In this document: positions 1-64,000 of the stretch, in pieces | Layout of the letters: the number at the start of each line of letters is the position of its first letter | Numbering within the stretch: position 1 is the stretch's first letter | Assembly: GCA_965649765.1 (NCBI GenBank) | Contig: OZ287756.1 | Location: 55,056,001 to 55,120,000, forward strand | Source of the DNA: Bispira polyomma | Lineage: Eukaryota | Direction of reading: 5' to 3' | Length of the DNA stretch: 64,000 bases | Program-made: the position numbers and the translations under genes | Notes under the pieces: model-generated | Told to the model about the DNA's origin: nothing | Databases searched by the model: none | The model's input: only the letters and a program-made list of their open reading frames with translations

Positions 1-1297
1 GACCTATTTGTATTATGTGTCATACGTAAAATGAGATACATAAACAGATAAGATAAAAAAAAACCATGATGGACGAAATGGCCATCAGACAAAGGGGGCA
101 TTATACAGATTACAAGACCCACAAACCTGACACATGACTGGGTATACACTTACAATACAAGCAAGTAGTAATAGTATTTTGCCTCACTAGCTTGATAAAT
201 TATGTTTTGATTTGTTTTCTTATTTGATTTTCTTCTATTGATGTGCCCTTTACCAAGAATAATTACATAATTAATAGCTATCAGTATGTTGTTATTATGA
301 AAAGGGATTCCAGATAGGATTTCGCATACTGTTAACTAAATTTTAATTATTATTATATTCCATAATATAGGGATTTCAGATTATTTATGTGATCAGTTCA
401 AATTCAGGGTTTTAAGTTCAGTACTCAATCAGTACTCAGTACCAAAAATAGAAGTTTTATTTTTCAAGTATTAACATGCAAAAAATAGTACTTTTTCGTT
501 TTATCTTTAAATGAAACTTTATTTCAACCTTGTATTTGTGCTTTAAATTCAGTAATGTTTTAGGTTTTCTTTAGTTTGCTATCAAAAGACGAAAACAGTT
601 GATACCAGACAAGCATTTGTATCTGACAGTACATTTGGACATGAAACTACTTTCCAAAAAAATCTGTAAAATGGCAGTCCAGCCAAAAAATTGATCATGG
701 GCTGTTTATGCAATGTCTTTGTAATAGAAATGCATTTTATATTCCACTCTGTGTTACACACTAACACGTCCAATTTCCGTGACGAGTGAATAATAATTGA
801 AACCTGACCCCTCACCCCCCCCCCCCACCCCCCCACCCCCACACCCTACCAAAATAAAAAACAGGTTTTTATTACAATTTAAATAATCAGTACACTATGA
901 GCAAGGTTGTTTTACTTTTTAAAAATGGCACATTATTGTCCACTGTGATGTACACTTATAGAAGTAACAACAGCTTTTTTTCCTAAAAATAACATATTTG
1001 TATACTCATGGTACCAAAACAACAAAAGCTGGTGTTAACATCAAGAGGTCATGGCCAAGCTAATGTATTCATTATAATTGAACACTATTTACAGAAAATT
1101 ATTAGTAACCGGTACTCGTAAATTTGAAATGCTGAGCCCCTTAACTGGCATGTACAGTACCACGGGACAAAGTTCAGGCTACTTTGCTGTTTTATTTTCA
1201 GAGACCTTTAACTTGAGGGTTGGTTGGGCGACATCATGTTGTATTACAAGTGTAAGATGAAGCATTTAGACGGTGTAGGTTTACTGACAATATTCAT

Positions 1298-1300
<3 letters not shown>

Positions 1301-1384
<84 letters not shown>
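1301..1384. repeat. (TA)n microsatellite
   Basis: Uninterrupted run of about 42 AT dinucleotides. Confidence 0.98.
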
Positions 1385-1388
<4 letters not shown>

Positions 1389-2009
1389 TTTATCGTTGTT
1401 AATGTTACAAGTTTTTTTCACAAGAAAACATAAATAACTAATTGATGTGGAATTACCATGTTTCTGGTTGAAAATGCTAGGACTTTTTTGTTCTTCTGAA
1501 ATTTTCCTTTCCGGTATTGCGTCACAGCTGACCTACATTGAATTTAGTGAAATGGTTACTACGGTACTAAAGCATGGAATGACACTCGGAACTGGAACTG
1601 ACTGGCAAACAAATTTGTAGGACCAAGAAAATTGACGCAAAATGTAATTTATTTTATGGCATTTTCTGTTTAAAACTTAAAATTGATTAATTGATTGTAT
1701 CTATTTAAATACTTAACATAATATGTTCATTTTGGTATTACCGGTTACCTCTTATTGTGATAGGTGTCACAAATTGCAATTAAAAAATTGTTTCGAAGAT
1801 ATTGTTAGTAAAATGTGGACTTTGTATACAGAATTGCTAAAAAACCTTTTATAGTGGAGGTTATTGACTTATATCTCAGTAAGGTAATATAGATATTCAG
1901 ATTACAGATTTGTGAATCCAGATGAAAAGTATTTTTGATAATAAATAATAGCTGAGAAAGTCGAAGTTAAAAGTAGACTTTACTTTAAAATTAATACTCA
2001 ATATTGTGA

Positions 2010-2265
2010 ATTTGAATTTGGATATTTAACGTCCACTCTTGTACCTTTTAGTAGGTTATATTGGGACGGGTAGTTGGAAACGCTGGAGAAAACACTGCAT
2101 ACAGTCGGTCAAGGTTCTGCACTGAAACCAGCGGCCCACAGTAAGGAACTACCACCTTTCCCACATAGGCATCGACGGGATTCGAACTCACGCCGCCCAG
2201 AGGTGAAGAGACCAGTGATTGTGAAGCGCAATGCTTGCTAACCACTAGGCCACCGGCGGCCCCAG
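2010..2265 (-). mobile_element. tRNA-derived SINE, full length with target-site duplication
   Basis: The minus strand starts with a tRNA-like head carrying an A box (TGGCCTAGTGG) and B box (GAGTTCGAATCC) and ends in a short CAAATT-type tail. It is flanked by a 12-bp direct repeat TCAATATTGTGA (1998-2009 and 2266-2277). A second copy lies at about 23851-24103. Confidence 0.9.
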
Positions 2266-2728
2266 TCAATATTGTGAGAAAGACAATTTATTTATTACAA
2301 CCTAGAGATTTAACACATATATGATATTAAAGACAATAAATTATAGATTGAAAGTATTTTGGAAAAACTAAAATGTATTCAATACTGACTGAAATATGAC
2401 ATTTTGAACTTCAAGTTTATCAAATCGAATATTTAAGCATGAGATATTGATAAAAATTTTATATCTTAAGAGTTTTAAGTGGTATAACAGTTCTGGTTCC
2501 ATGTTCTGAGAGTTAGATCATTATATATTTTGGCATTTTTTACAGAATACAAATTTAAAGTATTTTACATATATGGTAATTAAAACATCTATAATAGACT
2601 TACATCAAACCACATTCACCTCACTCCGACCTGGCTTTTTTGAAGGCTATTCTTGTTTCAGCGCTTTCTCTACTTTGTGTTTTTTTTTTCTCTGTTTCTG
2701 TGTGTCACTTTATGAGTGGATAATATGT

Positions 2729-2862
2729 GTAAAACTACTCGAGTGGTGTATATTAAAATTTCAATATATATGACTCTAGAAGATCAAACAACAAAGTACT
2801 TGTGGATTATTTGATCTTCTAGAGTCATATATTTTTAATATACACCACTAGAGTGGTTTTAC
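2729..2862. repeat. Imperfect palindrome / small MITE-like hairpin
   Basis: GTAAAACTACTCGAGTGGTGTATATTAAAA...ATATATGACTCTAGAAGATCAAA pairs with TTTGATCTTCTAGAGTCATATAT...TTAATATACACCACTAGAGTGGTTTTAC around a loop of about 20 nt. Confidence 0.75.
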
Positions 2863-3899
2863 TTTTATACAGGTAACAAACAGACGTGGTTAGTTTTTAA
2901 AGTCAGCAAGACAATCTTGCACACAGAGTAAACAACGCCTTGAAACACAACTAAAACAGTATTACAGTTATCCCATTATTGTCTGTATTAAGTATTTTTA
3001 GCTACAAGAAGATAAAGTAAATTGTTTTTAGCTACAGGAAGATAGATAATATTGCTAAAACCATTTAAGTATTCAACCATTCATGTCTGTTAAAATTAAA
3101 AGTATTGCACTGACTTTTAAGCGCAAAAGAGGGTTGGATACAATGAAGGAAATGTTTATTGTTATGTATTTGTATGTTTATAAAATATGTATATGTCACT
3201 ATAATAAAGAAATAAATGAACTGAGACTGTCAATGAATAAAAGTTAAACATCTGTCTCTGACGAATTGTGTCATGTATTGATCTACACACACAGTTCTAC
3301 ACTGGAGCTTTTTGTAGGCTCTAATTTTGAGACACAGAACCATATCTGGATGTTTGTTTACCTAACATTATGACGTGCCCTTTATCGGAGCATTTCATGG
3401 CCGAGTGGATAATTAAATAAATAAATAATATACCTATAGCATATGATAAGTATATGAATAATTTACTAAAACCTTTTCAGATAAGGTAAAACTTTCTCTC
3501 ATTTTTCTTCCAAAGAAGATAATAATGATATTGTACCGCTATTTAAAGATAATAAGGATATTCTTCCATATTCTCCACGAATATGTCTGTGAAGAAGTGC
3601 AGTATATCACAATATGTTCAGATATTATTTGCCCTATATTACAAGTGACAATCAATTAATGGACCTATTTTCGCAGAATTTTTCACTTTCAACCACTGTA
3701 ATTTGGTGCATATTGAACTCCCATATAAACCCTGTATTGGTCTGTGTATAGCTAAAGCTCAGTGCCCTGTGATGAGATAATATTAGCCATATACTACTGT
3801 GCATACACCTCCTATATTAACCTTGTATAATATAATAAATCTGATTGACAAAAGATCCATTATATTTCCAACATTATGATAGTCAGATGATGAATATTG

Positions 3900-4560
3900 C
3901 TTTGGCATGGTTGTTTTAATACTCTACCATACATTAAGTGCAAATTTACTACAACTTAGGTCTTCTGAAATTAAGTTTAAGTTACCACAACTCACAGCGC
4001 TACTACCATTAATTGTTCATTTACCACAAAAGCTTATATATATATTATCACTGTTGATAACTTTATCAATGGATTTCACAAAATGTCCATAAATTTAATA
4101 TTCAACTGCTATATCACTCACAATAAGAGGTAAATAATTACTGTGGGTTCTTGGGAAAATAGATAACAATTTACAGATACATTTACGCCATTGTGGGCAG
4201 AAATTTTGCATAATATTTGATGAATAATTCCATAGTACACATCCATATATAGGCATGCAAAATGTTTTGAATAACTTGACATCAACATATGCATCATTGA
4301 AAAAAACTTTCCAATCAAGTGACCACAAAGTGAGTAGCACATTTAGTAACTTTAAAAGCTACACCATTATGAATTAAATCATTTTGCTATCTTTTTCACC
4401 ATTAAAATGTACTAATTGGTTCTTACTGCCAAAATGTTCACATATAGAGAGCATCAATCTTAAGGCCTAAATACTGGGAGCCAGGATAGGAATATCATCT
4501 ACATAACATAGTGAACCACAATAAAGATTACCAATGCCACATCCAACTCATGATAGCTTT
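3900..4560 (-). pseudogene. Degenerate non-LTR retrotransposon ORF2 fragment (RT C-terminal region)
   Basis: The minus-strand peptide KLFKTFCMPIYGCVLW...WRKCICKLLSIFPRTHSNYLPLI matches the post-RT region of LINE ORF2. A degraded YVDDI-like motif lies near 4495-4510. The fragment is frameshifted and its boundaries are approximate. Confidence 0.7.
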
Positions 4561-5054
4561 TACTTCATTAATAAGGTGTCCATTTCTGTGTTTTGGCCAA
4601 TACTCAATTCTTATAGGGGATTTATGGTGATTCATTGGATATTTTGTTATATTTCATCAATTAAACAATATTTATTCCTTTTGGACCCTTTAACGGTCAT
4701 ATGTTGTGGTCACAAAGTTACAGATACATGAAGGGAATACTGCAAACAATACATGACGGGCTCCGACCTATACTACGGACGTCAAAGTGATGTCATACAG
4801 GAGATAACAACATGAAATTGAAAATTTGTTACTTACTTTTATTGATACATACGCTTGATGTCATAAGTGCCTAAGAAATCACCTTTTGAGGGAAATGTCC
4901 ACTGATTAAATTATGATATTACTATGACTATTAAAGTTTAAAATGTTGCAGATATGTTGTGAAGGATAAATTGACACAGTTTTGGAAAATTTTTACCGAA
5001 TTAAAACTGATTGCTTTCCTTAAAAAAGAAGCATAAATAAATGAATTCATAAAC

Positions 5055-5803
5055 TATATTTGAATGTGTACAAAATTTCAGGGGTTAAAAGTGAAACAAT
5101 CAGGAAAAATAGGTTTATTAATTGATTTATGGTACTATTTGAAGGAAAGAAAAAATCAGAATTTTGCAGATAATGTACATTGATTATATTCTAATATCAT
5201 CATAAATATTGAGGCTGGAAATGTAACAGTCATATGATCTTGAAGATAAATTAGCATACTATCTTGTTATTGGCTGTGTATCGTTACAGCTACTACATAA
5301 ATTAATAATATGTAGATATATTTCTAACTACAGGTGAGAGTCCTTAGAAATTAAAGGTCATGTATAAGATCACAGAATTTTGTGTTTGATTTCAATTGAT
5401 CAAAAAATTACACTTTTAACGGAATTAAAGTATCTCAAGTATTGACTGAGTGAAAGTTGAATTAAGGTAATTGGTATTTTTAGATAGGATTTTTCAAATC
5501 TTAGGATGGACTAGAGCTAGTTTTGCACCCATTCTAAGACTTATCAAAAACATTAGCAAAACTTGAGAAGTGTTTAAAGTTGCATATAGATAGATAGATT
5601 GGGGGAAATGGCTCATATGATCATATGACTGTTACATTTCCAGCCTCAATATTTATGATGATATTAGAATATAATCAATGTACATTATCTGCAAAATTCT
5701 GATTTTTTCTTTCCTTCAAATAGTACCATAAATCAATTAATAAACCTATTTTTCCTGATTGTTTCACTTTTAACCCCTGAAATTTTGTACACATTCAAAT
5801 ATA
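5055..5803. repeat. 185-bp inverted repeat with 379-bp spacer
   Basis: 5055-5239 is the reverse complement of 5619-5803; no mismatch seen by eye. Confidence 0.93.
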
Positions 5804-7045
5804 TGGGATATAGATAAAGTTTTTAATATACTGACAGTGTGTTATATATGTGTACATTAAAAAACACATACAAAATATATATTACAAACACCCAGATTTT
5901 TAGGCTTACAAGTCAGTTTAACATTCAATAATTAATAAATGTGTATGTGTACAAAGTAGAGCTTTAAAGTAGGTACAGGAACTGAGACAGCAGACACCTG
6001 AAGTTGTCCTGCTGGGCACAGTCCTCAGTTCCATAGGCAAGTCCAGCTAGTATAATGCAAAGCTTTTCTCAACATATTTGGGGTTTATTTTCATTAAAAT
6101 GTTACATTAGTTAGTAAGACACTCAGTTAGCTTTGTTAAAACACATATTAACTTTCGACATGTTACCCTAATGGAAATTTACATATTTACATGTATAGTT
6201 AAGATTAACAGCATACTTTAAAATCTATTTGTTTTGTCAACATTCACATATGTAAGCAGGTACCAAAAAGTATTGTAATTTGTCTTTTCACCTATCATAC
6301 CATCATAGTGTGAACCCCACATTACCTTTTTGGCAAGCGTGTTTCATTTGGTTAATGTGGAATTACCACTATGACGGTATGGAGAGGCAGTAAGAGACTG
6401 GGAACACTCTAACTTCCCTTTACTTTAGCTAACTTCCGGAACCTTCTACAGTTGGCAGTGTCAAGGTGCATCTCTTGGGTATGGGCAGAACTGCTGTATT
6501 TTGGTATCACTACTGTAAGTAATTTTGTATTTCAGCCCATTCCTGACTTTTGTGTATTTCTCTATCACTGTTCTAACTCTTCTGTACCAGCAATTGTCTG
6601 TCTGTGGAACTTATCTGGACAAGTTTAAGAGGGCTTATTTTCCATAGGTGGATCAGCTGAGATAACAGGTGCACAGACAAGGTATAATACCTTCTGGAAA
6701 CACAATATGTGAACGCTACATAATAATTTAGAAATATTACTTTGTTTGGACAAGATAAACAAACTTCTGTGCAAAATAATGTCTACATATAGAAACCGGG
6801 GATTTTTCATGCGGTTATTCATTGTTTTCCTTTCTGATGATGCATCAAATTGTAGAACTGATATTATAAACATTTTCTAGATAGTATATCATATGCACAT
6901 AGTACTTAATGTCTAAGAATTTCAACAAACAAATGGATTGAGTGGTATGTGATTGATTATAAGTGAGGACGTCATTTGATGCCATAATACGTAGTCTGCT
7001 GTGTGTGCTTTAGTGACTAGCTATCTATAGCCTATTACCTAAAAA

Positions 7046-7120
7046 ATTTAGGTAATAATTTTAGGTAATATATTTAGGTAATATATTTTGGTAAAATTTA
7101 GGTAATATATTTAGGTAATA
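7046..7120. repeat. Short tandem repeat, ATTTAGGTAAT-type unit
   Basis: About six imperfect copies of (A)TTTAGGTAAT(AT). Confidence 0.85.
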
Positions 7121-8145
7121 CTTCCCACAATAGTTTGATCTTGGGTTTGAAAGGGTTAAATATTCACATTAGATACAGATATATCAAATGTGTCTTTCAT
7201 ATGTTCTTTTAAAAACTGGCAACTCTTTTTTTGACAACTGTTTCAGTTTATTTTTTACTTGAGATCATTCATTATTTTCTATGCACCTAAAGATCATGGT
7301 GTGTACATGATGATTTTAAGTGACTGATTACGTAGTTAAGAACAAGTTTACTACATAAACATCAGGATACTCTTGTGGCCAGTCTATTCAGCCAGTACAC
7401 TGTAATTGGTGTTTCTCTGTGTCGTCAGAAAGACTGTTCATGTATGCTGGTTTCAGGTGGTTTGAATTGTGTGCCTATAGATAATGTATGTATATATTGT
7501 AACCCAATTTTGTGGTAGTTTTATTTTACTCAAATCCAAAAACTGCTGTATACTCTAAATATAGTTTATACAGTGCTTGTAGGTGGAGATTCCTTTGGCT
7601 CTGATTATATGGTATCACTTGAGTTTTTAGCTTTCATCTTTCATTTCCAGAAAGTAACACTGAGATTCTGCTGTACTAAATTTGTGCCCGGCTATCAGGT
7701 TATATAATTGAGCATAAAATACCAGAACTGTTTTCCATATATGGAGCTTTTTGCTGGTGTGGACATAATCCAAGTACTGACTGATTTCTGCCACACCCAA
7801 ATGCCAGAAGTTAATAATAAAACAAACGCACAGTAACAAACATAAGCTCTATTATAGACTACATCTAATATACAAATATTTCATTTTGATGAACTGATTT
7901 TCACTCCAAATTAATGTCTTCCAGTTTTATAACGGACTGCTGCTTTATACTTTATTAACCTTTATTATCCGAAACATTTTTTGCACTCCCAACATGTTTG
8001 GATAGTAGAAGTGCCGCTATACGTCTTTCAAAAAAATATCAAAGTAATTTTTGTATCAAGATGTTTTATCTTATCACACTGATTTAAATAGTTAAACAAT
8101 TTCAAACATATGACAAGAATTTATGTTTTTTATATTGTATTTTAG

Positions 8146-8467
8146 TTGACCTCTGGAGCAGCATAGTTATGAACATCAACAGCTATTTAGTGCAGGCAGT
8201 GTTTGGTGGTGATGAGGACAAAGTAGAGAGACTTATCAGTGAAGGTGCAGATGTAAACTGCCGAAATCTAAATGGAGACCCAATATTGGTACTAGCAGCA
8301 ATGTGTGCACATAGACACTTTGTGCCCTTGTCATATGTTGACTGGTCAGGTGAAATAATAGCCACAGAAAACAAGGAGAAGGTCCAAAGTTACATTGATA
8401 TATATAGCAATCTTCACAATGCCGGTGCTGATACTACAGCTGTGGACCATGATGGAAATAATGCAAG
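8146..8467 (+). CDS. Ankyrin-repeat gene, first recognisable coding exon (ATG at 8169)
   Basis: Acceptor TATTTTAG|8146 and donor AAG|GTAAGG after 8467 (phase 2). The peptide LVQAVFGGDEDKVERLISEGADVNCRNLNGDPILVLAA...LHNAGADTTAVDHDGNNA forms two ankyrin repeats with an insertion in the second. The frame is also open upstream of the ATG, so the start codon is not certain. Confidence 0.85.
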
Positions 8468-8959
8468 GTAAGGAGTATTCCTCTGTGTTATACATCAAAA
8501 CTATCTACAGACTGCAAGTTGTAGCCTATTTACAGTTGGTGTTTTTAGACTTTTCCTAATAATTTGTAATTAGTCTACTGTAAAATAAATCCCTTAAAAA
8601 GTATGGGTTCTGTCAGTGTCAATTTGTTAATTTTAAAATTAATTCAGTCAGCACAAAAAAGAACATGAGCTCATTATGTACAGGAATTTCATTAAAATAG
8701 TTTGTGTCTATCAAACAAAATCTTGTTCTTATGAACTCTAAAACATTTCTACTATCACAATACAGGTTTATAGAACTCATTTCAATTGAAACCATTAATG
8801 TTTAATTTGATTGTTTTATTTGCAATCTTGAGGTAACAGAACCAATGCTAGTAAAATGTATTCGTGTGAAAGTCATACCATTGTGCACTGCCATTATGTA
8901 CTCCTTATAGCCAGTTTAATGTCACAATATAGAAAATACCCATGTTGTTCTTTGTAGCA

Positions 8960-9580
8960 TATCAAAATAATTATATAACATTTAATATATCAGAATTAAA
9001 AGTTAGAATTATTTACACAAAGTTTAATAATCAAGGCTTAAGATCAAGAATATTATTTAGTATTCTATATTAGAACCACTTAATAGAATTGTCAGAAACT
9101 ATATAAAAGCATATCTTATATTTAGTTTTCCATACTTCTTTATCAAAATCAGAATTTATTCTTGGAACCAGATATCACCTTTTCCAAATTAAATTGATAG
9201 ATACAGATAAATGCGGTTTATGTGGCAAGGACTCAGAATCAAAAATTCATCACAAAATTCATCACATCAAAATGTGAGAAATCTAATGAGTTATGGTCGG
9301 TTATACTTTGGTGGATTAAAAGTAAAATCAACATTAACATTCAGTTGACAGAGTCAGTAAAAATATTGGGGTGCTAAACAGTAGATGAAATTTTTCTTAC
9401 CTTTGAATTATATACTAATAATGACTCGAAAATACATATTTTGGTGTGAAAAAAGAACTACCAGTTAAATTTTTATCAACTTCAGAAAGAAATAAAATCA
9501 AAGTATACAGAGGAAGAAAATTTAGCCAAATTGAATTTCTCAATTGTGAGGTTTAGTAAGATATGAAACAAGGGGAAACC
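8960..9580 (+). pseudogene. Degenerate L1/Tx1-type LINE 3' remnant (zf-RVT region)
   Basis: The peptide ILGTRYHLFQIKLIDTDKCGLCGKDSESKIHH near 9158-9253 matches the CxxC...H zinc-binding tail of L1/Tx1 ORF2. Boundaries are approximate. Confidence 0.65.
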
Positions 9581-9959
9581 TGTCATATTTAATTGTTAAA
9601 GTACTATTAAGTACTACATGTAGCATGTAAAACTAAGTGTTCTTAATATATCTTAAAGATATTGCCATAACACAGCTTAAGACTTAAGATCAAATACTTT
9701 TCCATGCATAACCAACCATATTATGTCCCTCTATTTTTATATTTTCCCATTGTCTGTTGGTTTAGATGAATCCTTTTTTTAAGGATATTGATATTGCACT
9801 TCCAAAGTCTAAATTTTAGAGTACAATTTGATTTCTAATTAGTTTAAGAACGTTAGTATGTGTTCATCCCCCGTGGCTTAGTGGTCAAGAAACAAGAAGC
9901 TATGTATTGATTATTCAGACTAGTCCCAACATGACACTGCGATTGGCCTTAGAGTAATT

Positions 9960-10870
9960 TCTAAAAAAAGTCATGTCATGTCGTGGGAAAATTCACGTCA
10001 AACTATACAATATAAACTAAAAGTACTGAATTGTTGAGTAAAAAAAAAATGGCTTTAAATACAAACTTATGACAAACTAAAAATCGAGGTTTGTACACAA
10101 TAACTACTGCTTATATTTTATTTTGCTCAAAATTTTATTAGTGTATACGTTTAATTTGTTTACCATGACAATATTAAACTCAAAACTCTGTGACGTCACA
10201 ATGCAAATCTGAAAGCTAAGAAATACTAAGTTGTTAGCACAAATAATAAACTTCAAATTCGTATTTTAAAGCGTATTTTAATTTTATGTATAACATATTT
10301 AATATACACCACAATAGTGTTTTTTTCTTTTATTATCTACTGATAAAAGGCTAGTATTATGCTTATATAGGTCAAAATATAACACAAAACAGTTAAAAAG
10401 AGCTCCAAAATATTGAAAATTCACGGCAAATTACATAATACAAACTAAAAGTGCCGAGTTGTGACCTAAAGAATTAGTTTCAAATACAAACTTCTATCAC
10501 TCTAAAAATTGGTTTTGTATACAATAGCATTCCATATTTAATGCTTATATTTTATATATATCAAAAGCTTTAAACTAGTGATGAATTAATTTGTTTGCTG
10601 TGACCGTAAAAAATAACCCAAAACTCAGATGATGTTAACGTTTCAAAACCTTCCATTATGATGTCACAATGCACATCTGAAAACCAAGAAACTAGCCAAG
10701 AATTGTTACCACAGAGAATTAACTGCAAAAACATATTTATAAAGCACTAAAAATCGAGTTTAAGGTACCATTATGTTGTTTTAGGTCCATATTTTATGTT
10801 AATCATATATAAATAACTTTCTGTCCGAAATATTACGTAAAATTGTCACCAAAAACATTAAAAATTCCTG
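9960..10870. repeat. Dispersed AT-rich repeat family with internal ~440-bp tandem subunits
   Basis: 9990-10400 resembles 10417-10850. Related sequence occurs inverted at about 25850-26095 and direct at about 60660-60750 (TATAGGTCAAAATATAACACAAAAC). Confidence 0.6.
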
Positions 10871-11997
10871 TAACTACTACAGTTTTCATATACACATTAA
10901 CGGGCGCCGGGTGATATGGTTCATTTTATCACCCGCCCTGTATCAGCCACAAAAATGTCATACTTACGTCATAGTGGATAATTAAAAAAAATTCCCTTGA
11001 GAATGTATTCTCCTTGATGTGCTCCGTAAAGGTACCCAACTGGATAATAAATTCATATATGATGTATCAATATAAGTCATCTAGACCTTTAATAAGTAAA
11101 CCTCATGAACAATTTTGAGGGTTTTCAAACATTTTATAGTTATATAGTAGAAAGGAGGAATATAAAAATGTATGATCTACGTTTAGCGATGATCAACATC
11201 CATAACTCACTTTTGGGTAGGTATGTTTAAAGGGTTTCCAGAGGGCTGGTACAGCTTTAATATATGATTGATGACCTTACCATAAAAATCATGATTGTAC
11301 TCCATTGCAACATTTATGTTAATGATTATATATTAAAAATAGTGTATTGGGTTCCAGATGTATTTATATATATTAAGTTGACATTATAAATCCTGATTTA
11401 TGTATCAGGTACAAATGACCTGTAGAACCTGTAAAAAATATTAGAAAATGTTTGGTCTTATAAAGTTTAATTTAAAGACATATGTTACTGCACAAGATAT
11501 TGATGTAGTAGAATAGAGCCTCAGTTTAAGGCTTTGGTAACGTAAACACACCAATGCACAACCAATAAATAATACCGCATTTACAGAATTCCATTTTACC
11601 ATCTGTATCCACTATGGCAGCCTTTAAATTCTTCTGTATTAATAATTTACCCATGTAAGAGATGTTCCTCTGTTATGACATTATGTTGATATAAATCTGC
11701 CATATATGATGAAATTATTGAAAGCGTCTAGCTTTAGAAATGTGTATATTTCCTGTCAGTGTTTATTTTTCCTCATTTAATGGGAAAAATCTAAAGTACC
11801 TCTTTTAGAAGAGAGTAACTTTAATGCTTTTATAAAATTAACCTACTTTTTGTACATTAATCGACAGTTCCTAGTTTTTAGTGAAAGTAAGGTATATTTT
11901 ATTGATAGCATGTTAATATCTACACCAATTCTATAACTATTTACATATAGTATAGGTGATTTGGAGTAACATCACTGGATGTAAAATGACATGACAA

Positions 11998-12214
11998 TGC
12001 ATAGCACGACCCAATAGGGGTCTGCTACTTCAGTTCAACCAAAGGAAAATGTATTACTACTTTAAGCCCTAGGGGCAAATTCGACAACTGTAGCATGATT
12101 CATCCAACCGTGAACTGGCCAGCCAATTAGGGGTCTTCCCTCCCAAATTCTGCATTCCTGTCCTAATATCTTCCATTTTGGAAAAGGATTCAGCAGTATA
12201 CACACGTACATTTT
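11998..12214 (+). repeat. Ngaro split direct repeat A1 (217 bp)
   Basis: Matches 17837-18035 except for an 18-bp segment absent from A2. Confidence 0.95.
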
Positions 12215-12339
12215 ATACAGCCAAGTTTATGAAGGCTCTGCTGAATCCAATTGCTTTTAGTATTTTAGTTTTTTATTCTATTGTTTGTTTTTAATATACT
12301 CTACTTTTTATGTGTTTGTGATATATATATTGTGGTAAA

Positions 12340-13593
12340 ATGGGGAGGACGTCTGAAAGGAAATTAAGACACACTAAGAAGACCCCAGCTACTGAAGGCA
12401 GTAAGGCAACAAAGAAAGGTACAGCAAAGAAAAGCAAATTGGGTAAGAATACTCGTATTGATGACAGTATCATAACTAACTCCAGTAGCCTCTTTGATCA
12501 AGCTGAGGCCGACCACGTGTCTCCATCTACCCGATCTCGGCTTACGAACCCTACCGGATCATCACACCAGGCCAATGAAATGCTAACCATACTAAGGCGG
12601 CTTGAGGAATCTAACGCGCTACTCACCCATAGGTTGGATCGAGTAGAAGCTAGAGACTCGACTGCTCAGTCAGCATCTCCTTGCCTAAATCCCACACGTT
12701 CCGCTCACCAGGTCGCGTTGGGTAACGACATCACGGCTCAGCCACACCTCTCAGCTCCAGGTTCCATGACGAATCCTGGTCACTCGTATCCACAGGCACC
12801 GCTGTCGATCAGTACCACGGCTCAGCCACACACGTCAACAGCCAGTTCACTTAACCGGGTCGACTACACCACTGATGCAATCGTTCCCAAAGCAGACATC
12901 CTGAAGACGTTGCCAGACATACAGGCAAGGGTCAACGAGAGGCTAGCCGAGTACAACCTCCAGGCCCAGGCCGTATTTACCCAAGGTAAGGCTGCTCTCA
13001 GACAGAAGTCGGGGAGATTTAATACTACAGACATACCGAACAGCAACCCGAAGACTAGGTGGGCAAACGAGGGGTGGACGGGTACTTCTTCGCGTAAACG
13101 ACCACCTTATGATGACTTGTCGCTTCCTCAGTGGGCATCTGGCCAGTTGGCCAATGCTCTCCAGGTCACGGACCCTCTGGTCTCGAGAGAAATTATACAG
13201 CAGGTCGTTCTATCCCTCAGGGACGCCGCGTCACTACCATGGGAGGTCGTCCGAACGGCCTGGGCGTTAAACATGACCGAGATTGAAGAAGGTAGACTGT
13301 CCTGGGGGGACACAACGCAGTGGGCCCTCAACAGGCTCAGTGCGTCACAGCTAGCTATGGTGAATTCTAAAACCACCAATGCTTCATCTACTCACGTCGG
13401 ATCAACAGCCAAGGTTATTTGCAAACTGTATAACTCCGGAAAGTGTTCGCATAAAGCAGATCACAGCCAGTATAAGCATGTGTGTTGGCACTGTGCTACC
13501 GTGCTTCACAAAGACGTATACCACCCAGAATTTAAGTGTTATAAGTCCAACTCAGCTAAACAGGCAGAATCAGGCTCTTCTTCTACCCACTAG
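12340..13593 (+). CDS. gag: Ngaro Gag-like ORF1
   Basis: 417-aa ORF directly after A1, with a basic N-terminus and a C-terminal Cys/His knuckle CKLYNSGKC...HVCWHC...H...C typical of DIRS/Ngaro ORF1. Confidence 0.88.
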   Translation: MGRTSERKLRHTKKTPATEGSKATKKGTAKKSKLGKNTRIDDSIITNSSSLFDQAEADHVSPSTRSRLTNPTGSSHQANEMLTILRRLEESNALLTHRLDRVEARDSTAQSASPCLNPTRSAHQVALGNDITAQPHLSAPGSMTNPGHSYPQAPLSISTTAQPHTSTASSLNRVDYTTDAIVPKADILKTLPDIQARVNERLAEYNLQAQAVFTQGKAALRQKSGRFNTTDIPNSNPKTRWANEGWTGTSSRKRPPYDDLSLPQWASGQLANALQVTDPLVSREIIQQVVLSLRDAASLPWEVVRTAWALNMTEIEEGRLSWGDTTQWALNRLSASQLAMVNSKTTNASSTHVGSTAKVICKLYNSGKCSHKADHSQYKHVCWHCATVLHKDVYHPEFKCYKSNSAKQAESGSSSTH

Positions 13594-13713
13594 GACATTG
13601 ACCAACTACCAGGACTAGGGCCATCTTGTCATAACAGTGAAAGTAAGAATAAGTTAGAAGTATATGTAAAACAGAATTATGAAGACCAACACATAACTAA
13701 AGCAGATAAGCAT

Positions 13714-16641
13714 ATGGTTTCATTGTTAAATAAGATGGAAAGTAATAATTCGTATATTTTTTCAAACAAACCTGAAAATGTTAATGTGAATGTATTGTCA
13801 CATGAAAGTGAAAATGTAAAAAATGTACACACTGTTAAACCGGAAATGTGTAAACCTAGCTTGTCAATCAGTACTGACAAAAAGAGCATTGATGATAGCC
13901 ATATTGCAGTTAAAAATTATAATGTCATTAGATTGCCTAACAAGTTTGGAAAGATAAAAAATTCATGCACTGCTAAAACGGCAATGTGTGATCCTAGCTT
14001 AACAGTTAGTATCGACAAGAAGGTTAATAATAGTGAACCTATTGGGGTCAAGAAATGGAATGTTCAGCAATATATCAGGGCCAGTGTACTGGACTCGAGT
14101 ACCAGTACTAGAATGTACAGAGATGACAGTTGTGGTCCATTCACCAAATTTGGGGGCTTTTCTAAAAATAAAGGTGATATTAAGATAAATGGTCTAGATA
14201 ATTCACACAGCGAAGTCCCTGTATTTTGGGGAAACAGAAATATTGGTGAACATTTAGAAAGAGAGAATAAAAGAAATTTTACAGTTAATGCTGATTTATG
14301 TAATGCCAGCAGTGTTAATGCCAGGTATGGTACCCCAAATGAGACAAAAGTAAAAGTTACCATCTCTACTACTAATTGGTTGTTTTGCATGCCTCACATT
14401 ACACAAGGAATGCCTGTGGTTTTTGTGCAGTCTGAGCTGCCACATGTTTCTGGTTTTTACACCTCATGGGATGAGGATTTTGGGACAAATTTCTACAGAT
14501 GTAAGAACCCACCAACTGGGGTAATGTCAGTGACCAGCATAGTCACAACTCAAATAGCTTTGGCTAATTTTAGGGATGATTTTCAAAACAGCAACAAGGT
14601 TGTAACAGTTACTGATGATGACAAATGTAAAGCTAAGGATGCTTGGCATGATTTTCAAAAAGAAATGTATTGCAAAAACAATTTCAAAAAAGGTTATACA
14701 GAATATGTAACAAATATCATTGACGAAATGTTGTTAGACATAAATGTAAATACAACATGTGTTGTCAGTAATGACAGACCAATGGAGGTTCAAACCTGCC
14801 ATAAAGGTAAAGTAGCGTCGTGCGATCTCTTCTTCCAAACTTTTGGACATTTCTCACAAACTACCACAAGTGCCACCATAGTGGATAAGGATATTAATTT
14901 CCCCAACAAAACTAAGGGTTTCTTGGCAAGCTCAGAAACCAAGTTTAGTTTTATAGGACCTGACAGGGCCCCCATACACATTACTTCAATTAAGGAAATG
15001 TCTGAAATAGCACAAACCATTAGGGATACGGGATGTCCCAATTATAAGGGAGCAAGGATCCCCCTGGTATCAGGTCTTAACACCAAAGCATGGGAGGAAG
15101 TCCTTTCAAATTACCCAGATGAACTTTTACTACAATATATCAAGTTTGGTTTTCCCCTCTCACTTACTTGTCCAAAGGATTTAAAGGTCAAGGATACCAC
15201 CAATCACCACTCTGCACTTGAATTTAAGGACCACATAAGGCAATATTTAGAAAAAGAGAAACAGTGTGGGGCCATGTTAGGACCTAGTTTACACATTAAG
15301 GATGAATTATTTCACTGTTCTCCACTGCTCACCAGACCTAAGGACAATTCCAAAAGGCGTGTAATTTTAAACTTGTCTCACCCCAGTGGGGAATCACTTA
15401 ATGACAATGTCAATAGGAAACAATTCGATGGAGTGGACTTCACCTTAAAATTTCCCACAATAGACGATATAGTAGAACAGATTCGTAAAACACACACTCC
15501 ACGTATCTTTAAACTGGACGTCGCGCGCGCTTTTAGAAATTTGAGGGTGGACCCAGTCGATGCCATGAAATTAGGAATCAAATTTGACGACCATAAGTAC
15601 GTTGATCCGGCGGTTGCGTTCGGCTGGGTCCACGGCTCGGCTGCTTTTCAGCGTTGCTCGGATGTTATAGCACACACCATGGAGAAGCACAACCATAAGA
15701 TCTTCTGTTATATCGACGATTATGTAGGCGTTTCTCCAGACTCGGAAGCAGAAGAAGCTTTTAACCAATTATATGAACTGGTTACCAAACTTGGTTTTCC
15801 GTTAAACCCAGAAAAAATTTCAAAACCAAGTTCAAAAGTCACCTGTCTTGGCATAGATATCGACATTCAGGCAGGCACTATAAGTATTACTCCCGAAAAA
15901 ATACAGGAAACATATAACCTCTGTTTAGAAATAGTTAACAAAGTTTGGATATCTAGAACTAAATTTCAATCAATATTGGGAAAATTGCTTTACATCCATA
16001 AATGTGTAAAGCCTGCTCGAATGTTTATAAACAGACTTCTTATGGCGTTTCGGAATAACAGTCAAGCTAAACGATTTAAAATTTCGCATGACATGAAGGC
16101 TGACTTATTATGGTTCGTACAATTTCTACCACGCTATAATGGTATTACGTTCATCGATCCGGTAATTGCTAAGCATAAGGATGAGGTTTTTATTGATGCA
16201 TGCCTCACTGGCCTAGGGGCCATCTACACCAATGAGGTTTTCGCTACCCCATTATACAACATCTATAATAGGGCTTTATCTATCGTGCATATCGAAATGC
16301 TTAACATTCTATTAGCTTTAAGGGTCTGGGGTGAGCAGTGGAGTCATAGACGTATAATCATGAATTGTGACAACATGTCCGTTGTCCTGGTAGTTAGGTC
16401 CAATAAGACAAAAGACGATTTTCTTGCTTTATGTTTAAGGAATATCTGGCTAATCTCGGCTGTACATGATATTACAATCGAGATTCAGCACATTAAAGGT
16501 AAAGACAATGTAATTGCTGACCTCCTTTCAAGACTTTTTTCTGAGCAACCCCCCCATAAGGGACAGTTGGAAATATTAAGGGATTCCTGTAAGTGGCACA
16601 CCATTCCACTCCAGTACTTTAACCTAGACTTAAATATATGA
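13714..16641 (+). CDS. pol: Ngaro Pol: reverse transcriptase + RNase H
   Basis: RT motifs RRVILNLS, KLDVARAFR, FGWVHGS and YIDD. RNase H motifs FIDAC, HIEMLN, CDNMSVV and HIKGKDNVIADLLSR. The frame is open back to 13594. Confidence 0.96.
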   Translation: MVSLLNKMESNNSYIFSNKPENVNVNVLSHESENVKNVHTVKPEMCKPSLSISTDKKSIDDSHIAVKNYNVIRLPNKFGKIKNSCTAKTAMCDPSLTVSIDKKVNNSEPIGVKKWNVQQYIRASVLDSSTSTRMYRDDSCGPFTKFGGFSKNKGDIKINGLDNSHSEVPVFWGNRNIGEHLERENKRNFTVNADLCNASSVNARYGTPNETKVKVTISTTNWLFCMPHITQGMPVVFVQSELPHVSGFYTSWDEDFGTNFYRCKNPPTGVMSVTSIVTTQIALANFRDDFQNSNKVVTVTDDDKCKAKDAWHDFQKEMYCKNNFKKGYTEYVTNIIDEMLLDINVNTTCVVSNDRPMEVQTCHKGKVASCDLFFQTFGHFSQTTTSATIVDKDINFPNKTKGFLASSETKFSFIGPDRAPIHITSIKEMSEIAQTIRDTGCPNYKGARIPLVSGLNTKAWEEVLSNYPDELLLQYIKFGFPLSLTCPKDLKVKDTTNHHSALEFKDHIRQYLEKEKQCGAMLGPSLHIKDELFHCSPLLTRPKDNSKRRVILNLSHPSGESLNDNVNRKQFDGVDFTLKFPTIDDIVEQIRKTHTPRIFKLDVARAFRNLRVDPVDAMKLGIKFDDHKYVDPAVAFGWVHGSAAFQRCSDVIAHTMEKHNHKIFCYIDDYVGVSPDSEAEEAFNQLYELVTKLGFPLNPEKISKPSSKVTCLGIDIDIQAGTISITPEKIQETYNLCLEIVNKVWISRTKFQSILGKLLYIHKCVKPARMFINRLLMAFRNNSQAKRFKISHDMKADLLWFVQFLPRYNGITFIDPVIAKHKDEVFIDACLTGLGAIYTNEVFATPLYNIYNRALSIVHIEMLNILLALRVWGEQWSHRRIIMNCDNMSVVLVVRSNKTKDDFLALCLRNIWLISAVHDITIEIQHIKGKDNVIADLLSRLFSEQPPHKGQLEILRDSCKWHTIPLQYFNLDLNI

Positions 16642-17639
16642 TTTCAGGATCAAACCACATCACACAAAGATTCACAGACTCAGCATGGCAGAGGATTGAC
16701 TGTGCTTTGCGTCCAAAGACTACACAGACTTACAATACCCAGTTTAGAACCTTCATCTCATTTACTTGCTATGCTGGAATAGAAGAAATTACCACACACT
16801 CATTGATTGCATTTCTAGAATACTTGGTACAAACAGGGGCGTCACCCAACATGGTTAATAACCATCTTGCAGCCATTAAACATATGGCCAAGAAGTTGTA
16901 CTGGGATACAAAAATTTTTGGAAACAATACAGTGTCTATGTTTACTAGAAGCTTGACACATACATCACCATTTAGACCTTCACCTAAAGGAATTTTCCAC
17001 ATTGAACACTTTTCAACACATTGATTACTGATCTCCAAAGCTTGTGATATTTTAAGAGACCCACCTCTATATAGGGCCATTTTCATGCTAGCTTTCTTTG
17101 GATTCTTGAGAATATCCAATATAGTCCCTCATTCCAGATCCAAATTTGATCCAACTCGTCACTTTCTAAGGAAAGATATAATCTTTGGCCACCCAGGTGC
17201 ACACTTGATCTTGAAGTGGGCAAAGAATTTACAAATTAGATCACAGTTTCACATTATACAGATACCCTTACTGGACAATGTTTTACTATGTCCAGTCAAG
17301 GCCATACAGACATTATTGAAATCTAGACCTCTGTCACCTGATGCCCCACTCTTCGTCAGTAGTACTTACCCACACTATCCAATTGTAGAAACACATGTGC
17401 GTTCTGCACTAGCTTCAATACTTACACATGTGGGAATTCCCACCAAATCACATAGTTTCCACACATTTAGAAGATCAGGGGCAACATATGCCTTTAATAA
17501 TAACGTGTCACTTCAAAACATCATGGCGCACGGCCTCTGGAGGTCATCTGCAGTCTGGTCATATTTGCATCAGAATTCTCAAGCAACTTCTGCTGTCCCT
17601 CTCACTTTCGCCTCCTCTCTACCTAAACTTCCTTCCTAG
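16638..17639 (+). pseudogene. Ngaro tyrosine recombinase with one in-frame TGA (17022-17024)
   Basis: ORFs 16638-17024 and 17085-17639 share a frame. Catalytic motifs GFLRISN (R), HTFRRSGA (HxxR), HGLWRS and WSYL (Y) are present. Confidence 0.93.
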
Positions 17640-17646
17640 TTTGGCT

Positions 17647-17836
17647 TGGGTGATTTTAAAATTGCCTTGTATTTTAATAATTTATACCTATTTTACACCT
17701 ACCTGTATATAGATTTACTAACATGTACAGAATTTAAATAAATTCCTCAAACCATAGTTTCACTGTCTTCTGCTATACTTACCAGACTATCTTTCCACTA
17801 CAACTTACCTTCTTTCCATTATACCAAGTAGAACTG
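17647..17836 (+). repeat. Ngaro split direct repeat B1 (190 bp)
   Basis: Matches 18712-18901 with one mismatch seen. Confidence 0.95.
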
Positions 17837-18035
17837 TGCATAGCACGACCCAATAGGGGTCTGCTACTTCAGTTCAACCAAAGGAAAATGTATTACTACT
17901 TTAAGCCCTAGGGGCATGATTCATCCAACCGTGAACTGGCCAGCCAATTAGGGGTCTTCCCTCCCAAATTCTGCATTCCTGTCCTAATATCTTCCATTTT
18001 GGAAAAGGATTCAGCAGTATACACACGTACATTTT
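17837..18035 (+). repeat. Ngaro split direct repeat A2 (199 bp)
   Basis: Copy of A1, directly abutting B1. Confidence 0.95.
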
Positions 18036-18711
18036 CCACCCACCTCCCCTTAACCACACCATAAGTTAATGTTCATTGTTCATTTCTTAGCTATGGCCAC
18101 TTTTGGTACTAAGCACATACTATGTTAAGAAGATCTCTGGTTGCGGACCCAAAAGGGCCCTGCTGAAAATCTTTGTAAGATAGGAAATCACTTAAATTTG
18201 GTTGGATTTGTGGGAGTTTTTGAACTCGGAACTGTGTGGTGTTAGGTCCTTCCTCATAACCTACCCTCTGGTGTGGGCTACCAGGGGGGCAATGCTCTGT
18301 GAGGTAGGACGTCTCACTGCTAAGCGAGTCGGTGCTGTAAGTTCCGGGTTCCCAAAAACTCCAATTAAGGCTGCTAGCGCAGGCATAATACGGCTTATAA
18401 GTCCGGATTAAATAGGAAATTTACTAGTTAACGATTAAATATTGGTATGATTTAAAATGTTGAATGTAATGTCATTGGGCATAATTGTATTGAATAGTAT
18501 TGGTATGATGTAATGTCATTTGGTATAATTGTATTGAATAGTGTTGGATCGACGTTGGCCTTAGGGGCTGATTGTTATAAAGGTGTACTGTTGTATGCTA
18601 GGCAAATGCTTAGTCTTCAGACGTTGGTTTTCCCAGCTTGCTGCTTAATGCTTGTGAGGTTTTATCCTCTGTATTATTTACTACCTTGCTTTTGCTTGTG
18701 TTGTCATGTAA

Positions 18712-18901
18712 TGGGTGATTTTAAAATTACCTTGTATTTTAATAATTTATACCTATTTTACACCTACCTGTATATAGATTTACTAACATGTACAGAATTT
18801 AAATAAATTCCTCAAACCATAGTTTCACTGTCTTCTGCTATACTTACCAGACTATCTTTCCACTACAACTTACCTTCTTTCCATTATACCAAGTAGAACT
18901 G
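18712..18901 (+). repeat. Ngaro split direct repeat B2 (190 bp)
   Basis: Copy of B1; it defines the 3' end of the element. Confidence 0.95.
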
Positions 18902-20039
18902 ATGAAATTTAAAGTCAGCACAAAGTAGTTCATGTAAAAAGTAAGGTTGACTTGAGGTCAGCTTACCATGCATAACTGATTTAACTTTGGAGTCGCTTGA
19001 GGTCATCATAAGTAGTTTAAGGTTAAGTTAAATCAATGTTAGGGTCACTTTACCATACAAGTAACTAAGTGTCTTAAATTATATAACTTCAGAGCAAAGA
19101 TACGTTAACCCTAAATGAAAAAGGGTACAAATGTCTAGTACATTACAGAGGTGCCTTCTTACTCTAGTGTCAGTGAGGGGGACCCATGAACTGTGTGCCT
19201 TACACTGAAAGAGTTGGGGATTGGCACGCTTGAGTGTTATGGCCAAGACCACTCTGAGGACATTTAGTATTTTGGGGGGGTTATCACAGGAATAGTTATT
19301 AATCTGACATAATTGTTTGTGTTTTTAGTTTTGTCCATTTAATCATTATCACAGCCTTGGTGGGTTTAAAAACTATGGGTTTATGGTTATGTTAAATTAA
19401 GGTTGGGTCACTTTACCATTGGAGTAAGCCAAGTATACATGCTCTTATAGACATTGGCAGTTAACTGAGCAAATGCAGGTTGAAGGTGGGGTCAAGCATT
19501 GAACATCAAGCATGAATAGGGTGATTATCTGAAAGTACTCTACAGTATAACTTTTAATACTGCAAAATGTTTTACTGTACTACCATTCCATACATAGTCG
19601 CAATGAATCAATACATATATTACCTTGAGGTTAATGTGCATCTGACCTGCTATCATGGATATATCTCTTGCACAAGCACCAACAAATGTATCATATGTCA
19701 CTACACTTATAACTGCAGCATTATTGCACTTCAACAATACTTTCTCTATGGCCCGGCCATTGTTTCAGCCACAGCCTTAATGTTACCAAAATGTTTAGCA
19801 TTTCTAGAAAGGCAATGTTCACAGAGGTGTACTGTTGTGGAAGGCATAACGTGTACAGTTTTGCTTATGGGTTTGTGGTAAAAAATGAGATGTCATTATA
19901 TTTCACCAAAATTTCCGGAACCAGGTCAGATTCCTGAAGTGATGGGGAATATTCATATTTTGTAGTTTTGCCTTTGCCTGAGGGTCCAGCCTTTTCTGGC
20001 TTATGGTCCGACGTAGATGAGAACCATCTACATAGTACT

Positions 20040-20800
20040 CATCACAGTAAAGACCTAGTAAAATCAAGATCCCCAGAGTCTATAGGGACATATCTAAAAG
20101 TCCTACTGACGTCAAGTTTAAATATTTTGCAACCGCTGCCCAACTTGACAACTTTTAATGTAATACTCTCTACTCAGGGGTAGCTGAGCATGTGATCTCT
20201 TTCTATGTAATTGTCTGCAGCTATCCCAGAGTTAACTGACTCGCCCGCTGGCCAGCTTAAATTAATAATAACCCTTTGCTGATCTAAACTGGACTTATCC
20301 AAGGTCATTAATTGTGAGGTGTGTAGATTTCTAACAGGTGTGTTTAAGTATGGCCTTTTTATAGTCTCAAAGTTAACCTCCTCTGTGAGGTAATGCTCTA
20401 AGTGCATGTGGTATTGCTTTGCAGATAGATGATTGATCTTATCTGAAGTAAGATTAGCTGTTCTGTCATAGTTGAGAGGGTAGCCATGTTTTATCACTAA
20501 GATATGAGGTATTTAGCCCATACAGTTTTAACTGAAACTTGACACAGATTTTGAGGCCATTATAATTGTGCCTTCTATCTTCCCTGAGTGCATTATGAGC
20601 ATAAAATGAATCCATTTGATGTGTTTCAATTTGATGTCGTGGTATTTATTGGAATCTTCACCTACCCTTTCCACTAAGCAACTGATAGGGATAAAACCAT
20701 AGTCAACATTGTTTTGCGATGGACATACACAGTATGTGGGGTTATTTCTAGCTTGATAGAGCCAAACTTTTTTGTGTTTTGTATGGTTCATGTAACTTTC
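20040..20800 (-). pseudogene. Degenerate DIRS/Ngaro pol fragment, different family
   Basis: Minus-strand peptides IKHGYPLNY...NHLSA...YLTEE...RVIINLSWPAGESVNSG and IFKLDVSRTFRYVPID are collinear with the intact pol but contain stops. The remnant may extend toward about 19000. Confidence 0.85.
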
Positions 20801-22179
20801 TACATATATGTGGGAGAGGTGTTTTGTTTTAGTTGTGTTAGTACTCGGGTGAGTAAGTTGTACTACCCAAATATTTTTTGTAGGCTCACTTCATAATGAT
20901 TTATACAGACCTTCCTCAATAGAATCACTAACACTAAACCTGTTGTATAGGGGTATAAAGAACTTATGACTGCCATCCCTGGTATCACCAACACTTTCTA
21001 ACAGATTTAAATTTGTCACACCCTGTTGGACATTGTGTTTCCAGGATTGACATTTTGACACATCCCTTTATTGGGGGTGCACACGTTTACTGCCAGGCAC
21101 AATGCCCTTGTCATAGGTATTCCTGCCAACGCAATTACTTTTAAGTTGTGTTTTTAACACTTCCCAATTTATTATTTCTAACGTGAGATTTCTTTGTCCC
21201 TGGGTTTTTATTTGTTCATGACAGGATTATAGGGACCATGTATAGTATGTACCCTACTAGCTTTTACTACAGCAGTAAACAACTTGTTATAGTTTTTTAT
21301 CTTGTTCACCAGGGCACACTTTTGTGCATACTGTTTTTGAAACAGATAAAATCTTTAAAATTTGAGTTCTAGTTTTGTTCTAGAACTGCTTACAAAACCA
21401 TCATTAACATTGGTTGCACGCATGCACAAGCAATGTTTTACCTGTCTAGTGACTGACATGTGACGTTTAAAAAAGCATATGTAGGAACCGCTAGGGAGCT
21501 TTGCTCTGAAATTCACATAGAGTCTAAAGTTTTGGCTCTTGTGCTCCAGTTTTCTTATTGGGGTCGATTCCAATAATTAATTCGTAAAAATTTACATTTG
21601 TATGAGCTTTCTGGGCGTGTCCAGCTCATGTGTATCGTCCCACAAAGCCTCGCTTTCAAAATTGTTTATAGCTGTAAAATTATTTTTTTTCGAACTTTAT
21701 TAACAATGATTTCTATCGACCAATCTCTGTGCATAAATAGTTGTAGGCGAGACAGGATTGGTTGAAAATCTGTGGTGTTTTGAATGTGCATGCCATATTT
21801 GGTTATTATCTATGATGAAATACGCGCAAAAACACAAGGGTACATGGAAAAATCAACCATTTTCTTCATATTAGCATTCAACATCAAATGATGCATATCG
21901 AATTTACCACCCTCACTCCGCTCTTTTATTCAAAATTAATGTTAACTCTAAAGGGCTGATCCCAATCGTTTGTTTGCTGAGTTATCTGTAATAAAGATTG
22001 TAAGGGGTCGTATAACTCGGCCACATAGGACTGTTCCAGCTGAGCTAGGGCATGTAATTGTAATTATTCATTTTATGGGCCGTTTCTGAATGCTTTTCTT
22101 TCCTATCAAAATTCGTTGTCAAACGGCTGAGATGTATACAGTTAAGTAAGAGTACCCATTTTTACTTTATAGTGCCTAA

Positions 22180-22643
22180 GCTGTGACGTAGCTACACAAC
22201 TGACGTCATTATAACGTCACTGTGACGTATTATTTACTGTAGAAGGAAAAGTTAAATGGGGTACCTATCTGTAAACTTAATTGTCTGAGTCGTTTCTAAA
22301 CGGATTTGGTGAGGGAAAAGGCACAGTAATCACAATAAAATAAGCTTTATCATGCCATTTTCAACTTCAACATCCGATGAATATTGAGTATATATAGCAT
22401 GAAAACTGTACTTATTGTAGTGTTTTTGTAGCCATTTTTGTTTCAAAATCGGACAGTCCTCCCGATTTTTTCCCTCCCTGAGGTATAAAATAAGTTGGCC
22501 AAACAGACGTCGGCCGACTTTTGATCGCATCTAATGCAAATATGCTGAAAGGAAGCACTTGGTTGTATTATATAGTAATAAAATCAAATAAAGTCGGCTG
22601 ACGTCATCCGAGAAAAACATGCTGAAAGAAAGCGTAGGCTTAG
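22180..22643. repeat. Dispersed repeat, probably a non-autonomous DNA element, copy 1
   Basis: Shares inverted blocks (AAAATCGGACAGTCCTCCC) and direct blocks (GCACAGTAATCACAATAAAATA, GCTGAAAG.AAG.GTAG.CTTAG) with 24290-24883. Confidence 0.55.
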
Positions 22644-23850
22644 TGACAATCCAAAATAACATAATTGTGTTGGCAATCAACTACTGAAGTACCACTTCTC
22701 TGTTATTTGAGTTTACTCGTTTGACACTCGTTTAACTTATTGTAACTCTGCTAATCGTTTATCAACTTGAGCTTGTATATTTTCAGTACCCGGTATTGAG
22801 ATGTATGTATAAAGTTGAAGGTCAGGTTTGAAGCAAAGTTTTGATTGTCGTAACAAGGATATGGTAAAAGATAGGTTTGAGAGTTAGTAATAAATTTACA
22901 TTATAATACAGTAAACAGTTTTGTAAAATTGCTTAAATATAGAATTTTTAAAGCCCTAATAGGCAGTACTAATGCAAGAAGGACTAGCCAAAACAATGCA
23001 AGGACTCATTGGAAATAAAACATTTTCCAATGTATTCACGTAAATCAAAAGTTACCATAAAATACAACACATCATTTTAGATAATGTATAGGTATCATAG
23101 CCATCATAAAACAATTCATATCAAAGTAATGACATTTGTTTACAAGAATTATAACAACATTGATCTGTAAGATGCCTATCATGTTACATCGTCATAACTC
23201 TCCCTGTGTGTCCACTGATAATCAATATATTAAACAGTGGTTACACCAGCAATAGGTATTTGACCCAGAATTTGCATATAAGATTCTAGGGCACTATTAG
23301 TCAAGGCACTATATTAAAATGACACTGGTTACACACACTGCACTACAGTTGGCATACCTAGCATGGCTGAGCTTGCAGCCCAAGAGCTACAACACAAACC
23401 GCTTAGCAGGAGGGAGTTTCTCATATCTCCTATACCACCCTGGCACCCCTGACGTGTTTGTTCAAGGGGGAGATGGACAGGACCAACCATCCACATGGTC
23501 CTAGGCTCGGATCCCCGGATGCTAGGCAGCAAACTACAGATGTTAGTCACTTCATTGACACATAGCAATACATTCACATTGTCCATAAATGTGACATAAA
23601 TATGAAATCTGATGGTTCACTCTCTAATCTACACCCTATTGTAGCTGTGGTTATGTGAAATTTGGAAGATGAAAAATGTAAAACTTAGGGGATCAAACAC
23701 ATTGATTTGGTTATTAGCTATGATAGTGTGTGGTGTGTTATGATGCATATGATGTGGACTGAAGTAGCAATCCCCTAAAGTGTACTGCTTGTTACATTGT
23801 GACACAATCACTGGATTGTTGGAATGACTCCTTCTTGACTTGTTATCATA

Positions 23851-24103
23851 GTTTTTTTTATTTTGATAATTAACGTCCACTCTTGTACCTGTTTAGGTTA
23901 TATTGGGACGAGTAGTTGAAAACGCTGGAGGAAACACTGCATACAGTTGATCAAGGTTCTGCACTGAAACCAGCGGCCCACAGTAAGGAACTATCACCTT
24001 TCCCACATAGGCATCGACAGAATTCGAACTCACACCGCCCAGAGGTGAGAGACCAGTGATTGTGAAGCAGAATGCTTGCTAACCACTAGGCCACCGCGGC
24101 CCC
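23851..24103 (-). mobile_element. tRNA-derived SINE, second copy
   Basis: Highly similar to 2027-2263 over its whole length. Confidence 0.9.
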
Positions 24104-24289
24104 TATAAATCACTTTGGTGAGATAGCTGTAGTGTATTAATTTAAACAAATATTTTACTAAAATAGGATATAAAAGTAATAAAAAACCCAAAGTTGCCAC
24201 ACAGGCTTATTAGCCTACACTTCTTTTCAACATGTTTTTCTCGCTCATGACACAATACTACCAAGTGCTTCCTTTCATCATATTTGCAA

Positions 24290-24883
24290 CAGATCAGATC
24301 AGACGTCTGCCAACCTCTGTTGGGCCAACATATTTTATCTGACAAGGAGGGAAAAATCTGGGAGGACTGTCCGATTTTGAAACAAAACTGGACAAATGCA
24401 ATATCATAGGTATATAGGTCCTATAGATCCCCAATATTGGTCAGATTTTGACTTTGAAAATGGCATGACAAAGCTTTTTTTTTTTGTGATTGCTATGTTT
24501 TTTTCACCCAAATCCCATAAAAAACGATATTTAAGTTTAAATAAGGGTACCCCATGTAACTTCCCCTTCTACTGTGAATTGTACGTCAAAGTAACGTCAT
24601 AATGAGGTCAGTTTTGCTGCTGCGTTCCAACTTACAAGCAAGGAAGTAAATAGGGTCACTGTTATTTAACTGTGAATATCTCAATGGATTTTACTGGAAA
24701 AAGAAGCACAGTAATCACAATAAAATAGGTTTTCTTCTGCCATTTTTAAAGTCAACATCTTACAAATTTAAAGTATATATCGCTTGAAACTTGTTGAAAG
24801 GAATCACAACATCCGCCGATGTTGAATCGGACACCTTCAAATCGGCCGACGTTGGAATGTGCTGAAAGGAAGTGTAGACTTAG
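24290..24883. repeat. Dispersed repeat, probably a non-autonomous DNA element, copy 2
   Basis: Similar to 22180-22643 in both orientations. Confidence 0.55.
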
Positions 24884-26098
24884 ACTTGTCCTTCTATAAA
24901 CTTGTATGAAAATGATGTCTATTTCTGCCACCCCTGGGTTTTATAGTCTCCCCTAGACCATAATTCATTATAATAATAGACTATAAAATAATGCTATAGT
25001 CTGTTGTTCTTCGTGTGATCTTTTGTGTTCTTTGTATATAATTACATTTATGAAGCATTTTTTCGTTCTTTGTATATAAGTTACATTTATGAAGCATTTT
25101 TTTGAAATTGTTAACCAATTTACTTCAATTTTACACATTGCTATATTATTTTATGTCACAAAATACTTATGAAGATGTTAATTAAACTATTTACATCTGC
25201 ACATAATTAAACTATGTGTAATTCTCTATTACCTTCACTTCTGAAAATGTAAATATGTTAAATATAAGTTGGGGTTAAAACTAGTTCAAGTCTAAAGAAG
25301 TTGTTCCACACACCATCAATTCATCAATAATCGTTTTGTTTATGTTACTAAACCTCTTACTGAGGATGTACTAAAATATCTCTTTAAAACTGTGCAAACT
25401 TGTTTCAAATCGGATTTCTTAGTATCTCTTCTAATAAATTGATACAAATTTGATGTTTCAACTTTATTAAAGCCATACAATGTAAACAAAATGTTTAGCT
25501 ACACTTGATAGTGCTTCCTCTCAAAAAAGGTTTCTTGGAGCTCAATCACATTTGGTATTCAAACTGATATTCAAATCTAGACCCCAGTCATTTTACAGAT
25601 CAACTGGTGTTATAAACGACTGACTGATGAGTGACTGATTATCTATTGATATAAAACAGTTTCATAATATTCCTTTCTGGCCCATTTTCATATATTTTCA
25701 TCAGTAACTAAAACAAAATATGGATCAACTTTCATATAAATTTAACTATATTAATTAACCTAATTATATGATTATGATCATGTTTAATCTAAATCATATG
25801 AATCAATTGTTATCCGAGTAAGATACCTTTCTTGTCAAAATTTGAGGGTTTTAGTGTGAAACACATGCACAGATTCAGATATAAAGTTGGAAAAATGTAG
25901 TTAACATAAAATATGGACCTTAAACAACATAATGGTATGTTAAACTTGATTTTTAATGCCTTATAAATACGAATTTTAAGCTAATTCTTTATAGTAACAA
26001 CTCTGTACTTTTTTGTTCGTATTATGTAACAGTGAATTTTCAATATTTTGGGTGTTTTTGTCTGTTTTGTGTTATAGTTGATACATATAAACATAATA

Positions 26099-39396: not shown

Positions 39397-41936
39397 CCGT
39401 TTTCGACATAATTAGCGCACAGTGCCCTTAGAAAAACAAATTACCCCTATAAATGAGGTTTTAAGTGTTTCCTAATAACCACCCAGGCCCACAAAAAAAG
39501 CATTCTAATAACCGCCCAGGCCTACAAAAAAAGCATATCTCTCTCTTCACAGATGAAATGTCTGGAGACCCCATGTAGAAACATATCAGTGCCTGTATTG
39601 TGGTGATCCTACTCATCTACGTACAAAGTCTACAATGTCAAGTTACACCTCAACTAAGACAAAAAAAATGTGTAAATAATGTCACTACAGGATAAAAATA
39701 TTACATAATTATTCCCAAGTCAAAAAATAACTTGAACACGGATGAATTAAAAATGTAATATATCTTCAGCAATTGTTATTTAGTTTAAGGTTGATTCTTG
39801 GTTTTTAAAATATATAGCATATCTTTTGCAGGTGTGTTCACACTGGTAAATTTTACAATCTATCTGATAACAGAAAGCTCCGCAATGAAGTATTACTATT
39901 AAAATTTGCTGTAAAACCCAAAGTTATTGTAAAATTTATTTGGTAACTTTATTAACTCTCTTATTGTCAGTATGATGAATTCTCTTAGCTTCAAACTTTT
40001 ACAGTCTAAAACAAGAAATAAACTATGTACTTGGCGAATGAAACTTGAAACTAAATTTTGATCATTGTATCCACCGATCTGGTGGATACTTTGGTTAAGC
40101 GTTCGCTATGCTGCCGTCGCCACCGCTGTGCAACGAGTTTTTCGTTGCTAACAGTCAGCGGAAAACTAGACCAGCTAGCTTTACCAAATTTGCAGGATTT
40201 CTTCATTGGGAGGTAAGCTTCTCTGCAACTAAAATTAGCCTCATTCTGAAAAACAAGATGGCCACCATGGGCATTTCTTTGAAAATTGTCTACCTTTTTC
40301 TACTGGCTGGTTCTCGTAACTAGAAGGTTAAATCTTTTCATAGGTGATATGTATAACAGATATGTATGTCCTCTACAAGCATGCAGACATTTGACCTTGA
40401 TGCTCTTTATTCAAGGTCATCCATAAAGTGCCAAAGTACCCCACATAGCAGACTTTAAAAGTGCCTATATCTCCCTTATTATTGGTCCCAGAGGTTTGGC
40501 ATGTAAAGTCTACTTATAAAAAATCATAGACTAGGAATCTTCTGATGTGGTCAGGTTTGACCTTTGGCCCCCCTTTAAGGTCAAATGAGGATAACCGAAC
40601 TAAAAAGTGATTATAACTTGCTTATTATTGGTCCTACAGGTTTGTAATGTGAAACCAACTTACAGGTAATCATGGGCTGGGAATCTTCTGATGTGTTCAG
40701 ATTTGACCTCCTTGAAGGTCAGATGAGGGTAGCCAAACTTAAAGTGCTTATAACTTGCATATTATTGCTGCTACAGTTTTGACATGTAAAAGCAACCTAT
40801 AGGAGATCATTGGGCTGGGAGTCTTCTGATGTAGTCAGGTTTGACCTTGGGCCCCTCCTTGGAGGTCAAATAAGGGCAGCCAAATTTAAAAGTGTTTATA
40901 ACTCGCTTATTATTGGTCCTAGAGATTTGGAATGTTAAACCAACCTAAGGAAATCATGGTCGTAGAGGTTTTGGATGTGAAACAAACCTACGGGAAACAT
41001 GGGCTGCTAATCTTTTGGTCACATTTAACCTTGGATCCCTCGTGCAAGGTCAAACAGGTAGGCCAAACATTAAATTCCCTATCACAGATTTATTATTAAT
41101 CCCACAGGTTTGCAATGTCAAACTCACTTGTGCCATTTAAGGCTTTAGCATAAATGCCTTATAGGAAATCGTAGGCTTCTAGCTTGGGTGCTAACTAGAG
41201 TGCTTGCTACCGTGGGTGCTTTGTCTTTCTGGTGGATACATATACGCATCAGTTCTCCAATACACTAGGTCTAGTTTACTTTTTTACTGGATTTTAATGG
41301 CCATTTGCTGCAGTTAATGGCAGGACAGAAATAGTAATTTTGCTTGGGCTTGTTTTTCACACCATTGATCTAAATAATATATTTATTTAAATTTAACATT
41401 TTTGTTTAAATAATATATTAGAGATTATATTCTAATTACATTAATCATGCTAAATTTGCTAAACTCATTGGAAGTCATTATTGTCCACCAATGAGTGTGC
41501 ATACTGATTTTCCTAAATACAATATTGTTGAGCCTTAAATATCTTTGAACAAGGCTACTTTATCAGTCACTTTCTTTAGTATTCGAATTTATGACTAATT
41601 TCTAGCATTGTAAACCTGAGTGCAGGAAGACTGCATTAGTTAATATAACAAGTTTCCTTTCACAGGAACTAAAAGTCTTGATTGCAGTTATTCATTTGTA
41701 TTGGAAAATAACTTGAGTAATTGTATATAGTATTTATTGCAGTTACTTGCATAATAGTTTTATTTTAAAAATAGCAGTAGAATTATTTTTTTCTTCTTTC
41801 AAATTCTCATTTGAATTTTGCATAGGTACATGCTGATATAAGGCTGAAGTAATATCTCAAATAGCGAACCATACCAAACATAAAATTAGGGGATGTGTGG
41901 TAAATGGGGCATGTGCGGTAATTACGTCGAATACAG
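39397..41936. mobile_element. Non-autonomous Tc1/mariner-type element
   Basis: TA|CCGTTTTCGACATAATTAGCGCAC ... GTGCGGTAATTACGTCGAATACAG|TA: imperfect terminal inverted repeats of about 30 bp with a TA duplication. Confidence 0.75.
40065..41276 (+). mobile_element. HINE/pearl-like element with ~140-bp core tandem repeats
   Basis: 5' palindrome GTATCCACC-GATCT-GGTGGATAC, four to five core repeats (about 40450-41110), 3' subterminal GGTGGATACA, ending in CTAGTTT. Confidence 0.8.
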
Positions 41937-44556
41937 TAGTTCATAATACTATAAGTCATTCAGAATTTTCACCTGATACATGCATTTATTTTTTTAATGT
42001 ATAATTAGCATATAATTTATATAATATTTATATTCAGTCATGATATATACATACCCTTAGGCTTTTAAAGATAAAGACACCTACTTTATTAAAAACTGTG
42101 TTATAGGTAGAAGTCTCCATCCATAAATTGAATAATAAGTTCCCCACCAGGAAAAGTCCCTATTAGCTTAAATGAGGGTGAGGAAAAGTTCACATTAATT
42201 TTTTATTTTTTTATAGAGAACAATAATTAACAAATTTTTTTATAACATAAGAATGTAGAAAACATATTAGTCGGGCTAATCAAATTATTTGCAGGTTAAT
42301 CTTTTCCAAAATTACTGAAGGATCAGTCTGAAATTTTGCAAATGTATACCTTACCACATAGATAATAAAAATGGTTTATGGCATTTTGTTTAAATTTTTA
42401 ATTTGGATATTATTTTATTTATTTGTTTAAATTTAAGAAACATGAATAACTCTAATTTATTATTGCATTTTGACACTTTGAATGTATTATGAGCATATAG
42501 AAAAACAGGATCAGAAAAGCTAATGCACTGGTCAAATTTGACCTATGACCTTGAATTCAAGTAGTTTGTGTCTTGTCTTTAAGTGGTTACTTAAAACAAT
42601 GCCACCAAACTTTCTGGTATATTTTTTTAATGATCAGCAGCCTTTCTTGTAAGGGTTTTAAAGAAACGTATCTGTCAAGGTCCCTTTTCTGGCCCTAAAA
42701 AGGGCAATTTTTATGTTTTTGCTTTATATCTTATTAACAAGAGTTTTAAAACTTGGAATGAAATCAATGTATTGTGAGCCTATACGAAACCAGAGATTTG
42801 ACCTACGACCTTAGGATCAAGGTTAAGTTGCTTTCATGAAGGTCATCAATCAGAAGAAAACTGCTATGCCCGTTCAGGCATTCACATCTTGTTGTTCGTT
42901 TGCTTGAACAATTTTCAATTTCTGACTGCTACAGTGGTCACTACATTCTTGTTTAAATGGTGGTTCCACTATGCCGATTTCGTAGTAAACCTTGCCAATT
43001 TTACCATTTTGTCAGTTATTTTGCCATAGCAGTCCCGAGTTGATTATTTAATTAAAAGTACGATCGTCATAGACGTGATCACTTTATATAGTGATAGTAG
43101 ATTTTGCCTTAGCCTAGAGATATGAGACCGTTGAGCGGTCACTGAATGCTTGGTATTGTTTCAATGCCTGAGCAATATACAGGGTTTCGAAATCCACGTG
43201 TCGCACAACGTTTTAAAGCAATAAAATACCTTATATCGGCTTTATTTTATAACATTTTCTTCGATTGCAGATTCTGCCATTTTGTAAATAAAAAAAAACA
43301 AATATCGCACTCTGCGCAGCTTCCAAAATATTAAACTACGGTCGCTGTTTGTCTGCTACATTTTTATTGGTTCAAAATTGGGAAGTTGTTCTGTGACAAC
43401 CAATCAGCGCCTAGCTTTGTTCTAGCAATTTGCAAGCGCCACCTAGTGAGTGTGTGATTTGTTACCACATAAAACCAACATTGTATAATAAAAGCATTGT
43501 ATAATCTATTCAAACCCTAGCAACCAAAAAAGGGAAGATTTTTGGTTTTTGTATTACACATCAGATGCATATATCAGACAGCATATATGGTGTGGTCTGC
43601 TTTCAATATACTTTTTTAGGAATATAAGCCATTTTAATTTGATGGCTAAATATTGGCTAAATTGCTGATTTTTGTCCCCCATTTAAAATTATAATGCCTC
43701 ACTTTTTCAGTGACAGTGGAGGAGTGCCCCCACATTTGGAAATTCCTAAATGGACACTGTGAAGTGACATTGGCATATTTATTATAAATCTTATTTTGTT
43801 GAAGTATGAATTAATTTTAAAACCACGATTGATTTTTTAGTGTTGGTAAAAGCATGAAATGAGTTGAAAATATTGACCATATATTATTTTGCCACCAGAA
43901 ATTTATTATTTAAAAAAAAATGTGATCGGTAAAATACATAATACTTGAATTTGTCGTCTGATGTCATAATAGCTTGATTGTATTAAACAAGTACTCAGTG
44001 ACTGACAATCTACATGTGGCCCCATGGGCCACTCTTATCTTGTTTATGTTTTTGAGCCATTTATTTTATGAATGTAATATGAGTGTATTGGAAACAAAGA
44101 TTAGACAATGAAATGTACTGGCCATAGTTGGCCTATGTCCTCAGGTTTAAAGTCAAACATGGGTTACAAAGCTCAAATTTCAATATTTGTGTCTTGTCTT
44201 GACTGACATTTGATATGTCATTCTTGAAAGCAATAAGCATACAAGTGTTATTATGTAAACATTTTCTTTGACTGTCTACACTACTTATTACACTGTATAA
44301 TTTAAACTTGTCCACTGCTTTTGTATTGTTAGTTGCTGCGGTGATTATTATTGCTAAAGCTGTTGATGGATTAAAATTAGGTCTTTATACAATATACACT
44401 TACACAAGTCATTGGATAATGCAGAAAATGTACCTGAATTGACACTAATGAAGTAATTCTATAGCAGTTATTTTCGCCCCTAAAAAAATAGATTATTGTT
44501 ACGTTAGTCATTTGTGAATAACTATGGTGTATTGTTTTAAATGCATTTTTATAGAT

Positions 44557-44845
44557 TGTGATTATTTAAATCTAAGTTTATTCACTGAAAAATTCTGGAT
44601 GCATAATTTTAACTGGCTTTAAATATAACTAATTGTTTTATTACAGATATCCAAGATTACATACAGAGTTTTCTAAATTTGAATAAAATTGTGTATATGT
44701 TTTTAAAAGGTTATATGTACCTAACAAAGAATGTTTAAATTTATACTCTGTGGTCTATGAATGAGTATCAACCAAATAGTTGACACAGATATATTATTAC
44801 TCTGAGCTACTCTATAATCTAGAATGTAGTAAACATAATTGTCTG
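44557..44845 (+). other. Exon-less paralog of the ankyrin array unit
   Basis: Upstream and downstream intron sequence are joined at GTACC-TAA-CAAAG. The 277 bp equivalent to 52985-53261 (acceptor, exon, donor) are absent. Confidence 0.93.
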
Positions 44846-44991
44846 ATATACTTTTAGATGAACAATTATTAAATTTAAGGTTGTCATTAAATGGTTGGAC
44901 ATTAAATTTTGACTTATAACATGTACCAAAATGCATTTTGTTCAAGTTGTTATAATGATTGATATGACCTTGATATAGATTGGTAAACTTG

Positions 44992-45525
44992 TGTAAGGTA
45001 TAAATTCATAGGTAAGTGAGTACTGACCACTTATTTTTACTTGAAATAGTATTTAACCTGTAACTCACAGACTATTGGAAATAAGGTATATATGGGAAAT
45101 AAGTCTGTCAACAGTGTTCATAACTACAACATCTGATTAAGCTTTCTGTATGACTTTTAATCTGAACATGGGGGCACATTTCTAGGTAAAGACAAAGTTA
45201 TTAATGATCATTTCCAAGAAAAGTATTTGTGTAGGAGGACTAGCCTGTCTCTCTAGTAGAGTGTATGTTTTAGTGTTTTAGTATTTGTTAAATGTATAAC
45301 TTTATAATTTGTGAAAACTGTAGATGAGTCTTGATAAGGTTATTTTAAGAAAGTTGTCAGAGTAATTTCCTTTTGGTGAAGTATATAAATGGTTAGATTG
45401 AATTGTATAGCAGAGTTGCAATGTATACTTTCACAGAGATAGTGACCTGATAGAGTTGAGTTCTGAGTTCTACAAATAGAAGTACTGAGTTGAGTGAAGA
45501 AAGCTATGCCTTATAACCAGTTACA
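44992..45525 (+). mobile_element. Probable solo LTR
   Basis: TGTAA...TTACA ends, near-perfect 4-bp flanks CTTG/CTTA, and an internal TATATAAA at about 45382. Confidence 0.5.
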
Positions 45526-45975
45526 CTTATGAGTTTACAGTTCAGTTCTGATACATGGAATAGCTTTTAATGTTAAATGTTATAAACAATATACATGGAA
45601 AATGAAACAGTATCTTCTTAGTCAATCTGACTAGGCTACACCGCCCCAAAGCCTCAGCCACAACACAACACCCTCACAATAGTGTAGGAGTCTTGAAACA
45701 CAACATGTACTGAGAAACCATGTATCATGTCTCTAAATAAATGGCTAATGTATATATTCAAGATATATAGTTAAATTGAGAGAATCGGGAGGATTTTGAG
45801 TTTTCAATGTTAACACACCAGTGAGTATAGTTTTTCGCCAAGCAGAATTTTACTCAGGAGTCGGCAGTTATGCTTCCCCTGTGCATCTGATAAGTAAATG
45901 TAACACAAACTGCAGACTTTTTTGTTTTTAATGTTGGAGTAAGTTAGATATATCTTAGAATATAGATAAATATAG

Positions 45976-46782
45976 CCTAGAAATGGCGGGAGCTAATAGA
46001 TCTAAACATGTATAGATACATGACATTTAATAACATGTCCAAAACGCATGTAGGTACATGCCATACAGCAACTTGTCCAAAATTTATATAGGTACATCGC
46101 GATAGCAAGATGTCCAAAACAGCTATATGTACATGGCGAGAGCAACATGTCCAAAACACAAATAGGTACATGGCATACAACAACATGTCCAAAATTTATA
46201 TAGGTACATGGCATACATCAACATGTCCAATGCACATATAGGTACATGGTGAGAGCAACATGTTCAAAACAGATATTAGTACATGGCGAGAGCAACATGC
46301 CTAAAACACATAGTCGTACATGGCGAGACTAACATGTCCAAAACACATACAGTTGCATGTCGAGAGCAACATGTTCAAAGCACATATTGGTACATGGCAA
46401 GAGTAACATGTCCAAAACACATACAGGTGCATGTCGAGAGCAACATGTTCAAAGCACATATCAGTACATGGCGAGAGCAACATGTCTAAAACACATATAG
46501 GTACATAGTGAGAACAACATACCTAAAACACATATAGGTACATGGCGAGAGCAACAAGTCCAAACACTCAGGTACATTGCTTACAGCCACATGTACCAAA
46601 CACATATAGATACATGGTGAGTGCAATATGTACAAAAGACATAAAGCTACATGGCAAGAGCAACATGTACAAAATACATATAGGTACATGGCGAGAGCAA
46701 CATGTACAAAACACATATAGATACATGACATACAGCAACATGACTAAACACATATATCTACATGACGAGAGCAACATGACTA
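45976..46782 (+). repeat. 37-bp minisatellite array
   Basis: About 21 units of GTACATGGCGAGAGCAACATGTCCAAAACACATATAG. An inverted homolog lies at 60762-61409. Confidence 0.95.
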
Positions 46783-48186
46783 TGAAGGATTTTGAGATTT
46801 TTCAATGTTAACACACCAGTGAGTATAGTTTTTTGCCCAGCCATAATTTTACTCAGGAGTTGGCAGTTATGACTTATCTCTTGATAAAAAGACTTATATA
46901 TTGGATTTGAGACACTCGCAGAGGTTTTCAAACATGTTAGAAAACCTCTGTGAGTGAGTGCGTATCGGCTGATAAGTTGGGCCCCCTCCAGAGTTATCTT
47001 CCAGAGTTTATATATTCTACATATGCATAGCAAACAATTACTATAACATAATTTACAATTACTATAACATAAGTCACTACAAAATAACATTACAAACATT
47101 ATTCACAGATGATTAACAAATACAAGGACAATGGCAAAAAGCAACACCATTCTAAATTATCACTTATTATACACTCTGAGTTGTCTTTTCCTTGTAACAG
47201 GGGCGTATTTTTGATGAAAAGACTTAACTTTTCCTTTCAATGACTTATCTTTTGTGTATCTCTTATCTCTTCCAAAAACAATTTGGTCTGTGACATCCTT
47301 TTCACTGGTAATAATGGGGAACCATGTGAAGTGAAAATGAGATTTGCAACTCAAGGTGCCAATAATGGCCCTATGTTGATATTTCAGTGCTCAAATATTT
47401 TTTAATAGTGGTAGGAAATGAATGATGATTTTCCACTACTGGGGTTTAAATAGAACCACCAGGCTCTATGGCTAAGGTGAAGCCTAACTGTATGTAACCG
47501 GTTAGGACTGTTAGCAACCGTTTGTCATGATATTGAGACAATTGATAATTCCATTTTAGGACACAAGGTTTATTAACACTAACATTATGTTTGGGTGCTA
47601 AACCTGTATTCCTATCAAACAAAATTTCACCGTGTTTAAGTTCTTGCTCAGAATCACTTGGGCACACTAATATACTGTAAAATTATCACCTATTTAAGGT
47701 TATTATATTGTGCATCGCAAGGTTATTATATATGAGCATCGCAAACATTAACTATGGCCCACAGACTGCTTTGACACTAAGGATACATGAGTTCCTGCGG
47801 AATGCGAGACAAAAATTAATTTTTAGAACAAGTCTGTTGATCCTGTTGAAGACGGCAGCCAACATTGGCCTATTAGAGACTTATCATTTTAGGGTTTTCA
47901 TCACTCCGCACGTTCGTAAATGATGAAACCACATAGAAATTTAGAAATTCCCACGACCATAACGACCCTGGAATCTATCAATGAGTCGACTCTTGGTCTG
48001 GCCGACCTACTGGATAGAGCATGTTCGACAAGTGATGCAGTAGATGAGATTACTGCTTTATAATCATTTTTATTAAGAGCTAATGATGGTGCCTGTAGTG
48101 TTTATACATGGACAGTATCGACACCATTGGTTGATGAATGGGTTTATGTGTGCTTATGTGTACTCAACCTTGGACCTTAGGTTTCA

Positions 48187-48790
48187 CCAATGCCCTTGTG
48201 ATTAGCCGCCTCGACTACTGCAACTCTCTCTTGTACAGAGCAAACAAGTCACACATTAAAAAGCTTCACTCCATTTAAAAGTACCTATGTAGGGTCATTT
48301 TTCGCTTGGGTTGTCGCACAGACGTCACTCCTTACCTCAAAAAATTACACTGGCTGCCCATTACCTCTTGCCTTTTGTTCAAGATTCACGTTACTACTTT
48401 TAGCGCTGTAGTCACTCAAAAGCCCCCCTACCTTGCCTCCCTTCTTTCCTTCAGTAACCACAAGAGAGGCAACTGACTCTCCGTCACTTCCGTCAGACCA
48501 ATCAGAAAGGCGGGATTCAGAGCGTTCTCCACTGCAGTTCCACTTTTATGGAACAGTCTCCCAGTCGACCTCAGATCAGTCGACACACTTATCAGTTTTA
48601 GGAAAAAGCTTAAAACCTATCTTTTTAATCTTGCCTACCCACCTTAGCTTCCCTCGTGCACGCTCCAACTTCCTTCCTTACGACTTTGCAATGTCGATGA
48701 ACTTAATAATTCGACCAATGATTCTGCTGCTGTGCTTTAGAAGATGCCTAGCATCAATAAAGCGCATTAAAAATTTATAATATTAATAAT
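48187..48790 (+). mobile_element. 5'-truncated L2 LINE
   Basis: Reverse complement of about 61411-62020 (ORF2 end FRKKLKTYLFNLAYPP, 3' UTR, TAA-rich tail). Confidence 0.92.
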
Positions 48791-49045
48791 AAATGGTGGA
48801 TATTCTAGTTTGGCTTGTACTAGAATATTCCTGAGATTTTTGCAACCTTAACTTATAAGTTACCTAGACACCAAGCACTTAGCCATTGAGTGACAAATTG
48901 CTCTTATCTCACCTAGTCACTACACACCACTGGCACGGCTAGTAGAACTCTCAGCCAGTTTTTGGTGGTTTTTCCTCATACCAAGAAAGTAAGAGTATCA
49001 CCACTAATGTGCCACAACAGCACAAGCTTCAAAACCCACACGTGT

Positions 49046-49068
49046 CTGATGAGCCTCTTCGGTGAAAC
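49046..49068 (+). ncRNA. Degraded hammerhead-ribozyme core-like motif
   Basis: CTGATGA-GCC-TCTTC-GGT-GAAAC: the conserved core boxes around a 3-bp stem II. Confidence 0.35.
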
Positions 49069-52000
49069 CGTGCCCACTACTACCCTTTTAATCCACCCCA
49101 GATTCGGACTATTCTGTGACATGACAGACAAGTAGAGTGTTATGCATGATGTCACAACTGTCACCTGTTATGACATAGTATCACCTAGCAACCTTGCCTT
49201 ACCTCTCCAGGTGACAAAGGTTTACCTTTAAAAGCTTCAATTTCATTGGTTCAGGAGCTGAAACCCCTAGGTAACCTATCCCATGACTCATTTCAAGTCA
49301 CATTATCACGGTCACGCACATAGCACTAATTGTGTATCGGAGTTGTTGCAAAATTATTGGCAAGTTTTCCGCTTATGTGAGGTGTGGCATTAGATGTCTA
49401 TGTGACGTTATAGCACCCATTCTTGCATCTCCAATTACCTTGACCCATTTCTAGTGGCAATCATCTCCTCCATCTGGGATTCCTAAGGATGTAGCTGAGT
49501 TCGTATTTGAAAAGGTTTCAGTGTTCCAGAAATGGGAACACAGTGGTGAAGTTTACATCTCTCTGTCCTGCATCATACTTGGGATTCTAAGCCGCCAATT
49601 TCAAACTATCCCCAGAGATCTCCCTGTTTTGCAGTCTTACCTCTTGCTGGTGCGCACTTTAATTTAGTACCATCTGTCAATATCTGGCAACTTTAAATGG
49701 GCAAGGTAGTCTTGCCTTTGACCTTTCCAGCAGTGATTAAAAAGAGGCTTACTCTCATTCAAAACTGACACATTGTCGTCTCATAAGAGATCTTGTTGGT
49801 TGCAGACTTGTTCCAGTGTCTACTACTTTCTGATGTACGGCCATGCTTCTTCTCTATGGATTAAGTGGCAAATATACCTATTACAGACTTACTCATTATT
49901 TTTCAGGTACCCTATGTACTTTTCTTAAACTCTGACTTTTATTCTAGCAGCTTACTTACACAACTCTGCACAACTCATTATACATAAATAGATTTTTTCT
50001 AGCTCTCTGTTGGTGTACACAACTGTGGATCCTGTTTTGGATCTGTCATTCCCTGATATATGCAAGTTCTGTATATATAATTGATGTGACGGAAGTAGTT
50101 CATTGCAGTGCTTTTTGAAGTTCTACCAACACTAGAGCCATGATACACATAACTGTTAATTACATTTGAATCTTGCTCAATGTCAAACTGGACTATCAAT
50201 GGCAGTTTTTAGTAGTTTGTGTCATATCTCTAATCCTATTCCTTGTCATACCATTAATCTTGATGTGATATCGCTGTTTGGTCAACAAACGTACTGGTAA
50301 GGTCTGAATCATGTCAATCTGTTTCAATGTTGATTACAACTCTAAAAGGGTTATTTGTAATGGTTATTCTGCATACTATCTTTACTATTGGTTTTAGAGC
50401 ATTTAATTGTATTGTAAGTGTGTATAGGAACCAGACTCAGGCAATGTACTACACCAACAATATTTCACCTATGACCTTGGGTTGAATGTTAAACTCGGGT
50501 TATAAAGGGCAATTTTTAGGAGTATCATATCTCAAGATTTATTATGAATGCTATTACATACTATGATATCTCAATAGGACTAAACAAATTACAGTTAAAG
50601 TTCTTTATAATACAGTTATATTTGAAAGTCACTTATAGAAACCTGAAATGGTCATTTTTTATGTTTTTGAGCCATTTATTTTATGAATGTAGTATGAGCG
50701 TATTGGAAACAAAGATTAGGCAATGAAATGTACTGGCCATAGTTGGCCTATGTCCTCAGATTATTGTCAAACATGGGTTACAAAGGTCAAATTTCAATAT
50801 TTGTGTCTTTCCTTGACTGACATTTGATATGTCATTCTTGAAAGCAATGAACATATATCATTAAATCTAATTGCACTGTGACCATATTTGACATCTAACA
50901 TTGCACACAAGTGCTGCCATGCAGTTACATTTGCTATAATTTTTTGCAATATATGAAATGAATGTTTGAAATTGTATTTCAAAAATGTGTCAAAATGTCT
51001 GTAAATCCCTACACTCGCTATTTAATATTAGATTCAGATCATTTTAATGCAGTGATCAGATATGGTTCACAAACTTAGGTTAAGGGTGCCATAAGTCATA
51101 ATTCTTTATTTATTATGCTTTATGTCCATTTTTTCGAATTAATTTATCCAATATACCCCTTATGCTGCCTTCTCTTTACTATAAATTGGCGCAGTTGAAG
51201 ATTGCAATCAATGTAAACATGGCTGGCGGTTAAAAAGTTTAATTATTGGTTTATATATAGAGAGAAACATAAATACAAGACAACATAATAGTAACACAAG
51301 CATATGTTGAGATGGGCTATAGTACAACTTAGGAGTCTATGTTTGGCAGTCTATCTTAAGATGGGTCAGCCAAACTTGAGATTTTATATACAGAAACATA
51401 ATATAAAGGAATATGAAAAAAAGTAATTCAAATTATTTTTTATTAATAACAATCAGTGACTTTCGCTTGTCTATTTAAACTCTCTGCAGAATTTATATAG
51501 CCACATAGGATGACTGTTCAATTGATGTAGTGCTGGCAGTTAAGATTGCCTAACATCAACTTATCCTGCAAATATATAGGGTTGCTATATAGACAGACAC
51601 TAGTTTATGAAAGGCTACAGAAATGGAGGTTCTCTGTGGAAAAAAAAGGTTCCCACAGCTGCATGTGTGATTGAAGTAATTTTAACTTTTAACACTGAGT
51701 TACTAGTATATAAGGTGTTTGTGTCAGCAAACCTTGAAATGTAATTAGTCAATTTCACATGATTCCAATTTGGCCAGTAACACACCGGTAGCATCAAGTT
51801 ATTAACAACTGTGCCATTTTATGTTCAGGTGGGTAATTATGACTTGGTCATTGATATAAGTTGTCTAAAACATTATTTTATCTGAGTCCCCACCTACTGA
51901 TTTTACTGAATCACGAATCTGGAAACTATTATTAAAACCGACTATGGCAGAGGAATGATGTATATGCTTACCAGCACTAAAGCCAGTTAAACTACTTAAT

Positions 52001-52990
52001 CACACATCAAATTATATCAAACAAATCAACTTATAGCTGTGGCTGCCTATTTAATTTCATTCATTAATTGGTTGACATGATTACCACCACTCAAGCCAGT
52101 TAAGCTACTTAATAACACATCCAGTTAGACAAAAAAATCAACATACAGCTGTGGCTTCCTATTTAATTTCAATTATGAAAGGATGAACATGGTTACTATG
52201 ACTAAATTCAGTTAAGCTATTTTATATGTAGTCCTTATAAACAAATCAAGTAATACATGGTTCCCATTGTATCAATGTATCATCAATTAAATCGATGGAA
52301 AGGCACAGTTAAAGGATAGGCTTACATCAATTTAGGCAGTTTTTAATAGAGATTTTCAATCAATCAAATGTAAATTCATCATCAAAACAAGCAATATATT
52401 TTAAGGAATAAGGTTATGAGCTTTCAATAGTGGATTTTAAACCTTAGTTATTATGAAAAAAAGCATAGTGAGAGGATAAGCTTACTTATTTGGGACAATT
52501 TAAATAAAGTATACATTATAAATGTCGGAAAACAGGCAATGACTAGAACATTTAATAATGAACTTTAAACCTGTCATTTCATTAAAAAAAATAACATAAA
52601 ATCATCATTGTGTGAATTAATTATTATTAAAACATTTACGATCTCTAGTTTTCAATTTTTATCCAATCTCAAGTTTGGCCAGTTTTCCTCAGACAATTCT
52701 GTGACAAGTGTGGATAAAACACATAGTTCATTTAATCCTTCAATACAAATAATATTAGGTGATATTTTGTAAGCATTTTCTCTGACTGTCTGCACTACTT
52801 ATACAATATCACAAACTGTGATTATTTAAATCTAAGTTTATTCACCGCAAAATTCTGTATGCATAATTTCATCTGGTTTTCAATATAAGTAATTGTTTTA
52901 TTACAGATATCCAAGATTACATACAGAGTTTTCTAAATTTGAATAAAATTGTGTATATGTTTTTAAAAGGTTATATGTACCTAATTACAG

Positions 52991-53257
52991 ATCATGCTTA
53001 TCATTAGTTCTTCACAGAGCTGTCAGCTGTGCACTGAAGTCCACAGTGGAGACGTTACTCTCAATTCCTGGAGTGGATGTTAATGTTAAAGATCAGGAGG
53101 GTAGAACACCCCTGATGGTGATTGGTATGAGCGTGGTGGATTGGGTTGACATGGGAGACCTTGATGACCTTGATCACAATTTATGTGGTATAATTAGACT
53201 GTTACTTGAACACCAGGCTGACATGAATGTAAAAGACAATACAGGAACCGGTGTCAG
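52991..53257 (+). CDS. Ankyrin array exon 1 (267 nt, loop type A: SVVDWVDMGDLDDLDHNL)
   Basis: TTACAG|A acceptor, CAG|GTAACA donor, phase 2-2, open frame SCLSLVLHRAVS...GRTPL...QADMNVKDNTG. Confidence 0.88.
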
Positions 53258-53806
53258 GTAACAAAGAATGTTTTACTTTATACTCTGTGGTTTATCAATG
53301 AGTATCAACCAAATAGTTGACACAGATATATTATGCCAGCTCTGAGCTACTTTATACTCTAGAATGTAGTAAACATAATTGTCTGTTCGAGCAGCTATAT
53401 TACTTATACCTTATACTTAACATATAATATTGTCTAATGTCCCTAACATAATGCAATTTAAAAATGAAGTGAATTGTTTGAAACACAAAATAATGTAAAC
53501 CTAGCCGGAATGTAGCACTTGTCTCAAAAAAAATCTTAAATTTGTTACGTACGTATGATAATTAGTTAGATACAGACATTAAAATATCACATAACAGGTA
53601 AATGTTAATGCTATTAATACAATATCACAAACTGTGATTATTTAAATCTAAGTTTATTCACCGCAAAATTCTGTATGCATAATTTCATCTGGTTTTCAAT
53701 ATAAGTAATTGTTTTATTACAGATATCCAAGATTACATACAGAGTTTTCTAAATTTGAATAAAATTGTGTATATGTTTTTAAAAGGTTATATGTACCTAA
53801 TTACAG

Positions 53807-53903
53807 ATCATGCTTATCATTAGTTCTTCACAGAGCTGTCAGCTGTGCACTGAAGTCCACAGTGGAGACGTTACTCTCAATTCCTGGAGTGGATGTTAAC
53901 GTT
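53807..53903 (+). pseudogene. Partial array exon (5' third, no donor)
   Basis: 190-bp duplication that runs into intron sequence and a stop (VLLQIFKITYRVF*). Confidence 0.85.
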
Positions 53904-53996
53904 TTATTACAGATATTCAAGATTACATACAGAGTTTTCTAAATTTGAATAAAATTGTGTATATGTTTTTAAAAGGTTATATGTACCTAATTACAG

Positions 53997-54093
53997 ATCA
54001 TGCTTATCATTAGTTCTTCACAGAGCTGTCAGCTGTGCACTGAAGTCCACAGTGGAGACGTTACTCTCAATTCCTGGAGTGGATGTTAACGTT
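53997..54093 (+). pseudogene. Partial array exon (5' third, no donor)
   Basis: Second 190-bp duplication with the same breakpoint. Confidence 0.85.
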
Positions 54094-54186
54094 TTATTAC
54101 AGATATTCAAGATTACATACAGAGTTTTCTAAATTTGAATAAAATTGTGTATATGTTTTTAAAAGGTTATATGTACCTAATTACAG

Positions 54187-54480
54187 ATCATGCTTATCAT
54201 TAGTTCTTCACAGAGCTGTCAGCTGTGCACTGAAGTCCACAGTGGAGACGTTACTCTCAATTGCTGGAGTGGATGTTAACGTTAAAGATCAGGAGGGTAG
54301 AACACCCCTGATGGTGATTGGTATGAGTGTGGAGGATTGGATTCACAGGGGAGACCTTGATGACCTTGATGACCTTGATGACTTTAATGACCTTGATCAC
54401 AATTTATGTGGTATAATTAGACTGTTACTTGAACACCAGGCTGACATGAATGTAAAAGACAATACAGGAACCGGTGTCAG
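54187..54480 (+). CDS. Ankyrin array exon 2 (294 nt, loop type B: SVEDWIHRGDLDDLDDLDDFNDLDHNL)
   Basis: Same splice sites, open frame. Confidence 0.85.
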
Positions 54481-55030
54481 GTAACAAAGAATGTTTTAAT
54501 TTATACTCTGTGGTTTATCAATGAGTATCAACCAAATAGTTGACACAGATATATTATGCCAGCTCTGAGCTACTTTATACTCTAGAATGTAGTAAACATA
54601 ATTGTCTGTTCGAGCAGCTATATTACTTATACCTTATACTTAACATATAATATTGTCTAATGTCCCTAACATAATGCAATTTAAAAATGAAGTGAATTGT
54701 TTGAAACACAAAATAATGTAAACCTAGCCGGAATGTAGCACTTGTCTCAAAAAAAAATCTTAAATTTGTTACGTACGTATGATAATTAGTTAGATACAGA
54801 CATTAAAATATCACATAACAGGTAAATGTTAATGCTATTAATACAATATCACAAACTGTGATTATTTAAATCTAAGTTTATTCACCGCAAAATTCTTTAT
54901 GCATAATTTCATCTGGTTTTCAATATAAGTAATTGTTTTATTACAGATATCCAAGATTACATACAGAGTTTTCTAAATTTGAATAAAATTGTGTATATGT
55001 TTTTAAAAGGTTATATGTACCTAATTACAG

Positions 55031-55127
55031 ATCATGCTTATCATTAGTTCTTCACAGAGCTGTCAGCTGTGCACCTAAGTTCACAGTGGAGACGTTACTC
55101 TCAATTACTGGAGTGGATGTTAACGTT
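55031..55127 (+). pseudogene. Partial array exon (5' third, no donor)
   Basis: Third 190-bp duplication, carrying the private changes CCT AAG TTC. Confidence 0.85.
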
Positions 55128-55220
55128 TTATTACAGATATTCAAGATTACATACAGAGTTTTCTAAATTTGAATAAAATTGTGTATATGTTTTTAAAAGG
55201 TTATATGTACCTAATTACAG

Positions 55221-55505
55221 ATCATGCTTATCATTAGTTCTTCACAGAGCTGTCAGCTGTGCACTGAAGTCCACAGTGGAGACGTTACTCTCAATTGCTG
55301 GAGTGGATGTTAACGTTAAAGATCAGGAGGGTAGAACACCCCTGATGGTGATTGGTATGAGTGTGGAGGATTGGATTCACAGGGGAGACCTTGATGACCT
55401 TGATGTCTTTGATAACCTTGATCACAATTTATGTGGTATAATTAGACTGTTACTTGAACACCAGGCTGACATGAATGTAAAACACAATACAGGAACCGGT
55501 GTCAG
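55221..55505 (+). CDS. Ankyrin array exon 3 (285 nt, loop type B: SVEDWIHRGDLDDLDVFDNLDHNL)
   Basis: Same splice sites, open frame. Confidence 0.85.
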
Positions 55506-56054
55506 GTAACAAAGAATGTTTTAATTTATACTCTGTGGTTTATCAATGAGTATCAACCAAATAGTTGACACAGATATATTATGCCAGCTCTGAGCTACTT
55601 TATACTCTAGAATGTAGTAAACATAATTGTCTGTTCGAGCAGCTATATTACTTATACCTTATACTTAACATATAATATTGTCTAATGTCCCTAACATAAT
55701 GCAATTTAAAAATGAAGTGAATTGTTTGAAACACAAAATAATGTAAACCTAGCCGGAATATAGCACTTGTCTCAAAAAAAATCTTAAATTTGTTACGTAC
55801 GTATGATAATTAGTTAGATACAGACATTAAAATATCACATAACAGGTAAATGTTAATGCTATTAATACAATATCACAAACTGTGATTATTTAAATCTAAG
55901 TTTATTCACCGAAAAATTCTGTATGCATAATTTCATCTGGTTTTGAATATAAGTAATTGTTTTATTACAGATATCCAAGATTACATACAGAGTTTTCTAA
56001 ATTTGAATAAAATTGTGTATATGTTTTTAAAAGGTTATATGTACCTAATTACAG

Positions 56055-56312
56055 ATCATGCTTATCATTAGTTCTTCACAGAGCTGTCAGCTGTGCACTG
56101 AAGTCCACAGTGGAGACGTTACTCTCAATTACTGGAGTGGATGTTAACGTTAAAGATCAGAAGGGTAGAACACCGCTGATGGTGATTGGTATGAGTGTGA
56201 AGGATTGGCCTGACTGGAGAAGCTTTGATGACAGTTTGTGTGGTACAATTAGACTGTTACTTGAACACCAGGCTGACATGAATGTAAAAGACAATACAGG
56301 AACCGGTGTCAG
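56055..56312 (+). CDS. Ankyrin array exon 4 (258 nt, loop type C: SVKDWPDWRSFDDSL)
   Basis: Same splice sites, open frame. Confidence 0.88.
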
Positions 56313-56861
56313 GTAACAAAGAATGTTTTAATTTATACTCTGTGGTTTATCAATGAGTATCAACCAAATAGTTGACACAGATATATTATGCCAGCTCTGA
56401 GCTACTTTATACTCTAGAATGTAGTAAACATAATTGTCTGTTCGAGCAGCTATATTACTTATACCTTATACTTAACATATAATATTGTCTAATGTCCCTA
56501 ACATAATGCAATTTAAAAATGAAGTGAATTGTTTGAAACACAAAATAATGTAAACCTAGCCGGAATGTAGCACTTGTCTCAAAAAAAATCTTAAATTTGT
56601 TACGTACGTATGATAATTAGTTAGATACAGACATTAAAATATCACATAACAGGTAAATGTTAATGCTATTAATACAATATCACAAACTGTGATTATTTAA
56701 ATCTAAGTTTATTCACCGCAAAATTCTGTATGCATAATTTCATCTGGTTTTCAATATAAGTAATTGTTTTATTACAGATATCCAAGATTACATACAGAGT
56801 TTTCTAAATTTGAATAAAATTGTGTATATGCTTTTAAAAGGTTATATGTACCTAATTACAG

Positions 56862-57119
56862 ATCATGCTTATCATTAGTTCTTCACAGAGCTGTCAGCTC
56901 TGCACTGAAGTCCACAGTGGAGACGTTACTCTCAATTACTGGAGTGGATGTTAACGTTAAAGATCAGAAGGGTAGAACACCGCTGATGGTGATTGGTATG
57001 GGTGAGAAGGTTTGGCCTTACTGGAGAAGCTTTGATGACAGTTTGTGTGGTACAATTAGACTGTTACTTGAACACCAGGCTGACATGAATGTAAAAGACA
57101 ATACAGGAACCGGTGTCAG
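56862..57119 (+). CDS. Ankyrin array exon 5 (258 nt, loop type C: GEKVWPYWRSFDDSL)
   Basis: Same splice sites, open frame. Confidence 0.88.
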
Positions 57120-57668
57120 GTAACAAAGAATGTTTTAATTTATACTCTGTGGTTTATCAATGAGTATCAACCAAATAGTTGACACAGATATATTATGCCA
57201 GCTCTGAGCTACTTTATACTCTAGAATGTAGTAAACATAATTGTCTGTTCGAGCAGCTATATTACTTATACCTTATACTTAACATATAATATTGTCTAAT
57301 GTCCCTAACATAATGCAATTTAAAAATGAAGTGAATTGTTTGAAACACAAAATAATGTAAACCTAGCCGGAATGTAGCACTTGTCTCAAAAAAAATCTTA
57401 AATTTTTTACGTACGTATGATAATTAGTTAGATACAGACATTAAAATATCACATAACAGGTAAATGTTAATGCTATTAATACAATATCACAAACTGTGAT
57501 TATTTAAATCTAAGTTTATTCACCGAAAAATTCTGTATGCATAATTTCATCTGGTTTTGAATATAAGTAATTGTTTTATTACAGATATCCAAGATTACAT
57601 ACAGAGTTTTCTAAATTTGAATAAAATTGTGTATATGTTTTTAAAAGGTTATATGTACCTAATTACAG

Positions 57669-57935
57669 ATCATGCTTATCATTAGTTCTTCACAGAGCTG
57701 TCAGCTGTGCACTGAAGTCCACAGTGGAGACGTTACTCTCAATTACTGGAGTGGATGTTAATGTTAAAGATCAGGAGGGTAGAACACCCCTGATGGTGAT
57801 TGGTATGAGCGTGGTGGATTGGGTTGACATGGGAGACCTTGATGACCTTGATCACAATTTATGTGGTATAATTAGACTGTTACTTGAACACCAGGCTGAC
57901 ATGAATGTAAAACACAATACAGGAACCGGTGTCAG
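57669..57935 (+). CDS. Ankyrin array exon 6 (267 nt, loop type A)
   Basis: Same splice sites, open frame. Confidence 0.88.
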
Positions 57936-58484
57936 GTAACAAAGAATGTTTTACTTTATACTCTGTGGTTTATCAATGAGTATCAACCAAATAGTTGACA
58001 CAGATATATTATGCCAGCTCTGAGCTACTTTATACTCTAGAATGTAGTAAACATAATTGTCTGTTCGAGCAGCTATATTACTTATACCTTATACTTAACA
58101 TATAATATTGTCTAATGTCCCTAACATAATGCAATTTAAAAATGAAGTGAATTGTTTGAAACACAAAATAATGTAAACCTAGCCGGAATGTAGCACTTGT
58201 CTCAAAAAAAATCTTAAATTTGTTACGTACGTATGATAATTAGTTAGATACAGACATTAAAATATCACATAACAGGTAAATGTTAATGCTATTAATACAA
58301 TATCACAAACTGTGATTATTTAAATCTAAGTTTATTCACCGCAAAATTCTGTATGCATAATTTCATCTGGTTTTCAATATAAGTAATTGTTTTATTACAG
58401 ATATCCAAGATTACATACAGAGTTTTCTAAATTTGAATAAAATTGTGTATATGCTTTTAAAAGGTTATATGTACCTAATTACAG

Positions 58485-58742
58485 ATCATGCTTATCATTA
58501 GTTCTTCACAGAGCTGTCAGCTCTGCACTGAAGTCCACAGTGGAGACGTTACTCTCAATTACTGGAGTGGATGTTAACGTTAAAGATCAGAAGGGTAGAA
58601 CACCGCTGATGGTGATTGGTATGAGTGTGAAGGATTGGCCTTACTGGAGAAGCTTTGATGACAGTTTGTGTGGTACAATTAGACTGTTACTTGAACACCA
58701 GGCTGACATGAATGTAAAAGACAATACAGGAACCGGTGTCAG
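58485..58742 (+). CDS. Ankyrin array exon 7 (258 nt, loop type C: SVKDWPYWRSFDDSL)
   Basis: Same splice sites, open frame. Confidence 0.88.
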
Positions 58743-59291
58743 GTAACAAAGAATGTTTTAATTTATACTCTGTGGTTTATCAATGAGTATCAACCAAATA
58801 GTTGACACAGATATATTATGCCAGCTCTGAGCTACTTTATACTCTAGAATGTAGTAAACATAATTGTCTGTTCGAGCAGCTATATTACTTATACCTTATA
58901 CTTAACATATAATATTGTCTAATGTCCCTAACATAATGCAATTTAAAAATGAAGTGAATTGTTTGAAACACAAAATAATGTAAACCTAGCCGGAATGTAG
59001 CACTTGTCTCAAAAAAAATCTTAAATTTGTTACGTACGTATGATAATTAGTTAGATACAGACATTAAAATATCACATAACAGGTAAATGTTAATGCTATT
59101 AATACAATATCACAAACTGTGATTATTTAAATCTAAGTTTATTCACCGAAAAATTCTGTATGCATAATTTCATCTGGTTTTGAATATAAGTAATTGTTTT
59201 ATTACAGATATCCAAGATTACATACAGAGTTTTCTAAATTTGAATAAAATTGTGTATATGTTTTTAAAAGGTTATATGTACCTAATTACAG

Positions 59292-59558
59292 ATCATGCTT
59301 ATCATTAGTTCTTCACAGAGCTGTCAGCTGTGCACTGAAGTCCACAGTGGAGACGTTACTCTCAATTACTGGAGTGGATGTTAATGTTAAAGATCAGGAG
59401 GGTAGAACACCCCTGATGGTGATTGGTATGAGCGTGGTGGATTGGGTTGACATGGGAGACCTTGATGACCTTGATCACAATTTATGTGGTATAATTAGAC
59501 TGTTACTTGAACACCAGGCTGACATGAATGTAAAACACAATACAGGAACCGGTGTCAG
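59292..59558 (+). CDS. Ankyrin array exon 8 (267 nt, loop type A)
   Basis: Same splice sites, open frame; appears identical to exon 6. Confidence 0.88.
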
Positions 59559-59796
59559 GTAACAAAGAATGTTTTAATTTATACTCTGTGGTTTATCAAT
59601 GAGTATCAACCAAATAGTTGACACAGATATATTATGCCAGCTCTGAGCTACTTTATACTCTAGAATGTAGTAAACATAATTGTCTGTTCGAGCAGCTATA
59701 TTACTTATACCTTATAGTTAACATATAATATTGTCTAATGTCCCTAACATAATGCAATTTAAAAATGAAGTGAATTGTTTGAAACACAAAATAATG

Positions 59797-60490
59797 GCTA
59801 AACAGCTTAATGGATTTATATCCCAAGAAGGTATTGCGAATGTTACCCAATCTGCATACCGGAGATCCCACTCCACAGAGACCGCTCTACTCAAGATTCT
59901 AAATGATATAGCTATGTCTGTTGACATGGGAAAGGCAGTGCCCCTTACATTACTGGACCTCTCTGCAGATTTTGACATCAACAATCACTCCATTTTATAT
60001 GACTGTTTAACAGACTGGTTTGGAATTGATGGGACTGTATTGCTTTGGATCAAATCCTACCTCCTAGACTGTAAACAAAAAATCAAAATTGGTAGCAGTT
60101 TTTTCCTGAGGTCTTTTTGCTGCCCTTCGGTGTTCTCCAAGGTTCTGTCCTAGGTCCTCTGCTTTTTACCCTGTACACTACCCCCCTCAGTCAAGTCATT
60201 TCAAAGTTTAATTTTACCCATCACCTGTATGCTGATGACACACATATATACCTAGCACTGGACTCCAGGAACTTTGACTCAAGTATTGCCGAGCTCACTG
60301 ACTAAAATTAGTCCAGGAGTGGATGGATTGTGCAAAATTAAAGCTCAACCCAGATAAAACGGATTTCATTATTATAGGTAACAAACCCACCACAGAGTCA
60401 CTTACAGCAAAATTTGCTATTTCATTCCTCCAAAACAATATCACTCCGTCAGCAGAGGTAAAAAACCTGGGTGTCATCTTTGACTTGGAC
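59797..60490 (+). pseudogene. Internal RT fragment of an L2-like LINE, frameshifted
   Basis: [40 protein letters not shown] and LKLNPDKT are spread across three frames. Confidence 0.93.
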
Positions 60491-60761
60491 AGAAATGTAA
60501 CAATACTAAAGTTATAACTGTTAATTTGTATGCAGTTGCTTAAAATACAACTCCAAATATGTGTTTTGACATTTTTCCACTTTGGGACTGTGTCTTCTCA
60601 AATAATATTTTTTTAACTGCATTACAATGTTTTACTTTTAGCACTTATAAAATGTATGAATGTGCTGATATAGGTCAAAATATAACACAAAACAATCAGA
60701 AAAAGCTCCAAAAAATTAAAAATTCACAGTAAATTACATCATACAAACAACAGGCACAGAG

Positions 60762-61409
60762 TAGTCATGTTGCTCTCATCATGTAGATGTATGTGTTTTA
60801 GACATGTTGCTGTATATCATGTGTCTATGTGTGTTTTGTACATGTTGCACTCACTATGTATCTATATGTGTTGGGTACATGTGGCTGTAAGTAATGTACC
60901 TGAGTGTTTGGACTTGTTGCTCTTGCCATGTAGCTATATGTGTTTTAGACATGTTGCTCTCGCCATGTACTGATACGTGCTTCGAACATGTTGCTCTCAA
61001 CATGCACCTGTTTGTGTTTTGGACATGTTAATCTTGCCATGTACGTATATGTGTTTTAGGCATGTTGCTCTCGCCATGTACCAATATCTGTTATGGACAT
61101 GTTGCTTTCGCCATGTACCAATATCTATTTTGGACATGTTGCTCTCGCCATGTACCAATATCTGTTATGGACATGTTGCTCTCGCCATGTACCAATATCT
61201 GTTATGGACATGTTGCTCTCGCCATGTACCAATATCTGTTATGGACATGTTGCTCTCGCCATGTACCAATATCTGTTATGGACATGTTGCTCTCGCCATG
61301 TACCAATATCTGTTTTGGACATGTTGCTCTCGCCATGTACCAATATCTGTTTTGAACATGTTGCTCTCACCATGTACCAATATCTGTTTTGAACATGTTG
61401 CTCTCACCA
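60762..61409 (-). repeat. 37-bp minisatellite array, inverted relative to 45976-46782
   Basis: Period 37 (for example 61141 and 61178), with recently homogenised units at 61060-61409; interrupted by the L2 tail. Confidence 0.95.
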
Positions 61410-61410
61410 T

Positions 61411-64000
61411 ATTATTTATTATTATTATTATGGATTTTTAACGCGCTTTATTGATGCTAGGCATCTTCTAAAGCGCAACAGCAGAATCATTAGTCCAATC
61501 ATTAAGTCCGTGGAAATTGCAAAGTCGTAAGGAAGGAAGTGGGAGCGTGCACGAGGAAAGCTAAGGTGGGTAGGCAAGATTAAAAAGATAGGTCTTAAGC
61601 TTTTTCCTAAAACCAATAAGCGTATCAACTGATCTGAGGTCGACTGGGAGACTGTTCCATAACCGTGGAGCTGCAGTGGAGAATACTCTGAAACCCGCCT
61701 TTCTGATTGGTCTGACCAAAGTGACAGAGAGTCTGTTTCCTCTCTTACGGTTACTGAAGGAAAGAAGGGAGGCAAGGTAGGGTGGCTGTTGAGTGACTAC
61801 AGCCTTAAAAGTGGTAACGTGAATCTTAAACAAAATTCGAGATTCAATGGGCAACCAGTGTAATTTTTTGAGGTAAGGAGTGACATCTGTGCGACAACCC
61901 AGGCGAAAAATGACCCTACATAGGTAGTTTTGGATGGACTGGAGCTTTTTAATGTTTGACTTGTTTGCTTCGTACAAGAGAGAATTGCAGTAGTCTAGGC
62001 GGCTACTCACAAGGGCATTTGCCACAGTTATCGCTGTGTCCATGGACAAGTGGTTTCTGATTCTTTTGATGTCACGTATGTGGTAATAGCAGGAGCGACA
62101 GATGTTGGCAAAATGCGTAGTGAACGAAAAAGCTGAATCAAAAGTGACACCCAGGTTTTTAGCATTTTCGGAAGGTAGTATGTCTTTTCCCAGCAGGGAG
62201 ATGGGAAACAAAGATTTTAGGAGTTCACTGTTTTTCTTGTTTCCTATGAGGATGAATTCTGTTTTGTCCGGGTTAAGCTTTAGTTTGGAGTAGTTCATCC
62301 ACGCCTGGACATCAGACAGACAGTCTGCAAGTAGGTCTATGTTAGTATCTGCATTTTGTGGATTGAGGGAGAGATAGACTTGAGTGTCGTCTGCGTACAT
62401 GTGGTGCTTTATATTGTGTTTATTGATGACAGTGCTGAGAGGATGTGTATAAAGGGTGAAAAGTAGAGGACCAAGGACGGATCCCTGGGGTACTCCATAT
62501 GGAAGTTTTATGGAAGATGATAGGTGATCATCTAGTTTAATTCTTTGTGCTCTAAGAGTAAGGTAGGATCTGATCCATTTAAGGACACTGCCATTTATAC
62601 CGAACCACTGCTTGAGAGTGTCACAGAGCAGGACATGATCAATAGTGTCGAAAGCAGCTGAGAGATCTAGAAGGGTGAGGGCCACTGTGTCATTGCGGTC
62701 CAGTGCAAGATTGATATCATTGCTAATTGAAAAAAGGGCACTTTCTGTAGAGTGAAATTTTCTATAAGCAGACTGATGGCGATTTTGAATGTTTTGTCTA
62801 TTAAGGTGGTCAGAAATTTGTTTAGCTACAGCTTTCTCGATGACTTTTGAGACGAAGCTGAGGTTTGACACCGGTCTGTAGTTTTTGAGCTGGTTTTTAT
62901 CAAGCCCTTGTTTTTTAATCAAGGGAGTTACGTTTGCCGTCTTGAAACAGGTGGGAAAAACACCATCCCGAAGAGAAAAATTTAATATATTTGTTATGGG
63001 TGTGACAAGAATGTCAAGACATTGACTCGGTATAATTGCTGGGATGGGATCTAAGTCACAAGAGTTAATGGTAGAGGATTTGATGAGTTTCAGAACTTCA
63101 GGCTCTGACAGTGTACTAAAATGAAACAGGTTACAAACCTTATATCCTGGGGCTGGAGGGTTGAAGTGATGTATCGTTGGGAAGGCGTCACGAATTTTGC
63201 TGATTTTTTCAATAAAAAATTTTCCAAATTTTTCTGCTAAAAAAGTAAGGCAGTGGTTTATGGGGAGAACTTTCTCTGATGTTCGATGTAGAATTTTGTT
63301 TATGGAGGCCCATAACCTTTTGGGATTATCCTGATTTTCAGTGATGATGGAGTCGTAGTGTTGCTTTTTGGCATCAGTTATTAACCTGTTGTAATTATTT
63401 GTGGCGATACGGTAACGGCTTCTGTCTAAGGACGATTTTGTGCGTCGCCATTGACGCTCAAGTTGGCGTTTGCGTCTTTTGGCCTCTGTAATGGCGGCAT
63501 TGGTCCATTCATGGGTGTTAGTTGGGGGAAGGGTTTTTGATACCCATGGCGCATGTTTATCGAGGACAGTAGAAAGGCAGTGATTGTATTGTAGGCTAAG
63601 GCTTTCAGCATTTATGCATGGATTTTTGGTGAGATTAGTTTCCAGGATATCGTCTCTAAATTTGTTTATATTGATTTTTCTGATGTTTCTGTATTTTATG
63701 ACACGTGGTCTATGTGAGGCAGGTATTGGTAAATTTAAATAGGCGAAGGTTGCTAGGTGATCTGAAATCACATCAGTTACCCATGATTCTCTGATGAGAT
63801 TTGAATTTGGTCTTGCGATTACCAGATCGAGTATGTGACTGTGGATGTGGGTTGAAGTAGAAATAAACTGTGAGAACCCAAAAGTGTCGAGGAGGGTGTT
63901 GAAATCTTTTGTCGTAGTATTTTCTATGTCAAGCTTGATGTTGAAATCACCAAGGATGATAGCTTCAAATGGGAGAAGGTTGAGGGTCTCTAGGAATTCG
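61411..64000 (-). mobile_element. L2/Crack-clade LINE, 3' portion (continues beyond the window)
   Basis: Uninterrupted ORF2, a 3' UTR of about 130 nt, and a (TAA)n tail at 61411-61430. Confidence 0.95.
61561..63999 (-). CDS. LINE ORF2 (APE endonuclease C-terminal part + reverse transcriptase)
   Basis: The frame is open to the window edge. Endonuclease motifs IILGDFN, ILDLV and ISDH; RT motifs NYRPVSNL, LDLSAAFD, GVPQGSVLGP and YADD; L2-type end FRKKLKTYLF. Confidence 0.95.
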   Translation of the reverse strand, partial: EFLETLNLLPFEAIILGDFNIKLDIENTTTKDFNTLLDTFGFSQFISTSTHIHSHILDLVIARPNSNLIRESWVTDVISDHLATFAYLNLPIPASHRPRVIKYRNIRKININKFRDDILETNLTKNPCINAESLSLQYNHCLSTVLDKHAPWVSKTLPPTNTHEWTNAAITEAKRRKRQLERQWRRTKSSLDRSRYRIATNNYNRLITDAKKQHYDSIITENQDNPKRLWASINKILHRTSEKVLPINHCLTFLAEKFGKFFIEKISKIRDAFPTIHHFNPPAPGYKVCNLFHFSTLSEPEVLKLIKSSTINSCDLDPIPAIIPSQCLDILVTPITNILNFSLRDGVFPTCFKTANVTPLIKKQGLDKNQLKNYRPVSNLSFVSKVIEKAVAKQISDHLNRQNIQNRHQSAYRKFHSTESALFSISNDINLALDRNDTVALTLLDLSAAFDTIDHVLLCDTLKQWFGINGSVLKWIRSYLTLRAQRIKLDDHLSSSIKLPYGVPQGSVLGPLLFTLYTHPLSTVINKHNIKHHMYADDTQVYLSLNPQNADTNIDLLADCLSDVQAWMNYSKLKLNPDKTEFILIGNKKNSELLKSLFPISLLGKDILPSENAKNLGVTFDSAFSFTTHFANICRSCYYHIRDIKRIRNHLSMDTAITVANALVSSRLDYCNSLLYEANKSNIKKLQSIQNYLCRVIFRLGCRTDVTPYLKKLHWLPIESRILFKIHVTTFKAVVTQQPPYLASLLSFSNRKRGNRLSVTLVRPIRKAGFRVFSTAAPRLWNSLPVDLRSVDTLIGFRKKLKTYLFNLAYPP

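What the first reader, a model, noticed from the sequence alone, without database searches (positions are those of the whole stretch)
44557..44845. Empty cassette: a paralogous unit lacking exactly the exon and its splice sites
Array units read GTACC-TAA-ttacag[exon]g-TAA-CAAAG, whereas this copy reads GTACC-TAA-CAAAG. The missing 277 bp are the 267-nt exon plus 10 nt of splice signals, bounded by a TAA microhomology, with both introns retained. The simplest reading is microhomology-mediated deletion, but the precision is striking. One alternative is cassette-like gain or loss of the exon at TAA. Another is an RNA-templated event: the junction links the branch-point-like CTAA to the downstream donor region, resembling the by-product of exon back-splicing, although an exact branch cDNA would be expected to keep GTAA.
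Basis: partly seen in the sequence, partly recalled or inferred. Interest (0 to 1): 0.75.

Follow-up and report, generated by a model that had tools for sequence, protein, structure and literature searches.

The report
Ankyrin exon unit with exon deleted
This is a leftover copy of one ankyrin-repeat exon module that lost its exon through an ordinary small deletion between two TAA triplets, so it is a relic and not a sign of a special exon-cutting mechanism.

Summary
Window 44557-44724 matches the intron upstream of the array's ankyrin exons (95%). Window 44722-44845 matches the intron downstream (91%). The two parts meet at one TAA. Missing are ttacag, the 267-nt exon, g and one TAA, 277 bp in all.

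The plain deletion reading is the best supported.
- The copy is a DNA-level paralogue of a single filled unit, F0 (C9:54803394-54803953). Its flanks are collinear with window 44215-45187.
- The array and F0 both carry the exon, so the exon was lost here, not gained.
- The same copy has a second deletion of about 552 bp at an ATA microhomology, 44848-50.
- The array's 190-bp internal duplications join at GTT.
- Other breakpoints in the family lie in mid-exon or mid-intron.

The junction is one event. It occurs twice at 100% identity, but only inside a later duplication of at least 15 kb. None of the other 9 module flank pairs I tested is empty.

A branch cDNA would keep GTAA, and the CTAAT adenosine lies only 7 nt from the acceptor. 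No RNA runs were available, and no listed contig bridges the junction.

Interest is low.

The parts
44215..44556 (+). Upstream flank of the empty locus. It is collinear with the flank upstream of the filled single unit F0 (C9:54802903-54803181), with a 62-bp indel at 44450-44511.
   Evidence: 84-98% identity
44557..44724 (+). i3: the last 168 bp of the intron upstream of the ankyrin exon, ending 6 nt short of the acceptor. 44630-44724 is identical to the array consensus.
   Evidence: (95.2%)
44722..44724 (+). TAA. This is the one retained copy of the 3-nt direct repeat that flanks the missing 277 bp, i.e. the deletion junction.
44725..44847 (+). i5: the start of the intron downstream of the exon, from position +5 after the donor GTAA.
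   Evidence: (91.3%)
44848..44850 (+). ATA. This is the junction of a second deletion of about 552 bp. The lost segment is retained in F0 (about C9:54803953-54804505) and in the inverted copy R.
44848..45187 (+). Downstream flank. It is collinear with F0 54804491-54804850, and is also present inverted just beyond the window (C9:55122213-55122741).
43400..44045 (.). Young high-copy transposable-element copy close to the left edge of the locus (its matches end at 44045; F0 homology starts at 44215). The first look gave 1543 candidates, of which 40 were scored; most were 94-98% identical.
45190..45720 (.). Older dispersed repeat bounding the locus on the right (dozens of copies, 73-83% identical).
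52795..59803 (+). The filled relatives: a tandem array of 8 complete units (exons of 258-294 nt, all multiples of 3, no stops) plus 3 partial 190-bp duplicates.

Best explanation
The stretch is a dead module in a long, transposon-rich interval of a large + strand ankyrin-repeat gene region. An older local duplication produced three related loci: a single filled unit (F0), the unit that later amplified into the 8-exon array, and this copy (E). In E, a DNA-level deletion between two TAA triplets removed 268-277 bp. One triplet lies 6 nt before the acceptor and the other is inside the donor GTAA. The deletion came from end joining or replication slippage at a 3-nt microhomology. The closeness of both ends to the exon borders is best read as coincidence. 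TAA is very common here (about 30 per kb) and is part of both splice-signal sequences. Clean in-frame removal of a symmetric exon also does no harm. E later lost a further 552 bp or so at an ATA microhomology. After that, a duplication of at least 15 kb (or an uncollapsed haplotype) copied it. Shown: homology, collinearity, both junctions, the copy number and the lack of other empty units. Inferred: the repair pathway, neutrality and the order of events.
For: (1) Both halves match the unit, and the junction has one TAA where filled units have two. (2) E is collinear with the single filled unit F0 beyond the unit on both sides (44215-45187 = C9:54802903-54804850). (3) Polarity: E is 93% identical to the array units and 88-90% to F0, and array to F0 is 88-89%. 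Both relatives hold the exon, and about 41%-identical exons of the same kind lie elsewhere in the region. Loss in E is therefore the parsimonious reading. (4) A second deletion in the same copy has ATA microhomology, and the lost segment is kept in F0 and in the inverted copy R. (5) The 190-bp internal duplications of the array join exon position +100 to intron position -90 at GTT. Three junctions with at least 3 nt of microhomology are unlikely by chance: 0.065 each and about 3e-4 together, by my formula with the window's base composition. (6) Other breakpoints are not at exon borders: the start of the array at -190, its end at +246, the end of R at about +166, and an inverted intron fragment covering +153 to +369. 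(7) It is a single event. The 289 bp occur twice in the genome at 100% identity, both inside one block aligned at 97.8% over 15,161 columns. The 13-mer junction occurs 49 times genome-wide against 130 for the reversed control, and only those 2 occurrences lie in this family. (8) In a flank-pair test over the 184 kb held, with 10 exon modules, only E and its duplicate are empty.
Against: Both deletion ends fall within 10 nt of the exon borders, which is improbable a priori. My rough estimate is 1e-3 or less for a random deletion that covers the exon. This is an inference, and the case was selected after the fact. The 95 bp left of the junction show no difference from the array, while the neighbouring 73 bp show 8. 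That hints that conversion or constraint acted right next to the junction, which a plain deletion does not explain. The junction was not seen bridged in independent contigs. The bin 44734-44814 has depth 24 in X1 and 0 in X2 and X3, although the tool says a hole proves nothing. No related species and no RNA data could be examined.
Confidence: 0.85

Rival explanations
1. Repair-coupled deletion. A break in or near E's exon was repaired by copying from the array, and the repair was resolved at the TAA microhomology. This left an array-identical tract next to the junction and deleted the exon. It is a variant of the DNA-level deletion with a templated step.
For: 44630-44724 (95 bp) has 0 differences from the array consensus, whereas 44557-44629 has 8 and 44725-44845 has 7 substitutions plus a 3-bp indel. 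The locus shows many microhomology junctions.
Against: The identical tract may equally reflect ordinary gene conversion at another time, or constraint on a conserved element. F0 is diverged in the same tract, so the ancestral state cannot be fixed. Nothing ties the tract to the deletion in time.
Confidence: 0.12
2. RNA-templated loss. A cDNA made across the 2'-5' branch of a back-splicing by-product, or of an intron lariat of the array, recombined with the gene and removed the exon together with the stretch between branch point and acceptor.
For: The left end of the junction is the only YTNAY motif (CTAAT) in the last 60 nt of the intron, and the right end is in the donor. Reverse transcriptase makes mismatches and micro-insertions or deletions at branches (passages of PMC4315302). 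Retrocopies of circular RNAs exist (passages of PMC4897178).
Against: An exact branch copy would read CCTAA+GTAACAAAG, whereas E lacks 4 nt of it. The candidate branch adenosine is 7 nt from the acceptor, while 90% of human branch points lie 19-37 nt upstream (human data, not this organism). There is only one event and no recurrence. A second, clearly non-splicing microhomology deletion lies about 120 bp away. No RNA data exist here. None of the 8 papers listed describes such a product; I saw the listing only.
Confidence: 0.03
3. Cassette gain. The empty copy is the ancestral site, and the exon with its splice signals was inserted at TAA, with the TAA acting as a target-site duplication.
For: A 274-bp segment flanked by a 3-nt direct repeat formally resembles an insertion with a target-site duplication.
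Against: The segment ends share 5 of 20 positions as inverted repeats, which is chance level. It encodes in-frame ankyrin repeats (Pfam Ank, 32.2 bits against a cut-off of 21.1). Exon-bearing relatives lie on both sides of E in similarity, and much older exons of the same kind exist.
Confidence: 0.01
4. Assembly artefact. The junction does not exist in the organism.
For: No listed contig of the 3 public runs bridges 44724, and depth just right of the junction is low or nil.
Against: Two separately assembled copies carry the identical junction. Their flanks differ by 2.2%, so they are not the same reads placed twice. The E-specific left part is present without a difference in all 3 runs. The hole is expected from the short words shared with the array, and the tool says a hole proves nothing.
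Confidence: 0.03

Closest known systems
Microhomology-mediated deletion (alternative end joining or replication slippage) in duplicated gene segments
   Same: There is a short direct repeat at both ends of the lost segment with one copy retained, and no filler. Several such junctions (TAA, ATA, GTT) occur in one locus, which is rich in tandem and inverted duplications.
   Different: Both ends happen to fall within 10 nt of the exon borders, so the result looks like a clean removal of the cassette.
Exon loss or pseudo-exon relics in tandem exon-duplication genes (repeat-protein genes built of symmetric one-module exons)
   Same: The exon is symmetric, with a length that is a multiple of 3, in an ankyrin gene where modules are gained by duplication. 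Loss of one module leaves the reading frame intact.
   Different: Here the exon is physically deleted while about 170 and 120 bp of its own introns survive. It was not inactivated by splice-site mutation.
circRNA-derived pseudogenes (PMC4897178, passages read)
   Same: Both concern a possible genomic footprint of back-splicing.
   Different: Those carry a non-colinear exon-exon junction and lie at dispersed sites. This copy has no exon at all, is collinear with its relatives and lies in the parent locus.
RT-mediated intron loss (recalled from general knowledge, not from a call)
   Same: It is a precise removal of a splicing-defined segment from genomic DNA.
   Different: Intron loss removes introns exactly and keeps exons. 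Here the exon is removed, the introns stay, and the ends are 6 and 4 nt off the splice sites.

Membership tests
Microhomology-mediated deletion scar | A filled homologue shows that the two flanks are separated by a segment absent here, with no extra letters at the junction | tested here: met
   flanks abut at 44724/44725; 8 array units and F0 are filled
Microhomology-mediated deletion scar | A short direct repeat at both ends of the lost segment, with one copy retained | tested here: met
   TAA...TAA in array units and in F0, a single TAA in E
Microhomology-mediated deletion scar | Polarity: absence is derived, not ancestral | tested here: met
   E is nested between exon-bearing relatives by identity, and older exons of the family exist. 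This is parsimony; no outgroup species was available.
Microhomology-mediated deletion scar | The repair pathway itself (end joining versus slippage) | not testable with these tools
   The sequence alone cannot tell them apart.
Branch (lariat or back-splice by-product) cDNA footprint | The junction joins the branch adenosine directly to intron position +1 (G of GT) | tested here: not met
   E reads CCTAA|CAAAG. GTAA is missing.
Branch (lariat or back-splice by-product) cDNA footprint | The adenosine is a usable branch point | tested here: inconclusive
   It is the only YTNAY in the last 60 nt, but 7 nt from the acceptor. Human branch points lie mostly at 19-37 nt. There are no data for this organism.
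Branch (lariat or back-splice by-product) cDNA footprint | The RNA species exists (back-splice or lariat reads) | not testable with these tools
   No RNA run holds the stretch.
circRNA-derived pseudogene | Non-colinear exon-exon junction | tested here: not met
   There is no exon sequence in E. The definition comes from PMC4897178.
Transposon-like insertion with target-site duplication | Terminal inverted repeats or other transposon ends on the segment between the TAA repeats | tested here: not met
   5 of 20 terminal positions match when inverted. The segment is an in-frame ankyrin exon.
Ankyrin-repeat exon family (for the filled relatives) | Pfam Ank match above the curated cut-off | tested here: met
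   Array exon 32.2 bits and F0 29.5 bits against a cut-off of 21.1

The most novel reading that the evidence does not exclude
The exon was removed through an RNA intermediate. A cDNA read across the 2'-5' branch that links the CTAAT adenosine 7 nt before the acceptor to the downstream donor, with a 4-nt slip at the branch, converted the genomic copy. That would be a DNA footprint of exon back-splicing and a route for clean loss of modules in repeat-protein genes.
Probability: 0.03. Interest if true: 0.8.

Novelty: new member of a known kind. Interest (0 to 1): 0.15.

Why it matters
It matters little in itself. It is a well-documented example of how a module of a repeat-protein gene can be lost cleanly by an ordinary microhomology deletion. 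It also shows that this ankyrin locus is being reshaped by many small microhomology events: duplications, deletions and inverted copies. Its main value is negative. The apparent precision at the splice sites does not call for a new mechanism, so the neighbouring array should not be read as a cassette insertion and excision system on this evidence.

Tried and rejected
Genome-wide recurrence of the junction. The 13-mer GTACCTAACAAAG occurs 49 times against 130 for the reversed control, and only the 2 copies on C9 belong to the family. The 289-bp search found the family only on C9.

Other empty units. The flank-pair test used 10 exon modules over the 184 kb I held (window, 40 kb downstream, and the 80 kb of the duplicate). 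It found only E and its duplicate.

Reads. There was one study with 3 runs, kept as contigs only, and none on record as RNA. Laying them showed E's left part and array-type loose ends (TTACAGATC...) behind 44724. Those loose ends come from the filled array units, which share 44635-44724 with E, so they are not evidence for a filled allele. A 934-nt contig of sample S2 enters at 44844 from unlike sequence. I first took it for a possible alternative allele. It is explained by the inverted partial copy R just beyond the window, which is 98-99% identical over 44844-45088 and is preceded there by the 552-bp segment. I could not read that contig's letters, so this assignment is an inference.

Transposon reading of the TAA repeat: rejected.

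Related species: none can be reached with these tools, because the genome search holds bacteria and archaea only.

Papers. Searches were seen as listings. I read passages of PMC4897178 and PMC4315302. No supplement was opened. I make no claim that a branch-derived genomic deletion is absent from print. I only say that none of the 8 papers listed describes one.

Whether the 271-kb-distant duplicate is a true paralogue or an uncollapsed haplotype was not resolved.

Full report
WHAT IS THERE. The window is AT-rich eukaryotic DNA with no N and lies at C9:55056001-55120000 of a 1.035-Gb assembly. At 52795-59803 there is a tandem array of units of roughly 810-1,220 bp. Each unit holds one exon that encodes ankyrin repeats. 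Pfam Ank scores 32.2 bits against a cut-off of 21.1. There are 8 complete exons of 258, 267, 285 or 294 nt. All lengths are multiples of 3 and none has a stop. There are also 3 partial copies, made by a 190-bp internal tandem duplication.

The reported stretch lies 8 kb upstream of the array. BLAST of one unit against the window gives 44557-44724 = the last 168 bp of the upstream intron (95.2%) and 44722-44845 = the start of the downstream intron (91.3%). Read directly, filled units are ...GTACC TAA ttacag [exon] g TAA CAAAG..., and the copy is ...GTACC TAA CAAAG.... 277 bp are missing relative to a unit with a 267-nt exon, and they are bounded by a 3-nt repeat.

WHAT IT IS RELATED TO. A search of the whole assembly with the 289 bp found the family only on contig C9 (23 matches). 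Besides the array there is a second full-length empty copy, 100% identical, at C9:54829164-54829452. There is also one filled single unit, which I call F0, at C9:54803394-54803953 with a 258-nt exon that is 85% identical in protein to the array exon.

The second empty copy sits in a block that aligns with window 31661-46778 at 97.8% over 15,161 columns. It carries the same flanking transposon copy. The junction was therefore copied by a later large duplication, or the block is an uncollapsed haplotype. Either way the two copies are not independent events.

F0 is the informative relative, because its flanks are collinear with those of the empty copy well beyond the unit:
- 54802903-54803181 = window 44215-44557
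- 54803394-54803559 = window 44549-44724
- 54803825-54803973 = window 44722-44872
- 54804491-54804850 = window 44834-45187

The empty copy (E) is thus a DNA-level paralogue of a single-unit locus about 970 bp long. On the left it lies close to a young high-copy transposable element (43400-44045; 1543 candidates in the first look, 40 scored). On the right it is bounded by an older dispersed repeat starting at 45190.

POLARITY. In the two intron pieces E is about 93% identical to the array units and 88-90% to F0, while the array and F0 are 88-89% identical. Both relatives have the exon. Exons of the same kind at about 41% protein identity lie further along the same strand. Loss in E is the parsimonious reading. 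The segment between the two TAAs has no transposon-like ends: 5 of 20 terminal positions match as inverted repeats.

THE LOCUS IS FULL OF MICROHOMOLOGY JUNCTIONS THAT IGNORE EXON BORDERS.
(i) E has a second deletion. Where E reads GTCTGAT ATA CTTTTAG (ATA at 44848-44850), F0 reads GTCTGAT ATA TGTTCG...about 552 bp...TGTAAC ATA CTTATAG. An inverted partial copy (R) just beyond the window, at C9:55121172-55123284, also keeps this segment.
(ii) The 190-bp duplications join exon position +100 to intron position -90 at a shared GTT.
(iii) The array starts about 190 bp before the first acceptor and stops 246 bp after the last donor.
(iv) R ends about 166 bp after the donor position of F0 and has no exon.
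(v) An inverted 218-bp fragment of the inter-exon intron lies at C9:55127568-55127785.
(vi) There are further indels between F0, E and the array upstream of i3.

Only the two ends of the exon deletion lie within 10 nt of an exon border. With the window's base composition, a random junction shows at least 3 nt of microhomology with probability about 0.065. Three junctions out of three gives about 3e-4 (my formula). Microhomology-driven repair or slippage therefore appears to be the process at work here.

RECURRENCE. The junction 13-mer is no more frequent in the genome than its reversed control (49 against 130), and only the two C9 copies are family members. I also ran a flank-pair test. I took 400 bp on each side of 10 exon-bearing modules and searched them against the 184 kb I held. 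Adjacent flanks without an exon appeared only at E and its duplicate (gap 15 bp, against 263-341 bp for filled units with a complete exon). The other four-unit array downstream (exon-bearing reading frames starting at window-extended 84786, 90758, 96009 and 102478) is filled throughout. The rest of the gene region could not be fetched.

THE RNA READING. Passages of PMC4315302 say that reverse transcriptase makes mismatches, micro-insertions or deletions at the branch, and that 90% of human branch points lie 19-37 nt upstream of the acceptor. In these units the only YTNAY motif in the last 60 nt of the intron is the CTAAT at the junction, but its adenosine is 7 nt from the acceptor. An exact branch copy would read CCTAA+GTAACAAAG, and E lacks 4 of these letters.

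Collinearity of the flanks does not by itself exclude conversion by a cDNA. What speaks against it is the inexact junction, the unusual branch distance, the single occurrence, and the second deletion of the same microhomology type about 120 bp away, which cannot be related to splicing. CircRNA-derived pseudogenes are defined by a non-colinear exon-exon junction (passages of PMC4897178), so they are a different thing, since E has no exon. No RNA run was available, so back-splicing of these exons is untested.

READS. Three runs from one study and two samples, kept as contigs, hold 73-83% of the sampled words. Laid on 43600-46000, they gave the following results.
- A 455-nt contig covers 44205-44659 without a difference in all three runs, so E's left half exists in other data.
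- Contigs that reach 44724 continue with TTACAGATC..., which is the filled array form. It shares 44635-44724 with E, so this is not a filled allele of E.
- The bin 44734-44814 has depth 24 in X1 and none in X2 or X3, and no listed piece bridges the junction.
- The tool warns that holes prove nothing. Words shared with the array should break the graph here, which is my inference.
- A 934-nt contig of sample S2 that enters at 44844 from unlike sequence fits the inverted copy R.

The junction is thus supported by two assembled copies with diverged flanks, but not yet by independent reads.

MECHANISM AND VERDICT. The most likely history is as follows. An old local duplication gave F0, E and the founder of the array. 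E then lost its exon by a TAA-to-TAA microhomology deletion and later lost another 552 bp at ATA. Transposons then came to lie beside the locus, and a block of at least 15 kb was duplicated with it. The steps shown are the homologies, the junctions and the copy numbers. The order of events, the repair pathway and the neutrality of the loss are inferred.

The nearness of both ends to the splice sites is best taken as coincidence. TAA occurs about 30 times per kb and is part of both the donor (GTAA) and the AT-rich acceptor region. Removal of a whole symmetric exon together with its splice sites is harmless. This case was also picked out after the fact.

One thing is left unexplained. The 95 bp just left of the junction (44630-44724) have no difference from the array consensus, while the adjoining 73 bp have 8. 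This may be gene conversion, constraint on an element proposed by another note of the scan, or a trace of templated repair. I give the last of these about 12%.

Overall this is an ordinary deletion relic. Confidence in that reading is 0.85 and interest is low.

Noticed in passing
window 44630-44724 versus the array units: The 95 bp directly upstream of the junction are identical to the array consensus, while the adjoining 73 bp have 8 differences and the 121 bp downstream have 7 substitutions plus an indel. F0 is diverged in this tract, with a 10-bp gap and several substitutions. This points to gene conversion or constraint. The tract starts close to the left end of the 190-bp duplication unit, at a second acceptor-like TTTTATTACAG.
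   Followed up: partly
window 44848-46778 and window 60766-61410 plus C9:55121172-55123284 (beyond the window): The array lies between large inverted repeats. On the left are the flank, a dispersed repeat and a 37-bp minisatellite. On the right are the same minisatellite inverted and, 4 kb further on, the repeat and flank inverted (88-99% identical), including a 190-bp internal duplication.
   Followed up: partly
window 11998-18901 and C9:54809369-54816277: A 6.9-kb element that is 99% identical sits at different positions in the two duplicated blocks. In the duplicate it interrupts the equivalent of window 31660/31661. This looks like a recent transposon insertion.
   Followed up: no
C9:54791168-54805717 versus window 28363-28576: The duplicate block holds 14.5 kb, including the filled unit F0, that are absent at the corresponding place of the window. 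This is a large presence/absence difference between the two blocks. It fits either a deletion or uncollapsed haplotypes.
   Followed up: no
window-extended 84786-102804 (C9:55140786-55158804): This is a second array of four ankyrin-like exon modules spaced 5.2-6.5 kb apart, with 98-100% identical flanks. The exons are about 41% identical to those of the small array and have no Pfam match at E<=0.01 (2 of the 4 tested).
   Followed up: partly
C9:55127568-55127785 (minus strand): An inverted 218-bp fragment of the array's inter-exon intron, 91% identical, lies 8 kb beyond the end of the array.
   Followed up: no
window 53711-54283 and 54935-55317: The 190-bp tandem duplications create partial exons (acceptor plus 100 nt, not a multiple of 3) inside units 2 and 3. 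If these were spliced in, they would shift the reading frame.
   Followed up: no

What the first reader, a model, noticed from the sequence alone, without database searches (positions are those of the whole stretch)
52801..59796. Tandem array of symmetric ankyrin exons with homogenised introns and one hypervariable loop: candidate exon-shuffling recognition system
Seen: eight complete exons, all phase 2-2 with 3n length and no stop, each encoding about two ankyrin repeats. The introns differ at only a few of 549 positions. The exon framework is almost invariant, yet the segment inserted after GRTPLMVIGM falls into three very different loop classes (VVDWVDMGDLDD, VEDWIHRGDLDDLD, VKDWPDWRSFDD). 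Known: introns more conserved than the coding surface, in modular repeat exons, is the signature of fungal HET WD-repeat NLRs and of the shuffled LRR/TPR exons of brown-algal ROCO and NB-ARC genes. Inference: unequal crossover, conversion and/or alternative splicing can add, drop or swap modules without frameshift, giving a variable ligand-binding ankyrin solenoid, plausibly immune or allorecognition related. I do not know of this architecture being described for an animal ankyrin gene.
Basis: partly seen in the sequence, partly recalled or inferred. Interest (0 to 1): 0.92.

Follow-up and report, generated by a model that had tools for sequence, protein, structure and literature searches.

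The report
Shuffled ankyrin exons with variable loop
A 130-kb animal gene builds a very long protein from about 25 one-exon ankyrin modules, and one module has recently multiplied eightfold with near-identical surroundings but six versions of one surface loop, which looks like a way of varying what the protein binds, although nothing yet shows that it is expressed or what it recognises.

Summary
Eight intact phase 2-2 exons (258-294 nt) sit at 52991-59558. Variable sites: 16 of 42 in the loop, 8 of 216 in the framework, 6 of 426 in the introns. Six loop sequences and mosaic units exclude haplotype merging. The array is the newest expansion in a larger predicted gene: 32 GT-AG exons, about 2850 aa, stop-free. 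It has 25 two-ankyrin modules, almost all one symmetric exon each. No ROC-COR, NACHT, death or TIR exon was found; the tail is a Cys/His-coil and a weakly supported BEN-like domain. A tandem paralog 290 kb upstream has this exon once, so copy number changed recently. A second four-copy array, an exon-less site and decoy half-exons show repeated gain and loss. Diversifying selection on the loop is likely but not proven: only 1 of 17 changes is at a third codon position (p about 0.01), yet the loop lies in an old divergent tract. It works like brown-algal ROCO or fungal NLR repeat shuffling but belongs to neither. The scan noted an ankyrin-GTPase-death array elsewhere in this genome.

The parts
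8146..8467 (+). Exon A: first coding exon, ATG at 8169, module 1 (two ankyrin repeats with a long insert), ends in phase 2
   Evidence: paralog 76% identical, with a 1-nt indel before the ATG
11998..18901 (+). DIRS-type retrotransposon (gag-like ORF, RT/RNase H, tyrosine recombinase) inserted in intron 1; a passenger
   Evidence: a 99% identical copy lies in the paralog region
27752..28003 (+). Exon B: module 2, phase 2-2, 252 nt
44549..44850 (+). Exon-less copy of the C unit: exon and both splice sites removed at a 3-nt TAA microhomology (junction near 44722); the same deletion lies in the paralog region
52802..59795 (+). Tandem array of eight C units (807-816 nt basic period); the last unit is cut by a LINE fragment
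52991..53257 (+). Exon C1, loop class I
53711..54090 (+). Two 190-nt sub-duplications in intron 1: acceptor plus about 97 nt of exon, no donor; read-through gives 44 codons, a stop and AATAAA (decoy half-exons at 53807 and 53997)
54187..54480 (+). Exon C2, loop class II, longest 9-nt micro-repeat expansion (54353-54397)
54935..55124 (+). Third 190-nt sub-duplication (decoy half-exon at 55031)
55221..55505 (+). Exon C3, loop class II variant
56055..56312 (+). Exon C4, loop class III (paralog-like)
56862..57119 (+). Exon C5, loop class III variant
57669..57935 (+). Exon C6, loop class I
58485..58742 (+). Exon C7, loop class III variant; unit identical to unit 5 outside the loop
59292..59558 (+). 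Exon C8, loop class I, identical in sequence to exon C6
52907..52947 (+). Candidate 12-codon terminal mini-exon (acceptor, stop, AATAAA) present in every unit; identical in the exon-less site but degraded beside the paralog's intact exon; unproven
   Evidence: lead from s1-670703
59796..64000 (.). LINE fragments and a 37-nt minisatellite in the 17-kb intron after the array; the gene continues about 76 kb beyond the window (to G000:C9:55196572)

Best explanation
The array is part of a functional, lineage-specific gene for an intracellular, possibly nuclear, multivalent binding protein of about 2850 aa: 25 two-ankyrin modules, a closing ankyrin exon, a low-complexity linker, a Cys/His motif with coiled coil, and a BEN-like domain. 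Steps: (1, shown) nearly every module is one phase 2-2 exon, so gain, loss or skipping keeps the frame. (2, shown from sequence) Module C was duplicated and deleted repeatedly; unequal crossover and conversion amplified it to eight copies and homogenised introns and most of the framework. (3, shown) A tract of about 135 nt centred on the insert between helix 1 and helix 2 of the second repeat escaped homogenisation, and further amino-acid changes and 9-nt slippage accumulated there. (4, inferred, about 60%) Selection favours several loop specificities side by side. (5, inferred) The loops bind a changing ligand in a genetic conflict, most likely pathogen or transposon proteins (about 40%), otherwise germline or chromatin partners (about 20%), and the tail links that binding to DNA or chromatin rather than to a GTPase or NLR switch.
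For: 32-exon all-GT-AG stop-free chain, with no signal or transmembrane segment. The paralog keeps its modules and tail without stops at 73-84% identity. Loop clustering and recombination signal. 1 of 17 minimum changes at codon position 3, p about 0.01; some codons hit repeatedly. Units 5 and 7 differ only by 3 nonsynonymous loop changes; units 4 and 5 by nonsynonymous exon changes only. Between paralogs (modules A, B, C) loop pN 0.16 against framework 0.07, p=0.001, and against all synonymous sites 0.08, p=0.02. Class I/II against class III loop pN about 0.3 exceeds paralog intron divergence of 0.11, p 0.0003-0.005. Loop position from the AlphaFold model. BEN: Pfam E 0.075-0.15 on the half-domain exon, BEN/DUF4806 neighbours in the Atlas.
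Against: Within-loop synonymous count is not below neutral expectation (p 0.06-0.26). Synonymous divergence in the tract is itself 10-19%, and loop pN does not exceed it significantly (p 0.1-0.35). Paralog loop pN against intron divergence gives p=0.07, and framework pN equals framework pS, so constraint is weak throughout. No RNA or population data. BEN is below the Pfam cut-off and the single-sequence fold was poor. The link to the tail needs a 42-nt intron (or an 84-nt alternative) and a non-consensus GTCAGA donor, and the linker is poorly conserved in the paralog. No homologue outside this genome was found.
Confidence: 0.55

Rival explanations
1. Mechanical or near-neutral turnover: the gene is functional but tolerant. 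Two old divergent copies or alleles of exon C were brought into tandem and amplified; conversion homogenised the flanks but is hindered by mismatches in the divergent tract, and a surface loop under weak constraint drifts and slips at its 9-nt repeat.
For: Synonymous differences cluster in the same tract (4 of 21 sites); class III resembles the paralog; framework dN/dS about 1 between paralogs; the region is unstable in general (segment of 92-98% identity shared by both paralogs, 190-nt duplications, TE load).
Against: Third-position deficit p about 0.01 and repeated hits in the same codons; recent unit pairs differ by nonsynonymous loop changes only; all eight exons intact.
Confidence: 0.27
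2. Dscam-like or bindin-like isoform generator: the eight exons are alternatively spliced (skipped, mutually exclusive, or ended early at the mini terminal exon), so that cells express different loop combinations.
For: Symmetric exons; identical and rather weak acceptors; a second in-frame acceptor 27 nt downstream; a candidate terminal mini-exon with AATAAA in each unit, in a 95-nt block identical to the exon-less site (p=0.002).
Against: Symmetric 3n exons need no exclusivity; Dscam arrays are old and show no conversion (PMC3236188), unlike these; the mini-exon is not kept beside the paralog's exon; no RNA evidence.
Confidence: 0.13
3. Assembly artefact or decaying, unexpressed sequence.
For: Near-identical units; decoy half-exons, degenerate module copies and many TE insertions; no read evidence obtained.
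Against: Six loop sequences cannot come from two haplotypes of one exon; units are mosaic and include a two-unit duplication; no N in the window; 7 kb in a 75-contig, 1.04-Gb assembly; open frame over 32 exons, and an intact paralog.
Confidence: 0.05

Closest known systems
Brown-algal ROCO (LRR) and NB-ARC-TPR genes (PMC3341825, PMC11378527)
   Same: Repeat units encoded by single symmetric exons (phase 2 in ROCO), exon gain and loss, inactive exon copies in introns, fast change at a presumed binding surface.
   Different: Two-ankyrin modules of 225-294 nt rather than 72-nt LRRs; no ROC-COR or NB-ARC found; two genes rather than a family; alternative splicing and positive selection are shown there, not here.
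Fungal NLRs with highly conserved WD/ANK/TPR repeats (PMC4986451)
   Same: Near-identical ankyrin units, concerted evolution, variable sites at the surface.
   Different: No NACHT/NB-ARC or HET-type effector; units separated by introns; variation lies in an inserted loop between helices rather than on the hairpin and inner-helix positions; repeat-number polymorphism untested.
Oyster bindin F-lectin repeats (reviewed in PMC5712786)
   Same: Animal gene with tandem domain exons diversified by recombination and binding-site change.
   Different: Secreted acrosomal lectin; here an intracellular ankyrin protein without signal peptide.
Arthropod Dscam exon arrays (PMC3236188)
   Same: Tandem duplicated exons with one faster-evolving epitope whose adaptive status is likewise hard to prove.
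   Different: Dscam arrays are old, mutually exclusive and not homogenised.
Hessian fly SSSGP genes (PMC2955719)
   Same: Introns more conserved than the coding part through homogenisation.
   Different: Whole small secreted genes, not exons of one gene.
BEN-domain chromatin factors (abstracts of PMC8887127, PMC4281564)
   Same: Coiled coil followed by a BEN-like helical motif and basic clusters near the C terminus.
   Different: No ankyrin-BEN fusion turned up in the paper search; the match is below cut-off and split by an intron.

Membership tests
Ankyrin repeat proteins | Ank profile match and helix-turn-helix-hairpin fold | tested here: met
   Pfam Ank above cut-off; model TM about 0.75 to DARPins and consensus ankyrins
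ROCO | ROC GTPase plus COR domain | tested here: not met
   All non-TE plus-strand open stretches of 70 aa or more between start and stop read by eye as ankyrin modules, tail exons or intron noise; tail exons gave no Roc/COR in Pfam. Very small exons could be missed.
NLR/STAND (fungal HET-type, NB-ARC-TPR) | NACHT/NB-ARC nucleotide-binding domain with death, TIR or HET effector | tested here: not met
   no nSTAND3 match in the gene's range either
Shuffled repeat-exon receptors (works-like) | One repeat unit per symmetric exon, with gain and loss | tested here: met
Shuffled repeat-exon receptors (works-like) | Recombination or conversion among units | tested here: met
   41 of 231 informative pairs four-gamete incompatible; intron types cut across loop classes
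Shuffled repeat-exon receptors (works-like) | Positive selection on the binding surface | tested here: inconclusive
   codon-position test p about 0.01, synonymous-count test and tract-internal test not significant
Shuffled repeat-exon receptors (works-like) | Repeat-number polymorphism among individuals; alternative splicing | not testable with these tools
BEN-domain proteins | PF10523 match above 23.2 bits and BEN fold | tested here: inconclusive
   12.7-13.7 bits on the first half exon, none on the second; Atlas neighbours BEN/DUF4806 at 0.86-0.88; fold pLDDT 53; joined domain not searched
Dscam-type mutually exclusive arrays | Mutually exclusive splicing; no conversion among exons | tested here: not met
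   conversion or crossover is evident here; splicing itself untested

The most novel reading that the evidence does not exclude
An animal intracellular recognition protein in which exon-sized ankyrin modules with antibody-like inserted loops are amplified, swapped and possibly spliced combinatorially, and are coupled to a BEN DNA-binding domain: a variable protein-sensing chromatin factor, for example against transposon or viral proteins, polymorphic in the population.
Probability: 0.2. Interest if true: 0.85.

Novelty: new variant of a known kind. Interest (0 to 1): 0.6.

Why it matters
Repeat-exon shuffling with a diversified binding surface is documented for algal ROCO/NB-ARC, fungal NLRs and oyster bindin. 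My searches found no description of it for an animal ankyrin gene, nor an ankyrin-BEN fusion. Here all stages are visible in one locus: ancient modules, a younger four-copy array, a very young eight-copy array, and a single-copy paralog as control. That makes it directly testable how invertebrates without adaptive immunity vary intracellular recognition, and whether a loop inserted between ankyrin helices works as a specificity element.

Tried and rejected
Homologue searches: exon C4 gave only generic ankyrins; module profile, last exon and closing ankyrin exon gave nothing, within the length limit of that tool; nothing in metagenomes or PDB sequences. The acceptor 27 nt downstream was rejected as primary because the upstream one restores the start helix shared by all modules. 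Haplotype merging rejected (six loops). No donor cassettes elsewhere: the genome search found only these exons and the paralog (lower bound). No Rfam match in 1-52700. The bacterial promoter scan is not informative for an animal.
Full report
Observation. The window is G000:C9:55056001-55120000 of a 1.035-Gb, 75-contig assembly. Earlier scan notes call the animal an annelid worm; I did not test that. Eight complete exons lie at 52991-59558, all 3n long, stop-free and phase 2-2 with AG/GT ends. The acceptor that gives 549-nt introns is the right one, because it restores the opening helix that all modules of the gene share. Introns 1 and 2 are longer (929 and 740 nt) because of three 190-nt sub-duplications, each with an acceptor and about 97 nt of exon but no donor. 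Over 684 gap-free columns of the eight units, 30 vary: 6 of 426 intronic, 8 of 216 framework, 16 of 42 loop. A scan statistic was not reached in 10000 permutations. There are six distinct loops, so two merged haplotypes cannot explain the array. Units are mosaics (41 of 231 informative pairs show all four gametes), and units 5-6 and 7-8 look like a two-unit duplication.

The whole gene. A profile built from the modules found many more exons downstream. They join into a chain of 32 exons, all GT-AG, open for about 2850 codons from the ATG at 8169 to C9:55196572. Order: modules A, B, C x8, E, F x4 (a second tandem array of 5-6 kb units), ten older modules (one split by an intron), a closing ankyrin exon, two low-complexity linker exons, a Cys/His motif with coiled coil, a BEN-like domain across two exons, and a low-complexity tail with basic clusters. 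Every one-exon internal module is phase 2-2. There is no signal peptide or transmembrane segment by hydropathy. No ROC-COR, NACHT, death or TIR exon was seen. The BEN call is weak: Pfam E 0.075-0.15 on half the domain, Atlas neighbours at 0.86-0.88, and a poor single-sequence fold. The join between ankyrin part and tail needs a short intron (42 nt, or 84 nt with another donor) and a non-consensus donor, so the tail could be a separate gene (my estimate 25-30%). The model is a prediction without RNA support.

Module anatomy. AlphaFold on the paralog's C module gave helices at 2-12, 16-23, 40-43 and 57-70, mean pLDDT 89.5, with the lowest confidence (65) in the insert. It matches DARPins at TM about 0.75. 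The variable insert therefore lies between helix 1 and helix 2 of the second repeat, and every module has an insert of its own there. From my own knowledge, the end of helix 1 borders the usual binding face but is not the hairpin finger. Junctions between modules are about 7 residues longer than a regular ankyrin junction, so a chain of two-repeat beads is as plausible as one solenoid; the joined fold was not run.

The paralog as control. Only one other gene of this kind was found in the genome, about 290 kb upstream on the same strand (C9:54775500-54943079). It has the same order, but C once, F three times (assigned by position) and one extra module that gene 1 lacks. Its matches show no stops in the module exons. 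Intron flanks differ by about 11%, while the eight C units differ by 0-1% in introns, so the amplification or its homogenisation is much younger than the gene duplication. The paralog's loop is of class III, and the tree places classes I and II as derived. An exon-less copy of the C site, deleted at a 3-nt microhomology, lies at 44549-44850 and in the paralog region, inside a segment 92-98% identical between the two genes. Module C has thus been gained and lost several times.

Selection. For: in the 12 gap-free loop codons only 1 of 17 minimum changes is at a third position (p about 0.01 by binomial test and simulation), and several codons were hit repeatedly. Units 5 and 7 differ only by three amino-acid-changing loop sites. 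Between paralogs, the loops of modules A, B and C have pN 0.16 against 0.07 in the framework (p=0.001) and 0.08 at synonymous sites (p=0.02). Against: the number of synonymous loop changes is not significantly low (p 0.06-0.26); loop pN against paralog introns gives p=0.07; framework pN equals pS. The loop sits in a tract of about 135 nt whose synonymous sites differ at 10-19% between classes, and loop pN does not exceed that significantly. Much of the exon-intron contrast therefore reflects an old divergent island surrounded by converted flanks. Selection may keep the island, but mismatch-limited conversion could too. I put diversifying selection at about 60%.

How it most likely works. Symmetric exons let unequal crossover add or remove whole binding modules without frameshift (shown). 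Conversion keeps the frame and introns uniform, which keeps crossover frequent, while loop variants persist and gain point changes and 9-nt slippage (shown as pattern, mechanism inferred). The product would display several loop specificities on one intracellular protein (inferred), with a tail that may bind DNA (inferred, weak). A conflict with pathogens or transposons is the most likely driver; concerted evolution of repeats in animals is rare and enriched in host-parasite contexts (PMC5100051). No ligand, tissue or expression evidence is available.

Comparison and verdict. It works like the shuffled LRR/TPR exons of brown algae (PMC3341825, PMC11378527) and the conserved ANK repeats of fungal NLRs (PMC4986451), and recalls oyster bindin (PMC5712786), Dscam (PMC3236188) and SSSGP genes (PMC2955719). 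It is a member of none of these: the nucleotide-binding core is absent. My paper searches found no animal ankyrin gene of this design; the library is incomplete. Protein searches found no kin outside this genome, with the stated length limits. Verdict: a real feature, a new variant of a known kind, interest 0.6.

Noticed in passing
window 11998-18901: Complete-looking DIRS retrotransposon with open gag-like, RT/RNase H and tyrosine recombinase frames; a 99% identical copy sits at another position in the paralog region (C9 about 54809400-54816300), so it moved recently.
   Followed up: partly
window 28576-47964: Intronic segment 92-98% identical to the paralog region, much closer than the rest of the two genes; it lies before exon C here and after exon C there, implying a recent transfer or rearrangement between the paralogs.
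   Followed up: partly
G000:C9 about 53.87-54.60 Mb and C10 about 46.37-46.62 Mb: Clusters of single open frames of 1180-1370 aa with ankyrin matches; no nSTAND3 match there; other domains not checked.
   Followed up: partly
L012:2242-2592 and L012:3202-3450: Two degenerate copies of the E/F module flank exon E (one without clear splice sites, one with stops); the paralog has a broken one at a similar place. They resemble the inactive intronic exons of algal ROCO genes.
   Followed up: partly
L013:845 to L014:8761: Second array (F x4): F1 differs from F2 at 9 of 225 exon bases but at 5 of 400 flanking bases; the changes are not in the loop.
   Followed up: partly
window 5055-5803: Perfect 185-nt inverted repeat with 379 nt between the arms, upstream of exon A; probably a young MITE or DNA transposon.
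   Followed up: no
window 46032-46778 and 60766-61410: 37-nt minisatellites next to LINE ends, in opposite orientation on the two sides of the array, with 600-nt inverted LINE arms at 48189 and 61414.
   Followed up: no
L029:2018-2230: Intact phase 2-2 module exon present only in the paralog; no trace in gene 1 by tblastn or blastn.
   Followed up: yes

Follow-up and report, generated by a model that had tools for sequence, protein, structure and literature searches.

Tandem ankyrin-pair exons with a hypervariable loop in a predicted gene of Bispira polyomma and its paralog

Gene A, its paralog and the first exon array

The window, a stretch of 64,000 nucleotides of Bispira polyomma (assembly GCA_965649765.1, contig OZ287756.1, positions 55,056,001 to 55,120,000, forward strand), contains the beginning of a predicted gene, here called gene A. 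Our hand-built model comprises 33 exons and 2,863 amino acids and runs ~77 kb beyond the window end. The likewise predicted paralog B (hand-built model, 27 exons, 2,360 amino acids) lies 290 kb upstream of gene A. Both models have GT-AG splice sites throughout and contain no internal stops. Gene A would encode ~25 two-repeat ankyrin modules, two of which are amplified into variable exon arrays, with copy numbers in A and B of 8 versus 1 in the first array and 4 versus 3 in the second, as counted in one assembly. The second exon of gene A had no Pfam match. Genome searches with three exons in the 1.04-Gb assembly returned only genes A and B, counts that are lower bounds. With a profile built from the array exons, similar modules were detected in two clusters spanning 660 kb, all of them on the plus strand, and no inverted exon copies were found in this region. 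A search for orthologs gave 14 generic ankyrin proteins and none at exon length.

In 15 single-copy exon pairs of A and B, from which three dead relic exons were left out, 0 stops were present where ~17 would be expected, which rules against a pseudogene. The ratio of non-synonymous to synonymous change in these pairs is ~0.72, and gene A looks alive but loosely constrained throughout. It is unlikely that A and B are uncollapsed haplotypes: synonymous divergence amounts to 10% in the ankyrin exons and ~20% near the 3' end, and the exon sets differ.

Most of the introns of gene A around exon 2 up to the array (window 20576-47964) recur in paralog B, behind exon 3 of that gene (G000:C9:54805717-54832659). 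The shared block includes ~16 kb at 97% identity, and this intron copy suggests a recent exchange between the genes. Intron 1 carries a DIRS-like retroelement (window 11998-18901; reverse transcriptase by Pfam, recombinase-like frames by eye), of which a 99% identical copy is found in a different intron of paralog B. Dead ankyrin exon relics that have lost splice sites or acquired stops lie at G000:C9:55132242-55133466 and 54882754-54883050. A live exon of B at 54882364 resembles a fusion of parts from two adjacent A exons, as in a chimera, and one ankyrin-pair exon is found in paralog B only (G000:C9:54852017-54852232). Further repeats in the window are a perfect 185-bp inverted repeat with arms 379 bp apart (5055-5803) and a LINE-like duplicate of ~2.6 kb at 89% identity, 12 kb apart (36047-38579 and 47966-50661).

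The first array consists of eight tandem units of 807-816 bp, two of which are longer owing to 190-bp partial duplicates. In each unit, an intron of 549 bp is joined to a phase-2 exon 258-294 nt long, and the encoded loops fall into the classes K (exons 4, 5 and 7), V (exons 1, 6 and 8) and H (exons 2 and 3; Table 1). A shorter exon of 231 nt, starting at an inner acceptor, would leave the phase unchanged; it was rejected, as homologous exons begin at the upstream position. The array is flanked by 37-bp minisatellites in opposite orientation (window 46032-46778 and 60766-61410).

Table 1 Features of gene A and of the two exon arrays. Positions are those of the window unless given as G000:C9.
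Feature	Position	Strand	Remarks
Predicted first coding exon, gene A	8169-8467	+	ATG at 8169; long insert in the ankyrin pair; Ank_4 E 2e-5; conserved in paralog
Predicted second exon, gene A	27752-28003	+	divergent ankyrin pair, phase 2-2
Array exon 1	52991-53257	+	267 nt, V-class loop
190-bp tandem partial duplicates	53711-54283	+	acceptor and first 95 nt of exon, without donor; dead fragments at 53807 and 53997
Array exon 2	54187-54480	+	294 nt, H-class loop, expanded 9-bp acidic repeat
Dead partial exon copy	55031-55125	+	own 3 changes in 7 nt
Array exon 3	55221-55505	+	285 nt, H-class loop
Array exon 4	56055-56312	+	258 nt, K-class loop, two ankyrin repeats, AG/GT, phase 2-2
Hypervariable segment of exon 4	56194-56235	+	codons 47-60; in second repeat, between helices 1 and 2
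549-bp intron	56313-56861	+	near-identical across the units; 7 sites vary among 7 copies
Array exon 5	56862-57119	+	258 nt, K-class, AG/GT, phase 2-2; private changes at 57001, 57005, 57011
Array exon 6	57669-57935	+	267 nt, V-class
Array exon 7	58485-58742	+	258 nt, K-class; sister of exon 5 in 1,623-bp doublet duplication
Array exon 8	59292-59558	+	267 nt, V-class; protein identical to exon 6
Second ankyrin-pair exon array	G000:C9:55140845-55158761 (A, 4 copies) and 54889522-54901179 (B, 3 copies)		unit 5.3-6.5 kb

Each array exon codes for a pair of ankyrin repeats, the second of which carries an insert behind its helix 1 (Pfam Ank 32.1 bits against a curated cut-off of 21.1, E 1.2e-7). The predicted structure of the module contains helices at residues 2-12, 16-23, 40-43 and 54-70, with a pLDDT of 91.4 overall and of 69 for residues 51-60, and in a Foldseek search designed ankyrin proteins rank at the top, the first two with TM 0.73-0.76. 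According to this model, the array exons encode the ankyrin helix-turn-helix and hairpin fold. C13 and S47 occupy the equivalent position in adjacent repeats. From ankyrin geometry, the variable residues at the helix 1 end, the hairpin tip and the helix1-helix2 loop would line one edge of the binding face.

Divergence among the exon copies

The original prediction started from the neighbouring exons 4 and 5, between which it saw only amino-acid-changing differences. This was borne out: the exons differ at 5 positions in 258 nt, C13S (56093/56900, G>C), S47G (56194/57001, A>G), V48E (56198/57005, T>A), D50V (56204/57011, A>T) and D53Y (56212/57019, G>T), and none of the differences is synonymous. 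The four loop changes lie within 19 nt (seven codons, 21 nt), and the introns preceding the two exons differ at 4 of 549 sites, as had been stated. It had also been noted that the central tryptophan stays fixed, and Trp51 (TGG) is indeed invariant in 8/8 units and in the exon of the paralog. This fixation is unremarkable; 2 of the 14 loop codons are invariant, the chance that one named loop codon stays fixed given 19 changes is ~0.25 (calculated by hand), and Trp is absent at that site from most other modules of gene A.

Taken by itself, the pair makes no case for selection, because non-synonymous sites account for 185.7 of the 242.7 exon sites, and five non-synonymous changes out of five are thus expected a quarter of the time (P=0.26). 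The changes are clustered, with 4 of the 9 differences of the 807-bp unit inside 19 nt (P ~0.004, for a window picked after seeing the data). S13 and Y53 are found again in exon 7, and the paralog has Y53 too; therefore only three of the five changes, G47, E48 and V50, are private to exon 5.

These three changes are absent from all other units and from the rest of the genome and are known from the assembly alone, which could point to sequencing or assembly errors. We consider this highly improbable. The other two differences recur elsewhere, as described above, and the three are in-frame substitutions rather than indels. Moreover, a contig of 544 bases that matches the exon end and the intron without a difference occurs in 3/3 sequencing runs (of one study, possibly the source sample), and the pattern across the array is independent of exon 5. 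Aligned to window 52000-60500, the contigs of these runs leave exon 5 uncovered; since contigs drop variants, this has no bearing on its bases. The exon 5 loop has a single genomic occurrence at ≤1 mismatch. We rejected micro-conversion as its origin, as no donor exists in the genome at this threshold, and likewise templating from a short direct repeat ~20 nt downstream, which fits 2/3 changes and fails at one intervening base.

The remaining units show the same concentration of change. Between K and V/H units, divergence reaches 35% at exon nt 151-180, compared with 0-2% in the intron bins. The doublet of exons 5 and 6 differs from that of exons 7 and 8 at 4 of 1,622 bp (block ends trimmed by eye), and 3 of these differences are in the exon 5 loop. 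Four other units aligned with exon 4 have protein identities of 86-98% to it; the loops of exons 1, 6 and 8 are identical, array modules differ by 1-14 loop bases, and indels of a 9-bp repeat occur within the loop. In the four-gamete test 6 of 231 site pairs fail, all through one site. The exon 7 loop is 5 nt from the loop of the paralog but 11-14 nt from those of its array neighbours, whereas the introns of A and B differ at 32 of 332 aligned sites (~10%) and the array introns vary at 7 of 549. Because the exon 7 loop is closer to that of a paralog whose introns are ~10% apart, the loop classes appear to be either older than the surrounding introns or to have changed very fast.

Over all eight exons, non-synonymous changes in the loop (codons 47-60) number at least 18 for 33.6 sites, against 1 synonymous change for 6.7 sites; the framework has 6 non-synonymous changes in 151 sites and 3 synonymous in 51. 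Synonymous exon sites are more variable (4/58) than intron sites (7/549; P=0.015). The introns are no neutral yardstick, because they are homogenised and exon synonymous sites vary more.

Selection, targeted mutation or a tolerant loop

In the second array, the introns are near-identical even between A and B. The exons carry 25 non-synonymous and 7 synonymous changes in 222 nt, while the 90 nt upstream contain no variable site and ~650 nt downstream contain 16; columns further on were misaligned and were dropped. Codons 11-13, 15, 35, 37 and 45-48 are among those that vary. As in the first array, the variation falls at the helix 1 end, the hairpin tip and the loop. The second array has no indel, and between A and B its copies differ at 17 exon positions against 1 of 224 intron sites.

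The selection counts given here are minimum changes, come from no tree-based model and use loop limits set after data inspection. Tested singly, neither the first-array loop (18 non-synonymous versus 1 synonymous, P=0.15) nor the whole exons of the two arrays (P=0.17 and 0.47) reach significance. When binding-edge and loop codons of both arrays were pooled, with binding positions numbered as in designed ankyrin libraries and position 14 included, there were 33 non-synonymous changes in 91 sites and 2 synonymous changes in 20 sites. The corresponding ratio is 3.7, with P=0.033 when bases are counted and 0.060 when codon events are. If the transition bias of the introns is applied, the ratio becomes 4.9 (P=0.007, and 0.015 for codon events); the framework ratio is 0.6-0.8. 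With the position set given in PMC4308713, the pooled count is still 31 to 2, and the enrichment at binding positions outside the loop weakens from P=1.6e-4 for the first set to P=0.03 (0.14 for codon events).

The original prediction left the choice between positive selection and locally targeted mutation. Targeted mutation by a deaminase-like or repair-linked process, which would act on the loop irrespective of the protein effect, would account for the tight clustering of changes and for a cluster in a dead copy. However, the 16 transitions and 12 transversions of the array are near the 134:106 of the introns, four of the five changes between exons 4 and 5 are transversions without CpG or common context, synonymous changes at the pooled variable positions are rarer per site than non-synonymous ones (2 of 20 against 33 of 91), and three exons of the array share one loop. 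We therefore regard targeted mutation as very unlikely. Selection is the most likely reading, with moderate support from the whole array, the paralog and the second array (P 0.007-0.06) and none from the pair of exons 4 and 5.

The main rival, in our view rather unlikely though a good deal less so than targeted mutation, involves no positive selection. Here the variable segment would be a tolerant surface loop, in which old classes are kept by a local block of conversion through length differences and mismatches, with occasional clustered mutations such as the three in exon 5. The gene-wide ratio of ~0.72, the 9-bp repeat indels in the loop and the lack of significance in each array on its own agree with this, as does the greater variability of synonymous exon sites compared with introns; near a site under selection, gene conversion would likewise leave linked synonymous differences. 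Clustered changes do occur outside coding sequence. Recently duplicated intron and element DNA (29 kb) has 147 substitutions, which include 2 triplet clusters where 0.22 would be expected, a ~9-fold excess. The cluster in the dead exon fragment at 55031 could either descend from a variant that was once live or be a sign that clusters arise without selection. A tolerant loop does not sit well with the second array, where exons out-diverge introns between A and B without any indel, nor with a pooled ratio of 3.7-4.9 instead of 1, nor with the loops of 10 single-copy exon pairs, in which 17 non-synonymous changes stand against 1 synonymous change.

We propose that the arrays probably result from concerted evolution combined with diversifying selection on a ligand-binding edge. 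Unequal crossing-over would duplicate whole exon-intron units, a turnover that we infer; copied units stay in frame because both exon ends are in phase 2. Gene conversion would homogenise introns and framework, while selection, rather than drift, would retain amino-acid variants on the putative ligand-binding edge and so give rise to the divergence peak. A divergence peak under gene conversion was reportedly treated by Teshima and Innan in 2008. The spliced protein would then present several different putative binding modules in series. The weakest step, together with this serial arrangement, is that the modules might bind a protein partner that itself changes fast, as part of an immune or genetic conflict, which taken alone we hold to be possible but doubtful.

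Related systems and the C-terminus

Several known systems resemble the array in part. HNWD of Podospora and other NLRs with high internal conservation (HIC) are described as having near-identical repeats with few hypervariable positions and 80-100% identity within a gene (PMC13449251). Like HNWD, the locus has near-identical repeats with hypervariable positions, shows gain and loss of repeats and exchange between paralogs, and is proposed to evolve by unequal crossing-over (PMC13449251). It differs in that the repeats are ankyrin pairs of one exon each with a co-duplicated intron, that loop length also varies, that a NACHT or NB-ARC ATPase is absent from the gene model and that the host appears to be an animal. 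No NACHT or NB-ARC domain was found in the 33-exon model, for which the Pfam scan covered some exons, and because it has no ATPase domain gene A is not considered an NLR. The nearest NACHT domain belongs to a separate NACHT-LRR (NLR) gene 157 kb downstream of gene A (G000:C9:55353318-55357873). An open frame with tandem Kunitz-like cysteine motifs, recognised by eye, lies on the minus strand at G000:C9:55269625-55270179. Together with introns and LINE-like elements, this NLR gene and the Kunitz-like motifs point to an animal host.

The ROCO-LRR and NB-ARC-TPR genes of Ectocarpus (PMC3341825, PMC11378527) are also built from repeat modules exon by exon, with dead exon copies in introns and paralogs that differ in exon number; selection on the predicted binding face, described there, is probable here. 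The traits of this brown-algal type that are present here are one repeat module per symmetric phase 2-2 exon, dead fragments and relic exons. In contrast to these genes, each exon here encodes two ankyrin repeats instead of one LRR or TPR, there is no GTPase or NB-ARC, no inverted exon copies were found, and there are two genes instead of a large family. Alternative splicing of repeat exons also belongs to the brown-algal type, as do ROC-COR or NB-ARC domains with LRR or TPR repeats; such domains were not found in the model, whose repeats are ankyrin. By analogy, the array appears to work like the Podospora NLR repeats and the Ectocarpus receptors yet belongs to neither, as the model has no ATPase or GTPase domain.

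A narrow divergence peak within an exon, with homogenised introns on both sides, is likewise described for exon 5 of the primate red and green opsins (PMC3924837); here, the peak is found among eight exon copies in one gene and between two paralogs. Designed ankyrin repeat proteins have the same predicted fold, and the natural variation seen here coincides with the randomised library sites at the hairpin and the helix 1 end, whereas most of the variation is in the inserted helix1-helix2 loop, which is absent from the designed scaffold, and position 14 is variable here but fixed in the library (PMC4308713). Among the literature matches listed, there was no animal ankyrin exon array of this kind and no ankyrin-BEN fusion.

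Homogenised arrays that are hypervariable at the binding face mark arms-race proteins such as fungal NLR sensors and brown-algal receptors. If our reading is true, the gene pair would represent an exon-level ankyrin version of this design in an animal, outside the NLR architecture and with two independent arrays. Since the modules are small, confidently predicted to fold and only 1-14 loop bases apart, loop swaps could identify the partner and test for selection.

At the predicted C-terminus there are low-complexity exons and a Cys/His motif accompanied by a likely coiled coil, as well as a BEN-like segment that scores below threshold. The penultimate exon matches positions 2-34 of 76 of the BEN profile with 12.8 and 14.0 bits in the two paralogs, compared with a cut-off of 23.2. 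The third Atlas match of the segment (0.91) has BEN on 12% of its members, with low recognition, and the 4 matches of this exon in the relatives search include 2 of exon size. The exon is not among the matches listed in the genome-wide BEN search and has no PDB sequence match; its structure model is unusable (pLDDT 49), and the joined halves are not significantly similar to another BEN of the same genome (417 and 102 of 2000 shuffles). On this basis, a C-terminal BEN-like domain is only a lead. BEN domains bind DNA, according to PMC8887127, and if the BEN-like end is real, variable recognition would be coupled straight to DNA. We speculate, as a distinctly unlikely option, that the protein could be an animal nuclear sensor in which a recombining natural library of ankyrin modules is coupled to a DNA-binding domain of BEN type without an ATPase switch in between. 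Such a chain would unite a variable receptor with a transcription factor and be retuned by copying and converting exons, possibly also by exon skipping. A separate BEN domain above the Pfam cut-off lies on the minus strand at L071:3059-3373 (G000:C4) and is the only one among the matches listed genome-wide.
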